Positions 1 to 64,000 of a DNA stretch of 64,000 bases are shown here, one piece after another. Position 1 is the stretch's first letter, and every line of letters starts with the position of its first letter. Location of the stretch: NCBI GenBank assembly GCA_021324755.1, contig JAJPIL010000006.1, positions 49,109 to 113,108 on the forward strand, in the 5' to 3' direction. Origin of the DNA: Pseudomonadota bacterium. Lineage in GTDB: Bacteria > Desulfobacterota > Binatia > Binatales > Binataceae. The position numbers and the translations under genes are program-made. The notes below the pieces were generated by a model. That model had not been told where the DNA came from and made no database searches. It saw nothing but the letters and a program-made list of their open reading frames with translations.

Positions 1-69
1 GTTAAGCTAATCGCTGGCCTTTGAGCGCGTCAACCTTGTGCGCGTAGCCCGGCGATCAGTCATCAGACT

Positions 70-798
70 TTAGCGGGTTGCGAGAATCTCCGCCAGATGG
101 CGGGTTTCGATCGGTACGCGCTGGCGGTGAAGGCCTCCGCCGATGTGCATCAAACATCCTAGGTCGCACGAAGTAAGCACCTGGGCTCCGCTTGCTCTTA
201 CGCGAAAAATTTTATCCTGTAGCATCGCCGCAGAGATATGTGGAAATTTAACCGAGAATAGGCCACCGAAGCCGCAGCACTCCTCGCTTTTATCGAAAGT
301 ACACAGAGTCAAACCTTTTACCGCCTTGAGCAATGATAAAGGGGCGTCGGTGACGCGCAGTTCTCTGACTAGATGGCATGACGGATGGTAGGCGACGCGA
401 CGCTCGAAGCGGGCATCCAGGTCGGCTACATTTAGGTGTTTAACTAAGAATTCAGAAAACTCGTACACGCGGCCACGAAGACGCTCGACCCGCTCGAGCA
501 TCTGTGCGTCGTCCGCAAAAAGATCGGAGTAAAAAACGCGCACCATAGCGGTGCAGGAGCCCGAAGGTATTACGATTGGAAGGTCTGAATTTTCGACTAC
601 TCGGAGCAGCCGATGGGCGAGTTTGCGCGCTTCGCTTCGAAGACCCTCGTTGAAAGCCATCTGGCCGCAGCAAAAGGCGTCGCGGATGGGACGTACGACT
701 ACGCCTAGACGACTGATGACGGCGGTGGCCGCCTCCGCGACGTGCGGGAAGCATCCCTCGGCCAGGCATCCGGCAAATAGCTGTACTTCGGCGCTCAT
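70..798 (-). CDS. lutA: Lactate utilization protein A, (Fe-S) oxidoreductase with two cysteine-rich CCG domains
   Basis: 242 aa ORF; CCG-domain motifs FCCGQMAFNEG and ECCGFGG; adjacent to lutC and lutB on the same strand. Confidence 0.8.
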   Translation of the reverse strand: MSAEVQLFAGCLAEGCFPHVAEAATAVISRLGVVVRPIRDAFCCGQMAFNEGLRSEARKLAHRLLRVVENSDLPIVIPSGSCTAMVRVFYSDLFADDAQMLERVERLRGRVYEFSEFLVKHLNVADLDARFERRVAYHPSCHLVRELRVTDAPLSLLKAVKGLTLCTFDKSEECCGFGGLFSVKFPHISAAMLQDKIFRVRASGAQVLTSCDLGCLMHIGGGLHRQRVPIETRHLAEILATR

Positions 799-928
799 TG
801 CTCTTTGTGGTAAGTCACGGTTCCTGTTGCTATCGTCTGAAAAGCTCTTGCGTTTCCAAGTCCTGCAGCTGTGGACGGTTTGGTTTACGCCAACTCTGCC
901 TGAGGTGTGCGCTTGTCAAAGCGCGGTT

Positions 929-1624
929 TTACCCTAACGAACGGACCATCACAACGTATAATGCCTTTGGTCCATGCGCACCCAGCACAATTCTTTTTTC
1001 GATATCGGCAGTACGGCTCGGGCCGGTCACGAAGGCGACCGGGTTGGCACGCATCGCATCGGACCCCAAAACTGAAACGACCGCCGCGAGATCTGGCACT
1101 ATTCGGTCGGCTTCGAGTAAGACAATGCTCACTGGCGGCACGAGCGAGAGCGAACGCGGGCGCTCCGGCGTGGGGACGAACACGAGTGTACCGCTTGCAG
1201 CGACTGCGCAATCGGCCTCGACCAGCCCGGCGCTGCATTCGGCAAGCTTAACTCGCAGCTCTGCGCGCCGCTCCTCAGGTACCCGCGCAACGCTGAAGAC
1301 GTCGATCCCGTACTCGCGCAGCTTTTGCACTATTTGGGTCAGATCGATCCGCAGGCTTTCGCCGATCGCAACCGATCTGAGCTCGAGGCTGCGGGCAAGC
1401 TCTGCTATCGCGAAGGCTGCTTGTTCGGCGTTGGGCACATCGATAACCGAGCCTCGCAGACTTTCAAGCTCCCGAGCAAAGCGAGTCGGCAGATCGGTGT
1501 CTGTTGTGTGGGGCGAAAGGGTCGAAGGTGCTTCCTGGAGCGAGCCGTGATCATCTTCGAGCGGTCGAGGGGCTCTGTACAACGCTTGGCGCATCTCAGC
1601 CAGCGCTGTCTCGAAATCGCTCAT
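929..1624 (-). CDS. lutC: Lactate utilization protein C (LUD domain)
   Basis: 231 aa ORF with LUD-domain-like sequence; 4-nt overlap with lutB stop (ATGA); operon context. Confidence 0.7.
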   Translation of the reverse strand: MSDFETALAEMRQALYRAPRPLEDDHGSLQEAPSTLSPHTTDTDLPTRFARELESLRGSVIDVPNAEQAAFAIAELARSLELRSVAIGESLRIDLTQIVQKLREYGIDVFSVARVPEERRAELRVKLAECSAGLVEADCAVAASGTLVFVPTPERPRSLSLVPPVSIVLLEADRIVPDLAAVVSVLGSDAMRANPVAFVTGPSRTADIEKRIVLGAHGPKALYVVMVRSLG

Positions 1625-3081
1625 AGTCGCACCTCCGAATCAGCACGGTCTGTGGTTTCCTTTGCTCGGCGCTGAGAAGCGCCGTTCGGCCCGCTCCCGG
1701 GCAGCGGAAAGTCGCGGTACTTCGTCCAGGCTGTAAACGGTGGTGGTAGCCAGCGCAAGTAGCCGTCATGCGCAAGCGGACGCAGAAGCATGCCGGCCAG
1801 GCGGCTCAGCATCCTGGCAAGCTTGGGCCGCGAAAGAAGCCAGACCGCGCGGCGAGCTGAAGCCCGAATCCGAGCTGGGCCGGCGGGCCATGTAATCGGT
1901 AGCCCCTCTTCCGTTGCAAGCCAGCGAAGGTGTAGCAGGATGCGGGGAATGTTGATACTGACCGGGCAGATGTCTTTGCATGCTCCACAGAGTGTGGAAG
2001 CGAAGGCTAGGTGGGCCGTCTGGCCGTTATGAACCAAGGCCGGGCTTATAATCGAGCCGATCGGTCCCGGGTAAACCGTCCCGTAGGCGTGCCCGCCGAC
2101 GCGTCGGTAAATGGGGCAAACGTTAAGACACGCGCCGCATCGCAAACAATAGAGCGCCTCGCGCAACACGGGGTCAGCTAGCATCCGCGTTCGCCCGTTG
2201 TCCAAAAGCACCAGGTGAAGTTCGCGCGGCCCGTCAAGCTCGTACTGACGACGGGGGCCGTTTACGAAATTAACGTAGGCGGTAAGCTTCTGACCGGTGG
2301 CGGTGCGAGCCAGTACTTCAAGAAAATGGCTTAAGTCGGCAAGGCGCGGAATCACCTTTTCGATCCCGGTGACGGCAACCACTACGTCCGGCAACGTCGT
2401 CGACATCCGGCCGTTGCCTTCGTTTTCGACCAGCACGAGCGAGCCAGTTTCGGCGATCAAAAAGTTGACGCCGACGATTCCCATGTCGGCAGCAAAGAAC
2501 TTGGCGCGCAGGTGCTGGCGGGCCGTGGCGGTCAGCGCCTCAGGGTCTTCGCTGTAGGGGCTTTGTAGCTTTTCATGGAAAAGCCGCCCTATATCTTCTT
2601 TCGACAGATGGATCGCCGGCGTAATAATGTGAGAAGGTCGTTCGCCTCGCAGCTGAACGATGTACTCGCCCAGGTCGGTTTCCAATACCTCGACGCCATC
2701 TTTGAGCAGAGCATCGTTGAGCTCTATTTCCTCGGTGGCCATCGACTTGCCCTTGACGACCAGTTTTGCTTTTTTTGCGCGGGCCAACTCGACGATGTAA
2801 TTTCGTGCCTGCGCCGCATCGCGGGCAAAAAATAAACGGCCGCCTTTAGCCTCAAAGTTCCTTTTGAATTCGGCTAAAAGATCGGGCAATCGGTTGATCG
2901 CTTCAGCTTTTACGCGCCGCGCCTCGGCTTTCTCTTGGTAATATGGTGGAAAGGCCGCAGCCATCTGCGCGACGTGTTCGAGGTGGCGTCCGGTAGCGGC
3001 CTCGAGTTTACGCCGCAAAGCCTCGTCGGCCACCGTTTTTTCGCTGGCTCTGTAGAAAGCTGCCGGATTCGGTTCCATCAT
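1621..3081 (-). CDS. lutB: Lactate utilization protein B, iron-sulfur cluster-binding protein with LUD domain
   Basis: 486 aa; two ferredoxin-type motifs (CLRCGACLNVCP and CGACKDICP); LUD domain N-terminal part. Confidence 0.8.
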   Translation of the reverse strand: MMEPNPAAFYRASEKTVADEALRRKLEAATGRHLEHVAQMAAAFPPYYQEKAEARRVKAEAINRLPDLLAEFKRNFEAKGGRLFFARDAAQARNYIVELARAKKAKLVVKGKSMATEEIELNDALLKDGVEVLETDLGEYIVQLRGERPSHIITPAIHLSKEDIGRLFHEKLQSPYSEDPEALTATARQHLRAKFFAADMGIVGVNFLIAETGSLVLVENEGNGRMSTTLPDVVVAVTGIEKVIPRLADLSHFLEVLARTATGQKLTAYVNFVNGPRRQYELDGPRELHLVLLDNGRTRMLADPVLREALYCLRCGACLNVCPIYRRVGGHAYGTVYPGPIGSIISPALVHNGQTAHLAFASTLCGACKDICPVSINIPRILLHLRWLATEEGLPITWPAGPARIRASARRAVWLLSRPKLARMLSRLAGMLLRPLAHDGYLRWLPPPFTAWTKYRDFPLPGSGPNGASQRRAKETTDRADSEVRL

Positions 3082-3127
3082 TTTTTATCGTTCACCCCCC
3101 AGCGACCGCGTGACGTCACACTAACAT

Positions 3128-4267
3128 CTATATCGGGTTTGCCTGACAGCTGCCACTTTCTTCCAGAGCAAGGACTATTTCCTGTCGCACGGTTTTGTCC
3201 GGTTCTCGCGCTAGCGCTCGTATCAAAGCTTCTCTGGCTTGCGCGCCGCCGATACGGCCGAGCGCCCATGCGGCGTGGGCACGTATCAAGGCGTCTTTTT
3301 CTTGCTCAAGACAACTAGTTAGAGCAGGAATCGCGCGCGGATTTTGAGAGTTGCCCAGCGCGACGGCAACATTGCGCAGCAATCCCCTGCGCTTGGCTCG
3401 CTTGAGAGCTGTGCGCGAAAAACGCCTGCTAAACTCGCCTTCATCCAGCCTGAGCAGGTCCGGCAGGAAGGGCATCAGCTCCCAAGCCGTCTCGACAGCT
3501 CGTTTTGAAACCTTGTTCCACGGGCATACTTCCTGGCAAACGTCGCAACCGAAAATCCAGTTGCCCAATTTACTTCGTAGTTCTCGGGGGTTCGGTCCGC
3601 GCAGTTCAATCGTGAGATAAGAGATGCACAGGCGCGCGTCCATGACGTAGCCGCTTCTCAAAGCGCCGGTGGGGCAAAGGTTTAAGCAGCGCTCGCATCT
3701 GCCGCAATAATTGCGGTACGGTGGAAGGTCGTCGCCGAAATCGACGTCGGTGAAAATTTCGCCCAAAAAGAAGTAGGAGCCGTGACTACGATTGAGCAGG
3801 TTTGTGTTTTTGCCGATCCAACCAATTCCGGCCCGTAGCGCCCACTCACGCTCCAGCACTGGCCCGGTGTCGACGTACAAGCGGAACACTGCTGATGGTC
3901 GCAACCGAAGCAGTGTACCAACGACAGCACGCATTTTTTCGGCGACGTAAAGGTGGTAGTCCGGGCCCAGAGCATATGCGGCGATCCTTCCGCGCAGTTC
4001 TTGGCGCCAATCTATCGGCGGAAGGCGCGGAGGCTGGTAAGGGTAAGCAAGGCTTATTACGGAGCGAAGGCGCGGGTCCAGCAACCGAGGGTCAAGTCTG
4101 CGTTCCGGGTCGCGTGCAAGATAGGCCATCTCGCCATGGCAGCCTTGCCCAAGCCAACTCTCGTAAAATGCTCGTCGTTCAGCTAGAGCCCTTAGCGACG
4201 CGAAGCCGCAGAGTATAAAGCCTTCGGCAAAAGCGCTCGATGCTATTTCCTGCCTAAGGTCAGCCAT
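3128..4267 (-). CDS. queG: Epoxyqueuosine reductase QueG (tRNA queuosine biosynthesis)
   Basis: 379 aa; 4Fe-4S ferredoxin motifs (CGRCERCLNLCPTGAL, CQEVCPWN) followed by C-terminal HEAT-repeat-like region typical of QueG. Confidence 0.8.
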   Translation of the reverse strand: MADLRQEIASSAFAEGFILCGFASLRALAERRAFYESWLGQGCHGEMAYLARDPERRLDPRLLDPRLRSVISLAYPYQPPRLPPIDWRQELRGRIAAYALGPDYHLYVAEKMRAVVGTLLRLRPSAVFRLYVDTGPVLEREWALRAGIGWIGKNTNLLNRSHGSYFFLGEIFTDVDFGDDLPPYRNYCGRCERCLNLCPTGALRSGYVMDARLCISYLTIELRGPNPRELRSKLGNWIFGCDVCQEVCPWNKVSKRAVETAWELMPFLPDLLRLDEGEFSRRFSRTALKRAKRRGLLRNVAVALGNSQNPRAIPALTSCLEQEKDALIRAHAAWALGRIGGAQAREALIRALAREPDKTVRQEIVLALEESGSCQANPI

Positions 4268-4325
4268 TGTTGGGGAGGCTTAAATCGCCCACTCATTGCG
4301 CGCCAACTATTAGGAGCGCACTTTT

Positions 4326-4345
4326 CGCGCAACTATAGTTGCGCG
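4326..4345. promoter_or_regulatory. Perfect 20-bp palindrome CGCGCAACTATAGTTGCGCG in the queG/Fe-S-carrier divergent intergenic region; candidate operator
   Basis: Read directly from sequence; a related half-site GCGCGCCAACTAT lies about 28 bp upstream (approx 4298-4310). Confidence 0.3.
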
Positions 4346-4488
4346 GGGTCAATTAGCTGGGTCTCGACCGGCGAGAGAGCCCGCTTCAGTCAACAACATT
4401 GCCTTGACCGGTAAGAATAACGCTGACTATTCTGGAGTATAGCCGATTGATCTTTTGGCGGAACATTAGGCGGAGGCCTTAACAACGT

Positions 4489-4878
4489 ATGAATGAGCAA
4501 GTTCACGAGTCTCGTCACGCGCCCGAAACAACTTCTGGTTCCGAGAGCCCGGTGGTTAGGCTTACGCCGAAAGCTCTAGAAATGGCTAAGCGGATGCGCG
4601 AGAAAGAAGGTCGTAGTCCGCAAACCGCGCTTCGGGTGTCGGTCGTGGGAGGAGGATGTTCAGGCTTTCAGTACTCGCTGAGCTTTGATGAGCAGCGAAA
4701 TCCGACCGACACGGTCGTTCAGTACGACGGTTTGGACGTTTTGGTAGACGAGGTTTCGCTACCGTATTTGGCTGGCGTCACTCTGGACTTTGTCGAGGGC
4801 CTTTACGGTGCGGGTTTCAAATTCGACAATCCGCGGGCCAGCAGGACTTGCGGATGCGGTTCATCTTTTAGTGTATAG
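4489..4878 (+). CDS. A-type iron-sulfur cluster insertion/carrier protein (HesB/IscA/ErpA family)
   Basis: 129 aa; conserved C-terminal CGCGSSF motif and internal Cys (GGGCSGFQY) of A-type carriers. Confidence 0.8.
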   Translation: MNEQVHESRHAPETTSGSESPVVRLTPKALEMAKRMREKEGRSPQTALRVSVVGGGCSGFQYSLSFDEQRNPTDTVVQYDGLDVLVDEVSLPYLAGVTLDFVEGLYGAGFKFDNPRASRTCGCGSSFSV

Positions 4879-5300
4879 GAGTGTGAGCGGGGCGGGGCTT
4901 GGCTTATTCTCAGGCAGACTTTGACCTTTTCGATGGTTTGCGACGCCTAGCTTCAAAAAGGGTACCCGAGTAAGCCATGGCCCGCACAATGGCTCTGATT
5001 ACTGTAAATGGTCAGAGCTGGTACGGAGTAATCGGCCGCACAGCGTGTAGCAAGAAGGGTGTCCAGCTTTTGCTGGGCACGGCACAGGGTAGCGCCCTTT
5101 TAACGGACGGGCAATGTGTGTCAATAAGGGCGCTATCTCAGCATAGCCCGTTTACTCATCTAACCTTTAACTTCGCCAAGGCGTGATGCATGTTGACTCG
5201 CCACGAAATTCTGCTAACGCCTTTTGGCATTTGAGCGAAACTGTTAGTCTTAAAAGGCCTGTCGTTTGTGGCCGGCGAGGCCTGCTCGCTTTATTGAGGC

Positions 5301-5768
5301 ATGAGGAGCAATAGTTCGAGCGTGAGGCGTTATGAAACTGTTGTTGTAGTCCGCCAAGACCTTTCTGAAGGTCAAGTCAAAGACATTTTCCAGCGCTTGG
5401 AGAATGTGCTATCGGCCAACGGTGGACAAATTTTGAGCGTCGAAGATTGGGGTATCAGAGAGCTTGCCTACAAGATTCGGCATGAACAGCGTGGCCATTA
5501 CTTTCGGCTCGATTACCTTGCTCCCGGCTCGTTGATAGCCGAAATAGAGCGAATGCTCAGGCTCAACGAGGCGGTACTTCGCTATCTGTCGGTTCTGCTC
5601 GACGGAAATCCCGACGTTGAAAAGCTCAAGCAGGAGGCTCGGACGAAGGGTACCTCTGAAGTAGTCGACACTGGGGTGTCGCAAGGGGTTGCCTCAGGTG
5701 CAGTCCCGCCGACTGAGCAACAGTCGTCAGCGGAGGCTAGTGAACAAGGCGAGTTGGAACAGGGTTGA
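5301..5768 (+). CDS. rpsF: 30S ribosomal protein S6 (with acidic C-terminal tail)
   Basis: N-terminus RRYETVVVVRQDL typical of S6; followed by SSB/PriB-like gene, rpsR and rplI. Confidence 0.9.
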   Translation: MRSNSSSVRRYETVVVVRQDLSEGQVKDIFQRLENVLSANGGQILSVEDWGIRELAYKIRHEQRGHYFRLDYLAPGSLIAEIERMLRLNEAVLRYLSVLLDGNPDVEKLKQEARTKGTSEVVDTGVSQGVASGAVPPTEQQSSAEASEQGELEQG

Positions 5769-6114
5769 GCTTTTTGGCTGTGTTGTGCGCAAGACCGAGC
5801 GGCGGACGGCACCGGACGGGTCCTCGCTACTTCGGATGTGGGTGAGCTGTGGTGAGGGGAAAGATGTCTTCGAAATGGAAGTCCTCGTACTAGGCGAGAA
5901 AGGCCGAGAACTAAGTTACAAAGTCGAGGACAGCGGAAATCGGTTGAACATCATTGGCAGGCTCAGACCAATCCGGCGTGCAAGCCGATTAGGTTTGGCC
6001 GAAACAAAACTATGCGTTGTTGCTGATGAAATTTGCCCGACAGGCGATAATGTGGGCGGTCAGAGACATAACGATGTAGCTTCTGGTGATGGTTCCGCGC
6101 AGAACCAAGGTTAG
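5740..6114 (+). CDS. PriB/SSB-family single-stranded-DNA-binding OB-fold protein (primosomal PriB-like)
   Basis: Segment NRVELFGCVVRKTERRTAPDGSSLLRMWVS resembles PriB N-terminus ([21 protein letters not shown]); located between rpsF and rpsR as in many genomes; no acidic SSB tail; start uncertain (ORF track gives 5689, overlapping rpsF; a GTG at 5740 is a plausible start). Confidence 0.5.
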   Translation: MNKASWNRVELFGCVVRKTERRTAPDGSSLLRMWVSCGEGKDVFEMEVLVLGEKGRELSYKVEDSGNRLNIIGRLRPIRRASRLGLAETKLCVVADEICPTGDNVGGQRHNDVASGDGSAQNQG

Positions 6115-6173
6115 GCGTGGCGCGGACTCTTGATTATCTTGACGAGATGAGGATGGCTTGAGATTTTCGGCAT

Positions 6174-6524
6174 ATGGTGAACCCAGAAGAAAGTTCGAAC
6201 GTTGAGGAAAAAGAAACGGTCGACACCGGCAGTGGCCCGGCGCGAGAAAGCGAACGAGCGGGCGTCGAGGCTCGCCCGGGAGAGCGTTTTGGGGTGCGTC
6301 GGCGGCCTGGTTTCAGGCGTAAGGTTTGCCGATTTTGCGCAGATAAGTCGCTTCGTGTCGACTACAAGGACGTGCGAACATTGGAGAATTTTATTACCGA
6401 AGGAGCTAAGATTGTTCCCAGCCGCACCTCCGGCAATTGCGCAAAGCATCAACGTCAACTTGCTCGGGCTATCAAACGGGCGCGAATTCTTGCGCTCCTG
6501 CCCTTCACCAGGCTTGGCATCTAA
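6174..6524 (+). CDS. rpsR: 30S ribosomal protein S18
   Basis: KVCRFC...YKDV...[10 protein letters not shown]...[19 protein letters not shown] is the S18 signature; N-terminal extension suggests true start may be downstream. Confidence 0.85.
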
Positions 6525-6620
6525 GCCGAAGTTTTATTGCGAGTTAGGATGCGGGCGCTTTAAGTGAGCTTTTCGATGACCTGAACGGAGGCTCAACAAG
6601 TCGCGAGGCAGGGTGGTGCG

Positions 6621-7064
6621 ATGGAAGTGATACTGCGAGAAGATGTGCCCAAGCTTGGGCGTCCTGGCGACGTAGTCAAGGTAAAGGATGGCTACGCGCG
6701 TAACTTTTTACTTCCGCGGGGACTTGCGGTAGAGGCAAATCAGCGAAACTTGCGCGCTTTCGAACATGAGCGACGGCTAGCCTTGCGTCGTCGCGAGGCC
6801 AAAAAGCAACTGGCACTCAGGTATAAGGAGCAGATCGAATCTTCTCCGCTGGTTATAAAAGCGCGCGCTGGCGAGGAAGGCAAGCTTTTTGGCTCGGTAA
6901 CGAATATCGACATCGAACGAGCCCTTCGCGAGCGAGGCATCGAAGTTGATCGACGGAAGATAATACTGCCAGAGCCGATTAAACAGCTCGGAGAGGCTGT
7001 GGTGCCGGTTAGATTGGATCCCGAAGTTGAGGCTACCCTGAAGCTGGAGGTCGTCCCGGCATGA
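6621..7064 (+). CDS. rplI: 50S ribosomal protein L9
   Basis: MEVILREDVPKLGRPGDVVKVKDGYARNFLLPRGLAV is the canonical L9 N-terminus. Confidence 0.9.
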   Translation: MEVILREDVPKLGRPGDVVKVKDGYARNFLLPRGLAVEANQRNLRAFEHERRLALRRREAKKQLALRYKEQIESSPLVIKARAGEEGKLFGSVTNIDIERALRERGIEVDRRKIILPEPIKQLGEAVVPVRLDPEVEATLKLEVVPA

Positions 7065-7077
7065 GGGACCTTTCAAA

Positions 7078-7725
7078 ATGATTAAACTGTACGATTCCGT
7101 CAATTGCCCATACGGTCAAAAGGTCAGAATCGCGCTGGCCGAAAAGGGCTTGAGCTATGATCTGATTTTAGTAGACATCGCGGCTGGAGAGACCCGGCGG
7201 CCTGAATTCTTACGCCTAAACCCTTACGGACGGGTGCCGGTGTTGATCGACGAAGATGCGGTGATCTACGACTCTACGATTATCAACGAGTACCTTGATG
7301 ACGAGTATCCGAGTCCGCCACTGTTGCCGAAGGTGGAGCTAAGCGCGAAGCGGGCGGTGGCGCGCATGTTCGAGGACCTCGCCGACACCTCGTTTACGCC
7401 TCAAGTAGACCAGTTAATTGCCGAGATGGGAAAGCCCGAAAATGAGCGCGACGCCAACCGAGTGCAACGCCTGCGGCAGGCTGCCGAACGCGTGTTAGAT
7501 TACCTGAATCGCCAACTGCACGGACGAGATTTTCTAGCGGACGAGTTTTCAGTGGCTGACATCTCCTTTATTCCTCGGCTGTTGGTGCTCGAGTCACTCG
7601 ACATAGATATCGGCGCAAATCGCCCCAATGTCGAGGCCTGGGCAAAACGAGTGTTCGAGCGGCCCAGCGTACGTGCGCTTCGGGATAACGTAGCTCAGGA
7701 GTCGACGCAAGCCCAGAGCAGCTGA
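7078..7725 (+). CDS. Glutathione S-transferase family protein
   Basis: 215 aa; thioredoxin-like N-domain (LYDSVNCPYGQKVRIAL, RVPVLIDED) plus GST C-terminal domain. Confidence 0.8.
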   Translation: MIKLYDSVNCPYGQKVRIALAEKGLSYDLILVDIAAGETRRPEFLRLNPYGRVPVLIDEDAVIYDSTIINEYLDDEYPSPPLLPKVELSAKRAVARMFEDLADTSFTPQVDQLIAEMGKPENERDANRVQRLRQAAERVLDYLNRQLHGRDFLADEFSVADISFIPRLLVLESLDIDIGANRPNVEAWAKRVFERPSVRALRDNVAQESTQAQSS

Positions 7726-7843
7726 ATCTTAATTGCAAAAGGACTACTCGACCTGAAGGCGGCTAAGTTAGCTTTCGCGCATCGATGTAAGCGCCGCCGG
7801 TGCAGTCGGCTTGCGTCCTGTATAGGCTCGCGAGCCCGGACTT

Positions 7844-8125
7844 CTAAGAGCTGGGGTAAAAATTTAGCTCATCGTCAGAGGGAGCGAAATCGGTTGCAGG
7901 GCCTCTGAAAACAAGCTTGGCGGAAAAATATTTGTCTCGAATTTTGCCCTGTGGCTTTAGCGACCCGCCTCCCCGCCCGCATCGCGGGCACGCTATCGTT
8001 TGGCCCAGCACTCGGGAGTTTTCCGGACCAATGTGTAGTTCGAACGTATGGTTGCATCCAGGATTATCGCAGACCACTCGATAAACCACGCCAACTTTGG
8101 TGTTAGCTTCATTGGAAGATAGCAT
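7844..8125 (-). CDS. Hypothetical small zinc-ribbon protein (CxxxxC ... CPRC)
   Basis: 93 aa ORF with GAGGGG ribosome-binding site about 10 nt upstream of ATG; four-Cys arrangement (CDNPGC ... CPRCG); no family recognised. Confidence 0.4.
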   Translation of the reverse strand: MLSSNEANTKVGVVYRVVCDNPGCNHTFELHIGPENSRVLGQTIACPRCGRGGGSLKPQGKIRDKYFSAKLVFRGPATDFAPSDDELNFYPSS

Positions 8126-8808
8126 GAATTATTGTCCCCTCGTGTCTTTTCATTGTCTTGAATGTTTGACTTCGCTTATCCGCAAATTCTTCAGTCGCGG
8201 TGCGCACTGCAAGTGCTGTCAAGTAACGTGATTAGAGCACGGGCAAATTCGGTGCCAACCGGAAGTTAGAAAGCAGAGTTTCACTTCCTTCCTGCCACAG
8301 TCGACAAACTCCCGCTTTAAAATAGTGCGCGACCTGATGTCTGTATCTGCGCCGGTAGCACCGTAGGTAACAATCGCCGATCCTTGTGCGACGTTTGGGT
8401 GAAGCAAACGCGCAAAAAGCCGGACTTACAAGCCAGAAAAGGGAAAAGTACCGAAAATCGTTGAGGTTAGGCGAGCTTGTGGTGCTTTATAACGCCTTAC
8501 GGCGAATATTTGGCGATACGATTGAAACCGAACTTAAAAAGGTTTGAACCTGCACCACTTTAAGCCCGGCATAGGAGCTTGCGATTTCAAAAGCTCTTGC
8601 GGCCCTTGCGCCGAAGTACCAAACTAAAGCAGCGTTTGGCCTTAAGTTTGATAGAGGCAAGAAAGAGGTATCGTTCTGGGACAATTATTTAGAGCCTGTC
8701 TAGAAAGTTCATCAAAAAGTGGCGGAGCTGAACGGCCGTTCTGCGAGTTGACGAGTCTAGTTTAACGCTCGCAGAGTTGCTTCAAGGGGAAGCCCGCTCG
8801 GGACGAGG

Positions 8809-9897
8809 TTGTGTGTGATGGCGGTAGCGGAAAACGCTTCAGCAGAGAAAAACGGTTTTTACTCGGGTCTTGGTTTAAAGGAGTTCGAGCGTGGCCCAGA
8901 GGCAGCAGCAAATGCTGGACCAGGGAAAGCCCCGTCCAGGTTTTTTGCCCATTGGCGGCGCGTGGCGCAAGAGCTTGGGTTAGGCGGGCGTGACAAGCTT
9001 CTGTTCGCGCTGATGGTAGCAACGCTTCATGCCTTGAGTTTGATCCCGGATGTGATTTTATTCGCCCTGGGTACGATAGGTGGATACGTCGCCTATCTTT
9101 TGGATCGCAGACACGTGAGAATTGGGCTTAAAAACTTGTCGATCGCGTTTCCAGAGGCGACGTCCGCCGAACGCAAACGTATCTTGCGTGCCTCTTACGT
9201 TAACTTGGGGCGGAGCGCAGCCGAGTATATTCGCCTAGCAGGCTTTTTTCCGCGTCGAATTCTGCGTCGCGTGCGCTATGAGAATCTCGAGTACTGGCAG
9301 GAGTTGGCTGCGCGTTATCCCGGGCGAGGCATCGTGGTGTTATCTGCTCATTTCGGCAACTTCGAGCTATTGCCTGCTGCTCACGCGCTGCATGGCTACG
9401 AGATAGGGCTGGTCCATCACACCCAGCGTTTTCGCGCCGGCGAGGCTCTTGCTACCTACGTGCGCACGCGCTTGGGCGTGACACTTTATCGCAAATACTC
9501 AGCGGCCCGAGCGGTGCTCAAAGCGCTGCGCTGTGGAAAGCTCGTAGGCATCCCGTTCGACCAAAACGCTAAACGGCGCGAGGCGGTCTTCGTGCCCTTC
9601 TTCAACGAGCTTGCGGCCACCACCAGCGGCTTGGCCCGAATCGTAGCCTTAACTGGGGCTCCCGTCGTGCCGGTGTTTATCGTAAGGGAACCTAATCCGC
9701 GCAACCATCGAATCGTCATCCTGCGCGAAATCCCCATCCAACGAACCGCCGACCCTGAAGCGGACGTCGTGGCCAACACAGCCCGCTTCGTGCGCGCAGT
9801 CGAGGAAATCGTACGCCGCTACCCCGAACAGTTCCTGTGGACCCATCGCCGCTACCGCACGCGCCCTCCAGGCGCGCCGAAAATTTACGACGACTGA
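8809..9897 (+). CDS. Lysophospholipid/lipid A acyltransferase (LpxL/HtrB family, lauroyl acyltransferase-like)
   Basis: 362 aa; N-terminal membrane anchor then acyltransferase region (HFGNFELL = HxxxxD/E-like motif region); true start probably slightly downstream. Confidence 0.65.
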   Translation: MCVMAVAENASAEKNGFYSGLGLKEFERGPEAAANAGPGKAPSRFFAHWRRVAQELGLGGRDKLLFALMVATLHALSLIPDVILFALGTIGGYVAYLLDRRHVRIGLKNLSIAFPEATSAERKRILRASYVNLGRSAAEYIRLAGFFPRRILRRVRYENLEYWQELAARYPGRGIVVLSAHFGNFELLPAAHALHGYEIGLVHHTQRFRAGEALATYVRTRLGVTLYRKYSAARAVLKALRCGKLVGIPFDQNAKRREAVFVPFFNELAATTSGLARIVALTGAPVVPVFIVREPNPRNHRIVILREIPIQRTADPEADVVANTARFVRAVEEIVRRYPEQFLWTHRRYRTRPPGAPKIYDD

Positions 9898-10850
9898 GCC
9901 GCACCACAAGCCGCAGCGTTGTCTTCTGGGCGACGGCTAGATGGCGTGAACCGTTCGACTATCGCAAGCATCGCAGCTATCAGCACCCAGGCGGCAAAAC
10001 CACTTATCAAGGACGGCCAGCCGTAGCCGAGTAGCCATCTTTGTCGGCAGGTGTCGGAAGTTGGGTAAGCTGCCCGCCAGAACTTCGCTCCGAAAACGAC
10101 GCCCGCGTGCAACCCAACGGATAGGTGAGCGGAGCCCGTTAGTTGGAAGGCACGGCCTAAAAGCAAACCCAGAAGCATCAACCCGATAAACCCGGGTATT
10201 ACTTTCAACGTAAGCAAAGAGCGCGCCGCCGAGATCGGCACCAGGAATCCGCTCGACCAAAAGCTCGATGTAGCTGAACCACTTTTGCTTCTCAAAAAAT
10301 GAACCGCGGCGTATACCGCGCTCGTAAGTAGCAAAGCAGGTATCGCCCCGAGCTCCTCCTGCGCCCCATCCAGAAGAAAAGCCCTAAAGAAAGACTCCTC
10401 TATGAAGGCGACGGCAATCGCGCTCGATATCGCTTTCAGAAAAGGCTGAATTAAGATTAGGCTTTTGTTTGCTGCTTCGGCGCTGCCGGTCGCCCCGCCG
10501 CATAACGCGAAAGCGAGAATCCAAAGAAGCGCTACTCCTGACAAACCCGCGATAAAGCCACGAAGGATCGTGTCGAGGTTTTCTAACGGCTGCCCCAGAT
10601 TCCGTTTTATTCGCTGCGCAAACTGGACACGGGAACTTTTCAGAAGAAGCCCTGCCACCGAGGTAAGCATCAAAACTCGGTCGAAAACCCGCGATAAAGG
10701 TTGCTCGATCTCCACGACTTCAAGCGCGACGCGCACTAATGGTGAGAATACCGCGCTTAGAAAGATGGCCATGAGCAGAGTCACTGCAACTGTTAAAAGA
10801 AAATGCCGCGAACGCGGAGAGCTCACAGCTGACACCAAAGCGCGGCTCAT
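9885..10850 (-). CDS. CPBP family intramembrane metalloprotease (CAAX protease/Abi family)
   Basis: Polytopic membrane protein with EESFFRAF (EExxxR) and downstream HxxxN/H motifs typical of CPBP/Abi proteases. Confidence 0.65.
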   Translation of the reverse strand: MSRALVSAVSSPRSRHFLLTVAVTLLMAIFLSAVFSPLVRVALEVVEIEQPLSRVFDRVLMLTSVAGLLLKSSRVQFAQRIKRNLGQPLENLDTILRGFIAGLSGVALLWILAFALCGGATGSAEAANKSLILIQPFLKAISSAIAVAFIEESFFRAFLLDGAQEELGAIPALLLTSAVYAAVHFLRSKSGSATSSFWSSGFLVPISAARSLLTLKVIPGFIGLMLLGLLLGRAFQLTGSAHLSVGLHAGVVFGAKFWRAAYPTSDTCRQRWLLGYGWPSLISGFAAWVLIAAMLAIVERFTPSSRRPEDNAAACGAAQSS

Positions 10851-10863
10851 ATTGCTCTTCCCG

Positions 10864-11610
10864 CTAGCGCTGAGAGTTGGTCCTCATTGGGTCGTACTGA
10901 GGCTCGAGCCAAATTTCCAGGGGGCAAACCGAAGGCGGGGCACTTTGGATTTGGATTACTGCAGAGGCCACGTCCTCGGCCGACAGCATCCTGGCGCGGT
11001 CAAGCGCCTTGTTAGCGGGAACAAAAGAAGTGTCGACTAGGCCCGGCACAACAGCGCCGATTTTAATGCCGCTATGCCGGAGCTCGGCAAAGCATGCCCG
11101 CGTGAAAGCCAGAAGTCCCGCCTTAGTTGCGGCGTAGACCGCTTCGCCATGGGGGGTTAGCTTGCCGGCTGTCGAGGCGATGTTTACGATAGTCCCTCCG
11201 CTTCGCGCCATCATCTCTTTAGCCGCTAGCTTGGTGAGAACGATCGGCGCCCGCAGATTGAGCGCGACCATCGCATCTATCTCCTCCAGGCTGCAACGAA
11301 CGATCGGCTTGCGCGGTGGTGCCCAGCCTGCGTTGTTCACCAACAGGTCGAGGCGTCCGAAATGGTCTAGCGTTGCTCGCAGCAACATTTCAGGCCCATC
11401 GCTCGTGGTCAAGTCGACCAAAACGATCAGTGAGCGTTGAGGTGGCAGGCCCGAGAGTCTGCGGGTTTCTTCGAGCTGTTCGCGGCTTCTAGCCGCCAGG
11501 CAAAGGTTAAAACCCCGCCGCGCAAGCTCGAGCGCGATTGCTCGACCGATTCCTCGGCCAGCTCCCGTGACCAGCGCTACTTGATCCTCCATGGGTAACT
11601 CCTTAAGCAC
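10864..11610 (-). CDS. SDR family short-chain dehydrogenase/reductase
   Basis: VALVTGAGRGIGRAIA Rossmann TGxxxGxG motif, NNAG motif, YxxxK (YAATK) catalytic motif. Confidence 0.85.
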   Translation of the reverse strand: MLKELPMEDQVALVTGAGRGIGRAIALELARRGFNLCLAARSREQLEETRRLSGLPPQRSLIVLVDLTTSDGPEMLLRATLDHFGRLDLLVNNAGWAPPRKPIVRCSLEEIDAMVALNLRAPIVLTKLAAKEMMARSGGTIVNIASTAGKLTPHGEAVYAATKAGLLAFTRACFAELRHSGIKIGAVVPGLVDTSFVPANKALDRARMLSAEDVASAVIQIQSAPPSVCPLEIWLEPQYDPMRTNSQR

Positions 11611-11901
11611 ACATCATCAGGCTATGCTGTCCTCAAGTTACCAATAAAGGACGGTATAACCATAAGCGGCCTGCCAAAGCGTAATCCACGGCTCATCGCA
11701 ACTGCCATCAACGCACTGTATTTTTGGTTTCGACAAGCTGTAAATGAGTTTGCTACGAGACGAACGCCATACTATCAAACAAATGGCATCCAAGGCTGCC
11801 ATTGCGGAAAAGCGATCAAGTGGCAATCTTTGCCGTTTGTGGCTAGGATTAATCAAGCCGGCATACGCTGCGTCCTAAAGTAAGAGAGCAGAGGCGTACC
11901 G

Positions 11902-13257
11902 ATGAATCCACAGGTGTTTCGCGAATACGACATTCGAGGCATTGTCGAACGGGACTTCGATGACGCCTTCGTGATCGACCTAGGGCGCGCTTATGCCACC
12001 GCTCTGGTAGAGGCCGGAGGCAGACGAATCGTTTTGGGTCGCGATTGTCGTCTCACTTCCGCCCGATTGCGGGAGCTTTTTTTGCAGGGATTGCTCGAAA
12101 GCGGCGTGGACGTCATCGATACTGGAGTAGTGCCCACGCCCCTTTTGTACTTTGCGGTGGCGCGCTGGGGAATGGATGGGGGAGTGATGATAACCGGCAG
12201 CCACAACCCGCCTGAGTATAACGGCTTTAAGCTGGGAATCGGCCACGCCACTTTGTACGGCGAGCAGATTCAGCAATTGCGCCGTATCATCGAGGAACGG
12301 GCTTTCGTCAAGAGCGCGACAGAGGGAAGCCTCACCGAAAAAAGCGTCGTGCCCGAGTACCGAGAGTTCATTTTGCAGAGCTTTAGACTTAAACCCGGCC
12401 TAAGGGTGGTCCTTGACGCGGGCAATGGATGTGGAGGAGCGGTGGCTGCTCCTCTGATGCGGGAGATGGGAATTGACCTGGTAGGCTTGTTTCTCGATAT
12501 GGACGGGCGTTTTCCCAACCATCATCCCGATCCAACGGTAGAAGCGTACATGCAGGACTTGGTGAACGCAGTGATAAGCTCCAGGGCGTGCGTCGGAATC
12601 GCTTATGACGGCGACGCTGACCGGCTGGGAGCGGTCGACGAGCGCGGGCGAATCGTATGGGGAGATGAGCTCATCGTGTTGTTTTCTCGGGGGATCCTGA
12701 AGGAGCGCCGCGGCGCAACCGTGATCGGCGACGTCAAATGCTCCAAGCGCATGTACGACGATATCGAACGCAACGGAGGTCGGGCCATAATGTGGAAGAC
12801 CGGCCATTCGTTGATCAAGAGCAAGCTCAAAGAAGAAGGCGCGGCGCTGGCGGGCGAGATGAGCGGCCATATGTTTTTTGCTGATCGCTATTACGGATTC
12901 GACGACGCCATATACGCCTCCTTTCGTCTGCTGGAAATAATAAGTCGCGAGGGAAAAGGTATCGCATCGCTGCTTTCCGACCTGCCGACTGCGTGTGTCA
13001 CGCCCGAAATACGCGTCGATTGCCCCGACGAGCAAAAGTTTCAAGTGGTGCAGGAGGTGGCGGAATTTTTCCGCGCCCGTCATGAGGTGATAGACATCGA
13101 TGGTGTGCGGGTGAATTTTGACAATGGATGGGGCCTTCTGCGAGCTTCAAATACACAACCTGCCCTGGTGATGCGTTTCGAGGGACGAGATCCTGAAAGC
13201 CTCGCTTCTATTCGGGCACAGTTCGAGGACAAACTCAAAGAGCTGGGTGTCATCTAG
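11902..13257 (+). CDS. Phosphomannomutase/phosphoglucomutase (alpha-D-phosphohexomutase family)
   Basis: 451 aa; active-site loop TGSHNPPEYNGFK, metal-binding DGDADR motif. Confidence 0.85.
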   Translation: MNPQVFREYDIRGIVERDFDDAFVIDLGRAYATALVEAGGRRIVLGRDCRLTSARLRELFLQGLLESGVDVIDTGVVPTPLLYFAVARWGMDGGVMITGSHNPPEYNGFKLGIGHATLYGEQIQQLRRIIEERAFVKSATEGSLTEKSVVPEYREFILQSFRLKPGLRVVLDAGNGCGGAVAAPLMREMGIDLVGLFLDMDGRFPNHHPDPTVEAYMQDLVNAVISSRACVGIAYDGDADRLGAVDERGRIVWGDELIVLFSRGILKERRGATVIGDVKCSKRMYDDIERNGGRAIMWKTGHSLIKSKLKEEGAALAGEMSGHMFFADRYYGFDDAIYASFRLLEIISREGKGIASLLSDLPTACVTPEIRVDCPDEQKFQVVQEVAEFFRARHEVIDIDGVRVNFDNGWGLLRASNTQPALVMRFEGRDPESLASIRAQFEDKLKELGVI

Positions 13258-13259
13258 TC

Positions 13260-14336
13260 GTGCCTGGCCGCAAAACCAACGCGGGCGCTCCAGTTAGGGC
13301 CGCTTTAATAGTCGCTGGCGGCCAAGGAACGAGGTTTTGGCCGCTCAGTCGAGCGCATCGTCCCAAGCCGCTTTTCAGACTGAACGGCACCAATAGCCTG
13401 CTTGCTGATACGGTCGAACGACTTGAGCCCATAATTGGGCGAGAGCGGATCTTCGTAATCGCGCCGACGGCTTTCAAAACGCTTTTCGCTCGCGAGCTCA
13501 AAGGCCTGATACCCGCGTCGAATTTACTGCTTGAGCCGAGCGCGCGTGGGACGGCGGTGGCCGTGGCATACGGATGTCGTTTGATCGCCGAGAGGTTAGG
13601 CGAACATCTGGTGGTCGTGTCGCCGGCTGACCACTACGTCAGTCCGGCGAGCGCATTTCGCCGAACGATAAGCAGAGCGCTTGCGTTGGCGGCGACAAAC
13701 CCCGCGATTGTATTGATCGGGGTGGTACCGACTCGACCAGAGGTCGGATACGGCTATCTCGAGGTGGGCGACACTGTCGGCGCCGGTTTTGCCGTGCGTC
13801 GATTCGTCGAGAAACCGAAGGCTGCCATGGCGCGGCGGATGGTACGGTCGGGCAACTTCCTATGGAACGCAGGTATCTTCGTTATGCATACCGAAACTTT
13901 GTGGAGCGCGCTTAGGCAGCATTGCCCGCGATTGTACGGCGCGGTCACGAAAATAGACGCGGTCTCGAAAGATGAAACGGCGCGGCTGTTCGCAAGACTT
14001 CGCTTTGCTTCCTTCGACTACGAAATTCTCGAGAAGAGCACAAACTTGCTGGCGGTGCCTGCTCGCTTTCAATGGCACGACATCGGCAGTTGGGACGGAT
14101 TATGGAAGGCCACCAGCGCAAAAAACGGAAATTCATTGTCTGGCAACGTGTTGAGCCTTGCCAGTAATCGAGTATTGGCGTTTGGGTCGAAACGGCTGAT
14201 GGTGCTACTCGGGGTCAAAGACCTGGTGGCCGTGGACACGGATGACGCTATCTTAATCGCTTCCCGCTCCCATTCCGAGCAAGTTCGCAAGGTGGTCGAA
14301 GAGCTCAGGCGGCGCCGAATGACCGCGTACCTTTAA
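13260..14336 (+). CDS. Mannose-1-phosphate guanylyltransferase (GDP-mannose pyrophosphorylase)
   Basis: 358 aa; N-terminal nucleotidyltransferase motif VAGGQGTRFWPLS...PKP; immediately downstream of phosphomannomutase. Confidence 0.75.
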   Translation: MPGRKTNAGAPVRAALIVAGGQGTRFWPLSRAHRPKPLFRLNGTNSLLADTVERLEPIIGRERIFVIAPTAFKTLFARELKGLIPASNLLLEPSARGTAVAVAYGCRLIAERLGEHLVVVSPADHYVSPASAFRRTISRALALAATNPAIVLIGVVPTRPEVGYGYLEVGDTVGAGFAVRRFVEKPKAAMARRMVRSGNFLWNAGIFVMHTETLWSALRQHCPRLYGAVTKIDAVSKDETARLFARLRFASFDYEILEKSTNLLAVPARFQWHDIGSWDGLWKATSAKNGNSLSGNVLSLASNRVLAFGSKRLMVLLGVKDLVAVDTDDAILIASRSHSEQVRKVVEELRRRRMTAYL

Positions 14337-14551
14337 AAAGCTGCTCCAGAGCCTTCCAAAATTTCCACGACTTAAAGCGGCTTAAACGCCAAAGCGGCTC
14401 GGTGCCATTGTTGGCAGTTCGCTTCCATTATTGACCGCGCAAATCCGCCGCGATCCCTCCAGTTTAAACTTGCATTGCCGCAAAAGCTCTCTATTCGCAG
14501 GAAACTCTACCGCCTTTATGACTTCTCTTGCTCGTAAATGGGTTACTAAAT

Positions 14552-15166
14552 CTACGTGCTAACAGTTCGGGTGCGCGCTTTGGCGTGACTGAGGTCTCCA
14601 TCCGGTGGCCAGAGCGCGCGCACTAAAAACGATTCACGTTTATAAAAGCCCTCTGTATGAAAGGAAGCTCCAAGCTTAAGCAGAGAGTAGTCGAGATGAT
14701 GAACGAATTCGTGGATTAGCGTGCGAAAAAAGGTTTTCGGTTTTACAAAGTCATTGCGTCTGGCTGTCCGCGACCACAGGATTATTCGGCCCTTACCACC
14801 TTGCGATGATGAGTAGAACAAACCGTGCAGCTCGCCCCGGCGGTTATGCGGACGAACGCCCCTCACTTCGACGACAATAGACGGTACATTGAACGACCGA
14901 CATAGCTCGTCGACCAGCGCCTGGCAGGCCCGTGCGGCACGAAAAGTATTTTCGCTTTCGAGCGCTTCTCGCACCGCCCTTGCTTTAATCCGTACCTCGC
15001 TGTTCGGAGCGAAGGGTAATTTGGTCACCTGCTCGCTAGCCAGGTATCGCTTCTGATCGCGCGGCGAGAGGCGGTAAAAATATGCCGGCCGAGTTTTCGA
15101 GATGGTTTGCTCGGCCGGCCGAGCTTCGGGACCTTTTGTTCGGTCTCTGAAACCGCTCATTGCCAA
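14552..15166 (-). CDS. Putative zinc-dependent peptidase with HExxH motif (possibly MtfA/M90-like or DUF45/YgjP-like)
   Basis: 204 aa; single HEFVHHLD motif near C-terminus resembling the HEVAHKLD motif of MtfA-type peptidases; family assignment by memory only. Confidence 0.35.
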   Translation of the reverse strand: MAMSGFRDRTKGPEARPAEQTISKTRPAYFYRLSPRDQKRYLASEQVTKLPFAPNSEVRIKARAVREALESENTFRAARACQALVDELCRSFNVPSIVVEVRGVRPHNRRGELHGLFYSSSQGGKGRIILWSRTARRNDFVKPKTFFRTLIHEFVHHLDYSLLKLGASFHTEGFYKRESFLVRALWPPDGDLSHAKARTRTVST

Positions 15167-15288
15167 TGATCAAGTTTTCATCATGGCGAAAGGTTTTAGG
15201 CGCGCAAACTAACAGGCCGCCTTTTGCTTGTCTTTGGCTTTGTCATATCATCGAGTCGAAAGTAAACCGTACCGGTGTGGGGTCGAGC

Positions 15289-15774
15289 ATGCTTGAGCTT
15301 AAATCGGTGAGGATACAAAAGCCTACCGAGGTGAACGTTATTATTGGCCAAAGCCACTTTATAAAGACGGTCGAAGACATCCACGAAGCCTTGGTTCAGG
15401 CCGTCCCCGGCATCAAATTTGGCTTAGCTTTCTGTGAGGCTTCCGGTCCGTGCTTGATTCGAAGAAGCGGAACCGACCGCGAACTTGAGAATCTTGCAGT
15501 GGATGCCGCCAAGGCGATAGGCGCCGGCCATGTGTTCGTTGTGATGTTGGGCAACGCGTTTCCCGTAAACGTGTTGAACCAGATCAAAGCGGTGCCGGAA
15601 GTCTGTACGATATATTGCGCGACGGCTAATCCATTACAAGTAATCGTAGCGGGTGACGGCGAAGGGCGCGGAATTGTGGGCGTTATTGACGGAGCTTCGC
15701 CCAAGGGTGTGGAGGGCGAGGACGAACAACAACAAAGAAAGGCTTTGCTGCGCCGTCTGGGTTATAAGTTGTGA
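15289..15774 (+). CDS. Adenosine-specific-kinase-like protein (DUF355/PF04008-like), uncertain
   Basis: About 160 aa from internal ATG at 15289 (ORF track starts 15160); IIGQSHFIKTVEDIHEAL segment recalled as characteristic of the Adenosine_kin family; not verified. Confidence 0.35.
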   Translation: MLELKSVRIQKPTEVNVIIGQSHFIKTVEDIHEALVQAVPGIKFGLAFCEASGPCLIRRSGTDRELENLAVDAAKAIGAGHVFVVMLGNAFPVNVLNQIKAVPEVCTIYCATANPLQVIVAGDGEGRGIVGVIDGASPKGVEGEDEQQQRKALLRRLGYKL

Positions 15775-15935
15775 GCATTCGCGCCCCAGCGATTGAAATT
15801 ACTGGATGTGAAAAGGTGCTCAGCGCACCGGCGTTGGTTCGCTCGCGGCTTTGGTGAGCCACAGCCGCGAGTCTCCGGAGATATTAAATCGCCCTGCAAA
15901 GCCGGCCGTGTGCTCAGCTTAGCTGTGGTAGATTT

Positions 15936-16631
15936 ATGGCCCTGCACAACCTGATTTTCGACGCGGACGACACGCTATGGGAGTCGAACATCCATTTTCT
16001 AGAGGCGGAAGACGAGTTCATTGCGGTGCTGCGCAAGGCAGGCTGCGCGCTCGAGGAGGATAAACTGCGCGGGTTGGTGCGCCAGCGCGAGCTCGATGTG
16101 ATCAAACGCTACGGATACGGTCGCCGTCCCTACGGACTTGCGCTGCGTGCCACGGTTGAAACTTTGGGCTTCGACCACCGCACCCTCGAGACGCTTTACG
16201 CTGAGGTAAAACGGATCGAACAGCGCTTGCTCAACCGTCACTGCGAGGTTCGTCCTGGAGTAAGAGAAACCCTCGCTGAGCTAAGTTCGCGCAATCGCCT
16301 AGTGCTTTTCACCAAAGGTCAAGCCGACGAGCAGATGAATAAGCTTAAAGCTAGCGGGCTTGGTGCGTTCTTTTCCCACGTCGAAATAGCATGGGAAAAA
16401 GATCCCAACACATATCGCGAATTGCTCGCTCGCCTTGAGCTTCCCGTAGATCGAACGGTTATGATCGGTAATAGCCCGCGATCGGACATCAACCCAGCGC
16501 TAAAGGTAGGATTGCGTGCAGTCTATATCCCGCATCCGCAGACCTGGGTGTACGAGCAGGAAGAAATCGAATCGGTTGACGGACGCGTAATAACGATATC
16601 CGATTTTGCCGAATTGAGACGTCTTTTTTGA
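15936..16631 (+). CDS. HAD-family hydrolase
   Basis: N-terminal motif I LIFDADDTLW, later motifs (LFTKG, GNSPRSD) of haloacid dehalogenase superfamily. Confidence 0.75.
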   Translation: MALHNLIFDADDTLWESNIHFLEAEDEFIAVLRKAGCALEEDKLRGLVRQRELDVIKRYGYGRRPYGLALRATVETLGFDHRTLETLYAEVKRIEQRLLNRHCEVRPGVRETLAELSSRNRLVLFTKGQADEQMNKLKASGLGAFFSHVEIAWEKDPNTYRELLARLELPVDRTVMIGNSPRSDINPALKVGLRAVYIPHPQTWVYEQEEIESVDGRVITISDFAELRRLF

Positions 16632-16644
16632 CAAGACGAGGCTC

Positions 16645-17553
16645 GTGACCGTGAGGAGCGAGGGACGAAATCAACTGGTGCGACTCGAAGCGGAAAGGCT
16701 ACAGAAGACGGAGTTAGCCGAAGTTCGCGTGCCGCTGCTGGTCCGCCCGTTCTACCATCTTTGGCGTCGCGCGCTGGACCAGATAGAGGTTGTCAGGCTC
16801 GACCTTCCAGTTCGTCGGCTCCCGGTGGCGTTCGAGGGTGTAAGAGCCTGTCAACTCAGCGACCTGCACATTGACCGAGATGAAGACCTTGAGAGGCTCG
16901 AGCGGGCGGTGAGTTTGGTGAACCAGGAGAGACCAGCTTTGGTGTTTCTCACCGGCGATTATTTTTCCGGACCAGCAACGATGCGGCGTTACCTGCCTGA
17001 AGTAGCGCGCGTGCTGAGCTGGCTTAATCCGTTCCTGGCGGCCTTTGCTATTCCGGGCAATCATGACAACTGGAGTTGCTTCGCGCTGATTAGCGCCGAG
17101 TTGGCAAGAATTGGCATCGTGCCGTTGTGTAATCAGAGTCGCCGGATCTCCTACCGAGGCGAATCGGTAGTAATTGTGGGTATCGACGATCTGACAACCC
17201 GACGCGCCGATCCTAACGGGGCATTCAGAGGGGTAAGGGCCGAGGATTGCACGCTTGTGCTTGCCCACAATCCTGACACGGTACTGTATCTGCGCCACCG
17301 CCAACCTGGCGTCGTGCTGTGCGGGCACACCCACGGTGGCGCCATTCGGTTGCCGATAATCGGCAGCCCGATAAGGTGGATTCTTAAGCTTGGCGCAAAC
17401 TATTACGCTGGCCTTAATCGCTACGACACCTTTTACGTATATACCAATCGAGGATTGGGAACGTTCTGCGTACGTCTGCGGTTCAACTGCCGCCCTGAGG
17501 TCTCGTCCTTTTCACTTACACGTTTCGATGACTTGCAGAGCGGGGCGCGTTAA
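16645..17553 (+). CDS. Metallophosphoesterase (calcineurin-like phosphoesterase)
   Basis: Motifs SDLHID, GDYFS, IPGNHDN, GHTHGG. Confidence 0.75.
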   Translation: MTVRSEGRNQLVRLEAERLQKTELAEVRVPLLVRPFYHLWRRALDQIEVVRLDLPVRRLPVAFEGVRACQLSDLHIDRDEDLERLERAVSLVNQERPALVFLTGDYFSGPATMRRYLPEVARVLSWLNPFLAAFAIPGNHDNWSCFALISAELARIGIVPLCNQSRRISYRGESVVIVGIDDLTTRRADPNGAFRGVRAEDCTLVLAHNPDTVLYLRHRQPGVVLCGHTHGGAIRLPIIGSPIRWILKLGANYYAGLNRYDTFYVYTNRGLGTFCVRLRFNCRPEVSSFSLTRFDDLQSGAR

Positions 17554-17667
17554 AGAATAGGTTTTTGTTTCCCAGCTTTCCACGCGTTCGTTTTTCTGGG
17601 CCCAGCTCTAGCGCTTTTTTAGGCTTGGTAGGAGGGCTTGCTCGCCGCCGAGGGCGAGAAATTGTTT

Positions 17668-18594
17668 ATGGCACGTAGGCAACTCACTGTAGCCGTAGTC
17701 GGAGGTTCGGGATTTATCGGCCGAGCTATCGCGCGCCGGCTTGCGAAGACCGAGCAACTCAAAGTTCGTGTGCTGAGCCGCTCGCCAGATAGGGCACGTG
17801 AGCGTCTACGCGAGATCGAAGCGGAGTTCGTTCACGCCGATGTCACCGAGCCAAGCACGCTTAAGCCGGCGCTTAAGGGAGCAGCTTTTGTGGTCGACGC
17901 TGTGCAGTTCGACGGCTACCCCGTAGAGGACCCTCGCCGTGGCTTAACTTTCGAGCGGGTGGACCTTTTTGGATGCCTAGCGCTTTTGGAGGCGGCCCGA
18001 AGCGCTGGAGTGGACCAGTTCGTTTACATCAGTGGAGTCAGTGCTGACGAAAAGAGTAAACATCCTGCGTTTCGGGCCAAAGGACAGGCAGAGAAGGCTA
18101 TTCGCGAATCAGGTCTGGGTTATACGATTTTTCGTCCTTCCTTGGTCTTCGGCCAAGAGGATCGCGTGCTCAACACGATCGTAAAAGCGCTGCGATTTTC
18201 TCCTGTTATTGTTGCCCCAGGTTCAGGTCAGCAGAAGTTGCAGCCAGTATGGGTGGAAGACTTGGCTGAATGCGTGGCGCGAGCCCTGACGTCTCAGGAA
18301 AAAGCGCTTGGGCGAACTTTCGACGTCGGCGGACCGGAAGTAGTTACGTTCGATCAATTGCTGCAACTCGTGATGGACATTACCGGCTATCGCCGGGCGA
18401 TCGTTCATGTGCCAGATTCGGTACTTTATTTTGTCGGCTCGATTGCAGAAAAGCTGCCCCGCCCATTGTTTTCGCGCGATGCCGCCACGTTCGTCACGAC
18501 CGACAGCGTATGCGACGTCAAGCCTTTGGTGAAAGCGCTGGGAATCGAGCTGACGCCGCTCAAAAAAGCCTTAGCTTACCTTGCCGCTAGATAG
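17668..18594 (+). CDS. NAD(P)-binding epimerase/dehydratase-family (NmrA/complex I NDUFA9-like) oxidoreductase
   Basis: VAVVGGSGFIGRAIA Rossmann motif near N-terminus; atypical SDR architecture; start chosen at internal ATG (ORF track 17638). Confidence 0.7.
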   Translation: MARRQLTVAVVGGSGFIGRAIARRLAKTEQLKVRVLSRSPDRARERLREIEAEFVHADVTEPSTLKPALKGAAFVVDAVQFDGYPVEDPRRGLTFERVDLFGCLALLEAARSAGVDQFVYISGVSADEKSKHPAFRAKGQAEKAIRESGLGYTIFRPSLVFGQEDRVLNTIVKALRFSPVIVAPGSGQQKLQPVWVEDLAECVARALTSQEKALGRTFDVGGPEVVTFDQLLQLVMDITGYRRAIVHVPDSVLYFVGSIAEKLPRPLFSRDAATFVTTDSVCDVKPLVKALGIELTPLKKALAYLAAR

Positions 18595-18665
18595 ACAGAC
18601 GTAGTGGCTCTTCGCGCGCACCAGCACGCAAGGTTAGCTAACTTGGCCTCGCTTTGCCTTGGGCG

Positions 18666-19595
18666 CTAGATACGCTTATAACCCTTGCCTTCCCACTTCT
18701 TCGGCTCAAAGCGCTCAGGGCCGATGATTTCTGCGAGCATCTCCAAAGCGTCGACGATACGCGGTCCTGGTCGGTTGAAGTAATGGTTGCCGTCGGCTAC
18801 GTAGCAGCGCCCAGCGCGAGCGGCCTTGAGTCTTGACCATAAGGGATGAGAAGTAAGCTTGTCGATTTCCCTAAGCGAGCGATCGATAGAGAAGCCGCAG
18901 GGCGCGATTAGAATAACGTCCGGATTCTTCTCCGCGAGCTCATTCCATTCGATACGGCGCGACAAGCTGCCGCTTTCGGCGTAGGGATAATAGCCTCCGG
19001 CCAGCTCCACCATCTCCGGAATCCAATTGCCTGCAACCATCAAAGGCTCTAGCCATTCGACACAGCAGACGACGGGCCTGTCGCGCGACGACCGAGCCGC
19101 GCTCGCTATCGCGTCGACCCGATTCCAGAGCTCTCCGACTAACTCAAAACCGCGCTCTGAGGAGCTTAGCGCGTCGGCGACGCGTTGAATATCTTCCCAA
19201 ATGTCAGACAACGTCCGAGGCTCGAGAGCAAGAATCTGCGGACGCGATGGAAGGAGTTCGCAAACCGCGCGCTCGACATCCTCAAGACTTGCAGCGCATA
19301 CTTCGCATTGCGACTGCGTGATGATCAGATCGGGCTTCAGTTGGCGTAGCCTGGCTTCATCAACCGCATAAACCGAAAGTCCTTGTGTTACGAGTTGTCG
19401 GACCCGTCGGTCGATTTCCTGGCTTGAGCCTACGACGTCGAATTTGGGCGCCGTACAAACCACAAGACGTTTTACCGATTCGGGAAAATCGCATTCATGA
19501 GACCTTCCAACCAGGAGATGCTCGAAGCCCAATGCGCACACGATCTCCGTAGCGCTAGGCAGAAGCGTTATAACGCGCGGTTTCACCTCGCTCAT
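18666..19595 (-). CDS. Periplasmic-binding-protein-like cobalamin/siderophore-binding protein (BtuF-like), apparently lacking signal peptide
   Basis: 309 aa; ITLLPSATEIVCALG N-terminal motif and overall BtuF/FecB-like class III PBP pattern; no hydrophobic leader. Confidence 0.6.
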   Translation of the reverse strand: MSEVKPRVITLLPSATEIVCALGFEHLLVGRSHECDFPESVKRLVVCTAPKFDVVGSSQEIDRRVRQLVTQGLSVYAVDEARLRQLKPDLIITQSQCEVCAASLEDVERAVCELLPSRPQILALEPRTLSDIWEDIQRVADALSSSERGFELVGELWNRVDAIASAARSSRDRPVVCCVEWLEPLMVAGNWIPEMVELAGGYYPYAESGSLSRRIEWNELAEKNPDVILIAPCGFSIDRSLREIDKLTSHPLWSRLKAARAGRCYVADGNHYFNRPGPRIVDALEMLAEIIGPERFEPKKWEGKGYKRI

Positions 19596-19609
19596 ACTCT
19601 TTGGCTTAC

Positions 19610-19760
19610 GCCTTTTGCGCTGTCATTGTAAAGCGCAACGGCAGGCTCACGAGCTAAGGCGCGCTCTTTCCCGGCGCTGAGTGCCCAGACCGCGGCATTA
19701 TAAACCGCATAGCTCATATTTAAACGTTTCCCCTGGCATCGTAAGGGTGAGGCGAGCGAG
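19610..19760 (-). promoter_or_regulatory. Candidate cobalamin (B12) riboswitch in 5-prime leader of the BtuF-like gene
   Basis: On the minus strand, in order: GATGCC, AGGGGAA, GGTTTATAATGCC, GCGGTCTGGGCACTCA, GGGAAAG, GAGCCTGCC. These loosely match the ordered conserved blocks of the cobalamin riboswitch (GGTGCC, AGGGAA, GGTGAAATCC, CCCGCCACTG, GGGAAGG, AGCC..CCTGCC). The B12-box match is imperfect. Confidence 0.3.
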
Positions 19761-19933
19761 ATAACCCTATGCGCCTTTTATATCTGGGATAAGTCCGTGA
19801 AGTGCTAACTTCAGGCGGCGAGCGTCTTTTACCTTTGTCCCTGAAGCCCGTGAACTAAAATCTCGTTACAATAGCTTTGAGAATGTTTGGTTAGGATCTA
19901 GCGCTAAGGATCGAGCGGAGGTTTGCTTCGGCG

Positions 19934-20227
19934 ATGGCAACACTTAGTCAAGATGTAATCGAGAGTAAGCTCAAGGAGCTTCCCGGATGGGAGTACAAAG
20001 ATAACGCTTTAAAGAAGCTCTTTCGCTTCAAGGAGTTTATGGAAGGGTTAAAATTCGTAAATCGCGTCGGCGAAATTGCCGAGGCGATGGACCACCATCC
20101 AGATATTTACATCAATTACACTCGGGTGACCTTTTCCTGTACCACGCATAGCGAGCACGGCGTGACCGAGAAAGACTTTAAGCTGGCCGAGGAAATTGAG
20201 AAACTCTACGAAAAGGTAGCTCAATAG
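19934..20227 (+). CDS. phhB: 4a-hydroxytetrahydrobiopterin (pterin-4-alpha-carbinolamine) dehydratase
   Basis: 97 aa; EGxxFxxxxGxxAEAMDHHPDIYINYTRV signature of PCD/DCoH; visibly AT-richer than neighbours. Confidence 0.85.
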   Translation: MATLSQDVIESKLKELPGWEYKDNALKKLFRFKEFMEGLKFVNRVGEIAEAMDHHPDIYINYTRVTFSCTTHSEHGVTEKDFKLAEEIEKLYEKVAQ

Positions 20228-20427
20228 CGTGCACGTAGGCTTCATCAGGCAATCTGACACACCTGGAGCCATAAAATAACTCACGCGCCGAGCGGACCTC
20301 CACCGAGCTGGTTAGGTCTCAGGGAAGCATCGGTGAGCTTTCGTTGGTGTTTGCCGGTCAAGCCACGTGCGATCGCTGCTCTGCGTTTAAACAGGTGAGT
20401 GCGAGAGAGAAAGGAGAAAGGGTTGTC

Positions 20428-21387
20428 ATGTTGCGTACCGAGATCTGCGATCTGTTCGGCATTCGGTATCCGGTGGTTTTAGCCGGAATGGGTGGCGTGT
20501 CGATGCATCAGCTCGCCGCTGCGGTGTCCAATGCGGGCGGACTTGGTGTTATCGGCGGTGCGGGTCTTTCGCCGGAGCGATTGCGCCAAGAAATCCGCGC
20601 TACTCGTGAACTTACCGACAAGCCCTTTGCGGTTGACTTGCTAGCGCCGATGCCGGAGATGATACGTCCTTATTTGCCGGTATTATTCGAGGAAAAAGTC
20701 GGCATTTTCGTTGCCGGCCTTGGAGTGCCGCGGGAGTTTATCTCATTGATGCACGAGCAGGGGATGAAGGTGGTTGTGATGTGCGGCAAGGTCAAGCACG
20801 CGATGAAAGCCGAAGCTGCCGGCGCAGACGTAGTGGTCGCCCAAGGCACCGAAGCCGGCGGACATACCGGAGAAATAGGAGCGCTTGCGCTGGTACCGCA
20901 AGTCCGTGATGCGGTACGGATTCCCGTTTTGGCGGCCGGCGGTATCGCAGACGGCCGAGGAGTGGCAGCCGCCTTGGCTCTCGGGGCCTCGGGCGTCGTA
21001 GTTGGTACGCGCTTTATCGCCACTGTCGAAGCCCAGGCGGCGCGCGCCTACCGCGAAGCGCTGCTCGGCGCCGGCGACGACTCGACCATTCGAACCCGCT
21101 GTTACACCGGGAAACCAGCGCGATGCCTTCGCAATCCGTACATCCTTGAGTGGGAAAAGGAGCCGGGCAAAATCCAGCCTTTTCCCGAACAGCTTCAAGT
21201 GTCTCATCGTAACGGCGTGCTGGATTACGCGGGTGTGGGCGGCGACGCCGACCCGACGCGTACTTTTATGCCCGCAGGCCAGGGAGTAGGCCTTATCAAG
21301 GCCATCAAGCCTGCCGCCGAAGTGATGAAAAGCCTGGTTGAAGAGGCTCAAACGGTCATCAGGCAGTTGCAACGACTCACAGCATAA
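20428..21387 (+). CDS. Nitronate monooxygenase (NMO, 2-nitropropane dioxygenase-like FMN enzyme)
   Basis: IRYPVVLAGMGGVS...LAAAVSNAGGLGVIG TIM-barrel FMN motif; start at ATG 20428 preceded by AAGGAG (ORF track 20344). Confidence 0.8.
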   Translation: MLRTEICDLFGIRYPVVLAGMGGVSMHQLAAAVSNAGGLGVIGGAGLSPERLRQEIRATRELTDKPFAVDLLAPMPEMIRPYLPVLFEEKVGIFVAGLGVPREFISLMHEQGMKVVVMCGKVKHAMKAEAAGADVVVAQGTEAGGHTGEIGALALVPQVRDAVRIPVLAAGGIADGRGVAAALALGASGVVVGTRFIATVEAQAARAYREALLGAGDDSTIRTRCYTGKPARCLRNPYILEWEKEPGKIQPFPEQLQVSHRNGVLDYAGVGGDADPTRTFMPAGQGVGLIKAIKPAAEVMKSLVEEAQTVIRQLQRLTA

Positions 21388-21608
21388 GCGTCGCCCACCG
21401 AGTGACGGCGAGGTTGCCCGCTCGCAGAGCGCCCGCTCTTATCGCGAGTTGCGAGTTTTTGCGAGATAATTAGCGTCGACTTTCATATGCTTTTTGACGG
21501 ACTGCGCTTGGGCGACCCACTGGACATGACGACGTCGGCAGACGACGATAAATGTTAATAGGCGCGAGGCTTGCGACCCTAAAAGCAGGCTTCGAGGAGA
21601 TCAGGTGG

Positions 21609-22514
21609 ATGCGGACAAATCGAATAAATGGAGTGAAATCGTTTGCGGTCTTTTTATCTTGTTTAGCTGCGGCAGCGTTGCTTGCAAAGGTAGCGTTGGC
21701 CGCAGGCGATGTCCCTACTATCGACCAGGTTTATCAGGCGGCTCGTAGCGGCCATCTTGTCCAGGCTGAGGAAATGATGCACCAGGTGCTGCGGGCGTAT
21801 CCGAAAAGCGCTCGAGCGCATTACGTGATGGCGGAAATTTTGGCTGCCGAGGGGCGCTTCGTTGAAGCGAGGACTCACCTGGAGGAAGCCGAGCGTCTAA
21901 AACCGGGCCTGCCCTTCGCGAGCAGACAGTCCGTGGCAGAGCTTCAACGGAAAATCGCGGCTGGAGCGAATTTGCCGTATAGAAATGTAGCCCACACGAC
22001 TGCGGTGAGCTTCCATTGGTGGTGGCTACTGCTGGCGGCAGTTCTAGTGTGGGTCATCTTCCGCGCCTTGAGCGCGAGCAGGCAAACGCCGGTCGCTTAC
22101 AGCTCTGGCTCCGGCTCAACCGGTGGCGGCGCAACGGGCCCTGCTCCGGGAGTACCGCCGGTGGCCTCCGGTGGTGGCGGTGGAGGAGGGCTTTGGAATT
22201 CAATTCTTGCTGGCCTTGGCTTTGGCGCGGGAGTGGCTGCAGGAGAATACGCGGTTGACCGCCTCTTGGGCGGCGGCGCGGGCCGCGGTGCCGAAGCGGC
22301 TGAACCTCCCGTGCAGCCGCCGGCGACCGACTCCGATGACCTCGGAGGCGAGGATTTCGGAGTGCAAAGTGGCGACGCTTCCACTGGAGGATGGGAAGAC
22401 CAGGCGGACCAGCAGAGCGCTGGTTGGGATGATGACGAGTTTGCTGGCGATGCCGGCGATGGGAGCGGCGGATGGGACGATTCGTCGGATGACGGCGGCG
22501 ACATAGACGTTTAA
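21609..22514 (+). CDS. Secreted/membrane TPR-repeat protein with Gly-rich linker and acidic Trp-containing C-terminal repeats
   Basis: Signal-peptide-like N-terminus, TPR-like helices, one TM helix (WWWLLLAAVLVWVIF), poly-Gly, then repeats GGWEDQ / AGWDDDEF / GGWDDSSDD. Confidence 0.5.
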   Translation: MRTNRINGVKSFAVFLSCLAAAALLAKVALAAGDVPTIDQVYQAARSGHLVQAEEMMHQVLRAYPKSARAHYVMAEILAAEGRFVEARTHLEEAERLKPGLPFASRQSVAELQRKIAAGANLPYRNVAHTTAVSFHWWWLLLAAVLVWVIFRALSASRQTPVAYSSGSGSTGGGATGPAPGVPPVASGGGGGGGLWNSILAGLGFGAGVAAGEYAVDRLLGGGAGRGAEAAEPPVQPPATDSDDLGGEDFGVQSGDASTGGWEDQADQQSAGWDDDEFAGDAGDGSGGWDDSSDDGGDIDV

Positions 22515-22677
22515 GCGGCTGCTCTGCTGCAGGACTCCGCGCTGAGGCCGCCGACGCTCTAACGGTCTTTGGCTCTCGCGACGGCTTGCCCTTTGCGGAA
22601 AATAGGTCTCACGCGCCACGGGGTGCGGACCAAATTTTGGCTAACCGCCGACTGTCTGACATTAAAAGCGCGGGTCC

Positions 22678-23799
22678 TTACGCTATCGACGGGCGCGGCT
22701 TGTTGAGTGTGTTAATTCTGCTCTCTTCTAACTCGCCGTCTTCGGCTCGGTAGACTGGAGCTGCGACAACCGGCGCGCTTATCGCGTCCGCGTCAAGCGG
22801 CAGTTTATCCGTAAAACAGATTGGTCGATTTCGCGCCCGAGTAACCGTTAGGTGGAAAATATCAAACCGATTATAGCCGCCTACAACGTCGTGAAACTGC
22901 TTCGGTTCTATGCAAGCTTCGAGGTTTATATCAACGTAAAGTATGCCCTCGCTGTCGGCCAATTTGTCACCTATCTGTTTGCCTGTGGGGCTGATTGCCA
23001 TTGAGACGCCGCGCGGACTTTCGTCCATAATTCGACCTGCTTCGCTGCCGCAAACCAACAAAGCTTGGCGCGTTGCGCTATCGAGGTAGCCAGCCGCAAC
23101 CAGGGTGTAACATTTGGCCTCGAAGGAGTGAGCGGCAGCCCGAATCCGGATAGCATCGGCCAGATCGTAGTTTCCACCCTGGCCGGGGTCGCGGGTGGGC
23201 CAGAGTGGCGGATAAGTAGCGATATGGACCTGTTCGCCCTGAGCCATCAACGTAAATCGCGCAAGAGGGTTGGTGTTCTCGCCGCAAATCAGCATTCCCA
23301 CGCGCCCGAGCCTAGTTTCGTTAACTCGAAGGCCAGCACCGTCGCCGTTAGCCCACGTCAACTTCTCGTAAAACGTTGGAACGAGCTTGCGATGGTGGTT
23401 TAGGATAGTCCCGTCGTCCCCGATAAGCACGTTCGAGTTCCAAATACATCCAACGCTTGCTGCCGTGCCTTCGTTGAACCCGATCGAGACGAACACTCCG
23501 GCGGTGCGTGCAACCCGTGAAATACGCTCGAGCTCAGGACCTGGCACCCGGATGGCTTCGTGCGCCAAGCGCACGAAGAAGTCGTGATTGTAGATTGGCG
23601 CTTGAAGCGCAGACCATAGAGGGAAGGCAGGAATGTAGGCCTCTGGAAAAACGACAAGCTGGGCGCCATTGCGGGCCGCCTCTTCGATAATTGAGCAGGC
23701 CTTGCTCACAGTGGCGGCCGTGTTAAGAAAGACTGGGCTTACATGCGCAATTGCTGCTTTGTACTCGACGTTATGCCCCATCTTTTTCTCCTCTGCCAA
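22678..23799 (-). CDS. Carbon-nitrogen hydrolase (nitrilase/cyanide hydratase family) with C-terminal extension
   Basis: FPEAYIPAFP (catalytic Glu), conserved Lys and Cys (GENTNPLAR region: ICGEN), about 60 aa C-terminal tail. Confidence 0.8.
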   Translation of the reverse strand: MAEEKKMGHNVEYKAAIAHVSPVFLNTAATVSKACSIIEEAARNGAQLVVFPEAYIPAFPLWSALQAPIYNHDFFVRLAHEAIRVPGPELERISRVARTAGVFVSIGFNEGTAASVGCIWNSNVLIGDDGTILNHHRKLVPTFYEKLTWANGDGAGLRVNETRLGRVGMLICGENTNPLARFTLMAQGEQVHIATYPPLWPTRDPGQGGNYDLADAIRIRAAAHSFEAKCYTLVAAGYLDSATRQALLVCGSEAGRIMDESPRGVSMAISPTGKQIGDKLADSEGILYVDINLEACIEPKQFHDVVGGYNRFDIFHLTVTRARNRPICFTDKLPLDADAISAPVVAAPVYRAEDGELEESRINTLNKPRPSIA

Positions 23800-23910
23800 A
23801 GCACCAAGTTTTTGCGTCGGCTCGCCTACTGGTTACTGACGGCGGCCGTTGGTCGAGCTCGCTGGGCGAAGCCCGATACCGACGAAGCCTAGGCCGGTCG
23901 AGTTCAATTC

Positions 23911-25419
23911 CTACCACGTAAGGTCTTTGTAACGTTCCGATAAAACCTTCTTTTGCACTTTATCCATCGCGTTGCGCGGCAGAGAATCCACGAAGAATAC
24001 GCGCTTTGGGACCTTATAGTTTGCTAGTTCGGTCTTCAGTCGCGCGATAATTTCTCGCTCGCTGGGAACGCTTGCTTTGTCTCGCGGCACTACGGCAGCC
24101 ACGACCGCCTCGCCGAAGTCGGGATGCGGCACTCCGAAGACCGCCGATTCTGCCACGCCCTCGATTCGGTCGATAGCCGCCTCGACTTCTTTAGGATACA
24201 CGTTGTAACCGCCGCTGATGATCATATCTTTTGCGCGCCCCACGATTGAGAGGTAGCCATTTGCCCCGAGCTGCCCCACGTCCCCAGTGTCGAAGAAACC
24301 GTCGGCGGTGAAGCCAGCTGCTGTCTTGTCAGGAAGCCTCCAGTAGCCCGGAAATACGTTTTCGCCTTTGACCTGAACATTGCCTGGCGTACCTTGAGCA
24401 ACCGTGTGCCCTTGTTCGTCGACGACTCGCACGCTGACGCCGGGTAGTGGAAGCCCTACGGTACCGGGTATCCGCGGACCATCGACGGGATTCGAACTGA
24501 TAATTCCCGTTTCGGTCATGCCGTACCGCTCGAGGATTTCGTGCCCAGCGCGCTCCTTGAATTTTTCAAAAGTATCTACCAGGAGCGGAGCCGAGCCCGA
24601 GATAAAAACGCGCATGTTGCGGCAAACCTCCCGCGTAAACTTTGGCTCGGCCAGAAGGCGCGTGTAATAGGTAGGCACACCCATAAAGACCGTCGAGCGG
24701 GGCAGAAACCGCACCGCTTTTGCAGCGTCAAAACGAGAGAGGAAAAACATCTTGGCGCCGCTTAGCAGTGCGCAGTGATTGGCCACGAAAAGGCCGTGGA
24801 CGTGAAAAATAGGCAGCATATGAAGTAGCACGTCGCTTGCGTCAAAGCGCCAGACTTGCACAAGCGCAAGAGCATTGACCGCCAAGTTGCGATGGGTGAG
24901 CATCACGCCTTTTGGAACCCCTGACGTGCCAGACGTGTAAAGGATGGCAGCCAGATCTTCCGCTTTGCGCTCAACTGACTCGAAGCGTGGCGGTACATTC
25001 TTAAGCGCGTCGCTCAAGGAGCCTTCGCCGCGTTCGTCGAGCGTTTCCACCTTGGCGCCGGGCGCAAGCTCGCGCATCATCGCAAGCACCTGAGGGCGAC
25101 AGATGATCGCCCGCGGCTGGGCGTCGCCGATAAAATGGGCAAGCTCGCTTCTCTGGTATGCGGTGTTGAGCGGCAGATACACCAGTCCCGCCCGCAGGCA
25201 TCCGAGATAAACGCACAATGCCATGGGCGACTTCTCAACCGAGCACGCCACACGGTCGCCCGCTTCTAGGCCAAGACCGATTAAATAACGTGCAATACGC
25301 GCACTCTCTTTTTCCAGGTCAGCGTAGGTCAGCTGCTGACCGTCTTCCGTTTCCAGCGCCACTCGTTGGGCATTGCGTGAAAAGCGGTCAGCCAGTATCG
25401 CGTACAAGTTTTCGCTCAT
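23911..25419 (-). CDS. matB: Malonyl-CoA synthetase-like AMP-dependent acyl-CoA ligase
   Basis: 502 aa ANL superfamily; YTSGTSGVPKGV AMP-binding motif; N-terminal YLPLNTAY segment characteristic of MatB; divergent from malonyl-CoA decarboxylase. Confidence 0.7.
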   Translation of the reverse strand: MSENLYAILADRFSRNAQRVALETEDGQQLTYADLEKESARIARYLIGLGLEAGDRVACSVEKSPMALCVYLGCLRAGLVYLPLNTAYQRSELAHFIGDAQPRAIICRPQVLAMMRELAPGAKVETLDERGEGSLSDALKNVPPRFESVERKAEDLAAILYTSGTSGVPKGVMLTHRNLAVNALALVQVWRFDASDVLLHMLPIFHVHGLFVANHCALLSGAKMFFLSRFDAAKAVRFLPRSTVFMGVPTYYTRLLAEPKFTREVCRNMRVFISGSAPLLVDTFEKFKERAGHEILERYGMTETGIISSNPVDGPRIPGTVGLPLPGVSVRVVDEQGHTVAQGTPGNVQVKGENVFPGYWRLPDKTAAGFTADGFFDTGDVGQLGANGYLSIVGRAKDMIISGGYNVYPKEVEAAIDRIEGVAESAVFGVPHPDFGEAVVAAVVPRDKASVPSEREIIARLKTELANYKVPKRVFFVDSLPRNAMDKVQKKVLSERYKDLTW

Positions 25420-25781
25420 AATTCGTCCTCTTCCACGGAGCGCACCGATCGCCGCAGCCAGCTAAAGCGCGCTCTCTAAGCCACATATCTTTGACAGCTT
25501 CCCCGTGCCCGACGAGCCAAGCCCGCCGTTGGCTACCTTATGTTGTTAACCATAGCCGGAAACTGTGAATCAAATAAGCACAGAGGGCGACGCGATCGTG
25601 TATGATGGCAGGTATCAAGAGCCGCGGTGAGTTCGTTCGTCCACGGCTACGATGGAGAGATTCGGCTGCCGCTTTAGCGGTCGTTTTAGCACAAACTCTA
25701 CATATGGTCTTTGGCGGGGCCAAACTTTCTGATTCGGTCGCTTGGTAAAACGGGCTCGATAGGCTTTATCGCGCAAGCCGT

Positions 25782-27200
25782 TTGATGAGCACAGAGAAAG
25801 CCGGGGCGCAGAGAGCGCCAGTTTTTAGAAACGCACTGGATGTCTGCAAGGACGATGGTCTGAAGGCTCGACCTGTCCGCGCACAAGAGCTCTGCTGCGC
25901 GCTTTTGTCGGGACGAGGCGAGGCTTCAGGAGAAGCGCTGGCGTGCGAACTTATCAGGGTTTACCAAACGATGAAGCCCGCGCAACGAGTTGCGTTTTTC
26001 GAAATGTTGGCGCGAGATTTTGCCCCAGACCCTAGAAGAGTCAGTCAAGCGGCCAAGGATTATTTCGAAAAGCCCTGTCACGAAACCTTCTTTAAGCTTT
26101 GGAGCACAGTCGAGCCACCACGCCAGGAGTTGTTCAGGAGAATTAACGTGGCCCCAGGCGGCACGCAGGCGCTGATTGATCTGCGCGCTGATCTGATTAA
26201 CCTTCTGTCGCAACGACCTCACCTAGCTGAGGTGGACTTCGACCTAAAGCATTTGTTCGCCTCATGGTTCAATCGCGGGTTTCTTCGGCTGGAGCGGATC
26301 GACTGGCGGACTCCAGCGGAAATCTTAGAAAAGCTTATCCGTTATGAGGCGGTGCACGAAATTAACGGCTGGACAGACCTAAGACGCCGGCTTGCCGAAG
26401 ACCGACGATGTTTCGCGTTTTTCCATCCTGCTCTTCCTGGCGAACCGCTCATCTTCGTCGAAGTTGCGCTTACTCGCGGCGTGGCTCGGACCCTGCAGCC
26501 GCTGCTCGATCCCGAAGCGCCGATTTTGCCTTCCGAGCAGGCGGACACAGCGATTTTCTACTCCATAAGCAACTGCCTTGCTGGCCTGCGCGGTATTTCG
26601 TTCGGCAGTTTTCTGATAAAGCAGGTGATGGCTGAACTTAAGGCTGAACTACGCGGCGTTCGACATTATCTTACACTTTCGCCCCTGCCTGGGTTTGCCG
26701 CAGCTTTAAGGGAACGGGCCGATCCGCACGGCTTTACCCATCGACGCCTGCTTCGGCTGCTCAGTGACTACGCTTCGCAGATTAGGCATCGCACCGGGAT
26801 GCGGAACGTGGTGGAAGGATTCGATCGCTTGCTGGCAGACCCCTTGGCTAACAAACGCGTTTTGGCTGCGCCACTTGCGCGTTTAGCGCTTGCCTATTTG
26901 ACGCAGGTCAAACGCGATGGGCAGATAGCTGATCCGGTCGCCTCCTTCCATCTGGCCAATGGCGCCCGACTGGAGCGAATTAACCCGTTTGCGAACACAA
27001 AGCTTTATGGTTTGCAGAGTTCGTTCGGCTTGATGGTAAACTACCGGTACGTTTCGTCGGAACTGGAGCAAAATCATGAAGCCTTCGTAACCGAAGGCGT
27101 TATCGCGCTCTCTCCATGGCTCGAGCGCGAGTACCGTAAAATAGCCATGATGTGGGGCGGCGACGAAAATCTTAGCTCGCTAGCGAGGGTAAAGCTATGA
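25782..27200 (+). CDS. matA: Malonyl-CoA decarboxylase
   Basis: 472 aa; MCD N-terminal helical domain and C-terminal GNAT-like catalytic region (FYSISNCLAGLRGISFGSFLIKQV). Confidence 0.8.
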   Translation: MMSTEKAGAQRAPVFRNALDVCKDDGLKARPVRAQELCCALLSGRGEASGEALACELIRVYQTMKPAQRVAFFEMLARDFAPDPRRVSQAAKDYFEKPCHETFFKLWSTVEPPRQELFRRINVAPGGTQALIDLRADLINLLSQRPHLAEVDFDLKHLFASWFNRGFLRLERIDWRTPAEILEKLIRYEAVHEINGWTDLRRRLAEDRRCFAFFHPALPGEPLIFVEVALTRGVARTLQPLLDPEAPILPSEQADTAIFYSISNCLAGLRGISFGSFLIKQVMAELKAELRGVRHYLTLSPLPGFAAALRERADPHGFTHRRLLRLLSDYASQIRHRTGMRNVVEGFDRLLADPLANKRVLAAPLARLALAYLTQVKRDGQIADPVASFHLANGARLERINPFANTKLYGLQSSFGLMVNYRYVSSELEQNHEAFVTEGVIALSPWLEREYRKIAMMWGGDENLSSLARVKL

Positions 27201-28345
27201 GTACGATGCCGAATGCGGTGGAGCTCACCCGCAGGCTTGTACAGTTCAACACGGTCAATCCCCCGGGCAATGAGCGGGAGTGTGCGCGCTATCTTGGTGG
27301 ACTGCTCGAATCTGTGGGATTTTCCGTACGGTACTATGAGTTCGCCGAGGCGCGCACCACGCTCGTGGCCACTTGCATGGGCTCGGGAAGCAAAAAACCG
27401 CTTTGCTTTACCGGACATCTCGATGTCGTGCCGCTTGGGCAGCGTCCCTGGAGCGTCGACCCGTTTGCGGCGGAGGTCAGCGAGGGCAAGCTTTTCGGGC
27501 GAGGCGCAAGCGACACCAAAAGCGGTGTCGCAGCCTTTGTGGCGGCGGCAGCGGAGATGCAACAAATGCTAGCCAAAGGCCCGGGTGTGGTCCTCGTTAT
27601 TACGGCGGGCGAAGAGACCGGCTCTGCCGGAGCGTTCCAGGTCGCCCGTCTCGGTGCCAATGCTCTAGGTGAGGCTGGCGCGATCGTGGTGGCGGAACCT
27701 ACTGGTAATTACCCTATGGTAGGACATCGCGGGGCGCTATGGCTCAAGCTCTGGACCAGAGGGGTTACGGCCCACGGATCGATGCCACATAAGGGCGTCA
27801 ACGCAATCTACAAAATGAGCAGAATCGTCAATAAGCTCGAGCGCTTTAAGTTCGATATCAGCCCTCATCCGGTGATGGGAGCGTGCACGTTGAACGTAGG
27901 CACAATAAGCGGAGGGCTAAATATTAATTCCGTTCCCGACCACAGCGAAATCGGGATCGACATTCGCACGGTGCCGGGTGCCGACCATGAGCAACTTAAG
28001 AGGTCTTTGCGCGACTATCTAGCACCGGAGCTCGAGGGTATGGAGGCTCTCATCGATTTCAGCAGTGTCTGGACGGATCCAAGCGATCGCTGGGTACAGG
28101 AAGTTTTTGAGATTATGGCCTCCATCTTGAAAAAACCCATCGAGCCAGCTGCGGCGCCGTACTTCACCGATGCTGCGGCGCTTACGCCTGCGTACGGTGG
28201 GGTGCCGACCATAATTCTCGGGCCAGGGGAAATCGAGATGGCCCATCAGACCGACGAATTTTGCTACGTGACGAAGATCGAGCAAGCGGCCGCGGCGTAC
28301 AGGGCTATTATCGAGCGATGGCATTCCACGAGCCATTCGGCATAA
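27197..28345 (+). CDS. M20-family metallopeptidase (ArgE/DapE-like deacylase)
   Basis: HLDVVP, GRGASDTKSG, EETGS motifs; start overlaps matA stop (ATGA). Confidence 0.75.
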   Translation: MSTMPNAVELTRRLVQFNTVNPPGNERECARYLGGLLESVGFSVRYYEFAEARTTLVATCMGSGSKKPLCFTGHLDVVPLGQRPWSVDPFAAEVSEGKLFGRGASDTKSGVAAFVAAAAEMQQMLAKGPGVVLVITAGEETGSAGAFQVARLGANALGEAGAIVVAEPTGNYPMVGHRGALWLKLWTRGVTAHGSMPHKGVNAIYKMSRIVNKLERFKFDISPHPVMGACTLNVGTISGGLNINSVPDHSEIGIDIRTVPGADHEQLKRSLRDYLAPELEGMEALIDFSSVWTDPSDRWVQEVFEIMASILKKPIEPAAAPYFTDAAALTPAYGGVPTIILGPGEIEMAHQTDEFCYVTKIEQAAAAYRAIIERWHSTSHSA

Positions 28346-28557
28346 AACGCTTCATGCCTAGCGAAGTGGGAGGATGGGGGAAAAGTGCGGACGCTCCGTT
28401 ACGGGCTTTCTACCGGTCGAGCCTTGGCACTATCCGCGAGAGAAGCGATAAGTTTTGTTTGCGTCGCACAAAGAAAAAGGCTCAAGCCTTCCAGGAGCGT
28501 CGCCTAGCGCAGGATGCGTTTGCGATTAGTTCGCTATGGTCGGAGGTGCCGCTAACG

Positions 28558-31065
28558 CTAACGAAGCCACAGAATTAGCGAAGCTTCCAGCGGCACGCGG
28601 ACGCTCGGATAAAATGGGATCACACGCGGCGTGTAATGTTCGGCAGGTCTCGTTGTTTTTACGCGCGCCTCGTAGACAAGCGGCCCACTATTTGGGCTTT
28701 GCTTTGCGGTTTGGGTCATAGTTATTCGTTCAGGTTCTTTGTCTGGAAGCGGTTCAGCGTACAATTCGACGCGTAACCAATCCGGGCTAAGCTTACCGGG
28801 GTCGAGATTCACCTTAAAGAGATGGCCGTCGGTCAGTGGTTCGACCCTCAGGTCCCAAAGACGCAAGCTGGGCCAGCCGGAGGCGAGCGCCTTGTACCAT
28901 TGTTCGATCGCGACAGCATCTTCGATCGTACGTTGGCGATAGGCGCGTAGCGCCTCCGTATAGTACTTCTCCACGTACTCTCGCACCATTCGATTGGCCG
29001 AAAAGCGATGGGTGAGCTGAGCCATGCTCGCCCGGATGCGCCGCACCCAATCCTGAGGAATACCTTGGGCGTCGCGTCGATAAAACGTCGGCACCACTTC
29101 GCTTTCTAGAAGATCGTACAACGCTTCCGCCTCAATCATGTCCCAGGAGGGATCGTCGCCGTGTTCGCGTCCGTCGCCGATCGCCCAGCCGACGTCCGGC
29201 GTGTATGCTTCCGCCCACCATCCATCGAGCTCCGACAAATTCAGCCCGCCGTTCACCAAAAGCTTCATGCCGCTGGTGCCGCAAGCCTCCCACGGACGGC
29301 GCGGCGTGTTGATCCACAGGTCCACTCCTTGGACAAGCTCGGCGGCCAACGCCATGTCGTAATCTTCGACGAACACGGCCCGGTCACGTACCTCGGGCCG
29401 GCGCATAAATTCGTTCCATTCGCGTATCATCTCCTTGCCCGCGGCATCCTGCGGATGGGCTTTGCCGGCGATAATAAGCTGAACCGGCCAGCGGCGGCTC
29501 GTCAGCAGGCGCGACAGACGCTCCGGGTCGTGAAGCAACAGATTGGGGCGTTTGTATTCAGTGAATCGGCGAGCGAAGCCCAAAGTAAGGCTGTCGTAGT
29601 CGAGCGGAAGTCTGAAAGCGTCAGGGGCGTCGGCGTTGCGCAGCCGCCGGGTCTTCATCAGCCGGCGGCGAACGGCGTCAACCAATGCTCTCCTAGCTTT
29701 ATTACGAAACGCCCATATGAGGTCGCTCGGGATACAGGCGATTTTTTCCTCAATGGTTTCGACGTCCCCCAGCCACCGATCCTTGCCGCAACTTTGCGTC
29801 CATAGCTCGTCGGCAATCGTGGAATGCCACGACGGTACATGGATCCCGTTCGTTACGTGCCCCACGGGAACCTCGCTGAGCGGCCAGCGTGGAAAAACCG
29901 GCGCGAAGATCCGCCGGCTGACGGCTCGATGGAGCGCACTGACGCCATTGACGGCACCGCATCCCCGAAGCGCGAGGTAAGCCATGTTGAAAGGCTCGCT
30001 GCGGTCGCCAGGGTTGGCTCGGCCGAGCGCTAGCAGTTCGTCCACGCTGATTCGCAGCATCTCGGCGAGAATCTCAAAGCAGGGCGCGAACATGTGGGGC
30101 TCGAAGCGATCGAATCCGGCTGGTACGGGCGTGTGGGTGGTGAAAATGTTTCCCACGCGGGTGCGTCTGAGCGCCACGTGAAACGGCTGGCCGGTTCGCT
30201 CCATAAAATCCCGCGCTCGCTCCAGCACGGCGAAAGCCGCGTGTCCCTCGTTGAGATGGCAAATTTCGCATTCGATACCCAAGCTCCGAAGCACGCGCCA
30301 CCCACCGATTCCAAGCGCTATTTCTTGTTGGAGCCGCATCAACGAACCGCCCCCGTAAAGCTCTGAGGTAATAGCCCGATCGGCTGGCGTATTGAGCGGA
30401 TCGTTGGCGTCGAGAAGAAAGAGCGTTGTCCGCCCGACTTTAACCTGCCAGCAACGCAGATAAAGAGTACGGCCTGGAAGGGTAATTTCCACGCGCAACC
30501 ATTCCCCATCCGGGGTTTGCACCGGCAAAATGGGCAGCATCGCTGGGTTGTTGTAAGGAAAGAACTCGAGTTGCTCGCCACGAGAGCCGATGACCTGGCG
30601 GAAGTACCCTTGCTGATAGAGAAGACCGATACCGTAAACTGGCAGGCCGAGGTCGCTTGCGACCTTGAGAAAGTCCCCGGCCAAGATGCCCAGACCGCCC
30701 GAGTATATCGGTAGAGCTTCGCTGAGCCCGAACTCCATGCAGAAAAAAGCGATGCCGTTGAGCTTAAGCTCGCCATAATTTCGCTCGAACCAGGTAGACT
30801 GGCGAAAATATTGATCGCGCATCTGGTGCAAGCGCTTGATTTCCGCGACGAACGCCGTGTCTTGCGCCAGCGCCTGAAGGCGTTTTTGCGAGACATCCCG
30901 CAAAAGTAGCCAAGGATTTCCAGTCGCCTCCCAAAGCTCGGGATCGAGCTTTTGCCACAAGACGTCCGCCTCGCGGTTCCAGCTCCATCGCATGTCTAGC
31001 GCCATCTCGATGAGAGGTTCGAATTCGGGCGGAAGCTTACGCGGGAGATAGTGATCGTAATTCAC
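28558..31065 (-). CDS. glgP: Alpha-glucan phosphorylase (GT35, bacterial GlgP-type with N-terminal DUF3417-like region)
   Basis: 835 aa; SGGLGILAGDFLKVASDLGLPVYGIGLLY motif and pyridoxal-phosphate Lys region. Confidence 0.85.
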   Translation of the reverse strand: MNYDHYLPRKLPPEFEPLIEMALDMRWSWNREADVLWQKLDPELWEATGNPWLLLRDVSQKRLQALAQDTAFVAEIKRLHQMRDQYFRQSTWFERNYGELKLNGIAFFCMEFGLSEALPIYSGGLGILAGDFLKVASDLGLPVYGIGLLYQQGYFRQVIGSRGEQLEFFPYNNPAMLPILPVQTPDGEWLRVEITLPGRTLYLRCWQVKVGRTTLFLLDANDPLNTPADRAITSELYGGGSLMRLQQEIALGIGGWRVLRSLGIECEICHLNEGHAAFAVLERARDFMERTGQPFHVALRRTRVGNIFTTHTPVPAGFDRFEPHMFAPCFEILAEMLRISVDELLALGRANPGDRSEPFNMAYLALRGCGAVNGVSALHRAVSRRIFAPVFPRWPLSEVPVGHVTNGIHVPSWHSTIADELWTQSCGKDRWLGDVETIEEKIACIPSDLIWAFRNKARRALVDAVRRRLMKTRRLRNADAPDAFRLPLDYDSLTLGFARRFTEYKRPNLLLHDPERLSRLLTSRRWPVQLIIAGKAHPQDAAGKEMIREWNEFMRRPEVRDRAVFVEDYDMALAAELVQGVDLWINTPRRPWEACGTSGMKLLVNGGLNLSELDGWWAEAYTPDVGWAIGDGREHGDDPSWDMIEAEALYDLLESEVVPTFYRRDAQGIPQDWVRRIRASMAQLTHRFSANRMVREYVEKYYTEALRAYRQRTIEDAVAIEQWYKALASGWPSLRLWDLRVEPLTDGHLFKVNLDPGKLSPDWLRVELYAEPLPDKEPERITMTQTAKQSPNSGPLVYEARVKTTRPAEHYTPRVIPFYPSVRVPLEASLILWLR

Positions 31066-31200
31066 TGACGGTGTATCCCCTTTTTGGGTTTAGCAAGTCG
31101 CCTCTGATTAATTCTGGTAAACCAATTTCGTGATCTGCAAGAGAGATGTTAGCGTCGAATTATTTTGGACCTTTCTTTGGAAGGGCAGAAGGTCCGCCTT

Positions 31201-33357
31201 CTAGCCCGAATGGCCGGGCCTTTCGAGCACGACAAGGGAGCGCGGGACGAGTTCGAACACTTGGCCGTTAAATACTGGCTCTCTGCCCGAGTCTGGGGCG
31301 TCATAAGGCGCGGGCGCCCCGGTATTAATGACTATTCGCCAGGGTTGCGCACCGGCCGGCGGCGGCACCGTAAATTGAACAGAATGTTCTTCTGCGTTGA
31401 ACATTAGGTATAAGTCTCCTCTTGCGGATTCCAGGTCTCTTATGAGGCATGCGAGGGCTCGCTCTGGACCGTTCCATTGGGGGTAATTTCCGTTTGCGTC
31501 AAACCAAGAAACTTCCGCTTCGGTATAAAATCGTTCCCGGCGCAAAACTCCGTGGTCGTTGCGAAAAGCTATCATTTTGCGCACGAAGCGGAACAGCTCG
31601 CGGTTGCGCTCGAGCAGCCTCCAGTCGTACCAGGAGGTCTCGTTGTCCTGGCAGTAAGCGTTATTGTTGCCGCGCTGAGTGCGCCCGAATTCGTCTCCTC
31701 CAAGTATCATGGGCACGCCGCGCGACAACAGCAGCGTGGCGATCATGTTTTTCATCTGGCGCAGGCGGACGGCGTTGATCGAGGGGTCGTCGGTTTCGCC
31801 TTCGACGCCATAGTTGCAACTGAAGTTGACATCGCTACCGTCTCGGTTGCCCTCGCCGTTTGCCTCATTATGTTTTCGTTCGTAGCTGACGAGGTCGCGC
31901 AAAGTAAACCCGTCGTGGCAAGTGATAAAGTTGATGCTGTTCAGCGGCGCTCGGCCAGAGTGTTGATAGATATCGGCGCTGCCGCACAAGCGACTGGCGA
32001 ACAAACCGAGCATTCCGCGGTCGCCTCGCCAGAAACGGCGTACCTCGTCGCGGTAGCGTCCGTTCCATTCGGACCAATGAAGCCCCGGGAAGCATCCTAC
32101 CATGTAAGCGCCGCCAGCATCCCATGCCTCCGCGATCAATTTGACGCCGCGCAGGATGGGATCTTCAGCGATGCGCTCGAGAAGTGGCGCGTTAGGCGTG
32201 ATGTTGCCCGACTCGTCGCGCCCGAGGATCGCGGCAAGGTCGAACCTGAAGCCGTCGACATGCATCTCGGTCACCCAATGGCGTAGACAATCAAGGATAA
32301 GTTCCCGTACGACGGGATGATTGCAATTGAGCGTGTTGCCGCAACCAGAGAAGTTTTTGTAGCGACGCTTGTCGTCCTCGAGCAGGTAGTAGACCGGATT
32401 CTCGATGCCACGGAAGCTGAGCGTGGGCCCGGTTTCGTCGCCTTCCGCAGTGTGATTGAACACGACGTCGAGAATCACTTCGATGTCCGCGGCGTGAAGT
32501 GCGCGCACCATTTCTTTGAACTCGGCGACTTGTTGGCCGCGCCCTCGGCTTGCGTAGGTTTCCTTCGGGGCGAAAAAGCCGAGCGGGTTGTAGCCCCAGT
32601 AATTGCGCAGCCGCGAGCCATCCAATGGGTTTACCCGCTTGATTTCGTTCTCGTTGAACTCATGGACCGGTAATAGCTCGATTGCTGTAATACCGAGCTC
32701 CTTGAAGTAGGGAATTTTCTCGATAAGTCCTCGGTACGTGCCCGGATACCGGACGCCGGATGAAGGATGGATCGTCAACCCCCGAACGTGGGTTTCGTAG
32801 ATTATAGTTCGCGACCAGGGATGGGCTGGTAAACGGTCGTCCTGCCAGTCGAAATCGCGAACTGCCACGATCCCTTTTGCGACATAAGGCGCATTGTCTT
32901 CGGTCGAAAAGGAAAGATCTTTTAGCGGCGAGTCGGGATCGTAGCCGCGGGCGCGATCGAAGTCGTATTCGCTTACGCCGGTCAGGGCGGTTGCGTAAGG
33001 ATCGACAAGCACTTTAAAGCGATTGAAGCGAAGACCATCGCGCGGGCGGTAGGGTCCATCGACTCGATAAGCGTAGCACGAACCTGGACCGATCCCCATC
33101 ACGCGTACGTGCCAAATTTCCCCTGTCCGATTGAAAACAGGATCGAGCTTTATTGTTAGGGAAGGATACGGATCGTCTGGGGAATCGTACAAAAGCAGCT
33201 CGACCGAGGTCGCGTGGCGGCTAAAAAGCGCAAAGTTAACGCCGCCTGGAACGACCCATGCTCCGAGCGGCAGGGGACTTCCGCTCTTGATTGTGAGGCT
33301 TTTCTGAGAGACAGCGCTGGTAGGTGAAGATTCGGTGTCGGGATGGCTTTCGCTCAC
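31201..33357 (-). CDS. glgX: Glycogen debranching enzyme GlgX (isoamylase, GH13)
   Basis: 718 aa; CBM48 N-domain (GVNFALFSRHATSVELLLYD), GH13 catalytic motifs (GFRFDLA, AEAWD). Confidence 0.85.
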   Translation of the reverse strand: MSESHPDTESSPTSAVSQKSLTIKSGSPLPLGAWVVPGGVNFALFSRHATSVELLLYDSPDDPYPSLTIKLDPVFNRTGEIWHVRVMGIGPGSCYAYRVDGPYRPRDGLRFNRFKVLVDPYATALTGVSEYDFDRARGYDPDSPLKDLSFSTEDNAPYVAKGIVAVRDFDWQDDRLPAHPWSRTIIYETHVRGLTIHPSSGVRYPGTYRGLIEKIPYFKELGITAIELLPVHEFNENEIKRVNPLDGSRLRNYWGYNPLGFFAPKETYASRGRGQQVAEFKEMVRALHAADIEVILDVVFNHTAEGDETGPTLSFRGIENPVYYLLEDDKRRYKNFSGCGNTLNCNHPVVRELILDCLRHWVTEMHVDGFRFDLAAILGRDESGNITPNAPLLERIAEDPILRGVKLIAEAWDAGGAYMVGCFPGLHWSEWNGRYRDEVRRFWRGDRGMLGLFASRLCGSADIYQHSGRAPLNSINFITCHDGFTLRDLVSYERKHNEANGEGNRDGSDVNFSCNYGVEGETDDPSINAVRLRQMKNMIATLLLSRGVPMILGGDEFGRTQRGNNNAYCQDNETSWYDWRLLERNRELFRFVRKMIAFRNDHGVLRRERFYTEAEVSWFDANGNYPQWNGPERALACLIRDLESARGDLYLMFNAEEHSVQFTVPPPAGAQPWRIVINTGAPAPYDAPDSGREPVFNGQVFELVPRSLVVLERPGHSG

Positions 33358-33376
33358 GGGGGTTGAACCGATTTCG

Positions 33377-34585
33377 TCAGCGAGCTACCAGACGCGCTGC
33401 AGCTTGCGCCATATATAGCTCTTCGTCCAAGGTAACAACGTAAGCTTTTATCGGTGAATCTGGTCGGCTAATCATCGCCTCGCGGCCGTTGGCAGAGCGA
33501 TTTGCCTGTGCGTCAAGAATTAAACCAAGTGTCTCAAGGCCACTGCAAATTTTTGCCCGTACCTCGTCGGCGTGCTCGCCGATTCCCCCGCCGAAGACGA
33601 CGGCATCGACACGCCCCAGTACGGCCATCTAGGCACCAAGGTACTTGCGAGCACGATAAGCGAACGCCTCGATCGCCTGCGCCGCGGCTCCCAACGGGTC
33701 GCGGCTCGCCGCCGCAAGAACCTCGCGTATGTCGTCTGAAACGTTCGACAGTCCCAGAAGGCCCGACTCGTGATTCAACATTCGGTCAATCTCTTGCACT
33801 GTCATTCCCTCGCTGGCCAGATACAGGAGAAGACCGGGATCGACGTCACCTGCCCGGGTTCCCATCATCAGCCCTTCGAGCGGCGTAAGTCCCATCGAGG
33901 TGTCCACCGAGCGGCCTGCCGCTATCGCCGTGACCGAGCATCCACCACCGAGCTGCATCGTGATAAGGTTAAGCTCCTCCTTAGGCTTTTTCATCAGCGT
34001 GGCGGTTCGTTCGAGCATGTAAGCGTGGCCGATACCGTGAAAGCCGAAGCGGCGGATCCCATACTTCTCGGACACTCGGCGCGGGATGGCATAAAGACGC
34101 GCATGGATGGGAATCGTATGATGAAATGCTGTATCTGGCACCACTACTGGAATTGCGTTTGGAAGCTCTTGTCGAACCGCCTCCAACGTTGCAAGCGCGG
34201 CCGGATTGTGCAGAGGCGCAAACTTGCTCGCCTCTCGCAGGGCGCGGATCGTGTCGTCGTCTGCTAAAGTAGCGTCTTTAATTTTCTCGCCGCCGTGAAC
34301 AACCCGATGTGCTACGACATCGACGTCAACCCTTCTCAGAACCGAGCGGAGCCATTGTAGCGCGTCCAACGCCGCGCCTTGATGGTCGGTTATAGAAAGC
34401 TTTTGTCTCAGTTCTTGGCCGCCTGCTGTTTTCAAAACGCGCTGACACTGGGGGTGGCCGAGGTCTTCGTAATGTCCCAGCGCGATAGTTGTTCGCTCAA
34501 AGTCGACCTGACGACTCAGCTCCAGAAGCTCAAACTTTAACGAAGAGCTGCCGCAGTTAAAGACAAGGGTTTTTAGCGGGCGCAT
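33377..34585 (-). pseudogene. ackA: Acetate kinase interrupted by an in-frame TAG (amber) codon at 33629-33631
   Basis: N-terminal part (MRPLKTLVFNCGSSSLKFELL ... ARKYLGA) ends at TAG. The next codon is ATG and continues in the same frame (MAVLGRVDAVVFGGGIGE...), which is the C-terminus of acetate kinase. The stop replaces the conserved Tyr of the KYIGAY motif. The ORF track shows a long spurious N-terminal extension, and the real start is the ATG at about 34585. Confidence 0.7.
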
Positions 34586-34593
34586 CGTTCTGC

Positions 34594-37326
34594 TTACAAG
34601 TCTAGGGGGACTTCCAGCAGTGGCGGCTTGAGTCGCATTCTTCCGTCGATAACTATCGCTCCTTTTCCGGAGGGCAACACCTTGACTGGGTTTAAATCCA
34701 TCTCGGTCATCTCCGGGACAACGTCTATCAAAGCCGAGACGCGCTGAATAACAGCAACCAGGGCTTGCCTGTCGGCCGCGGGAGTTCCTCGGTAACCGTC
34801 GAGCAGTGGTGCGCTGCGCAAATGGGTTATCATCTCGGCGGCGTCGATGTCGCTTACCGGGTGAAGCCGGAATGAGACATCTTTCAGCAGTTCGACGAAC
34901 ACGCCGCCCAGGCCACATACTACCAGGGGGCCAAAGGTCGGATCTGTCGTTACGCCTACCAGCGCCTCGATTCCCTGGTCGATCTGTCGTTGTAGAAGCA
35001 CGCCAGTCAGCGGTTTGCCAATCGCAGCCATGCGCTCTTGCAGTGTTTTGACCGCTTGTGCAACGTCTTGCTCGCAGACAAGACCCATTATGACGCCACC
35101 GACGTCGCTTTTATGCACCAACCCGGGTGCGATCGCCTTGGCCACCAGAGGATACCCCAAGCGTCTGGCAACTTCAGGCGCTTCCTCGGGCAAAGTTTGC
35201 TCCGCTTCGACGCATGCGATACCGGCGGCACGCAAAATGGTAGCAAGGTCTCGCGCTTCAACCCAAACCGGCTCGCTTGCGTCTTTCAAGACTCGTTCGA
35301 CTACAGCGCGCACAACCTCGCGCGCAAAGCGCGAAAGGCTCATGATTTGACCCCTGGGGCGCTTACGCCAGCAAGCGTACCGCCATGCGCTAGCCAGCGC
35401 CAAGGCGGCGCCTTCGGGAAAGTTGTAAACTGGCAGACGTCCCCGAGGACCGCTGCTCAGTGCTTCGGGTGCTCCTGCGGTGGAAAGGAATACCGTGATC
35501 ACCGGTTTCTCAGAGGGTACCTTGCCGGCACCGGCAGCTATTCCGACCGCGATCTGCTCCGGATTGGTTACCATCGGGGGTACGTACAGCACTACCAGGG
35601 CATCGACCTCCGGGTCGTTACCAACTAACGCGATGGCTCGCTCGTAGTCCTCGGCGGAGGCCGAGGCTGTCATGTCGATCGGATTGGCAAGTCCAGAGCG
35701 GGGCGGCAAAAAGGCGCGCAAAGCCTCAAGCGTCGGCTCGGATAGCGTGGGAAGCACAAGCCCGTGGGCTTCACAAGCGTCGGCAAGCAAAATCCCTGGA
35801 CCACCCGCGTTAGTAACGACTCCGATTTTTGGCCCCGGCGGTATCGGCTGCGAGGAAAGCATCGAAACCGCGTCGAAGAGCCCCTCGAGCGTGTCGGTGC
35901 GAATCACTCCGGCCTGCTCGAACAACGCGTCCACTGCGACGTCGAGGTTGGCCAGTGCGGCCGAATGGCTTGATGCGGCTCGACTGCCAGCAGCCGACCG
36001 TCCCGACTTCACCGCGACCACAGGCTTTCGACGCGCAACTTCGGGCGCAAGCCGCGCAAATTTGCGGGGGTTACCTACGCTTTCCAGGTAAAGCGCGACC
36101 ACCGACGTTTGCGGATCATCCATCCAATACGCCAGCAAATCGTTGTTGGATAAGTCGGCGCGATTGCCAGCCGAGATGAAAGTCGAAAAGCCGAGCTGAT
36201 GGGCCCGCGCATAGTCCAAAATAGCTATGCCCAGCGCTCCGCTCTGGGTGAACATCCCGATATTTCCTGGTAATGGTTGCACGGGGGCAAAGGTCGCGTT
36301 GAGGCGAATTTCTTGATCGGTGTTGATGATGCCCATGCAATTGGGACCCACCAGGCGCATGCCGCTTGCCCTTGCCAAACTGGCGATTCGGCGCTCAGCT
36401 TCGGCACCCTCAGCCGAGACTTCGGCGAAGCCTGCGGTCAACACGACGACTCCCTTGACGCCCACTTTGCCGCACTCGACGATTACGCGCTCTACCGCTT
36501 CCGCAGGAACGGCAATCAGGGCTAGATCAACTTCGCCCGGAACCTCACCAATGGAGCGGTAGCATTTGAGACCTTGGATCTCTTGGGCATTGGGATTGAT
36601 CGGATAGATCGGTCCGCGAAAGCCGTGGCGGACAAGGTTCGCAACTAACGCGCCGCCGATTTTACTCTCGTTGCGTGAAGCTCCTATAACCGCAACTGAC
36701 TTCGGGCGCAGAAGCCGCGCGACGCTTCGCGCGGCAGCGATGCGCTCGCGCGTCTCGACCGCCTCGATCGATTGCGGAGTCTCGCTGGTTGAAATCCACA
36801 AATGGATAACGCCGGACCGGCTGGAACGCCGTACCTTGAAGCCGCTTTTGGCGAACACTTCAAGCATACGGTTGTTCTCGCCTAGAACGTCGGCTTCAAA
36901 TTCGCTAATCCCGTTGGCCCGAGCGATTCGCGCAAGATGGGTGAGCAGCAGAGTGCCGATTCCCCGGCCTTGATACTCGTCGAGCACAGCGAAGGCAACT
37001 TCGGCACGCTTGGGGTCGCCTCCTCGAATGTAACGCCCGACGCCAATGAATTCCTCGCGGTCGCCTTTTTTCAAGGTTGCTACGAGGCCGACGTGGTTTA
37101 CGAAGTCGAGATTTGTAAAACGGGTCAACTCCTCTTCGGTCAGCTCCTTCTTGGGCCCGAGGAAGCGGTAGTAGATCGACTGGGGGCTAAGCCGTTTGAA
37201 ATGCTCGTAAAGTTTGGCTTTGTCTTCTGGCTGAATCGCGCGGATGTGGATCGAGCTTCCGTCGCGCAAAAGCTCTTCCACCGCGTAGGCGCGCAAATCG
37301 GCCGCTGACGTTAGCTGCTCTGTCAC
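34594..37326 (-). CDS. GNAT acetyltransferase fused to ADP-forming acetyl-CoA synthetase (NDP-forming acyl-CoA synthetase alpha+beta); Pat-like protein lysine acetyltransferase architecture with N-terminal GNAT
   Basis: 910 aa; N-terminal GNAT (QGRGIGTLLL), then CoA-binding/succinyl-CoA-synthetase-alpha-like domain (VAVIGASRN...GPNCMGI), then ATP-grasp (PLVAKAIAPGLVHKSDVGGV). Confidence 0.75.
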   Translation of the reverse strand: MTEQLTSAADLRAYAVEELLRDGSSIHIRAIQPEDKAKLYEHFKRLSPQSIYYRFLGPKKELTEEELTRFTNLDFVNHVGLVATLKKGDREEFIGVGRYIRGGDPKRAEVAFAVLDEYQGRGIGTLLLTHLARIARANGISEFEADVLGENNRMLEVFAKSGFKVRRSSRSGVIHLWISTSETPQSIEAVETRERIAAARSVARLLRPKSVAVIGASRNESKIGGALVANLVRHGFRGPIYPINPNAQEIQGLKCYRSIGEVPGEVDLALIAVPAEAVERVIVECGKVGVKGVVVLTAGFAEVSAEGAEAERRIASLARASGMRLVGPNCMGIINTDQEIRLNATFAPVQPLPGNIGMFTQSGALGIAILDYARAHQLGFSTFISAGNRADLSNNDLLAYWMDDPQTSVVALYLESVGNPRKFARLAPEVARRKPVVAVKSGRSAAGSRAASSHSAALANLDVAVDALFEQAGVIRTDTLEGLFDAVSMLSSQPIPPGPKIGVVTNAGGPGILLADACEAHGLVLPTLSEPTLEALRAFLPPRSGLANPIDMTASASAEDYERAIALVGNDPEVDALVVLYVPPMVTNPEQIAVGIAAGAGKVPSEKPVITVFLSTAGAPEALSSGPRGRLPVYNFPEGAALALASAWRYACWRKRPRGQIMSLSRFAREVVRAVVERVLKDASEPVWVEARDLATILRAAGIACVEAEQTLPEEAPEVARRLGYPLVAKAIAPGLVHKSDVGGVIMGLVCEQDVAQAVKTLQERMAAIGKPLTGVLLQRQIDQGIEALVGVTTDPTFGPLVVCGLGGVFVELLKDVSFRLHPVSDIDAAEMITHLRSAPLLDGYRGTPAADRQALVAVIQRVSALIDVVPEMTEMDLNPVKVLPSGKGAIVIDGRMRLKPPLLEVPLDL

Positions 37327-37757
37327 CTCTATGCTACTCCGCTGCTACCAGAGGTCTTTTCCCCAGTTAGCTCGGCGAAACGTTGTGCTAACCGATTATA
37401 CCATTTTGCTATTGCGTGATAGTGTAAAAAACTTCGCAAGTTAGGGAATGCGAACTGAGTAGTGTGAACTGCCGTGATTCAAAAGAACGTCGTTTTTTGC
37501 GCGCCATGAATGCAATGTAAATGCGATGCGGACCCTGAGCGTTGAGCGATGGCGACGCGGTGCCAGTGCAGCGGTATTCGGTGGGAAACAAAGAAAGAGG
37601 AAGTGGCGTGTCGATCGTCGTCACACAAAGCCGAGCTTTGCCCGTGATGTCGCCATCGCCTGGGTTATTGCGGTCCGCGCTTCCAACTCGAAACTGCTGA
37701 AAGCAGACGTCCGAGACGTCGAACGCGTGAAGCCTGCGAGCACGGGCCGGAATTGCT

Positions 37758-38933
37758 TCATATTCCTAGCGCCTTGAGCCCGGGCAATTCGCGCCCTTCG
37801 AGAAATTCGAGTGTGGCTCCGCCTCCGGTTGAAATGTGCGAGAATTTGTGCGCCCACGGCTGGTTTTTGACGGCCGCGGCCGTGTCACCGCCTCCCAGGA
37901 CGCTGAAAACGCCAGGATTGTTAGCCAAGGCTTCACCGAATCTGAGCGTGCCTTGTGCAAAAGCGGGAATCTCGAAAAAGCCCAGTGGACCGTTCCAAAC
38001 TACGGTCTTAACGCCTTTGATTCGTTGGACGAACTTCTCGACCGACCGCGGCCCGATGTCGAGCGCCATCTTGTCGGCCGGAATAATCGCTACCGTCTCG
38101 ACCCCGGCGTCGGCGCTGGGTTGGTAGGCTACTACGTGGTCTTCGGGCAGGACGAACTCTACGTGATGGCGTCGAGCTTCGTTCATAAGCTCTCGCGCCA
38201 AATCGAGCTTGTCGATCTCCACACGCGACTTTCCAACCTCGACTCCCTGCGCTCGCAAAAACGTGTAAGCCATCGCGCCGCCAACCAGCAAAGCATCAAC
38301 CCTGCTCATCAGGTTTCGGATCACGCCTATCTTGTCGGACACTTTGGCGCCGCCCAACACCGCGACGTACGGCCGTGCGGGATTGTCAAGCAACGCACGT
38401 AGCGCCTCTACCTCGCGCATCATCAGCAGGCCCGGCGCCCGTTCAGGCAGAAACTCGGTAACGCCCACGGTAGACGCGTGCGCGCGATGGGCCGTGCCAA
38501 AAGCGTCGTTGACGTAGATTTGTTTGCCAGCGGCTAGGGCGCGAGAAAATTCCCGGTCGTTAGCTTCTTCCCCGGGATGGAAGCGAAGATTTTCGAGCAG
38601 AAGCGTCTGGCCTGGCTCGAGCTCCGCGGTCATCCGCTCGACCTCGGGACCGACACAGTCCGGAGCGAATTTCACTTCCGAGCCAAGCGCTCGTGCGAGG
38701 TATTCGGCGACCGGCGCCAGGCTAAGTTCGGGGGCGTGCCGACCTTTCGGCCGCCCCAGATGCGAGCAGGCAACCACGGCCCCAGACTGAGAGAGAATAT
38801 AGCGTATTGTGTCGAGGCTTGCGTCGATTCGGCTGGTGTCCGATATTCGACCATCGTTCAGTGGAACGTTGAAGTCAACCCGTAACAGAACCTTTTTATT
38901 CCTCAAATCCAAATCTTGAAGTCGCGTAGCCAT
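37758..38933 (-). CDS. pgk: Phosphoglycerate kinase
   Basis: LDLRNKKVLLRVDFNVP N-terminus and conserved PGK motifs throughout; ATG at 38933 with GGGAGA upstream (ORF track start 38957 is a TTG). Confidence 0.9.
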   Translation of the reverse strand: MATRLQDLDLRNKKVLLRVDFNVPLNDGRISDTSRIDASLDTIRYILSQSGAVVACSHLGRPKGRHAPELSLAPVAEYLARALGSEVKFAPDCVGPEVERMTAELEPGQTLLLENLRFHPGEEANDREFSRALAAGKQIYVNDAFGTAHRAHASTVGVTEFLPERAPGLLMMREVEALRALLDNPARPYVAVLGGAKVSDKIGVIRNLMSRVDALLVGGAMAYTFLRAQGVEVGKSRVEIDKLDLARELMNEARRHHVEFVLPEDHVVAYQPSADAGVETVAIIPADKMALDIGPRSVEKFVQRIKGVKTVVWNGPLGFFEIPAFAQGTLRFGEALANNPGVFSVLGGGDTAAAVKNQPWAHKFSHISTGGGATLEFLEGRELPGLKALGI

Positions 38934-39151
38934 CCTCCAAATTTCTCCCGCTAGCAAAGTTCCGAAAAGCTAACGACCAAGGTCTTTTGGAAATTTTATT
39001 TGTCGCGCTCAAGCTTCGGCAGAATTCAAGCGTCGAAGTGGTAATGGCAAATCTTCGAAACCTGGACCGTAGTTGTTTTTAACACATAAAAGGCTTACAT
39101 CCTTTTTCAGTTCTGCACGACTTTCTGCGAGCCTCCAGCCGAACAATACCG

Positions 39152-39595
39152 TCAAGCGGCGGATTTGCTGGTGATCGTTTCGGGTCGGACTGTGAGGACG
39201 GGACAGGGTGCTTCTCGAATCACGCGCTCCGCCACACTGCCTAAAAAGAAATGAGCGAGACCCGAACGGCCGTGCGTCGACATGACAATTAGATCTGGCA
39301 TCAGGTTCTTTGCGGTATCCAGTATTCCCTGAGCAGGATCTCCCACGCATACGATCAGTTCGCGCTTAAACCCTTGTGCAAGTCGTTGAGCAATGGCCTC
39401 GAGCCGGGTTCTCGCTTCTTGCTCAGCGGCTTTGTATGGTTCGAGCGCCCACTCCATAGGAGCCAGTACTACGGGCACCACGTGAAGCAAAATAAGTGTT
39501 CCGCTCTCTTTTGCAACCAGTTTTTCCGCCAGCTTAAGCGCGGCTACGGAACCTTCCTCAAAGGCTACCGGACAAAGAATTTTGTTCCACTCCAT
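39152..39595 (-). CDS. Universal stress protein (UspA family)
   Basis: About 148 aa from internal ATG; ATP-binding motif region MSTHGRSGLAHFFLGSVAERV. Confidence 0.8.
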   Translation of the reverse strand: MEWNKILCPVAFEEGSVAALKLAEKLVAKESGTLILLHVVPVVLAPMEWALEPYKAAEQEARTRLEAIAQRLAQGFKRELIVCVGDPAQGILDTAKNLMPDLIVMSTHGRSGLAHFFLGSVAERVIREAPCPVLTVRPETITSKSAA

Positions 39596-39939
39596 CGACT
39601 GTTCCCCGTCGGCTCGATGATACTTCCGCGCCGGAAAAGAAAGCGTTGTTTTGGCGCCGCTGAGTAAGTTATTGTCTCTTGCTAGAGGTAGCAGTGGCAA
39701 CATTTTGAGGTTAGATTCGGCATCCAATAAGGTCGTTCAGGACCGCGGCTAGACGTGGCCGACGCGATTGCGCGCCGCTTTTCTCGCGCCCCGAGCAGCG
39801 AAAGCTTTCCAGTTATACGGCGTGGTTTGTCAGAAATCAGGCCAAGCGCGGCTTGCTTTGCCCAAGAATTCGAGTTTCTGACGAGAAACTTTGAATCGCT
39901 CAAGAAAGAGTAGCGACGAATCGCAGGGTCTTTTCGTTG

Positions 39940-39967
39940 GGTGCGTGTGTTTGTGCGTGCGTGCGAG
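39940..39967. repeat. Alternating purine-pyrimidine (GT/GC)n tract GGGTGCGTGTGTTTGTGCGTGCGTGCGAG in usp/glgA divergent intergenic region
   Basis: Read directly from sequence. Confidence 0.5.
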
Positions 39968-40151
39968 TAGCCAGCGCGTTAGGATTCTTAGGGTTGGACT
40001 GATGCGGCGAGAAGTTAGCTAGAGCCGTGCGGGGGTTGCAGCAATAAAACCTGCGACAATCAGACGCTTTATCGATTGGAAAGCCGCGAGCCGGTACATC
40101 TTGTAGACCCCACGTGTTAGTCCGCTTTCTTCAAAGAGGTCAAGGTAGGGC

Positions 40152-41624
40152 ATGTACATTGTGATGGTCGCCACCGAGTGCGCTCCGGTGGCAGCTAACG
40201 GCGGCCTTGCTGACGTAGTTTTTGGCTTAAGCCGCGAGCTTGAAATTCGAGGCAATGCGGTCGAAATCATCCTGCCGAAGTACGATGTCTTGCGGTACGA
40301 CCACATCTGGGGTCTGACGCTTGCATATGGCGATCTGTGGGTGCCATGGTACGGCGGAGCAATAAAGTGCGCGGTGTGGTTTGGATTCGTTCACGGTCGC
40401 AAGTGCTATTTTATCGAGCCCTATTCGCAGGACAACTTCTTTAACCGGGGCACTTTGTACGGATGCCCGGACGATGCTATCCGGTTCGCGTTTTTCAGTA
40501 AGGCAGCCCTCGAGTTTATGCTAAAGGCAAATAAACGTCCCGACGTAATTCATTGCCATGATTGGCATACCGGCTTGGTGCCTGTCTTGCTGTTCGAGAT
40601 GTACAAGTTCTGTGGCATGCCGAATCAGCGGGTCTGCTACACCGTGCACAACTTTCGCCATCAGGGTGTAGCCGGACAGGAGGTTCTTTGGGCGACGGGC
40701 CTTGGTCGGCCCGAGTATTTTATGTCTCCTGATCGTTTGGCCGATCCTGCGAACCCGACTCGCGTCAATTTTCTCAAGGCTGGTATCGTGTACTCTAATT
40801 TTGTCACCACGGTGTCCGACCGCTACGCTTGGGAGGTTCGCCATACGGATCTAGGATGTGGCTTGGGGCATACGCTTTACCTCCACCGCAACAAGTTCGG
40901 TGGAATTCGCAACGGCGTCGACTACGACGTCTGGAACCCTGAGATCGACCGGCTTATTCCCCATCGCTACGGTATCGACACCGTTCAAAACAAGTATCTC
41001 AACAAAGAAGCTCTGCGCGATCGCTTGTGGTTGCGCAAGGATTTCAAGCCGATCGTAGCGTACATAGGGCGACTCGACGCTCAGAAAGGAGCGCACCTGA
41101 TTCGACACGCCCTTTGGTACAGTCTTGCCAACGGCGCGCAATTCATCTGCCTTGGCTTTGCTCCCGATCCGGCTATAGGCGGCGAGTTCTTGCGGCTGAA
41201 ACAGCAGCTGAACGACAATCCCGACTGCCACCTCGAGTTGCGATTCGACGAGGCGCTTGCGCATCTTATTTATGCGGGCGCGGACCTAATCATTGTTCCT
41301 AGCAATTTCGAGCCATGCGGTTTGGTCCAGATGATTGCGCTTAAGTATGGAACCGTGCCCGTGGTACGCGCGGTGGGAGGATTGGCTGATACGGTTTTTG
41401 ATCGCGACTATTCGGACCGTCCAATGGAGGAGCGCAACGGGTACGTTTTTTATCAAGGCGACCCGCCCGCTATCGAGTCTGCGCTAAAACGGGCCTTGGG
41501 CCTGTGGTTTCACTATCCGGAGGAATTTCGAGCGTTGATGCTCAACGGGATGCGGTGTAATTACTCGTGGGAGTTGCCAGCGCAGCATTATTTGAACGTG
41601 TACGAGTACATAAGGCACAAATAG
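40152..41624 (+). CDS. glgA: Glycogen synthase (GT5, ADP-glucose type)
   Basis: N-terminal ECAPVAANGGLADVV (KxGGL-like) motif; 490 aa. Confidence 0.85.
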   Translation: MYIVMVATECAPVAANGGLADVVFGLSRELEIRGNAVEIILPKYDVLRYDHIWGLTLAYGDLWVPWYGGAIKCAVWFGFVHGRKCYFIEPYSQDNFFNRGTLYGCPDDAIRFAFFSKAALEFMLKANKRPDVIHCHDWHTGLVPVLLFEMYKFCGMPNQRVCYTVHNFRHQGVAGQEVLWATGLGRPEYFMSPDRLADPANPTRVNFLKAGIVYSNFVTTVSDRYAWEVRHTDLGCGLGHTLYLHRNKFGGIRNGVDYDVWNPEIDRLIPHRYGIDTVQNKYLNKEALRDRLWLRKDFKPIVAYIGRLDAQKGAHLIRHALWYSLANGAQFICLGFAPDPAIGGEFLRLKQQLNDNPDCHLELRFDEALAHLIYAGADLIIVPSNFEPCGLVQMIALKYGTVPVVRAVGGLADTVFDRDYSDRPMEERNGYVFYQGDPPAIESALKRALGLWFHYPEEFRALMLNGMRCNYSWELPAQHYLNVYEYIRHK

Positions 41625-41710
41625 TCAATCTGAAGGCCGCCGAGTGAAGGTGACTTGCAATCTAGCCAAGTGGATGGTTGTGGGATGGCAAAAGCGAGGG
41701 ATGTAGTGAG

Positions 41711-43174
41711 ATGAGCGAACTGCCAGAATGCATTGACGGGCTGCCAAATATCTGCGGGCAAGAGCAGTTAATCGAGCAGGCGATCGCGGAAAGCCGCGGT
41801 CAACCGGTCTTTCTACCCACCAGCAGAATAGACTTTTCGAGGATCCGCGCGGCGGCGGCTATAGCGCTGCACATGCATCAGCCACTAATCCCGGCTGGAG
41901 GTCCAGATCTTCGTACTGCCGCAGTTATCAGCAATTTGAAGTACATGATGGACAACCAGCACATAGGCGACAATCACAACGCGCCCGTTTTTCACTGGTG
42001 TTACAAGCGGATGGGCGAGTTCATTCCGCAGCTTGTACGCGAGGGGAAGGAGCCGCGCGTGATGCTGGATTACTCGGGCACGCTTTTGTACGGCCTGCGA
42101 GCGATGGGGCTCGACGACGTGTTCGAGAGTTTAAAGACAATCACGCTCAACCCCGAATATCAGCGAACGGTGGAATGGCTGGGATGCGCCTGGGGTCACC
42201 CGGTTGCGCCGTCAACTCCGACGCAGGACTACCGCCTACACGTGAAAGCCTGGCAGCACCATTTTGCGGCGATTTTTGGTCTTGACGCGCTAAAGCGCGT
42301 GCGAGGCTTTTCACCTGCCGAAATGGCTCTGCCGAACCATCCTGACGTAGCCTACGAGTTTGTCAAAACGCTCAAGGACTGCGGCTACCAATGGGTTTTG
42401 GTGCAGGAACACACCGTGGAGAGGCCGGAAACCGGCGGCGGCCCCGAGCGCAAACATATTCCCCATCGTCTGCGCTGTCGCAACTCACAAGGTGAGGAAG
42501 TTACCATCATCGCCATCATCAAGACCCAAGGCAGCGATACCAAGCTTGTTGGTCAAATGCAGCCCTACTACGAGGCCAAGGGATTGTCGCGGTGGGAGCT
42601 GGCGGGCAAGCTGGTGCCTCCGCTTGTGACGCAAATCGCTGACGGGGAAAACGGCGGCGTGATGATGAACGAGTTTCCACCGAAGTATATCGAGGTTGTG
42701 CGGGAATGCTCCCATTCCGATGTCCCCTTGATGAACGTGACCGAGTATCTCGAGCATCTGAAAGCCCTTGGCATCGACGAAAAAGATTTTCCCGAGCTAC
42801 AGCCAGTGTTGCAAAAGCAAATCTGGGAGCGCTTTAAGCCCGGCGACGGGCCACAGCGCCTTGCCGAGGTGATCGAGCAGATCAGGCGCGAGGACTCACG
42901 GTTTACGATGGAGGGAGGGAGCTGGACGAACAATATTTCCTGGGTACGTGGCTATGCTGATGTAATCGGGCCGATGGAGAAGGTGAGCTCGCTTTTTCAC
43001 GAAAAAGTTACAAAAAAAGGCTTCCCAACGAACGAATATCGTTATCGCAACGCGCTATTTCATCTTTTGACCAGCCAGACAAGTTGTTATCGCTACTGGG
43101 GACAGGGAATTTGGACGGAATACGGTCGCGAGATCTGCAGACGCGCCGAGGAAATTATCCTTCACGACTTTTAA
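41711..43174 (+). CDS. Glycoside hydrolase family 57 protein (alpha-glucan-active; branching enzyme/amylase-like)
   Basis: IALHMHQP motif (GH57 conserved region I) near N-terminus; located between glgA and glgB; start at ATG 41711 with GAGGGA RBS (ORF track 41678). Confidence 0.65.
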   Translation: MSELPECIDGLPNICGQEQLIEQAIAESRGQPVFLPTSRIDFSRIRAAAAIALHMHQPLIPAGGPDLRTAAVISNLKYMMDNQHIGDNHNAPVFHWCYKRMGEFIPQLVREGKEPRVMLDYSGTLLYGLRAMGLDDVFESLKTITLNPEYQRTVEWLGCAWGHPVAPSTPTQDYRLHVKAWQHHFAAIFGLDALKRVRGFSPAEMALPNHPDVAYEFVKTLKDCGYQWVLVQEHTVERPETGGGPERKHIPHRLRCRNSQGEEVTIIAIIKTQGSDTKLVGQMQPYYEAKGLSRWELAGKLVPPLVTQIADGENGGVMMNEFPPKYIEVVRECSHSDVPLMNVTEYLEHLKALGIDEKDFPELQPVLQKQIWERFKPGDGPQRLAEVIEQIRREDSRFTMEGGSWTNNISWVRGYADVIGPMEKVSSLFHEKVTKKGFPTNEYRYRNALFHLLTSQTSCYRYWGQGIWTEYGREICRRAEEIILHDF

Positions 43175-43237
43175 GGCTTGAAGACGGTGTACTGGTGCGC
43201 CGGATCATTCAATAGAGCTCACGGCAGATCTGCGAGA

Positions 43238-45502
43238 CTACTTCAATGCGGCAGTGTCCTCTGGGGGAACCGAGAACCACAGTACCGTCAGCGGAGGCAA
43301 AGTAAGCGATACCGAGTAAGGATACCCGTGATGGGAAACTGGCTCTGCCTCGACCGCGCCGGCGTTGCCGTTGTTGCTGCCACCGTAAACCGCGCTGTTA
43401 GTATTGAGCACTTCCCTGTAGGTTCCTAGTTTCGGGACGCCGACTCTATAACCTTCGCGCAGCGCGCCGGAGAAGTTGCAGACGCAAAGCAGGCGTCTGC
43501 CGCTCGAGGGAGCTATTCTCAAAAAGGCGATTACATTTGAGTCCGCGTCGTCAGGTTCAACCCATTTAAAGCCCTCCGGTTCGACGTCAGCTTCCCATAA
43601 CGCAGGTTCTGACTTGTAGATCGCGTTGAGGTCGCGAACCAACGATTGGAGGCCACGGTGATCCGGCTCATCGAGCAAGTGCCAATCCAGACTCTCGTTG
43701 TAATTCCATTCTCGCCATTGGCCGAATTCGCCCCCCATAAAAAGGAGCTTTTTCCCAGGTCGCGCCCACATGTAGCCGTACAACGCGCGCAGGTTTGCGA
43801 ATTGGCGCTCGCGGTCCCCAGGCATTTTGGCCAGCAGAGAGCGCTTGCCGTGCACCACCTCGTCATGCGAGAGCGGGAGGATAAAGTTTTCGCTCCAAGC
43901 GTAGAGAAAGCCAAACGTAAGATTTCGGTGGTGGTAGCGCCGGTAAATCGGATCCTTTGAAAAATATTCCAGCGTATCGTGCATCCAGCCCATGTCCCAC
44001 TTGAAACCAAAACCCAAGCCGCCGAGGTAAGTGGGGCGACTCACTCCGGGCCACGCCGTGGACTCTTCGGCTATCGTCATGATACCGGGGTAGCGAGCGT
44101 ACACCTGCTCGTTGAACCGTTTCAAGAAGGCGATCGCCTCCAAATTTTCGCGGCCCCCATACTCGTTCGGTATCCATTCGCCTTCGCGCCGAGCGTAATC
44201 GAGGTAAAGCATCGAGGCGACCGCATCGACCCGAAGGCCGTCGGCGTGATACTCCGAGAACCATTTGTGAGCGCTCGAGGTAAGAAAAGTGACTACTTCG
44301 TGGCGACCGTAGTTGAAAATGTACGTTCCCCATTGGGGATGCTGTCCTTTGCGAGGGTCGAGATGCTCGTAAAGAGCAGTCCCGTCGAACCAACCGAGGC
44401 AGAATGAGTCTTTAGGAAAATGGCCGGGAACCCAGTCGAGAATTACTCCGATACCGCGGCGATGCAGGTAATCGACAAAATAACGAAAGTCGTCTGGCGC
44501 TCCGTATCGAGCAGTGGGGGCGAAGTAACCGCTAACCTGATATCCCCAGGAGCCGTCAAATGGATGTTCCATAATGGGCATGAGCTCGACGTGGGTAAAG
44601 CCCATGTAGGTGAGATAATCGGCAAGCTCGTGCGCCATTTCGCGGTAGGTTAGAGGACGCTCGCCTTTTTCGCCTGCCCGGCGCCAAGAGCCGAAGTGTA
44701 TCTCGTATATGGAGATCGGGCTGCGTAAAGGGTCGCTCTTGGCTCGCTTTGCCATCCAGTCCTGGTCCGAGAAGGTGTATTTGGAGCGGTAGACGATCGA
44801 AGCGGTCGCTGGCGGTTTTTCCATGGCGCAGGCGTAGGGGTCGGTTTTGAGCGCGACCGTATTGTCCGCGGTCTGAATTTCGTATTTATATAGGGCGCCT
44901 TCACCCACGCCGGGAATGAACAATTCCCACACGCCTGAGCTTCCTAGCACGCGCATCGGATAAACCCTTCCGTCCCATCGGTTGAAGTCGCCGACGACGC
45001 TTACTCCCTTGGCATTTGGCGCCCATACCGCAAAACTAGTTCCTTCCACACCGTCAAGCACTCGGACATGGGCTCCGAACTTTCTGAAGGCTTCTTGATG
45101 TTTGCCTTCATTGAACAGATAAAGGTCCATTTCGCCCAACGTGGGAGGAAAGCTATAGGGGTCGCGCGGGACGATCACTTTGCCATCGGGGTATTCGATC
45201 TCGAACCGGTAGGGCAGAACGTCGCGCCAATCGGGCAACGCGATCTCGAAAAGGCCTTGGGGATTCAATAACTTCATCTCGCGCGGTGCCATGCCCGGGG
45301 CACTGATAAAAACGCGGACCGCACCCGGACGCATCGTGCGCACTACGATTCCGTTCTCTGTGCGGTGTGGTCCCAAAATCGCGTGGGGGTTGGTGTGTCT
45401 CAAGGCTAGCAACAATTTTATCTGATTCTCGAGGTCAGACGACTTCGTGACTTGGACGGCGGACGCTGACTTTGTGCAGTGATTCCTATTTGTGTCCGGC
45501 AT
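43238..45502 (-). CDS. glgB: 1,4-alpha-glucan branching enzyme (GH13)
   Basis: 754 aa; CBM48 and GH13_9 catalytic motifs ([24 protein letters not shown]...). Confidence 0.9.
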
Positions 45503-45651
45503 ATTGCGCTTTCACTGTCGTGTTCGGGTTTTTGCTGAAAGGGAGAGAGCGCGCGCGCATGGCAGCCTGCCATTAAGTCGCTCGCACGCTCCGTAAGATT
45601 AGGCTAATCTTCGAATGGTGCTCTAACTGCTCGGGATTTAGGAACAAGCCC

Positions 45652-47238
45652 ATGACGTGTCAATGGTGGAAGACTTCCGTCTTTTATCAAATATATCCCC
45701 GCAGTTTTTTGGATTCAAACGGTGACGGAGTCGGTGACCTTGACGGCATCGCCGCGACCTTGGACTACCTTAACGACGGTACGCCAGACTCCCTGGGGAT
45801 AGATGCGATTTGGCTCAATCCGATTCATCCCTCGCCAAATTATGATTGGGGTTATGACGTAAGCGATTATTTTGCCGTCCATCCTGAGCTTGGCGATCTA
45901 GACAGTTTCGACCGGTTGCTCTCAGAAGCTCATCGCCGCAATATCCGCGTCATTCTGGACCTCGTGCCTAATCACACGTCCCATCAGCATCCTTGGTTCG
46001 GCGAGTCTCGCAGTTCCCGAACAGCTTTGCGCCGTAACTGGTACATCTGGGCCAAGGGCAAGGACCATCGCCCCCCGAACAACTGGGAAAGCGCCTTTAA
46101 CGGCTCGGCATGGACCTACGATTCAGTGACCGCCGAATGGTACATGCATTCGTTTCTGCCCGAGCAGCCTGACCTTAACTACCGAACCCCAGAGGTAACG
46201 GCCGCAATGCAACAGGTGATGCGCTTTTGGCTCGACCGAGGGGTCGACGGTTTTCGGCTCGACGCGGTGGCTCGTCTAAGCAAGGACCCGGACCTTAAGG
46301 ACAACCCTGAACACGATGGACAAGGCGAGACTACCTATCGCAGCCAACTGGGCATCAGGGTAAACCTTTACTGCCATGACCGTCCCGAAGTTCACGATAT
46401 ATTGCGAGCTTTCAGAAAAGTCAGTGACGATTATCCGGAGCGTGTGTTGGTCGGCGAGGTGTGGCCGCGGGAATTTAGCTCTTTAGCGGACTATTTGCGA
46501 CCCGACGAGCTCCATCTGGCCTTTGACTTTCGGCTTTTGAAGTGTCCATTCTCGGCTCGAGCGTTTGCCGATGTCGTCAATGACAGTGAACGGTTGCTTG
46601 GCCAGATGGGATGGCCTACCTGGACGCTTTCGAATCACGATTTTCCGCGCCATATAAGCCGGTACGAGGCCGGACCGGCGACCGAGGCTAGGGCTAGACT
46701 GGCTGCGATGATGCTGTTGACGCTCAGGGGCACTCCGTTTCTCTACTACGGCGAGGAGATAGGTATGCGCCAGCTGGAGGTACCGGCGGCACTGCGCCGT
46801 GATAGGATGGGGCGCGACGGGTGCCGCACGCCGATGCAGTGGTCTTCTGCTGCTAACGGAGGATTTACCCGGCCCGGCGTTACGCCGTGGCTACCATGTG
46901 GGGACTATCGTACAACGAATGTCGCTGACCAGCTGCGAGACCCGCGTTCGATGCTCTCTTTCTACAGACGCATGATATGGTTCAGGAAAAAGAGCAAGGC
47001 GCTGACCACAGGCGCCTACCGGCATTTTGACGCTCGCGCTGATGATTTGTTCGCTTATTATCGCGTCTGCGGTAATGAGAGTCTGCTCATCGTGCTCAAC
47101 TTTGCCGACGTACCGCGTGCGATAGACTTGCCGCAGGGGCGGATTCTGCTTAGCACAGACTCCGATAGAGCTGTCGAGTCCTCGAAGCGCGGGTTTCGCC
47201 TGAACGCGAACGAAGGTGTGATCATCGCCGTCGAGTGA
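45652..47238 (+). CDS. GH13 alpha-glucosidase (oligo-1,6-glucosidase/alpha-glucosidase subfamily)
   Basis: WWKTSVFYQIYPRSFLDSNGDGVGDLDGI N-terminus, DLVPNHTSHQH, GFRLDAV, GEVW motifs. Confidence 0.8.
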   Translation: MTCQWWKTSVFYQIYPRSFLDSNGDGVGDLDGIAATLDYLNDGTPDSLGIDAIWLNPIHPSPNYDWGYDVSDYFAVHPELGDLDSFDRLLSEAHRRNIRVILDLVPNHTSHQHPWFGESRSSRTALRRNWYIWAKGKDHRPPNNWESAFNGSAWTYDSVTAEWYMHSFLPEQPDLNYRTPEVTAAMQQVMRFWLDRGVDGFRLDAVARLSKDPDLKDNPEHDGQGETTYRSQLGIRVNLYCHDRPEVHDILRAFRKVSDDYPERVLVGEVWPREFSSLADYLRPDELHLAFDFRLLKCPFSARAFADVVNDSERLLGQMGWPTWTLSNHDFPRHISRYEAGPATEARARLAAMMLLTLRGTPFLYYGEEIGMRQLEVPAALRRDRMGRDGCRTPMQWSSAANGGFTRPGVTPWLPCGDYRTTNVADQLRDPRSMLSFYRRMIWFRKKSKALTTGAYRHFDARADDLFAYYRVCGNESLLIVLNFADVPRAIDLPQGRILLSTDSDRAVESSKRGFRLNANEGVIIAVE

Positions 47239-47458
47239 TGCGGTCTAACGGAGAAGCTTTTCAGGACAGTTGGGCTTGAGTCCACGATAAAAAGGGTAAG
47301 TAGAGAGCGATTAGCGGAGGTAAGTTTTGGTTGACGCATCTAGGCTCAAATGGCGAAATATGCTCGGTGAGCCTCTTGATGCTCGATGTTGTTGAATAGC
47401 TTCCCGTTCTTTAGCGTCAACTGGATGAACCTAGTCGTCCGAGTTCGTTGGTGACGCA

Positions 47459-48685
47459 ATGGAGACCAAGAAAGCGATGGTTCGCGGGCTTTGCAATTGG
47501 CTTGTTTTGATCGCGAACGCATTGGTGGCGATACTATTGGCCTCTTGTGACCGGTCTGCTGAAACAGCCCTGCCGCCCAAGACGATACCGAAGATTTATG
47601 TCGTTCGCCCCGAGCGCGGGGTAATCGAGCGAACGGTGACCTTACCGGGCGATGCCGTCGGATTTTACGAAACTGCCATTCATGCGAAGGTCACCGGCTA
47701 CGTGAAAAGGATACTGGTCGACAAGGGTGACGTAGTCAAACAGGGCGACCTTCTGTGCGAGCTCGAAGTTCCTGAGCTACACAGCAACCTTGCTCGAGCC
47801 AAAGCCCGCATGGATATAGCGAAGCTTACCTATGACAGGTTCTTACAGGTTTGGCGTCGCGACCCTCGTCTCGTGTCTCAAGAGCGTATTGACGTTCTGT
47901 ATGCCCAATGGAAAGAGGCGGAGGCTGAATACAACACGCTCAATACCATGGTTGGTTATACGATGATTACGGCTCCGTTCGACGGCGTCGTTACTGGAAG
48001 GTTCGCCGACCCGGGCGCGCTTATTCGGGCCGGTGCTAGTGATATCGGTGTTGGCGAGACCTCCGGCATAATTTCGAGCGGAGCAACCGAGGGCTCGGGC
48101 GGTCACCGGACTGGGGGCGGACCGATAGTCACGATGGCTCAGATAGACAAAGTTAGAATCTATTCGTACATTCCCAACGACGTCGTTTCATACGTCAAGA
48201 CGGGTACTGACGTTTTTCTTCAATTCGACGAGCTCCCGGGCAAAGTGTTCAAGGGTAAGGTGTCGCGATACGCCAAGGCACTTGACTTAGCGACCAGGAC
48301 CATGATGGCCGAGGTAGACATCGATAACCGGGATCATCAGATCTATCCACGGATGTACGCTCACGCGACATATATCCTAGAGCGTCACGCGAACGCTTTG
48401 CTCGTGCCAATGTCTTCAACTACTGTTCTTCACAATAAGACCTTCGTTTTCGTTGTAGAGAACGGAAAGCTTAAACGAGTGGTTATCAAGCCAGGAATTA
48501 CCAATCACCGCGTGGTCGAAGTTCTTTCCGGGCTTACTGGTAACGAACTCGTGGTGAAAAATTACAGCGGCGACCTCATCAGCGGTCAGCAAGTGCGTCC
48601 CGTGCTCGTAGGGTTCGACCGGGGTTGGCGCTCCGTTGTCGAAAGCTACGCCGGTCCTTCCACCGAGTCCGACTCGACGGATTAA
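47459..48685 (+). CDS. Efflux transporter periplasmic adaptor subunit (membrane fusion protein, HlyD/RND-MFP family), lipoprotein
   Basis: Lipobox LLASC near N-terminus; biotinyl/lipoyl-like and beta-barrel MFP domains; no cognate RND/ABC pump gene adjacent. Confidence 0.7.
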   Translation: METKKAMVRGLCNWLVLIANALVAILLASCDRSAETALPPKTIPKIYVVRPERGVIERTVTLPGDAVGFYETAIHAKVTGYVKRILVDKGDVVKQGDLLCELEVPELHSNLARAKARMDIAKLTYDRFLQVWRRDPRLVSQERIDVLYAQWKEAEAEYNTLNTMVGYTMITAPFDGVVTGRFADPGALIRAGASDIGVGETSGIISSGATEGSGGHRTGGGPIVTMAQIDKVRIYSYIPNDVVSYVKTGTDVFLQFDELPGKVFKGKVSRYAKALDLATRTMMAEVDIDNRDHQIYPRMYAHATYILERHANALLVPMSSTTVLHNKTFVFVVENGKLKRVVIKPGITNHRVVEVLSGLTGNELVVKNYSGDLISGQQVRPVLVGFDRGWRSVVESYAGPSTESDSTD

Positions 48686-48950
48686 GGTAGTTTCGACTGC
48701 GGCTCAACAGCCACTGATGGCGCTCTTCTAAGCATAGGCGGGAACTCTCGCTAAATGAGCTTTTTGGGGCTTTACCACGAGAAAAAGGGTATCGTTGAAA
48801 GTAAGTCGCGCATAAGGCAGACTTGAATCAACGGCGGTGGAGTCCGCCTAATCCGTCGCCCAATACTGGGGCGGCCAATGACTCCTGTGGCATAACATGC
48901 TGCAGGAGTTTTTGTTTTAATGGGCGCTCGTTTATCCGGACCAGCGACTA

Positions 48951-49712
48951 GTGGTCGGCTTTGGCAAGGCGATCGCTTTGGCGTTTATGAAGGCTTCCAA
49001 GCGTGACGATCTTAGCGGTTCGAAGCACATTATCGTCGTGAGTTCGATATCGGACTTTGACGCAACCGTTGCCGAGACGAGATATTTCTGGTCCTGGTTT
49101 ATCTTTGGCTCGATAATGGCCATCGAGACTCGCCGGCATTTGTGGCAGAGTTGGGGCTTTTGTCCACGCCATGCGTGGCTCCATGCTGTGGTCGAATGCG
49201 AAATCTGGGGTGGGAGACCGTTTGCAACCTCGATTCTTTACCAGGATTTAATCGAGCGTGCTGCAAGGGTAGTAGATACGGGCCGTGTTTGTGGCATCCT
49301 GGCTGCGCGACGTTTGCGCCCTCAGGCGACCTGTTTGGTCTGCGACTACTTGGCGATTGCTAAAGACGTTTCAGCGGACGAATCGAATACCCGGCGTTGC
49401 GCACGGGTGAATCTTCGGTCACGGGTAATGGTTCTCATTGCACAGTCGGAACCGAGTTGGCGTCTAAATTCCTGCGATTTGTGTGGCGGAGCCGGCAAAG
49501 TCGTTTGCCGTTTGCATCTTTTGGCCGGCGATGGCAGGCTCGACCGAGCGCTAGCGGCCTATCTTTGCGATCTTGAGAGGCGTTTGGGTCTTCTTATTCG
49601 CAGCATGACTTGGAGAGGGCCTCAGGCAACGCCTGAGATTCAAGCCTCGTGGGTGGAAGCATTAGGATGGTTCGCCGGATGGAGTTTTCCTCTCGCAGTG
49701 GTTAGTGCCTAA
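48951..49712 (+). CDS. Hypothetical Cys-rich protein (FCPRH, CLVCDY, CDLCGG...C motifs); coding status uncertain
   Basis: 253 aa ORF from the six-frame track; two CxxC pairs suggest Zn binding; atypical codon usage with rare codons (ATA, AGA, AGG, CTA, TTA); an overlapping 28-codon ATG ORF at about 48920-49006 in another frame makes the true start unclear. Confidence 0.35.
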   Translation: MVGFGKAIALAFMKASKRDDLSGSKHIIVVSSISDFDATVAETRYFWSWFIFGSIMAIETRRHLWQSWGFCPRHAWLHAVVECEIWGGRPFATSILYQDLIERAARVVDTGRVCGILAARRLRPQATCLVCDYLAIAKDVSADESNTRRCARVNLRSRVMVLIAQSEPSWRLNSCDLCGGAGKVVCRLHLLAGDGRLDRALAAYLCDLERRLGLLIRSMTWRGPQATPEIQASWVEALGWFAGWSFPLAVVSA

Positions 49713-49919
49713 CTAAGACGCATGGGGTAATTCCATGACAGGCTCAAGACAGGCGCACTTCTCAGGGATGACGAAGCGCGGAAAAATGCTCGCCAAAGGT
49801 GAGGAGATCCTGGAAAGCTCGTAAGTCGCTGGCGGGGTCCTGTTCGTGATTCGTCTCGCTGCTGGACTATCCTTTTATCGGGCGTTGTTGGTACGAAGGG
49901 TTTCCCAGCTCGCTTCATG

Positions 49920-50861
49920 CTATGGGTCTTTGTGGCGTTGCTCTCGAAGGTAAGCCACAAGCGCCATCAGCCGACGGTCGCGCCATCGACGACGCGCTTC
50001 CAACTGGTTTCGCGGCAGAAGCTTTGCTCGTTCCGTTTCGACTCGCTCTATAAGCTCGTTGCTCCATAGCGATGGGTCTCGTCGCGATTGTGCGATATGG
50101 TAATACAACGAACGCAAGCGGTAGGCATAATCTTTGACGCCTCCAGGCGCATTTAGGTCGATAGTTTCAAAAGGCCCCATGAAAGCCCATCGCAAGCCAA
50201 GCCCTTCGCGTACCGTTTTGTCGATGTCCTCGATCGAAGCGTAGCCTTCTTCGAACAGCTTCCACGCTTCGTTGAGAAGTGCGCCTTGCAGGCGGTTTAG
50301 AATAAAGCCTTCTACCTCGCGCCGGACAACGACAGGACTCTGGCCCACCTCCGACATGAGCGCAACAGTGTAATTTATTGCGCTTTGGTGGGTCCAAGGA
50401 GCCGGTACGATTTCAACCACCGGGACGAGGTAAGGCGGGTTTACCGGATGCGCGATAAGACATCGCTCTTTGATTGGCAAATGGGCGGTGAAAGCCGACG
50501 CCGGAATTCCGGAAGAGGAGCTTCCAATTATCGTATTGCTCCCGACAAGCTCACTTAGTTTTTCGTAAACCGAACGTTTGGCTTCGACGGTTTCAAACAC
50601 TGACTCTTGTACGTACTCGACATCATCGACCGCTCGGCTCATTTCATCGCAGACCGTGATTCTGGCTGCGATCTCGTCGGCGCCTTTGACCAAGCCGAAT
50701 TTTTCCAGCTCGGCAAGGTTAGCGCGAACGACGGACATCACGGTGTCTCTCGTTTTGGGGCTTTCGTCGTAAACTTTTACGTTTAGCGATGCCCGTGCGA
50801 ACACGATCGCCCATCCTGAGCCGACCAGTCCCGCGCCTACGATTCCGACGTTACGGGCCAT
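49920..50861 (-). CDS. 3-hydroxyacyl-CoA dehydrogenase family protein (NAD-binding; possibly L-carnitine/3-hydroxybutyryl-CoA dehydrogenase-like)
   Basis: VGIVGAGLVGSGWA Rossmann motif and C-terminal 3HCDH domain. Confidence 0.75.
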   Translation of the reverse strand: MARNVGIVGAGLVGSGWAIVFARASLNVKVYDESPKTRDTVMSVVRANLAELEKFGLVKGADEIAARITVCDEMSRAVDDVEYVQESVFETVEAKRSVYEKLSELVGSNTIIGSSSSGIPASAFTAHLPIKERCLIAHPVNPPYLVPVVEIVPAPWTHQSAINYTVALMSEVGQSPVVVRREVEGFILNRLQGALLNEAWKLFEEGYASIEDIDKTVREGLGLRWAFMGPFETIDLNAPGGVKDYAYRLRSLYYHIAQSRRDPSLWSNELIERVETERAKLLPRNQLEARRRWRDRRLMALVAYLREQRHKDP

Positions 50862-51130
50862 GGGTTTGCGCCTCCGCTGTGAACCAACTTACGCTAACGG
50901 CGAGCCAAGCGTTAGTTGGGCGACTATCGGTGCAAGCTCAAGCTCCCAGGTTTTGTCCGTTGCCGAAGCTCATCGTCGCATAAATTATCAGCTACCCCAA
51001 ATTCATGACTAGCGCGCGTACGGCGGCAGATGAGTCCTTTCGACGTCGAGAGGTCACGAGCCCTGCCAAGTTCTGGCTTCGATAATTCTTAGGTCAGGCG
51101 GCGGCTAGCGCACTTGCGAAAAAGGTTATT

Positions 51131-52249
51131 TTAGGGCGAAGCCCATTCGGGTAGCTTTTCATTGTCAAGAATAGCTCGGGCGATGGCCTCTCCGGCCCAT
51201 ACGCTCAGAGCAACGCCGTGGCCGGCGTACCCAGCGGCGACAAAAATTCTAGACGTGCCGGGCAATCGTCCGATAAGCGGCAGAAAATCATCTGGTATGC
51301 CGATTGGTCCGCCCCATTGATAGCAAAACTTTACTTGCTTCAGGGCGGGGTTTAGAGCGCGAACTCTCGATTTAAGATTCTCAAGCCTTGCGCCGATTTC
51401 TTCGTCGGTCAGCCGCTTGCGCTCGAGCTTGTCGATGGAGTCGAACACCAATCCTGCGCCAAAGATTACGCGACCGTCGCGCATAACCCGTCCCCACAGA
51501 TAGGGTGTATCGACTGTGTAGAATGGGATATTCGCCCCCAGGCCGATTTGGTAGAGCGTTGAGCGGCTCAACGGCTCGGTAGCGCAGGCGAGCGTGAGCG
51601 CGCTTCTGATAGGCCGCACGTTTGGTAAGAGCAAGTTGGTCCAGCTGTTCGCAGCGACCACGACGAAGTCCGCGTCAATCGTTTGGCCGTCGGTTTCCAC
51701 ACGCAATTTGTCGCGGCTCTCGATCCTACGTGCGGGCAGGTTCTCGCGCACAACCGCTCCCGCGCGAATTGCAGCTTCAGCCAAGCCCTTCACGAGCTTC
51801 ATCGGATCGACGGTTCCGCCCCGCACGACTCGGCGCACACGAATGTATTTGTTGTCATCCTTCCATGGAAGGATGAAGCCTCGGCTACTTTCGGCGTGCT
51901 CTATCTCCCAGCATCCGTGAAGCTCGAGCTCGCACTCGATCCGTTCTCGTTCGACCACGGCACGGAGGTGTTCGACACAGCATTCAGTCCCTGGAAATAT
52001 GCCCTTGGCGGTGCCTTCCAATACAATTCCGCCGGTGCGGCCGCTTGCTCCAGCACCAACAGTGCGGGCTTCGAGCAACAGCGTTTTTGCGCCCCGGCGC
52101 GCTAGGTAACACGCTGCTGACACACCGGTTAAACCTCCCCCAATCACCGCGACGTCAACTCGTCTCGGTACATCGCCAGAGCTTGCGAGTTTTTGCTGCA
52201 ACCAAGGCGGAACTCCCCAAAACGGTTCTGCAACTCGATTGGACCCCAT
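51131..52249 (-). CDS. FAD-dependent oxidoreductase (DAO family; sarcosine/D-amino-acid oxidase-like)
   Basis: VAVIGGGLTGVSAACYLARRGAKTLLLEA dinucleotide-binding motif; 372 aa. Confidence 0.75.
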   Translation of the reverse strand: MGSNRVAEPFWGVPPWLQQKLASSGDVPRRVDVAVIGGGLTGVSAACYLARRGAKTLLLEARTVGAGASGRTGGIVLEGTAKGIFPGTECCVEHLRAVVERERIECELELHGCWEIEHAESSRGFILPWKDDNKYIRVRRVVRGGTVDPMKLVKGLAEAAIRAGAVVRENLPARRIESRDKLRVETDGQTIDADFVVVAANSWTNLLLPNVRPIRSALTLACATEPLSRSTLYQIGLGANIPFYTVDTPYLWGRVMRDGRVIFGAGLVFDSIDKLERKRLTDEEIGARLENLKSRVRALNPALKQVKFCYQWGGPIGIPDDFLPLIGRLPGTSRIFVAAGYAGHGVALSVWAGEAIARAILDNEKLPEWASP

Positions 52250-52475
52250 AGCGATTACTGGAACGATAGATTAGCAGATGGCTGACTCGGAGGCAGGCAA
52301 AGCTGAAAGAGCAAGCCCCTTTGATGCCGGTTTTGTCCGCGAAACTAAACGCTCGCCATGATTAGCCTTGCGCTGTACGTGAAATGGTTCGGTTTCGGCT
52401 CTCTTGACGCAGCCTGGATGCAGTCGAGCGGAGGATAAAATCGAACAGTGGCGATGCTCTTGAGCGCTTCTAGTC

Positions 52476-53939
52476 TTAAAGGAGACCGTTGGCTTTAACC
52501 CAATTTTCGGTTTTATAAAGGGCAGCGGCGAGGCGTGCCAGTAAAAGGTCGATTTCGCGCTCTTTGATGACCAGTGGAGGAGAGAGACAGATAACGTCGC
52601 CAGCCATTCGCACGAGCAACCCCTCCTCGAGGGCGGCTTCGCGCAAAAACGCACCGACCCGCGCCTGGATGGGGAAAGGCTCACGCGTCTGTTTGTCTCG
52701 GACAAGTTCCACCCCGACCATCAGACCTTCGCCGCGGATGTCTCCGACGATTGGCGAGTCCTTGAGCTTTTGCAGCCCCGCGATTAACCGTTCTCCCATG
52801 ACGCGAGCTCGTTCTGGCAACTTCTCGTTTTCGATAATTTCCAGAGTTTTTAGTCCCACCGCGCAGCTCAGCGGATGGCCAGTGTTGGTAAAGCCGTGCC
52901 ATATGGCAAGACCCTCTCTACCGCTTCGGATCGCCTGGTATAATTTCTCGTCGACTATCACCGCTCCAAGCGGCGCATAGCCGCTACTGATTCCTTTTGC
53001 GCAGGTTATGATGTCGGGAAGCACGTCCCAGTGTTCGCAAGCGAACATCTTGCCGGTGCGCCCGCCCGCGGTTATGACTTCGTCGGCGACGAAAAGAACG
53101 TCGTACCGGTCGCATATTTCGCGCACGCGCGTCCAGTAGGCCTTCGGGGCGGGAATCACGCCACCGGAGCCGATAATCGGTTCGGCGATAAAAAACCCGA
53201 CCTTGTCCGGTCCTTCCTGCAGGACAGCCTCTTCGAGCAAGTCAGCACATTTGAGCGTGCATTCCTGATGGTCCCTGCAGAACTCGCATCGATAACGGTA
53301 AGGCGGCTCGATATGGCGCACTTTCAAGCCGGGCGGGCCGTAGTAGCGGTGAAAACGCTCAATCCCGGTCAATGCTGCGGCACCAAGAGTCGAGCCGTGG
53401 TAGCCAAGTTTGCGGGCAATGGCGACGGTTTTGTCGGGCTTGCCACGCAGCGCAAAATAAAGACGCGAAAGTCGGATTGCCGACTCGTTCGACTCTGACC
53501 CGCCACTGGTCAGAAGTACACGCTTGAGCGAGCCCGGCGCTAACGAAGCAAGCTTGGCGGCAAATCGGATTGCCGGCGGAGTTGTGACGTTAAGCAAATT
53601 AATGTGGAAGGAAAGCGTCCTGAGCTGACGCGCTACGGCAGAGGCAACGTCAGTGCGACTAAAACCGAGGTTGACGTTCCAAATACCGGCGGCCGAATCG
53701 AGGTATTTGCGACCATTGACGTCCCATACAAATACCCCTTTGCCGCGAACGAGAATAAGCGGTTCCCTTCTATAAACTTCGTCGAGCGGAGCGAAACTGG
53801 GCAGCCTGTGCGCTCGGTCGAGCTCGACCAAGATATCGCGCTCATTTTCGCTTTGTACCGCGCTCCTTCTAGAGCGAGTATTTGTTGGTTTATACGACGT
53901 CTCCATAAACGTGAGAATACGCGCAGCAAAAAATTCCAC
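52476..53939 (-). CDS. Class III (omega) pyridoxal-phosphate aminotransferase
   Basis: AT-III motifs (SGSEANE-like SGGSESNESA, DEVITAGGRTGKMFACEHW with PLP Lys); N-terminal start uncertain. Confidence 0.8.
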   Translation of the reverse strand: MEFFAARILTFMETSYKPTNTRSRRSAVQSENERDILVELDRAHRLPSFAPLDEVYRREPLILVRGKGVFVWDVNGRKYLDSAAGIWNVNLGFSRTDVASAVARQLRTLSFHINLLNVTTPPAIRFAAKLASLAPGSLKRVLLTSGGSESNESAIRLSRLYFALRGKPDKTVAIARKLGYHGSTLGAAALTGIERFHRYYGPPGLKVRHIEPPYRYRCEFCRDHQECTLKCADLLEEAVLQEGPDKVGFFIAEPIIGSGGVIPAPKAYWTRVREICDRYDVLFVADEVITAGGRTGKMFACEHWDVLPDIITCAKGISSGYAPLGAVIVDEKLYQAIRSGREGLAIWHGFTNTGHPLSCAVGLKTLEIIENEKLPERARVMGERLIAGLQKLKDSPIVGDIRGEGLMVGVELVRDKQTREPFPIQARVGAFLREAALEEGLLVRMAGDVICLSPPLVIKEREIDLLLARLAAALYKTENWVKANGLL

Positions 53940-54477
53940 GCCATTTAGACGAGGTGATGCGCTGTGTTTTATGCGAGCTTACGCAATGGCGCACCACGCT
54001 GGCAACCGAAGCGGACCTGAGGCTGCATATTACACATTATTATGGCTAAGCGTGATTCCCGAACACAGCTTCGATGTAAAGCGCCTCGAGCAGCACGGAC
54101 CCCTGCGTACTAGATGGCGACGGCAAAGCAATCGGCGCCCGCAGGTAGCGCTTTTTGGACGCTTGGCTGCCAATTGGCAAACTTAACCGAGAGCGGCTTA
54201 TATCCTCCCGTAGGTGGCAAGCGATAGAATAACCTAGTTGAACAAAAGGCGCAGTTACGCGTCCTAGCTTTGAGGGCTTGAGCGGAAAAGGGCTGTCGAA
54301 TCTGGGAGTTTGCGCTGTTTGTTGTGACGTTTCTGTAACAATGGTAAGCGCATGTCAGGCTACGGGACGACGATGAGTTTGAGGCTCTACAAGATGGATA
54401 ATGAGGGTGATGCGGCAGTGATTTCGCCCATGTGACGACGCCATCTCTCGGTGCCTTGGAACAAGCGTAGCGCGACG

Positions 54478-54499
54478 AAATTTATAGAAATTTATAGAT
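54478..54499. repeat. Tandem direct repeat AAATTTATAGA x2 flanked by two copies of GAACAAGCGTAG and a CTTGTTC-agc-GAACAAG hairpin; candidate operator/promoter module for the pentose-phosphate operon
   Basis: Read directly from sequence (GAACAAGCGTAG at about 54459-54470 and 54531-54542; hairpin 54521-54537). Confidence 0.45.
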
Positions 54500-54660
54500 T
54501 CGATCCTGTGTAGGCTAGGGCTTGTTCAGCGAACAAGCGTAGACCCTCAAGACCGGAGGAATGGAGCGAGCAAGCTAGAAACCCCAGGCTCGTCGACCAG
54601 GCTGGGAATTTCACAGCGATCGGCGAGTGTCGAGTTTTCACGAGTGAGGAAGGCAAGCGT

Positions 54661-57528
54661 ATGGCAAATCCTATTCGAGAGGTGACCAAGTACGGTCAGA
54701 GCATATGGTTCGATTACATTCGCCGGGGGCTTATTACGTCGGGTGAGCTCAAGCGGATGGTGGAAGAGGACGGGCTTTTGGGGGTCACTTCCAACCCGGC
54801 CATTTTTGAGAAGGCGATCGCCGGAAGCAGCGACTACGACAGCGCGATGAGGAAGCTGGCTGGGGAAGGTCTGACTTCTGTCAAGGACATCTACGAGCGG
54901 CTTGCGATCGAAGACATACAGCTTGCCGCTGACGTTCTTTACTCTGCTTACCAGAAGACTGGTGGGCGAGATGGCTTTGTAAGCCTCGAGGTATCGCCCC
55001 ACCTAGCCAACGACACCGAGGGCACGATTCAAGAAGCAACGCGCCTGTACGCCGCTGTTAACCGTCCCAACGTAATGATCAAGGTGCCGGGCACACCGGC
55101 TGGCTTTCCCGCCATTACAGAGCTTATTTCCCGTGGCATAAACGTCAACGTGACCTTGCTGTTCAGTATCGCGGCCTACGTAAAGGCCGCCGAGGCGTAC
55201 ATGGCCGGGCTTGAGGTGCTTGCCCAGAAAAGCGGCGACCTCAGCAAGGTTGCGAGCGTGGCGAGCTTTTTCTTGAGCCGCATCGACACGCTGATCGATG
55301 ATCGGCTCGGCCAGATGCTGGATAAAGAGCGCGACCCGGACCGACGGGCGCTTCTCAAAAGCCTGGTTGGAAAAGTGGCGATTGCAAGCGCACGTATCGC
55401 GTATGCACATTATCGCGAGCTTGTGGCAACCCCGCGCTGGCGCGCGCTAGCCGAAAAAGGAGCACGATCACAGCGTCTTTTGTGGGCGAGCACCAGCGCA
55501 AAGAACCCAAAGTATTCGAAAACCAAGTACGTCGACGAACTGATAGGCCCCGACACTGTAAACACGCTTCCCGCGGAGACATACAACGAATTTAAGGCTC
55601 ATGGCAGGCCGCGGCCAGCTTTGATCGAGAACTGGGTAGAAAAGCTGGAGGAGGCCCAGCAGGTTTTCCATGCCTTGGAGACTGTCGGTATTTCGTTGAA
55701 CGAGGCTACCGATCAACTTCTTGCCGACGGGGTCAAAAAATTCAATGACGCGTTCGACCAGTTGCTGGCAGCCATCGATAAAAAGCGCGCCTCGATGGTC
55801 GCGGGCGCGCCTGAGCGGCGACTTTACGTTTTAGGCCAAGCGGAGAAAGCCGTAAAAGAAGCGCTTGACGATTGGCAAAACAACAGCAAGGTGCGACGTC
55901 TGTGGGAGGGCGACGCTTCTTTGTGGACAAATACTGACGAAGGTCATTGGCTGGGATGGATACACGTCGTTGACGGCCAACGCGAACATAGCGAGCACTT
56001 AAAGCGCATCGCCGAGGACGTCAGGCAGGCCGGCTTTAAGCATATCTTGCTTCTAGGCATGGGCGGCTCGAGCCTGTGTCCCGACGTGCTGAGTCGCACG
56101 TTCGGTAAAATTGACGGCTACCCGGAGCTACTGGTGCTGGACTCGACCGTGCCTGCGCAGGTGGCCAGCTTCGAACGGCGCGTCGACCTGCGAAGCACCC
56201 TTTTTATCGTATCCTCGAAATCTGGCACCACGACCGAACCGAACGTTTTTAAACAATATTTCTTTGACCGGGTAAGCAAAGTTGTCGGCGCGAACGAGGC
56301 TGGCTCGCGTTTCGTTGCGATCACCGACCCAGGCACACCGCTTCATCAGTTGGCAAAGCGGGAGCGCTTCCGCCACATCTTTTTTGGCGTGCCGAGCATC
56401 GGAGGACGTTACTCGGCGCTTTCGAATTTTGGGATGGTACCAGCGGCGGCGATGGGACTGGACGTTATCCGTCTGCTCGACCGCGCCGAGGTGATGTTGC
56501 ACGCTTGCTCACCCTATGTGCCGACGCACGATAATCCGGGCGTGACGCTGGGAGCGATTCTTGGCACGCTCGCACGTCTGGGACGCGATAAGCTGACCCT
56601 GGTTGCTTCGCCAAGCATCGCAAGGCTCGGTGCTTGGCTTGAACAGTTGCTTGCTGAATCGACCGGTAAAGAGGGCAAGGGAATCATACCGATTGACGGC
56701 GAAGAGTTGGGTCCGCCGGAAGTTTACGGCGATGACCGAGTCTTCGTATACTCGGCACTCGAGTCGGATGACACCGCAAGGGACGAAGCGGCTCTCACAG
56801 CGCTTGAACGTGCCGGCCATCCCGTGGTGCGCCTAAAACTTGCCGATTTGTGGGATTTGGGGCAGGAATTCCTGCGCTGGGAGTTCGCCACTGCGGTTGC
56901 CGGTTCGATCCTCGGCATCAACGCCTTTAACCAGCCAGACGTCGAGGCCAGCAAGCTCGCGACGCGCAAACTAACCGCCGCCTACGAAAAAAGCGGGAGC
57001 CTCCCGGAGCAGACGCCTTTGTTGCGTGACGGGGAGCTGAGCTTGTTCGCCGATCCCGACAACGCTCAGGCGCTCGGGGTCGGGCGCAACGGTCGCGACG
57101 TTGGGGACGTACTGGCTGCCCACATCGCGCGACTTCGGCCACGCGACTACTTCGCAATTAACGCTTACATCGAGATGAGCGACGAGACTTTCGCCGAGCT
57201 TCAGGCGATTCGTCACGCGGTTCGCAACGCCAAGCGCGTAGCTACGACCGTCGGCTACGGCCCCCGCTTTTTACACTCCACGGGCCAACTCCACAAGGGC
57301 GGCCCCAACACCGGAGTGTTTTTGCAGATAACGTGCGATGATGCGCACGATTTGCCTATCCCTGGGCAGAAGTACACGTTCGGCGTGCTCAAGCGGGCCC
57401 AGGCGGAGGGCGACTTCCAAGTGTTGGCTGAACGTGGTCGTCGCCTTCTACGCGTTCATCTGGGGGCCGACGTAATAGCTGGTCTTAAGCGGCTGCGCGA
57501 AATCGTCGAGCGCGTAACGACCAAATAG
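54661..57528 (+). CDS. Bifunctional transaldolase / glucose-6-phosphate isomerase
   Basis: 955 aa; N-terminal transaldolase (SIWFDYIRRGLI, TSNPAIFEKAI), C-terminal PGI domain. Confidence 0.85.
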   Translation: MANPIREVTKYGQSIWFDYIRRGLITSGELKRMVEEDGLLGVTSNPAIFEKAIAGSSDYDSAMRKLAGEGLTSVKDIYERLAIEDIQLAADVLYSAYQKTGGRDGFVSLEVSPHLANDTEGTIQEATRLYAAVNRPNVMIKVPGTPAGFPAITELISRGINVNVTLLFSIAAYVKAAEAYMAGLEVLAQKSGDLSKVASVASFFLSRIDTLIDDRLGQMLDKERDPDRRALLKSLVGKVAIASARIAYAHYRELVATPRWRALAEKGARSQRLLWASTSAKNPKYSKTKYVDELIGPDTVNTLPAETYNEFKAHGRPRPALIENWVEKLEEAQQVFHALETVGISLNEATDQLLADGVKKFNDAFDQLLAAIDKKRASMVAGAPERRLYVLGQAEKAVKEALDDWQNNSKVRRLWEGDASLWTNTDEGHWLGWIHVVDGQREHSEHLKRIAEDVRQAGFKHILLLGMGGSSLCPDVLSRTFGKIDGYPELLVLDSTVPAQVASFERRVDLRSTLFIVSSKSGTTTEPNVFKQYFFDRVSKVVGANEAGSRFVAITDPGTPLHQLAKRERFRHIFFGVPSIGGRYSALSNFGMVPAAAMGLDVIRLLDRAEVMLHACSPYVPTHDNPGVTLGAILGTLARLGRDKLTLVASPSIARLGAWLEQLLAESTGKEGKGIIPIDGEELGPPEVYGDDRVFVYSALESDDTARDEAALTALERAGHPVVRLKLADLWDLGQEFLRWEFATAVAGSILGINAFNQPDVEASKLATRKLTAAYEKSGSLPEQTPLLRDGELSLFADPDNAQALGVGRNGRDVGDVLAAHIARLRPRDYFAINAYIEMSDETFAELQAIRHAVRNAKRVATTVGYGPRFLHSTGQLHKGGPNTGVFLQITCDDAHDLPIPGQKYTFGVLKRAQAEGDFQVLAERGRRLLRVHLGADVIAGLKRLREIVERVTTK

Positions 57529-57585
57529 CCGGACGCGCATCGGTAATTTTTCGCAATCGCTGGCTTTGCGAGCGAGGAGCGTACG

Positions 57586-59667
57586 ATGAGGCTTCACACA
57601 GTGGAAGGGCAAAAGAATATCGACCTGCTCTGTATCAATACCATCCGCACCCTTGCGATGGACGCCGTGCAGGCGGCCAACTCGGGCCATCCAGGAACGC
57701 CGATGGCGCTTGCGCCTGTGGCGTATTACTTGTGGCAGTACGTAATGCGCTACGACCCTGACGCTCCGACGTGGCTTAACCGCGACCGCTTTGTGTTATC
57801 GAATGGGCATGCCTCGATGCTTCTGTACGCGATCCTGCATCTGGCGGGCGTCAAGGCGGTAAATCCCGATTACGAGCAAGTAGGACGGCTTGCGGTCACG
57901 CTTGACGATATCAAACGGTTTCGCCAGTTGGACAGCAAATGCCCGGGTCATCCCGAGTACCGTTGGACCTCCGGCGTCGAAACGACCACCGGGCCGCTGG
58001 GACAAGGTGTGGCGACCAGCGTGGGCATGGCGATCGCCCAGCGTTGGCTCGCAAGCCGCTTTAATCGGCCGGGTTTCGAGCTGTTCGACTACAGGGTTTA
58101 CGCGATCTGCGGCGACGGGTGCATGATGGAGGGAATCTCGGGCGAAGCAGCTTCGCTTGCCGGCCATCTTAGACTGTCGAATCTGTGCTGGATTTACGAC
58201 AACAATCACATCACCATCGAAGGCAACACAGCGCTTGCGTTCAGCGAGGACGTCGCGACACGGTTTGTCGGTTATGGATGGAACGTTACGCGGGTGGGCG
58301 ATGCCAATGACCTCGAGATGCTGGGACGAGCGCTTGAAATAGCCCATCGCAGCGAAGACCGTCCGACTTTGATTATTGTCGACAGTCATATCGCCTATGG
58401 CGCGCCGCACAAGCAGGACACCAGTGCAGCGCACGGCGAACCGCTCGGCGAAGAGGAAATCCGACAGACCAAGCGGAACTATGGATGGCCCGAAGATGCG
58501 AAGTTTCTCGTGCCCGAGGGCGTCAGGGAGCATTTCGCTGCCGGTGTTGGCGCGCGCGGGCGCGCGCTCAGAACTGGATGGGAAGCGACTTTGAGGCGCT
58601 ACCGAGAGGCTTATCCCGATCTGGCGCGAGAACTCGAGTTGATGCAACGGGGCGAGCTGCCCGAAAGATGGGACAGTGAATTGTCTTACTTCGCGCTCGA
58701 ACCCAAGGGTATCGCCGGTCGCGACGCCTCGGGCAAGGTGCTCAACGCCATCGCTCAGCGCGTTCCATGGCTTTTGGGCGGCTCGGCTGACCTTGCGCCG
58801 TCTACCAAGACGCGGCTTACATTTCCTGGTGCGGGAGACTTCGAAGCCGACACGCCGCAGGGGCGGAACTTCCACTTCGGTATCCGCGAACACGCTATGG
58901 CTGCCATCCTTAACGGGCTTGCGCTGTCCAAATTGAGGCCGTACGGTTCGACGTTCTTGGTATTTAGCGATTACTTGCGTCCGGCCTTGCGGCTGTCCGC
59001 TTTGATGGAGTTGCCGGTCATCTATGTCTTCACCCATGATTCGATAAGCGTGGGCGAAGACGGACCGACACATCAGCCGGTGGAGCACCTCGCGGCGCTG
59101 CGTTCCGTGCCTGGTTTGGTGGTGCTGCGGCCGGCGGACGCTAATGAAGTTGTCGAAGCGTGGCGCTTGGTCATGCAGCTAAAGGACAAACCAGCGGTGC
59201 TCGTCCTTTCGCGTCAAGCTCTGCCGGTTATCGACCGCACAAAATATGCGCCTGCCTCGGGTACTTCGAGGGGTGCGTACGTGCTGGCTGATGCTCCTGG
59301 CGGTAAGCCCGAAGTCTTACTGCTCGCAACGGGAAGCGAGGTCCATCTATGCTTGGAGGCGTACGAAAGCCTCAAGCAGGAAGGCATCGCCGCGCGGGTC
59401 GTAAGCATGCCGTCGTGGGAAATCTTCGAGCATCAGTCGAAAGAATACCGCGACAGTGTGCTTCCGCCAGATGTCGTTCTGCGTGTGGCGGTCGAAGAGG
59501 GCTCAACTTTCGGATGGTCGCGATACGTGGGACCGCGCGGCCGTTGCATCGGTATGGAAACCTTTGGAGTGCCAGCTCCGATGAAAGAAGTGCAAAAGAA
59601 ATTCGGGTTTACGGTCGAACGTATAGTGGGCGTTGTTAAAGAGCTTCTGGCCGACCATAAAGGCTAG
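57586..59667 (+). CDS. tkt: Transketolase
   Basis: 693 aa; TPP-binding motifs (GHPG, GDGCMMEGISGEA), transketolase pyrimidine-binding and C-terminal domains. Confidence 0.9.
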   Translation: MRLHTVEGQKNIDLLCINTIRTLAMDAVQAANSGHPGTPMALAPVAYYLWQYVMRYDPDAPTWLNRDRFVLSNGHASMLLYAILHLAGVKAVNPDYEQVGRLAVTLDDIKRFRQLDSKCPGHPEYRWTSGVETTTGPLGQGVATSVGMAIAQRWLASRFNRPGFELFDYRVYAICGDGCMMEGISGEAASLAGHLRLSNLCWIYDNNHITIEGNTALAFSEDVATRFVGYGWNVTRVGDANDLEMLGRALEIAHRSEDRPTLIIVDSHIAYGAPHKQDTSAAHGEPLGEEEIRQTKRNYGWPEDAKFLVPEGVREHFAAGVGARGRALRTGWEATLRRYREAYPDLARELELMQRGELPERWDSELSYFALEPKGIAGRDASGKVLNAIAQRVPWLLGGSADLAPSTKTRLTFPGAGDFEADTPQGRNFHFGIREHAMAAILNGLALSKLRPYGSTFLVFSDYLRPALRLSALMELPVIYVFTHDSISVGEDGPTHQPVEHLAALRSVPGLVVLRPADANEVVEAWRLVMQLKDKPAVLVLSRQALPVIDRTKYAPASGTSRGAYVLADAPGGKPEVLLLATGSEVHLCLEAYESLKQEGIAARVVSMPSWEIFEHQSKEYRDSVLPPDVVLRVAVEEGSTFGWSRYVGPRGRCIGMETFGVPAPMKEVQKKFGFTVERIVGVVKELLADHKG

Positions 59668-59867
59668 GCTCGCATTTGGGCGCCATCTTTTGATGAGGTA
59701 GTTTTCGCGTAGATACGAGGTTCAATATTGGGTCTGGATTTTGGAAGGTAGGCGAAGCTCGACGGTTCGCTTTCTCTGGGGCGGTGCACTTCCGACTGGC
59801 GAGCCATCGGCAACCAGGCGAGAATTACACGTGTGGTAGTAAAATCCATCAAGGGTAAGTTTATAGC

Positions 59868-61418
59868 GTGATTGTCGAAAGTCGAACTCAAAATCCGTTG
59901 ATGGCGGGGCTCGAGAAAGCACTCGTGCCTCAGCCCTGCACGTTGATTATTTTTGGTGGGTCAGGTGACCTGTCGCGGCGCAAGCTTTTACCTGCGCTCT
60001 ACAATTTGGCGTTGGACGGTCATTTGCCTGCCGGTTTTGAAGTCATCGGCTTTGCCCGAAGCGAAATGGACGACGCAAAATACCGAAGCTTTGCCTGCGA
60101 GGCGGTGCAGAAGTTTTCGCGTCGCCCATATGACGCGGCCCACTGGGCGGAGTTCGAGCGGGCACTTCATTACCAAACCGCGTCATTCGACGATCCAAAA
60201 TCGTACCAGGCTCTGAAAAGTAGGCTTGACGAAATCGAGGCGCGGGGAGCCACTTTAGGCAACCGCATATTCTACCTCGCGATACCTCCCAGCTTCATCG
60301 GACTCTGCGCCCGCCAGCTTAAAGAGGCAGGTCTGGTTCATCCTGCAAAAGGTGCGGAGCAATTCTCGCGAATCATCGTTGAAAAGCCGCTTGGGCACGA
60401 TCTGGAATCGGCGCGCAAGATCAATGACGAACTAGCTCACGTTTTCGACGAGAGCCAAATATACCGAATCGACCATTATCTCGGCAAAGAGACGGTTCAG
60501 AATATTTTGGTGATGCGGTTCGGTAATTCGATTTTCGAGCCACTGTGGGACGAGAAGCATATCGATCACGTGCAGATCACGGTGGCGGAAGAAGAAGGTG
60601 TGGGCACGCGCGCGGGTTATTACGAGGAAGCCGGCGCTTTGCGCGATATAGTTCAGAACCATATTCTGCAGCTGCTTTGCATGGTCGCGATGGAGCCGCC
60701 GTACGTGATGGATCCGGAGGTGATTCGTTCCCACAAACTTGAAGTGTTGCGTTGCCTGCGTCCGTTCACGCCGCAAGACGTCGAGCGCTACGTGGTGCGC
60801 GCCCAGTATTCCGCTGGCTTCTGTCGCGGCCTCCCAGTGGTGGGCTACCGGCAGGAGAAGTGCTTGAAGATCGACTCTACCACCGAGACGTACGTGGCCT
60901 TGCGCACCTTTGTCGACAACTGGCGGTGGGCCGGGGTTCCGTTTTACCTGAGAACCGGCAAGCGGATGGCTAAACGGGCGACCGAGATCACCGTTCAGTT
61001 CAAAAACGTTCCACGCGTGCTGTTCAACGTCGACGCGACCAACCCTCTGGAACCTAACGTGCTGGCGATTCGGATTCAGCCCGACGAGGGCATTTCGCTG
61101 CGTATCTCGGCCAAGCTTACCGGGGCAAGAGTGCGAATCTACCCAGTTAAGATGGACTTTCGCTATGGCACGACGTTTGGTGCCGACGCTACGCCGGAGG
61201 CCTACGAGCGGCTGATACTGGACGTGATGGCGGGAGATCCCACTTTGTTCATGCGTCGCGACGAAGTCGAGGCCGCCTGGCAGTGGATCGACTTGGTTCA
61301 GGAAGCATGGCAGCAGAAGGCGCCGGAAAGACTGCCAGAGTACGCCGCTGGGACGTGGGGACCGCCAGAAGCTGACCGGCTAATCGAAAGCGACGGGCGT
61401 AGATGGAGGACTTTGTGA
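59868..61418 (+). CDS. zwf: Glucose-6-phosphate 1-dehydrogenase
   Basis: IFGGSGDLSRRKLLPALYNL NADP-binding motif; RIDHYLGKE active-site motif. Confidence 0.9.
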   Translation: MIVESRTQNPLMAGLEKALVPQPCTLIIFGGSGDLSRRKLLPALYNLALDGHLPAGFEVIGFARSEMDDAKYRSFACEAVQKFSRRPYDAAHWAEFERALHYQTASFDDPKSYQALKSRLDEIEARGATLGNRIFYLAIPPSFIGLCARQLKEAGLVHPAKGAEQFSRIIVEKPLGHDLESARKINDELAHVFDESQIYRIDHYLGKETVQNILVMRFGNSIFEPLWDEKHIDHVQITVAEEEGVGTRAGYYEEAGALRDIVQNHILQLLCMVAMEPPYVMDPEVIRSHKLEVLRCLRPFTPQDVERYVVRAQYSAGFCRGLPVVGYRQEKCLKIDSTTETYVALRTFVDNWRWAGVPFYLRTGKRMAKRATEITVQFKNVPRVLFNVDATNPLEPNVLAIRIQPDEGISLRISAKLTGARVRIYPVKMDFRYGTTFGADATPEAYERLILDVMAGDPTLFMRRDEVEAAWQWIDLVQEAWQQKAPERLPEYAAGTWGPPEADRLIESDGRRWRTL

Positions 61419-62530
61419 GCTCAGAGGTACACCATTATATTTCGCATCCGCCGCGCCCGGTGCCGCTCGAGGCGCTGGAGGACGAATTGATAAAGCTGTG
61501 GCGCCATCCCGAGCAGGCGCAAGAGCTAGGCACGCACGCGGTGCGCGCCTGCATGGCAAATTTAATCGTTTTTTATTCTCCCGCGCACGGGCCCGCTGAC
61601 CTGGATAAGACGCTGATCGAGACCGTGCAACGCCATCCCAGCCGATTGATCATTTTGCAGGAAGAGGCCGATAGCGGCTCCATCCATCCTGAAGCTTTGG
61701 TGTCTACCCATCTGGACCAATCGCATCAGGTGTTTTGCGAGCAAATCACGCTACGCGCCGGGCAAAACGGCTTGGAGCGGTTCCCGTCTTTGGTGACCGG
61801 TTTGCTTTTAGAGGATCTTCCTACTTCGTTATGGTGGGCGTCGTCGAAGCCGCTACCGCATTCTCAAATATGGTTTTTAGAAACCTCCCGCCTGGCTAGT
61901 CAGCTTATTTATGACAGTTTTACTTGGCAGGACGCGCGCCAGGGGATTCGAGCCGTGACCCAGTGGCTTTCGTCGACGGAAGGAGACCAGACGGCGGCCG
62001 ACCTGGCCTGGCGGAGGCTTAAACCATGGCGTAGGGTCATAGCCCAGGCCCTGGACCCGGCTTTGGTGCCTAGCGCGCTTGAATCGATTGTTCGCGTATC
62101 GATCAAGCACGGTCCGCATGCGCTTCCCCAGGCCTGGCTTTTGGCCGGATGGATGGCGCATCTTTTGGGCTGGCAACTAAAAAGCGGCAAAGTGGCCTTA
62201 GGCGTCGAGATCGTATGGCAGTTTGAAAGCAAAACTGGCTCGGTGAGCGTCGCTTGCTGCCGGTTGACAGAAGGAGAGTACGCGTTGCTCGAGACGGCGA
62301 TCGCGTGGCAACGGGGTGGTAGGACTTGTCAGGCGCGCTTTAGAGCCGACGACTCGACCCGGATCACTGTCGATTACGAAGGGGTTGAGCTTAAACCCCG
62401 TTCGGTTGTGCTTCCGCAGCGCACGCTCGGCGCCCTCGTCGCTCGGCAGTTGTCAGACTTCAGCGGCGACCCCTTGTTCGAACAGGCGCTGGGGGTGGCG
62501 CGAGAGATGGCGGATGCTCTCGAGCAATGA
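61403..62530 (+). CDS. opcA: Glucose-6-phosphate dehydrogenase assembly protein OpcA
   Basis: 375 aa immediately downstream of and overlapping zwf, as in cyanobacteria/actinobacteria; sequence consistent with OpcA family by recall. Confidence 0.65.
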   Translation: MEDFVSSEVHHYISHPPRPVPLEALEDELIKLWRHPEQAQELGTHAVRACMANLIVFYSPAHGPADLDKTLIETVQRHPSRLIILQEEADSGSIHPEALVSTHLDQSHQVFCEQITLRAGQNGLERFPSLVTGLLLEDLPTSLWWASSKPLPHSQIWFLETSRLASQLIYDSFTWQDARQGIRAVTQWLSSTEGDQTAADLAWRRLKPWRRVIAQALDPALVPSALESIVRVSIKHGPHALPQAWLLAGWMAHLLGWQLKSGKVALGVEIVWQFESKTGSVSVACCRLTEGEYALLETAIAWQRGGRTCQARFRADDSTRITVDYEGVELKPRSVVLPQRTLGALVARQLSDFSGDPLFEQALGVAREMADALEQ

Positions 62531-63297
62531 GTCGTCCGGTTGGAGAGATAAAAGTCGCGTCGGACTTGGAAGAGCTCAGCCAATTGGCGGCTGAGGAGTT
62601 TGTAAGGCTCGCTCAAAAAGCGATGGGCGAGCGCGGCCGATTTAGCGTTGTGCTGTCCGGCGGCAAGACTCCGCGAACGCTCTATGAGATATTGGCCCGG
62701 GCGCCATTGCGAGACAGGGTCGAGTGGCAATGTGTCGACTTTTTCTGGGGCGATGAGCGCGCTGTTGCATCCGAGGACGAAGAATCGAACTTCCGCATGG
62801 CCAATGAAACATTGATCACCAAAGTGGCAGTCAACCCAGAAAGAGTCCATCGGATGCCGGCAGACGAGCCCGACCTCGATTCTGCCGCAAAAAATTACCA
62901 AAACGCTATCGCGAGGGTTTTTAACGTAGATCCGGCTGGGGAGCCGCCCAGTATGGATTTAGTGCTGCTTGGACTGGGGCCAGACGGCCACACCGCGTCG
63001 CTATTCCCATATACGAAAGCTATCGACGAAACAGAGCGATGGGTAGTGCCCAATTACGTGCCACGCCTGAGAGCAAATCGCATGACGATGACGGCCAGAA
63101 TCATAAATCGGGCGGCCGAGGTGATGTTTTTGGTGGCAGGCGAAGGTAAAGCCGTTGCTTTGGCTCAAGTGCTCGAAGGGCCTTACGACCCAAAACGGTT
63201 GCCCGCGCAAAAGATAAGGCCTGAAACAGGCCGACTACTTTGGTTGATCGATCGAAAGGCGGCCGGCGAACTTAAAAGTCGAACGCAAAGCAGCTAG
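62527..63297 (+). CDS. pgl: 6-phosphogluconolactonase
   Basis: FSVVLSGGKTP and FFWGDERAV motifs of the NagB/RpiA/CoA-transferase-like 6PGL family; overlaps opcA stop. Confidence 0.8.
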   Translation: MSRPVGEIKVASDLEELSQLAAEEFVRLAQKAMGERGRFSVVLSGGKTPRTLYEILARAPLRDRVEWQCVDFFWGDERAVASEDEESNFRMANETLITKVAVNPERVHRMPADEPDLDSAAKNYQNAIARVFNVDPAGEPPSMDLVLLGLGPDGHTASLFPYTKAIDETERWVVPNYVPRLRANRMTMTARIINRAAEVMFLVAGEGKAVALAQVLEGPYDPKRLPAQKIRPETGRLLWLIDRKAAGELKSRTQSS

Positions 63298-63360
63298 CGA
63301 GTTTGCTAGCCTCATTCATTAAAAGAACGCCAAAAGAACGCCGTTCGGAGTCGCACAGTC

Positions 63361-64000
63361 ATGTTCCTTGCGGGGGATGTGGGCGGTACAAAGACTGCGA
63401 TCGCGCTTTTCGAGGAGCGCGAGAATAAGCTTCATATCACGCGCGAGATGGTCGTCCATAGCGCAGAGTACGCGTCGCTCGAAGAGGCTGTCGGAAAGTT
63501 TTTGTCGGCAACACCACAGCACGAGATTCGCGCGGCCTGTTTTGGCGTGCCTGGAATTGTCATGGACGGGCGATGCCATGCGACTAATTTGCCGTGGGTG
63601 GTCGACGAGAGAGAGCTTGCCCGCAAGATCGGTGGGTGCGCGGTGAAGCTGATTAACGATCTTGAAGCGACCGCGCTTGGGATGCTCGAACTGCCGCGAG
63701 ATCAGTTCGAAACGATTCAGGCCGGGGCAACAGAGGCCCGGGTCGGCAACGTAGGCGTGATCGCCGCCGGGACCGGGCTGGGCGAAGCGGTACTCCACTG
63801 GACCGGAGCGAGGTTCGAGCCGCTTGCGTGCGAGGCCGGCCATGCGGATTTTGCTCCCCGTACAGAACTGGAGATCGAGCTGCTACGGTACCTTAAAGGT
63901 ATGCTGGGGGGACACGTGAGTTACGAGCGTGTGATCTCGGGACCAGGCATTCACAACATTTACCAGTTTTTGCGCGACTATGGCTTTGCGCCTGAGGCTG
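63361..64000 (+). CDS. glk: Glucokinase (Glk family), 3-prime partial at window end
   Basis: MFLAGDVGGTKTAIALFEE N-terminus, INDLEATALGM, AAGTGLGEAVL, CEAGHADFAP motifs; open frame with no stop to position 64000; absent from ORF track because no stop codon. Confidence 0.8.
   Translation, partial: MFLAGDVGGTKTAIALFEERENKLHITREMVVHSAEYASLEEAVGKFLSATPQHEIRAACFGVPGIVMDGRCHATNLPWVVDERELARKIGGCAVKLINDLEATALGMLELPRDQFETIQAGATEARVGNVGVIAAGTGLGEAVLHWTGARFEPLACEAGHADFAPRTELEIELLRYLKGMLGGHVSYERVISGPGIHNIYQFLRDYGFAPEA

Follow-up and report, generated by a model that had tools for sequence, protein, structure and literature searches.

A characterised counterpart of the gene analysed here is the acetate kinase (AckA) of Methanosarcina thermophila, whose adenosine motif, Mg-ligand glutamate and C-terminal helix are reportedly needed for activity, and in which we take E384 to be the proposed Mg ligand. 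An acetate kinase frame that is broken by a stop codon can also be set beside translationally coupled split ORFs with abutting stop and start codons, and beside amber suppression or recoding by supF-type tRNA-Tyr suppressors or pyrrolysine. A further parallel is provided by experimentally evolved Lactobacillus plantarum, in which repeated sweeps of mutations that inactivate ackA, a premature stop among them, have been found (PMC6054917).

In the window, i.e., the whole 64-kb stretch of DNA analysed in the present study, an ackA frame interrupted by one amber codon was identified, with the following parts:

33377..34585, minus strand: ackA (acetate/propionate-family kinase), whole frame, with 402 sense positions, 1 internal TAG and a terminal TGA
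33629..34585, minus strand: N-terminal ORF, 318 codons plus TAG (public record P0001, 318 aa)
33629..33631, minus strand: amber codon TAG, codon 319, at the site of the conserved Tyr of the K-Y-[IL]-G-A-Y motif
33377..33628, minus strand: C-terminal ORF, with an ATG abutting the TAG, 83 codons plus TGA (public record P0121, 83 aa)

An acetate kinase frame interrupted at a conserved tyrosine codon

Translation of the minus strand from 34585 to 33377 gave 402 codons without a frameshift and with codon 319 as the sole internal stop, in agreement with the first-pass annotation, which had described the frame as continuous except for this TAG (T at 33631, A at 33630 and G at 33629, followed by the ATG at 33628-33626). 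The ORF listing showed the gene as two pieces, with the homologous part of the first comprising 318 codons from the ATG at 34585. Family tests were performed on the conceptual read-through protein with Tyr set at codon 319, which matched Pfam Acetate_kinase PF00871 with 415.7 bits (cut-off 22; residues 6-394 on profile positions 2-392 of 392) and TIGR00016 with 403.8 bits (cut-off 293.4). The protein thus belongs to the family from end to end, but due to the TAG at codon 319 the gene is not one uninterrupted coding sequence of ~400 aa. An interrupted frame of 400 codons that matches its family at 415 bits cannot be put down to a chance arrangement of ORFs.

In an alignment of 120 sequences including the query, the column of codon 319 held Y in 118 of the 119 homologues and F in the remaining one, and thus a sense residue in 119 of 119. 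The codon corresponds to Y316 of M. thermophila AckA, located in the K-F-I-G-E-Y segment (alignment to 1TUU/1G99), as expected from the earlier assignment of the stop to the Tyr of the KYIGAY motif. In 11 relatives' loci codon 319 was TAC or TAT, with TAG in none, indicating that one third-base transversion accounts for the TAG, and the single change from TAC/TAT to TAG proposed at first reading is therefore sufficient. Met occupied the following column in 46 of the 119 homologues, indicating that the ATG behind the TAG is ancestral and not newly created.

Alignment with M. thermophila AckA (1TUU/1G99; residues 4-400, E 7e-94) revealed that N10, R94, D151, H183, R244 and E388 are equivalent to N7, R91, D148, H180, R241 and E384, respectively, and that GGIGE 333-337 aligns to the adenosine motif; all of these lie in columns that are invariant in a 24-sequence alignment. 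The N-terminal piece (318 aa) carries N10, R94, D151, H183 and R244, whereas VVFGGGIGEH, which is the adenosine motif, lies in the C-terminal piece (83 aa) together with E388 (= E384) and the terminal helix. The 83 codons 3' of the TAG, which begin with the ATG directly behind it, were indeed intact as first annotated, with all invariant residues kept, among them those of the DEE motif and of GGIGE in the adenosine motif. According to the AlphaFold model (mean pLDDT 79.7), the 318-aa product stops at the end of the long helix 300-317, and the codons after the TAG supply strand 328-332, which bears the adenosine motif, then strand 380-384 with the DEE motif behind it, and lastly the terminal helix (388-401). 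Since the 318-aa piece has neither the adenosine motif nor the proposed Mg-ligating Glu nor the C-terminal helix, it should be inactive on its own, by analogy with the M. thermophila enzyme.

Conserved gene cluster and upstream fusion gene

The gene lies in a cluster on the minus strand, together with the following neighbours:

37758..38957, minus strand: pgk (phosphoglycerate kinase), which opens the conserved cluster
34594..37326, minus strand: GNAT + ADP-forming acyl-CoA synthetase (GNAT-ACD) fusion, 910 aa, with CoA_binding, Succ_CoA_lig, Ligase_CoA_2 and ATP-grasp_5 domains
31201..33357, minus strand: debranching enzyme of the glgX type, 718 aa, with its start 19 nt past the stop of ackA and with TAG as its own stop (orthologues of 720 and 716 aa)
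28558..31065, minus strand: alpha-glucan phosphorylase-like gene (glgP), 835 aa, last gene of the cluster, ending in TAG (orthologue of 833 aa)

The order pgk, GNAT-ACD, ackA, glgX and glgP was the same in two relatives, L001 and L003. The maintenance of this order in two relatives that are ~60-75 % identical suggests a functional link of glycogen breakdown with acetate or acetyl-phosphate metabolism in this lineage. The cluster forms part of a glycogen-metabolism island (window 28558-47238) comprising glgP-like, glgX, ackA, GNAT-ACD fusion, pgk, Usp, glgA, GH57, glgB and alpha-amylase/TreS-like genes, with counterparts at 5860-16447 in L001 and 4310-14603 in L003, whose cluster proteins are ~60-75 % identical to those of the window.

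The first-pass annotation had also stated that a redundant acetate/acetyl-CoA interconverting enzyme is encoded immediately upstream of ackA, and this claim held in part. The gene in question, with its stop 8 nt before the ackA ATG, encodes the 910-aa protein, which contains a complete ADP-forming acyl-CoA synthetase module (693 residues aligned to 8wzu, E 3e-139) with the catalytic (phospho-)His kept, as evidenced by the alignment of the His in SSHSAAL to that in MSHTGAL of 8wzu. The redundancy itself found less support, due to the fusion being PatA-like and scoring 513.7 against the NCBIfam acetate--CoA ligase alpha subunit, below the cut-off of 567. The best structural relatives of its N-terminal GNAT domain were 4nxy/4u5y, deposited as "Acyl-CoA synthetase" (194 aa, E 2e-31), which we take to be the GNAT domain of Streptomyces lividans PatA. 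The protein also matched the full-length protein acetyltransferases 9it0 and 9isq, and its arrangement is that of the Streptomyces PatA-type protein acetyltransferases. Taken from these matches, the 910-aa protein may form acetate, act as a protein acetyltransferase, or both, and its redundancy with AckA would be plausible but unproven. Pfam scans detected no pta gene in the 64-kb window.

Elsewhere in the window, a lutABC-like lactate-utilisation cluster (CCG domain protein, LUD-domain proteins and 4Fe-4S protein) occupies the left end (70-3081, minus strand). On the plus strand, 54661-57528 encodes a 955-aa protein with a transaldolase domain (15-372) and a phosphoglucose isomerase domain (458-671), and together with the subsequent genes tkt, zwf, opcA, pgl and glk makes up a compact pentose-phosphate cluster. 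Stretches without a Pfam-recognisable gene were 7726-8808, a 1.08-kb region with only a 94-aa Cys-rich ORF; 14555-15169 (minus strand) and 49125-49709 (plus strand), two ~200-aa ORFs without a family; and 53940-54660, a 0.7-kb gap before the tal-pgi gene. The GC content of the window is ~0.54-0.60 and its coding fraction in the gene map ~85 %, and the Binataceae MAG 3300027968_51 has been described with 2.80 Mb in 7 contigs, a GC content of 56.4 % and 84 % coding (PMC8262859). The coding fractions of the two agree, and the window would probably belong to this MAG. A low coding density was considered as a sign of many pseudogenes and rejected, as several of the gaps in the map hold plausible ORFs.

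A probable recent nonsense mutation

The TAG in ackA is probably a real and recent nonsense mutation that forms the consensus of the population sampled, and the gene would then be a nascent pseudogene or loss-of-function allele. An acetate kinase gene that had been functional until then would have acquired the TAG by one recent base change, from TAC or TAT, and the bearer of this allele would be an uncultured Binataceae-like soil bacterium. Translation would stop after residue 318, and the gene would be inactivated within a conserved operon that is otherwise intact. Such a mutation is supported by the position of the single stop at the column with Tyr in 118/119 homologues and TAC/TAT in the relatives, by the occurrence of the same TAG in the JGI, Logan and ENA contigs described below, and by the use of TAG as a normal stop in the window, where no other gene is interrupted. 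However, the invariant residues kept on both sides of the TAG would also be expected of a still-functional gene, the C-terminal piece could be made by re-initiation at the ATG that abuts the TAG, and the operon position that ackA keeps in relatives ~60-75 % identical implies that the gene is normally useful.

The age of the lesion was assessed from further damage and from constraint. No second stop or frameshift was detected in ackA, in which 3.2 % of the single-base substitutions would create a stop, so that the probability of no further stop falls with neutral divergence, to 0.15 at 5 % and to 0.02 at 10 %. The cluster was also compared gene by gene between the window and L001, the window and L003, and L001 and L003. 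The identity of the window to L001 / L003 was 0.73 for pgk, 0.73 for GNAT-ACD, 0.60 for ackA, 0.75 for glgX and 0.68 for glgP. Expressed as -ln(identity) of the window lineage relative to the L001-L003 distance, ackA gave ~1.74 and the four flanking genes 1.38-1.91, and by this neighbour-normalised measure no lineage acceleration of ackA was found relative to its neighbours. The mean identity to homologues was 0.60 after the stop and 0.53 before it (0.63 vs 0.65 for homologue pairs), revealing no extra divergence downstream of the stop compared with the upstream part. The query departed from columns conserved at >=95 % at 9 positions apart from the stop itself, against a homologue mean of 1.6; these departures were rejected as evidence of decay due to the query being an outgroup to the match set, the mostly conservative nature of the changes, and the absence of acceleration relative to the neighbours.

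The lack of extra divergence, both against the neighbouring genes and past the stop, indicates that the lesion is recent or that ackA is still under selection. The further lesions and extra substitutions by which relaxed constraint would mark a pseudogene were not observed, and their absence would leave two readings only, a very young pseudogene or a gene that still functions. Two other features of a pseudogene were present, namely that the lesion is absent from the orthologues and reproducible across assemblies. The very recent nonsense mutation that had been listed among the initial explanations is accordingly the one that gained support, there being no second lesion, no excess divergence and no counterpart of the TAG in the relatives. 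We infer that a loss of AckA activity is tolerated or favoured in this population. It is a matter of speculation that a population expanding in fire-heated soil could fix such an allele by hitch-hiking; the study of the Centralia soils reported, for hot soils, a turnover of the community and small genomes, and contains nothing on ackA (bioRxiv 10.1101/276584).

For annotation, the public 318-aa and 83-aa ORFs, both of which are domain-labelled as acetate kinase, should be read as one ackA pseudogene, and a working AckA route should not be assumed in metabolic reconstructions of this Binataceae MAG. The ackA TAG would also provide a clean case of a nonsense allele turned consensus in a natural population of a disturbed, fire-heated soil. 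Beyond annotation its significance is small, as events of this kind are well known.

Possible retention of function despite the stop

A functional ackA would require that UAG termination be followed by re-initiation at the adjacent AUG with reassembly of the 318-aa and 83-aa products, or that the stop be passed by low near-cognate read-through, and either would seem unlikely. The ATG directly behind the TAG (UAGAUG) is suited to re-initiation, and stop/start overlaps or abutments also occur elsewhere in the window, e.g., at 1621-1624, 27197-27200 and 62527-62530. However, since the ATG is ancestral (Met in 46/119), it gives no sign of selection for a restart. Likewise, a GGTG located 5 nt upstream of the ATG might be a weak ribosome-binding site, but the GGT-GCC simply codes for a conserved Gly-Ala. 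In favour of retained function, the break falls in the AlphaFold model at the end of helix 300-317 and before the loop and strand 328-332, and not within a strand. Both pieces retain all invariant residues and relaxed constraint was not detectable, although the intact residues are equally expected of a young pseudogene. Moreover, no other acetate kinase split in this way was present among the matches, the relatives all having single proteins of 396-423 aa, and no RNA structure stands out at the stop (z = -1.3). The positive support for retained function thus consists of the stop/start junction and the intact residues.

Leaky read-through by tRNA-Tyr can be considered in the light of queG (epoxyqueuosine reductase), which is encoded at window 3128-4267 on the minus strand and suggests that the tRNA-Tyr of this organism is probably queuosine-modified. 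Queuosine on eukaryotic tRNA-Tyr lowers the near-cognate reading of UAG, and the presence of queG therefore counts slightly against such leakage. A naturally split AckA (318 + 83 aa), or a deliberately low read-through, by which acetyl-phosphate metabolism would be reduced beside a PatA-like acetyltransferase, is distinctly improbable. If the two pieces were functional, they would represent a modest curiosity in relation to split ASKHA-fold kinases.

Reproducibility of the stop codon across assemblies

It is very doubtful that the TAG stems from an error in base calling, consensus building or assembly, or from a minority strain whose allele the assemblers took up, in an organism with an ordinary intact ackA. 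The C-terminal record P0121 is encoded on JGI 3300027968 contig Ga0209061_1000053 (396,567 bp), on a 24-kb contig that Logan re-assembled from run SRR5579875, and on a 588-bp MEGAHIT contig of ENA ERZ27279671. All three contigs contained the TAG and were identical to the window over at least 434 nt around it. The presence of the same TAG in three assemblies makes an assembly error unlikely, and the sequencing or assembly error considered in the first-pass annotation is thus disfavoured. The agreement of the three pipelines is to be read together with the possibility that their assemblies derive, at least partly, from the same or overlapping reads, which favours an artefact, as does the metagenomic source, in which a contig represents a population consensus. 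Metagenome 3300027968 derives from surface soil above the Centralia (Pennsylvania) coal-seam fire (sample Cen10), from which three Binataceae MAGs were obtained (PMC8262859). With glgX as the query, no further samples were found.

In the Logan assembly of SRR5579875, ackA is split over two contigs (the end of L014 and the start of L016) with a 30-nt overlap at window 34028-34057 (minus strand). This break points to some graph complexity within the gene and in that respect agrees with an artefact. However, it lies 430 nt upstream of the TAG, and the overlap comprises the codons for the universally conserved IRRFGFHGIG motif; the break thus looks like a k-mer common to another acetate kinase gene in the sample (a paralogue or one of another organism), and not like a variant at the stop. 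The TAG itself is due to a substitution, its surroundings are non-repetitive, and the contig on which it lies measures 396 kb and hence implies deep coverage. Furthermore, the only 100 % matches to AckA in the protein collection were P0001 and P0121, single-member clusters that are each present in NCBI, JGI, Logan and ENA. A near-identical protein across the TAG site, even partial, was searched for with query residues 257-402 and not found in the collection, where the best spanning match had 63 % identity, and the absence of such an intact allele also argues against an artefact. The AckA matches in genome contigs were relatives with <=61 % identity from "Deltaproteobacteria"/Binataceae MAGs.

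Reading of TAG in the window

The codon-usage gene map of the 64-kb window contained 44 complete genes, which end in TAG (16), TAA (14) or TGA (14). TAG is thus the commonest stop codon, and the next two genes of the ackA operon, glgX and glgP, end in it at orthologue-like lengths. A mechanical scan of the window returned 49 same-frame pairs of long segments split by one stop; apart from ackA, all were rejected as interrupted genes, being shadow frames or separate adjacent genes according to the gene map and inspection. No other interrupted gene was found in the 64-kb window, where Pfam matches were full length for essentially all called genes. The same window yielded no tRNA with ARAGORN, and hence no tRNA with a CUA anticodon, no pyl genes in the Pfam scans of the called genes, and no Rfam family. 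The sequence around the ackA stop folded no better than shuffles (z = -1.3), and promoter and terminator counts were at or below shuffle expectation. The TAG is also not conserved at the ackA site, where all orthologues have a Tyr codon.

The hallmarks of recoding are accordingly missing from the window, in that TAG is not avoided as a stop, ackA is the only gene with an in-frame TAG, and that TAG is not conserved. The checks that had been proposed at first reading, i.e., for a TAG fixed among close relatives and, within the 64-kb window, for amber-suppressor tRNAs and other in-frame TAGs in conserved genes, were all negative. Programmed amber decoding, in which the ackA TAG would be read as an amino acid, be it by a suppressor tRNA such as a CUA-anticodon tRNA-Tyr, as pyrrolysine or under an altered code, is hardly credible, despite the stop falling exactly on a Tyr codon, where a supF-like tyrosine suppressor would restore the residue perfectly, and despite the A that follows the TAG, as it is opposed by the 16/44 genes ending in TAG (including glgX and glgP), by the lack of an in-frame TAG in any other window gene or any ackA orthologue, and by the lack of a tRNA, pyl gene or Rfam element within the window. 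In E. coli, an A in this position reportedly makes suppression more likely. As far as the 64 kb can tell, nothing favours programmed amber decoding, and the first-pass suggestion of read-through or suppression would thus not be supported.

Comparison with known systems

With amber suppression and recoding systems (supF-type tRNA-Tyr suppressors; pyrrolysine), the present locus shares an in-frame UAG at a Tyr position in a conserved enzyme gene. It differs from them in that TAG stops are not depleted in the window, that ackA has the only in-frame TAG there, that neither a suppressor tRNA nor pyl genes occur in the 64 kb, and that the TAG is absent from the orthologues. The resemblance to translationally coupled split ORFs with abutting stop and start codons lies in a UAG-AUG junction that suits a restart and in the conserved residues present in both ackA pieces, whereas ackA is split in no relative, its ATG was pre-existing, and an association of the pieces is only hypothetical.

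In comparison with M. thermophila AckA (PDB 1G99/1TUU/1TUY), the window's gene shows full-length homology and keeps the checked catalytic residues as well as the adenosine and phosphate motifs, whereas its frame is broken at the Y316 equivalent, leaving a 318-aa product without the adenosine motif and the E384 equivalent. Unlike the L. plantarum premature-stop ackA alleles (PMC6054917), the allele in the window belongs to a natural population of uncultured soil bacteria, and its loss of activity is predicted from the sequence. Like them, it consists of one substitution that truncates an otherwise intact acetate kinase, with the allele probably in the majority or fixed and the flanking genes unaffected.

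Follow-up and report, generated by a model that had tools for sequence, protein, structure and literature searches.

The question raised by this locus is whether a protein that joins a lysine acetyltransferase domain to an ADP-forming acyl-CoA synthetase (ACD) module is a regulator, a metabolic enzyme or both, and whether its location next to ackA, the acetate kinase gene, reflects a pathway partnership. Pat-type lysine acetylation in bacteria is understood from three model proteins, with the large ACD-like domain cast as a dead sensor. The gene in question, denoted GNAT-ACD (34594..37326, (-) strand, as are all parts of it described below), lies in the 64 kb stretch of DNA analyzed here, the window; it encodes a protein of 910 aa, with a GTG start and a TAA stop, and the gene call, based on the ORF list and the Pfam architecture, is identical on an independent Logan contig (L001). 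Pfam detects GNAT (aa 27-164), CoA_binding (208-335), Succ_CoA_lig (353-490), Ligase_CoA_2 (503-611) and ATP-grasp_5 (688-899), that is, all of the GNAT, CoA-binding and ATP-grasp ACD domains described in the earlier note, in that order. The same eight-Pfam architecture is found in at least 8000 homologs, so that an assembly error can be dismissed as the source of the fusion. The 910-aa ORF, with a Pat-type GNAT domain at the N-terminus followed by a complete ACD module, is real and belongs to a very large, widespread and uncharacterized family of bacterial protein-acetyltransferase/acetyl-CoA-synthetase fusions. Under the type I/type II classification of GNAT acetyltransferases (PMC6456759, PMC8556138), its domain order, with GNAT first and the ACD-like part second, is the type II class I-alpha order of the Streptomyces lividans lysine acetyltransferase PatA (SlPatA), as had been proposed for this protein.

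The Pat-type GNAT domain (aa ~15-185; 36772..37284), delineated by PDB matches and a fold match, has only protein lysine acetyltransferases among its best PDB matches, namely, the GNAT domain of SlPatA (4nxy, E 9e-33), PatZ, Rv0998 and MsPat, and the predicted fold matches 4u5y with a TMt of 0.84. The homologous SlPatA domain, its best structural relative, shows ~38-41% identity in the fold alignment, with the catalytic Glu aligned. The predicted catalytic base, E109 (37000..37002, codon checked), corresponds to SlPatA E123 and PatZ E809 (PMC12184503), and the acetyl-CoA P-loop, Q119-G-R-G-I-G124 (36955-36972), conforms to the pattern Q/R-x-x-G-x-G/A that, together with the catalytic Glu, is characteristic of Pat-type GNAT domains. 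In a family survey of 81 sequences with ~42-64% identity, from 80 genomes of many phyla, the position of E109 is occupied by Glu in 74 of the 81 and the P-loop is kept in about 79.

Loss of these residues, which had been named as the sign of a plain ACD, is thus not observed. Under such a reading, the job of the protein would be essentially to interconvert acetyl-CoA and acetate + ATP, the GNAT domain being an accessory that acetylates the protein itself or has no protein substrates now. The ACD motifs are indeed intact (see below), many family members are annotated by JGI as acetate-CoA ligase (ADP-forming), and the gene lies within a glycogen/glycolysis/acetate operon; however, the conservation of the GNAT catalytic Glu and P-loop across phyla, the closest similarity of this domain to bona fide protein acetyltransferases and the maintenance of the fusion in more than 8000 proteins make this reading improbable.

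By sequence, the C-terminal ~700 aa comprise a full single-chain ADP-forming acyl-CoA synthetase that encompasses all five subdomains in the order 1-2-5-3/4, with the alignment spanning residues 6-696 of 8wzu. Subdomains 1-2, the CoA-binding Rossmann fold and the flavodoxin-like subdomain (aa 204-490; 35857..36717; Pfam, aligned with 8wzu, 9y43 and 2csu), contain the motifs GPN329C330, QS362G363 and GN388, which are present in all 81 family members. Subdomain 5, the CoA-ligase (aa ~503-650; 35377..35820; Pfam Ligase_CoA_2), contains N506-A-G-G-P and N-P-x-D551, with NxGG likewise found in 81 of 81, and the ATP-grasp, subdomains 3/4 (aa 688-899; 34630..35265), is recognized by Pfam ATP-grasp_5 (E 2.7e-59) and matches 1wr2, 8wzu and 4xyl_B. 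Site I, defined by GPNC, QSG(A/T), NxGGP and NPxD at the N-termini of the power helices, is complete: N329/C330, S362/G363, N506-P510 and D551 map to N376, S411-T413, N555-G558 (N555/A557/G558 for the turn of subdomain 5) and D602 of Nmar_1309 (bioRxiv 10.1101/2025.09.22.677778). Together with GN, these motifs make up an intact site for CoA and phosphate.

Both phosphohistidine positions of ACD enzymes (alpha and beta), which the earlier note singled out for checking, are retained. The predicted swinging-loop phosphohistidine, H454 (codon 35965..35967), is located in the loop AASSHSAAL, which fits the canonical AASSH(S/T)(A/G)AL, and aligns with H256 of Nmar_0206 (PMC11494057); the second His, H738 (codon 35113..35115), in the ATP-grasp segment LVHKSDVGGV, aligns with Nmar_0206 H535 (PMC11494057) and with the beta-subunit His of ckcACD1. 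Across the family, these positions are His in 77 and 75 of the 81 sequences, respectively, and conservation of the surveyed motifs is 93-100%. Every sequence that lacks H454 also lacks H738, and in one subclade of Chloroflexota, E109, H454 and H738 are all replaced by Gln.

The structurally characterized synthetases Nmar_0206 (8wzu), Ca. Korarchaeum ACD1 (4xyl/4xym) and the Pyrococcus horikoshii enzyme (2csu/1wr2) are ADP-forming acyl-CoA synthetases, either single-chain or built of two subunits, without a GNAT domain; with 8wzu, the window protein shares the subdomain order, both catalytic His and all site-I motifs. The ACD module scores 469 bits against 8wzu, the 4-hydroxybutyryl-CoA synthetase of N. 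maritimus (E 3.5e-139), compared with 346 against PatZ (9it0), and the NCBIfam profile TIGR02717 (AcCoA-syn-alpha) yields 513.7 bits for GNAT-ACD and 378.9 for PatZ. The fold model superimposes on 8wzu with a TMt of 0.89 and on ckcACD1 alpha with 0.87; PatZ is also among its top whole-chain fold matches. Judging from these profile scores and the model, the ACD module is closer to the proven enzymes than to PatZ. GNAT-ACD stays below the trusted cut-off of TIGR02717 (567.15, acetate-CoA ligase alpha) and, with 525 bits, below the cut-off of 1300 for NF045493. Substrates in the ACD superfamily also include 4-hydroxybutyrate, 3-hydroxypropionate and feruloyl compounds (PMC6388921).

The comparison with the model acetyltransferases bears on the conventional alternative, namely, that the protein is a regulatory Pat that acts only as a lysine acetyltransferase, with the ACD-like module binding acetyl-CoA, and perhaps ATP, activating the GNAT domain allosterically and driving oligomerization as in Escherichia coli PatZ, and with the His residues serving ligand binding or a phospho-switch. 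All type I and type II enzymes studied so far act in this way (PMC12184503, PMC8556138), and this reading agrees with the TIGR02717 score below the trusted cut-off. PatZ (YfiQ/Pka) and Salmonella Pat are type I enzymes that contain the same two modules in the opposite order; the ACD-like part of PatZ is homologous to the window protein over the full length (30% identity, 2e-81), with the catalytic Glu of the GNAT domain kept. The ATP-grasp His is present in PatZ as well (H531), and PatZ binds ATP, although no function of this binding is known; its regulatory domain binds acetyl-CoA allosterically, with no synthetase activity reported (PMC12184503). However, a 4-residue deletion has removed the swinging-loop His from PatZ, and GPNS, QSAA and NGAAP stand where the window protein is intact. 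For SlPatA, the Streptomyces ambofaciens PatA ortholog, with a GNAT domain 97% identical to that of SlPatA, was used as a proxy; in its ACD part, which is 36% identical to that of the window protein, GPNC is replaced by GPNA and TNAGGPG by GNSESLG, and the His loop is the divergent APQGHAVRA, changes that the window protein does not share. The long Pro/Ala-rich insertion is confined to the Streptomyces ortholog, and the collagen-like/Pro-rich G-P-S segment that is needed for SlPatA activity is absent from the window protein.

Thus, both PatZ and the Streptomyces ortholog have lost the context of the loop His, the Cys of GPNC and the (N)AGGP phosphate-binding turn, whereas the window protein and ~93% of the family retain all of these, each at 93-100%. 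Moreover, the loop His and the ATP-grasp His vanish together, as expected of a phosphoryl relay rather than of two separate binding sites. The ACD-like domain of type II enzymes is described as inactive for want of the catalytic His (review PMC8556138), and such a loss is not seen here, where both H454 and H738 are kept. GNAT-ACD differs from the versions studied in E. coli and Streptomyces in that every predicted catalytic residue of the ATP-making half is kept, and in most of the ~80 genomes sampled across many phyla, the ACD domain likewise retains the full catalytic machinery expected of an acetyl-CoA synthetase that forms ATP. The purely regulatory reading is plausible but less likely than a working ACD half.

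With both ACD His and the GNAT Glu and P-loop in place, the sequence favors neither an exclusively regulatory Pat nor a plain ACD. On balance, the protein is probably a type II (GNAT-first) Pat-like bifunctional protein in which both halves are working enzymes. The ACD half would interconvert acetyl-CoA + ADP + Pi and acetate + ATP + CoA via phospho-His454, and the GNAT half would spend acetyl-CoA on acetylating other proteins, the most likely target, if Pat enzymes are a guide, being an AMP-forming acyl-CoA synthetase. A single polypeptide could then gain ATP from acetyl-CoA and at the same time close the reverse route, which costs ATP, so that no futile cycle would arise. Against this proposal, no GNAT-ACD fusion is known to have ACD activity, the TIGR02717 score lies below the trusted cut-off, the substrates of the superfamily extend beyond acetate, and SePat, EcPatZ and SlPatA use the ACD-like domain for acetyl-CoA-binding regulation and oligomerization (PMC8556138, PMC12184503); the conserved ACD residues could function in ligand sensing or regulatory autophosphorylation instead of turnover. 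If the ACD half is active, it would connect protein acetylation, by direct enzymatic means, to acetate overflow and to ATP formation at the substrate level, and metagenome-based reconstructions that label such genes either ‘ACD' or ‘GNAT' would each be half right. A broader generalization can be offered only as a rather doubtful one: bifunctionality might extend to most Pat-like proteins with the GNAT domain first, in Acidobacteriota, Binatia, Chloroflexota, Actinomycetota and other groups, with the His454/His738 phospho-relay making or consuming acetyl-CoA beside the GNAT domain, so that acetate, ATP/ADP and Pi, and not the bulk acetyl-CoA pool, would directly drive or gate acetylation, and the dead-ACD textbook rule would apply only to the enterobacterial and Streptomyces models.

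As had been noted, an acetate kinase gene starts ~8 nt beyond the GNAT-ACD stop, the exact gap between the TAA (34596-34594) and the ackA ATG (34585) being 8 nt, but the segment 33377-34585 is not the single open frame that was assumed. The N-terminal 318 codons (33632..34585, (-) strand; Pfam Acetate_kinase profile 2-314, E 8e-99; NCBIfam TIGR00016, 320 bits) are followed by an in-frame TAG at codon 319 (33629..33631, (-)), directly after which comes an ATG, and then by the C-terminal 83 codons with a TGA stop (33377..33628, (-); profile 316-392), in the same frame and including the GGIGEH motif. The TAG replaces exactly one codon, and the residue at this position is Tyr (TAC/TAT) in five related loci and in E. 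coli, and Phe in one related locus; ackA is intact in all six related loci examined. Identity to these relatives is 63-66% in the C-terminal part and 56-61% in the N-terminal part. Among the ordinary stops of the window, TAG is the commonest (18 of 50 ORFs). The truncated product of 318 aa occurs on four contigs, in records of NCBI, JGI, Logan and ENA, and no intact AckA version with 100% identity was found among the recorded sequences.

The hallmarks of an AckA-Pta operon, an intact acetate kinase gene and an adjacent pta, are therefore both absent from the locus: tblastn with E. coli Pta yields no match in the 64 kb window or in the fetched loci of relatives, and a Pfam scan of 48 ORFs of the window reveals no PTA_PTB domain. 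The absence of Pta from these loci, the start of ackA 8 nt downstream and the persistence of this arrangement in a narrow clade would be compatible with the ACD module substituting for Pta, that is, converting acetyl-CoA + Pi to acetyl-phosphate, the first ACD half-reaction, and passing it to AckA. Nevertheless, this is highly improbable, given that both His that use up the acyl-phosphate on the enzyme are intact, that ackA is interrupted by a nonsense codon here while GNAT-ACD is not, that an ackA gene occurs within 8 kb of the fusion in only two of the 80 other genomes, and that the His-less family variants, which might release acyl-phosphate, do not adjoin ackA in the survey loci. In the two loci with a nearby ackA, it is not co-directional downstream, so the proposed partnership holds as adjacency and synteny among close relatives and not across phyla. 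Given that both His are retained, the ACD module should complete the conversion of acetyl-CoA to acetate + ATP alone, with AckA unneeded, and the combination of a broken ackA and an intact fusion argues against an obligate ACD-AckA pathway. In the bifunctional scheme that we favor, AckA would add a parallel route from acetyl-phosphate to acetate and would not be required as a partner. A comparable situation, similar to the one that the earlier note envisaged here, is known in Entamoeba histolytica, where ACD and acetate kinase occur together and no PTA, XFP or other source of acetyl-phosphate has been identified (PMC9983610); this organism, however, is a eukaryote with a PPi-dependent ACK, unlinked genes and no GNAT domain, and in our case, the statement on pta and xfp covers 64 kb and ackA is interrupted.

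The pair indeed lies inside a glycogen cluster, with glg genes on both sides and the order usp-pgk-[GNAT-ACD]-ackA-glgX-glgP: upstream are glgB, amylase, GH57, glgA, usp and pgk, and downstream are glgX and a glgP-like gene. The glgX-type debranching enzyme (31201..33357, (-); Pfam CBM_48, Alpha-amylase, ISOA1-3_C), found in the same place in relatives, starts 19 nt past the ackA stop, and is followed by an alpha-glucan phosphorylase (28558..31065, (-); Pfam DUF3417 + Phosphorylase), syntenic in L002, L095, L096 and L097. Phosphoglycerate kinase (37758..38957, (-); PGK E 3.6e-150) is co-directional, upstream of GNAT-ACD across a 431 nt spacer, and is itself preceded by a universal stress protein (39152..39727, (-); Pfam Usp); both are syntenic in relatives. 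GNAT-ACD would thus head an apparent operon with ackA, glgX and then glgP, beside usp and pgk, a content consistent with the breakdown of glycogen to acetate, with ATP gained at the substrate level, during stress. The synteny of GNAT-ACD with ackA and glgX extends to five related lineages, and in four of these, usp, pgk and glgP are retained as well. The ackA pairing is conserved in this narrow clade only and does not characterize the family as a whole, being a local feature broken in this genome; across phyla, the neighbors of GNAT-ACD are heterogeneous, so that the context lends little general support. An AMP-binding protein encoded at 23911-25419, 9 kb off, is a candidate acetylation substrate of GNAT-ACD.

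The GNAT-ACD gene (34594-37326, minus strand) is an ORF of 910 codons whose product combines, according to Pfam, an N-terminal GNAT acetyltransferase domain (residues 27-164) with the CoA_binding (208-335), Succ_CoA_lig (353-490), Ligase_CoA_2 (503-611) and ATP-grasp_5 (688-899) domains. This fusion is real and common, because the identical gene is present in an independent Logan assembly and the same eight-Pfam architecture is found in at least 8000 database proteins with 63-74% identity to GNAT-ACD. The protein P0361, considered as a second allele, comes from the same Logan contig as the protein P0001 and hence was not counted as independent.

Among the solved structures, the closest to residues 205-897 is the ADP-forming 4-hydroxybutyryl-CoA synthetase of N. 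maritimus, Nmar_0206 (8wzu; E = 3.5e-139, 469 bits), followed by 9y43, 2csu and Ca. Korarchaeum ACD1, with E. coli PatZ (9it0) reaching 346 bits. The earlier note had left it to an alignment whether the ACD part retains its two catalytic histidines. [quoted passage not shown] The active-site residues listed for the 3-hydroxypropionyl-CoA synthetase, N376, S411-G412-T413, N555/A557/G558 and D602 (bioRxiv 10.1101/2025.09.22.677778), have counterparts in N329 (GPNC), S362-G363 (QSGA), N506-G509 (NAGGP) and D551 (NPID). Thus, the residues give no sign that the ACD half is dead like that of enterobacterial Pat. GNAT-ACD matches active ACDs in every motif tested, yet remains below the curated equivalog cut-off, with 513.7 bits against the NCBIfam acetate-CoA ligase alpha model, compared with 378.9 bits for PatZ and a trusted cut-off of 567.15. 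The AlphaFold model (mean pLDDT 77.6, pTM 0.75) superimposes on 8wzu with a TMt of 0.89, on the alpha subunit of the Korarchaeum enzyme (ckcACD1) with 0.87 and, for the GNAT domain, on the GNAT of Streptomyces lividans PatA (SlPatA) with 0.78-0.84; the loop 444-459 is modeled with low confidence, which is not surprising in a mobile element.

The GNAT half looks competent as well. The best nine PDB matches of this domain are all protein lysine acetyltransferases, with the SlPatA GNAT on top (E = 9e-33), and a check of the catalytic residues locates both E109, which aligns with SlPatA E123 and PatZ E809, a position discussed as the catalytic base (PMC12184503), and the acetyl-CoA P-loop Q119-G-R-G-I-G124.

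These features extend across the family. A scan restricted to one genome per species yielded at least 600 matches, from which 80 loci with 42-64% identity were kept, representing Acidobacteriota, Binatia, Dehalococcoidia and other Chloroflexota, Acidimicrobiia and other Actinomycetota, Dormibacterota and more. In the resulting alignment of 81 sequences, GPNC, QSG, GN and NxGG are invariant, and H454, H738 and E109 are conserved in 77, 75 and 74 sequences, respectively. All four sequences that lack H454 also lack H738. Three of these form a Chloroflexota subclade (L042:2037-4790, L049:385-3120 and L057:7974-10697) in which E109, H454 and H738 are all replaced by Gln while GPNC, QSG, NxGGP and NPxD are kept, an apparent double pseudoenzyme; in the locus L010 (7986-10748), both histidines are lost and the catalytic Glu is kept. 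Such deep retention, together with the linked loss of the histidines, would be expected under selection for a functioning phosphoryl relay, and goes beyond the needs of ligand binding.

The characterized Pat enzymes differ at the same positions. E. coli PatZ has GPNS, QSAA and NGAAP, and a four-residue deletion takes out its loop histidine. Searches with the SlPatA GNAT gave only fragments of less than 290 amino acids, so that a frameshifted genomic copy from S. ambofaciens, with a GNAT domain 97% identical to that of SlPatA, was used as a proxy; this ortholog has GPNA, GNSESLG in place of the TNAGGPG of GNAT-ACD and a His loop that has diverged to APQGHAVRA, and it carries a long insertion rich in Pro and Ala. 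In the S. ambofaciens assembly GCA_053628835.1 (L088:5001-8101), it is represented by two overlapping gene calls, a 240 amino acid GNAT and a 793 amino acid ACD-like protein, a split that looks like a frameshift at ∼5720, caused by a sequencing error or real. It has been stated generally that type II ACD domains are devoid of the catalytic histidine (PMC8556138); as judged from the aligned residues, the family-wide histidine retention contradicts this statement. By its architecture, GNAT-ACD is a type II GNAT that departs from one descriptive feature of the reviews, the dead ACD domain.

Taken at face value, the two sets of intact residues suggest that GNAT-ACD may well be bifunctional, a working ADP-forming acyl-CoA synthetase joined to a Pat-type lysine acetyltransferase. 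The main alternative, which is less likely, is that the protein is a conventional Pat, with the ACD module serving only as an acetyl-CoA/ATP sensor and scaffold. All the experimental precedent is on the side of the sensor and scaffold function, and the deep conservation of the histidines and their linked loss point the other way. A plausible rationale for fusing two active enzymes would be the avoidance of a futile cycle: whenever the ACD forms acetate, the GNAT would keep AMP-forming acyl-CoA synthetases switched off.

The placement of GNAT-ACD and ackA inside a glycogen cluster, as proposed in the earlier note, is borne out. On the same strand lie usp (39152-39727) and pgk (37758-38957), the latter separated by a 431-nt spacer from GNAT-ACD, which is followed by ackA, by glgX after a gap of 19 nt and by a DUF3417-type alpha-glucan phosphorylase gene; glgA, a GH57 enzyme gene, glgB and an amylase-family gene are located upstream. 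The TAA stop of GNAT-ACD (34596-34594) and the ATG at 34585 that starts the acetate kinase frame are indeed 8 nt apart. The presence and spacing of ackA thus stand but its single open frame does not: an in-frame TAG (33631-33629, minus strand) cuts the gene (33377-34585) after codon 318, with an ATG as the very next codon (TAGATG). Exactly one codon is replaced, given that the Pfam Acetate_kinase profile is matched at positions 2-314 upstream and 316-392 downstream of the TAG; this codon encodes a conserved Tyr in the related loci and in E. coli, with Phe in one of six relatives, and all six related loci encode an intact AckA of 401-410 amino acids. Recoding of the TAG is ruled out, as TAG is the commonest ordinary stop in the window, terminating 18 of the 50 ORFs. 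An assembly error is unlikely because the truncated 318 amino acid AckA is on record on four contigs (NCBI, JGI, Logan and ENA) and no intact, 100% identical version was found in the search; the independent Logan contig (L001/L094) stops short of the TAG site. The 83 codons after the TAG share 63-66% identity with the relatives, compared with 56-61% for the part before it; with the tail as conserved as the rest and an ATG next to the TAG, this points to a lesion of recent origin or to possible re-initiation of the tail, and ackA could accordingly be a young pseudogene or encode a split AckA. The 318 amino acid fragment alone is predicted to be inactive because the GGIGE motif, needed for catalysis in the Methanosarcina enzyme, sits in the tail.

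The partnership with ackA is a conserved operon of one clade rather than a trait of the family. The order GNAT-ACD, ackA, glgX recurs, with gaps of mostly 13 nt, in five related lineages, three identified through GNAT-ACD (74%, 73% and 67% identity) and two through AckA (58% and 62%), and usp, pgk and glgP are also kept in four of the five; the arrangement is absent in one relative with 66% identity. In contrast, only 2 of the 80 broad loci have an acetate kinase gene within 8 kb, in neither case co-directional downstream, and one of the two is accompanied by a phosphoketolase gene. Across phyla, the neighbors are heterogeneous with no dominant one: the commonest are CBS (6/71) and Usp (4/71 and 3/73), then ECH (enoyl-CoA hydratase), BON and PNPOx. 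Stress or dormancy-type genes recur in the flanks (L006-L085; L091:2142-5951), including Usp, CBS pairs, BON, PNPOx/F420-type and a cation P-type ATPase, with no single conserved partner.

The observation in the earlier note was, then, largely right except for the overlooked break in ackA, and its interpretation is partly supported, by the intact ACD and GNAT residues but not by the clade-limited pairing. The ACD half retains both histidines and should therefore turn acetyl-CoA fully into acetate and ATP, with no need for AckA; that ackA is interrupted by a nonsense codon while the adjacent GNAT-ACD is intact likewise argues that AckA is not required. For these reasons, we read AckA as a parallel acetyl-phosphate outlet, with the source of acetyl-phosphate elsewhere in the genome. 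There is a precedent in Entamoeba, where ACD and ACK coexist without PTA or XFP (PMC9983610). Pfam scans of 48 window ORFs did not detect a Pta, phosphoketolase, AMP-forming Acs or sirtuin, and tblastn with E. coli Pta found no match, either in the window or in the other loci fetched. The position of the operon beside pgk, glycogen-degrading genes and usp fits glycogen-to-acetate catabolism with a substrate-level gain of ATP.

Within the 431-nt spacer, 68 nt before the GTG start of GNAT-ACD, there is a perfect extended -10-like element, TGGTATAAT (37395-37403, minus strand), that is not conserved in the upstream regions of five relatives; the promoter/terminator scan of the window was at or below chance, and the Rfam search of the window gave no matches. 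Adjoining the glycogen genes, at 23911-28345, are genes for a MatB-like AMP-binding acyl-CoA synthetase, malonyl-CoA decarboxylase and an M20 peptidase, syntenic in relatives; the synthetase has the C-terminal motif PRNAMDK, not the usual P-x4-G-K acetylation motif. A compact pentose-phosphate cluster (54661-63297, plus strand) starts with a 955 amino acid transaldolase-phosphoglucose isomerase (tal-pgi) fusion followed by tkt, zwf, opcA and pgl, and LutABC-like lactate utilization genes (a CCG domain protein and a LUD + 4Fe-4S protein) are found at the window edge (70-3081, minus strand). The presence of a lipid A acyltransferase gene (8809-9897) suggests that the organism is diderm.

Follow-up and report, generated by a model that had tools for sequence, protein, structure and literature searches.

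A candidate operator and promoter region with direct and inverted repeats upstream of the tal-pgi operon of an uncultured bacterium

Introduction

What controls the oxidative pentose-phosphate operon of an uncultured bacterium, and do the repeats ahead of its first gene take part in that control? The make-up of the operon is unusual, with a tal-pgi fusion together with opcA and glk. If the repeats form a real operator, they would give a first handle on the control of this pathway in such an organism and a concrete probe to fish out the regulator. In this study, we analysed the window, that is, the whole 64-kb stretch of DNA that contains the operon. We believe that the repeats are reasonably described as a candidate operator/promoter region, which is an ordinary kind of feature and a hypothesis for a single genome.

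Results

Spacer and flanking genes

The repeats lie in a spacer of 721 bp between two divergent genes, as the initial annotation had described. The genes and the signal next to the spacer are as follows.

52476-53939, minus strand: class-III aminotransferase gene, divergent from tal-pgi; the ATG at 53908 is an alternative start
54646-54653, plus strand: Shine-Dalgarno-like GAGGAAGG, 7 nt ahead of the tal-pgi ATG, read from the sequence
54661-57528, plus strand: tal-pgi fusion gene for a transaldolase/phosphoglucose-isomerase of 955 aa, first gene of the operon

The order of the operon is tal-pgi, tkt, zwf, opcA, pgl, and glk. Pfam recognized transketolase, glucose-6-phosphate dehydrogenase, OpcA, and 6-phosphogluconolactonase in the genes downstream of tal-pgi, and the glucokinase gene (glk) starts at 63361, which agrees with the assignment to the oxidative pentose-phosphate pathway. 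The description of the genome as GC-rich was overstated: the GC contents of the window and the spacer are 56.4% and 53%, respectively, which is only moderately GC-rich.

A spacer of approximately 720 bp is unexceptional in this genome because several other spacers of the window span 680-1240 bp. These ORF-poor spacers at 8126-8808, 14337-15159, 19596-20343, and 33358-34593 are 683, 823, 748, and 1236 bp long, respectively, and may hold unannotated small genes or RNAs, none of which reached the Rfam gathering score. Other carbon genes of the window include pgm and manC at 11902-14336 and a cluster at 28558-45502, which encodes a DUF3417-type glucan phosphorylase, an isoamylase-type debranching enzyme, a GNAT/acyl-CoA synthetase fusion, pgk, a universal stress protein, a glycogen synthase, a GH57 enzyme, and a branching enzyme. 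A stretch of 57 bp (53680-53736) in the 5' coding end of the aminotransferase gene holds three copies of the 8-mer CAAATACC or its complement. On the minus strand, a hairpin resembling a terminator, GCGCTACCTGCGGGCGC, is found mid-spacer (54135-54151), and its T-rich tail is weak; two hairpins of this sort were found against 1.4 expected, which is the chance level.

Repeat cluster

The 84-bp cluster at 54459-54542 consists of three copies of one 12-nt unit in the order direct, inverted, direct, and sits 120-200 bp upstream of tal-pgi, the first gene of the operon. Its features, together with a partial copy at the start codon, are as follows.

54459-54470, plus strand: repeat copy 1, GAACAAGCGTAG, exact, complementary to 54520-54527; proposed auxiliary half-operator
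54477-54498, plus strand: AT-rich tandem, GAAATTTATA twice plus GA (2.2 copies), period 10, with two A3T3 tracts in helical phase
54515-54527, plus strand: inverted repeat copy, CTAggGCTTGTTC, left arm of the palindrome, with the core GCTTGTTC at 54520-54527
54531-54542, plus strand: repeat copy 2, GAACAAGCGTAG, exact, right arm of the palindrome
54654-54661, plus strand: third partial copy, the 8-mer CAAGCGTA, reaching one base into the tal-pgi start codon

The initial annotation had reported a duplicated 12-mer, and both copies of GAACAAGCGTAG are indeed exact. They flank the AT-rich core on its two sides as claimed, and their spacing, given there as about 73 bp, is 72 bp from start to start with 60 bp in between. 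The hairpin CTTGTTC-AGC-GAACAAG is perfect at 54521-54537, also in line with the annotation. Its arms are really 8 bp long (GCTTGTTC-AGC-GAACAAGC, 54520-54538), and the symmetry extends outward as CTA-gg-...-g-TAG over 54515-54542. The inverted copy agrees with the 12-mer at 11 of 12 positions with one indel. The 8-mer GAACAAGC is present three times, at 54459, at 54531, and as an inverted copy at 54520. The identity of the direct repeats reaches 4 nt past the palindromic core.

The tandem between repeat copy 1 and the inverted copy had been described as an 11-mer. The tandem exists; its unit is the 10-mer GAAATTTATA, and the two 11-mers share one base. No other stretch of 22-27 nt in the window is as AT-rich, and the tandem may serve as a promoter core or a bend. 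CAAGCGTA occurs 6 times in the window against approximately 2 expected, with 3 of these in the spacer, and the significance of this excess is uncertain. With two corrections, the tandem period of 10 and the moderate GC content, the earlier observation was essentially correct.

Two Logan assemblies and one ENA assembly all carry the same sequence for the cluster; it is not an assembly artefact because these assemblies are independent. Over 11 kb, a 396-kb ENA assembly that is independent of the window departs from it only by three SNPs, at 60861, 60864, and 61119; all of them lie in zwf, and two are 3 bp apart.

Tests against chance

The chance expectation was obtained from order-2 Markov shuffles of the window itself. 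Exact direct repeats of at least 12 bases within 100 bp were found once against 0.43 expected per window, and tandems with at least 12 matched bases and a period of 4-30 once against 0.06 expected per window; both are the cluster's own. Perfect 7-bp hairpins are ordinary (38 in the window, 34 expected). Of 1500 shuffles, 56 (3.7%) held a 12-mer direct repeat along with an inverted 8-mer copy, a figure inflated by low-complexity cases. Each feature of the cluster alone is unremarkable or mildly unusual against the shuffles. The co-location of the direct/inverted/direct triple and the only such tandem of the window in 84 bp is non-random.

Match to the HexR-type operator consensus

Studies have shown that HexR, a repressor of the RpiR family, controls zwf/pgl/glk in Pseudomonas, and that its footprint-derived operator consensus there is 5'-TTGT-N7/8-ACAA-3' (PMC5489143, PMC5902321). 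HexR represses zwf, pgl, eda, edd, and glk (PMC5489143, PMC5902321, PMC5343134), and in other gammaproteobacteria zwf-pgl is co-regulated by HexR with glk, edd, eda, and pykA (PMC5343134). The palindrome of the cluster contains one site that fits this consensus.

54522-54536, unstranded: TTGT-TCAGCGA-ACAA (TTGTTCAGCGAACAA), fits the HexR-type operator consensus TTGT-N7/8-ACAA

The background of the exact pattern is 0.012 per kb in 1.6 Mb of fetched sequence, which gives approximately 0.009 expected in the 721-bp spacer. The site is the sole match in the window and the sole match among 124 tal-pgi upstream regions, the other 123 regions having none. Several motif families had already been considered when the match came to notice, which makes its p-value optimistic, and the pattern specifies only eight bases. 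No second exact site was found in the window or its flanks (approximately 82 kb). Sites with one mismatch resemble each other in the pattern only; the spacers of the window hold 7 against approximately 3.7 expected, which is not significantly enriched. A HexR operator would be expected in the promoter region of zwf, pgl, edd, eda, or glk, with overlap of the -20 to +40 zone. The HexR-like site is placed upstream of an operon with zwf, pgl, and glk, and the scan gave no consensus promoter. We consider the match functionally apt and one independent point in favour of the operator reading, which is plausible.

Promoter candidates

No sigma-70 site (TTGACA-N16-18-TATAAT, at least 9 of 12 matches) was found in 53700-54800. 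By eye, the best promoter candidate is GCGACG-N17-TAGATT (54472-54500), which has 7 of 12 matches and is under the threshold of the scan.

54495-54500, plus strand: TAGATT, weak candidate for a -10 hexamer, 17 bp downstream of GCGACG (54472-54477), read by eye

The earlier proposal of paired operators around a promoter stands in part: repeats lie on both sides of an AT-rich core upstream of the operon, but there is no consensus promoter between them, no conservation in the nearest relatives, and no further copy in the window or its flanks.

Search for the regulator

As the initial annotation had stated, no regulator gene is adjacent: Pfam found no transcription-factor domain in the approximately 45 ORFs of the window. 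An RpiR gene (HTH_6 plus SIS) was likewise found by Pfam in no window ORF of at least 180 aa, and none is present in the flanks L166 and L169, which add 10 kb on the right of the window and 8 kb on its left. RpiR/HexR genes are absent over about -62/+19 kb and beside tal-pgi in every fetched locus, and tblastn with E. coli YebK/HexR gave nothing at E<=1 in the window, the flanks, or any fetched locus. The nearest regulatory genes found in either direction are a pair, a sigma-54 activator gene (AAA+ and HTH_8, no receiver domain; L166:14331-15637), approximately 8.7 kb downstream of pgl, and the response-regulator gene next after it.

Comparison with relatives

Relatives were sought in 185,579 species genomes, JGI metagenomes, and 5.8 billion proteins, and apart from the same population no Tal-Pgi above 74% identity was found in these scans. 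The closest orthologous loci are L001, L002, L163, and L165, with Tal-Pgi of 67-74% identity, and the divergent layout of aminotransferase and tal-pgi is kept in L002 and L163. The window spacer has nothing in common with the spacers of these four loci beyond chance 8-10-mers. The check for conservation in orthologous spacers thus went against the annotation, with the repeats absent in all four nearest relatives, and the cluster is apparently lineage-specific. A check for further copies of the motif near carbon genes also had a negative outcome in the window (including pgk, pgm, and the glycogen genes) and the flanks; no other copy of the 12-mer or the palindrome exists in the window and flanks (approximately 82 kb) or in 165 related loci (1.6 Mb).

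Both the conservation and the enrichment negatives are weak: the relatives stand at 67-74% Tal-Pgi identity, the search covered approximately 82 kb, and the loss of an operator at such a distance would be unsurprising. Because these comparative and copy-search negatives are weak, the operator reading is plausible rather than shown.

The spacers of three relatives have elements of their own. A block of approximately 90 nt, GTTGCGATyGrrYTTGAA...GCyTTCrAC, is common to L001:5759-5860, L002:5786-5885, and L163:4770-4870; it lies 170-230 nt upstream of the tal-pgi start and can fold as a long hairpin. These three loci come from related metagenome bins, with Tal-Pgi mutually 80-84% identical. The block is absent from the window and the other fetched loci and has no Rfam match. 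A weak MAFFT alignment of 54366-54430 to this block was rejected as homology, since neither an nhmmer profile nor a covariance model matched in the window. A second short block, TAACTAAGGCTACAC.GT..CCGTC, is common to L002:5675-5715 and L163:4683-4720 (approximate) on the aminotransferase side of the spacer.

Excluded identities

Several other identities of the region were rejected. For a known RNA family, a search of 53800-54800 at E<=10 gave only a spurious mir-137 (E=1.3), and Rfam had 0 matches at the gathering score in the whole window. An intrinsic terminator or attenuator was rejected: the hairpin 54515-54542 is followed by ACCCUCAAGACC with no U-run, and the scan listed no terminator there on either strand. 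A hidden gene or pseudogene was rejected because six-frame Pfam found no domain, tblastn against 165 related loci found nothing, and the small ORFs are noise-like.

A replication origin does not fit, as the GC skew is mostly positive and does not change sign at the spacer, and its cumulative curve rises over the whole window. The local skew change at 54200 tracks gene orientation, and no DnaA-box cluster was seen by eye in this test. A MITE or IS insertion with target-site duplication, or the scar of a mobile element, is unsupported: the 60-bp segment between the repeats, which starts with CGCGACG and ends with TGTTCAGC, is without terminal inverted repeats, neither the window nor the loci hold another copy, and the spacer resembles no plasmid or phage. 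A dispersed palindrome of the REP/BIME type was rejected, as the palindrome has a single occurrence in the 64-kb window and the 1.6 Mb of related loci together. The motifs of Rex, LexA/Cheo box, parS, CRP/FNR, OxyR/LTTR box, and IHF have the wrong spacing or symmetry by eye.

Discussion

Proposed control site

In this study, we tentatively believe that the cluster at 54459-54542 is a protein-binding control site for the tal-pgi/tkt/zwf/opcA/pgl/glk operon, a reading to which we give somewhat less than an even chance. The sequence shows the repeats themselves, the non-random way in which they cluster, where they lie, and the fit to the consensus; protein binding, promoter position, looping, regulator identity, and effector are inferred. 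A dimeric helix-turn-helix repressor would bind the palindrome GCTTGTTC-AGC-GAACAAGC (54520-54538) as the main operator, and the upstream arm copy at 54459-54470, 72 bp or approximately 6.9 helical turns away, would be an auxiliary site. The two phased A3T3 tracts could serve both as the AT-rich region where the promoter melts and as a segment that bends, so that occupancy of both sites would enclose or block the promoter. Taking TAGATT as the -10 element would place the palindrome at about +13 to +31 and copy 1 near -40. Such an arrangement would be the classic geometry of promoter occlusion or looping and would resemble the HexR positions reported at Pzwf and Pedd (PMC5489143, PMC5902321). 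The TTGT-N7-ACAA form makes a sugar-phosphate-responsive repressor of the HexR/RpiR type the closest working analogy, and such a repressor would be released on the build-up of a pathway intermediate.

Possible neutral origin of the repeats

The main rival, possible and of lower probability, is that duplication and template switching on a local scale left the cluster as a neutral by-product in a spacer under weak constraint. Slippage would have produced the 10-mer tandem, a template switch (quasi-palindrome) the hairpin, and a duplication or insertion scar the 12-bp repeat, with no regulatory role. The lineage-specific character of the cluster, which is conserved in no relative examined, is consistent with such an origin, and so are the lack of a second locus with the motif in the window, the flanks, or the 165 loci, the mild unusualness of the single features, the long spacers elsewhere in the window (683, 748, 823, and 1236 bp), and the missing promoter consensus in 53700-54800. 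However, a neutral origin needs three independent rare events in 84 bp at the place where a control region is expected. The intervening 60 bp lack terminal inverted repeats and resemble no plasmid, phage, or other locus, and the operator consensus that the palindrome fits is apt in function. We favour selection for binding over neutral mutation because the identity of the direct repeats runs 4 nt beyond the core, because simple slippage does not account for non-adjacent 12-bp repeats with 72 bp from start to start, and because three rare features coincide where the control site of the operon is expected. We hold the neutral explanation to be somewhat less likely than the control site.

Leader RNA and enhancer alternatives

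Two other explanations are less likely still. One of them, which we regard as quite improbable, is a 5' leader RNA switch, in which 54514-54527 pairs either with copy 1 (hairpin 54459-54527) or with copy 2 (tight hairpin 54515-54542), and a factor that chooses the fold alters mRNA stability, processing, or elongation. Both folds are predicted, with -20.8 kcal/mol for 54455-54530 (z -2.2) and -13.2 kcal/mol for 54510-54545 (z -2.9), and the three-segment layout is attenuator-like. But these good z-scores of sub-fragments follow trivially from the repeats themselves. The folding of the leader RNA, for the cluster and for the whole putative leader, is no better than shuffles (z -1.4 and -0.3, respectively), the z-scores reach significance on neither strand, and on the minus strand the left half folds worse than shuffles. 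Because no U-run follows, neither of the two hairpins qualifies as an intrinsic terminator; the ribosome-binding site lies over 100 nt off and is not sequestered, and there is no Rfam match in the whole window.

The other is an enhancer-type layout, with the repeats as upstream sites for sigma-54 or another activator and the tandem as an IHF or bending site; it can point to a weak -24/-12-like TGGGAA-N5-CAGC at about 54605-54619, with GG-N10-GC spacing at about 54606-54619 and the palindrome approximately 100 bp upstream, and to the sigma-54 activator encoded approximately 8.7 kb downstream of pgl, but it is very unlikely, as the -12 element lacks the conserved TTGC and is a chance-level match by eye, the AT-rich tract lies between the repeats and not between the repeats and the putative promoter, and sigma-54 control of the pathway is not established.

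Significance

As judged from the sequence, the cluster is most plausibly an ordinary repressor binding site, a lineage-specific palindrome with an auxiliary copy that flank an AT-rich, promoter-like core. There is a slim chance that the three copies of GAACAAGCGTAG make up a control element of an uncultured lineage that has not been described before, perhaps a HexR-like sugar-phosphate repressor system outside Proteobacteria with an unlinked regulator and a looped promoter, or that they act as a three-segment leader-RNA switch that tunes the operon. Even a real operator would leave the general understanding of gene control as it is, since a palindromic operator that brackets an AT-rich promoter together with an auxiliary site is textbook knowledge.

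Comparison with known systems

Repressors of the LacI, GalR, and DeoR type loop DNA through pairs of main and auxiliary operators. The cluster is similar to these systems in its full palindrome and a second copy tens of bp off, at a near-integral number of helical turns, which bracket a promoter-like AT-rich segment. It differs in that the upstream copy is a single arm and no palindrome, and the looping, the regulator, and the promoter are only putative here. Phased A-tract bends and AT-rich UP or -10 regions occur in promoters. Similarly, two AAATTT tracts exactly 10 bp apart lie in the most AT-rich stretch of the window; in contrast, there are only two tracts here, with no consensus -35/-10, and the bend is putative.

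GntR of Pseudomonas aeruginosa, a LacI-family regulator, recognizes the operator AC-N-AAG-N-TAGCGCT with gluconate and 6-phosphogluconate as effectors (PMC5489143, PMC5902321). Copy 1 with its flank, ACAAGCGTAGCGCG, has AC, AAG, and TAGCGC in the same order and with the same total length, and the two effectors are relevant to the pathway. However, the internal spacing is off by one base, 9 of 12 specified positions agree, and copy 2 is without TAGCGC; the resemblance is likely coincidental.

HexR of Pseudomonas is the closest comparison. Both systems have the pseudo-palindrome TTGT-N7/8-ACAA, here in the putative control region of an operon that includes three core genes of the HexR regulon, zwf, pgl, and glk. 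In Pseudomonas, hexR is divergent from zwf, whereas no RpiR/HexR gene is nearby here, and no second site was found in approximately 82 kb. The host belongs to an uncultured lineage, and the relatives nearest to it by tal-pgi are metagenome bins with labels such as Deltaproteobacteria and Binatia. Neither edd nor eda is present in the operon, which makes KDPG, the phosphosugar that releases HexR, doubtful as the effector here. The arms of the palindrome differ from the HexR operator as well: they have a perfect symmetry of 8-12 bp, which is much longer than the 4+4 consensus.
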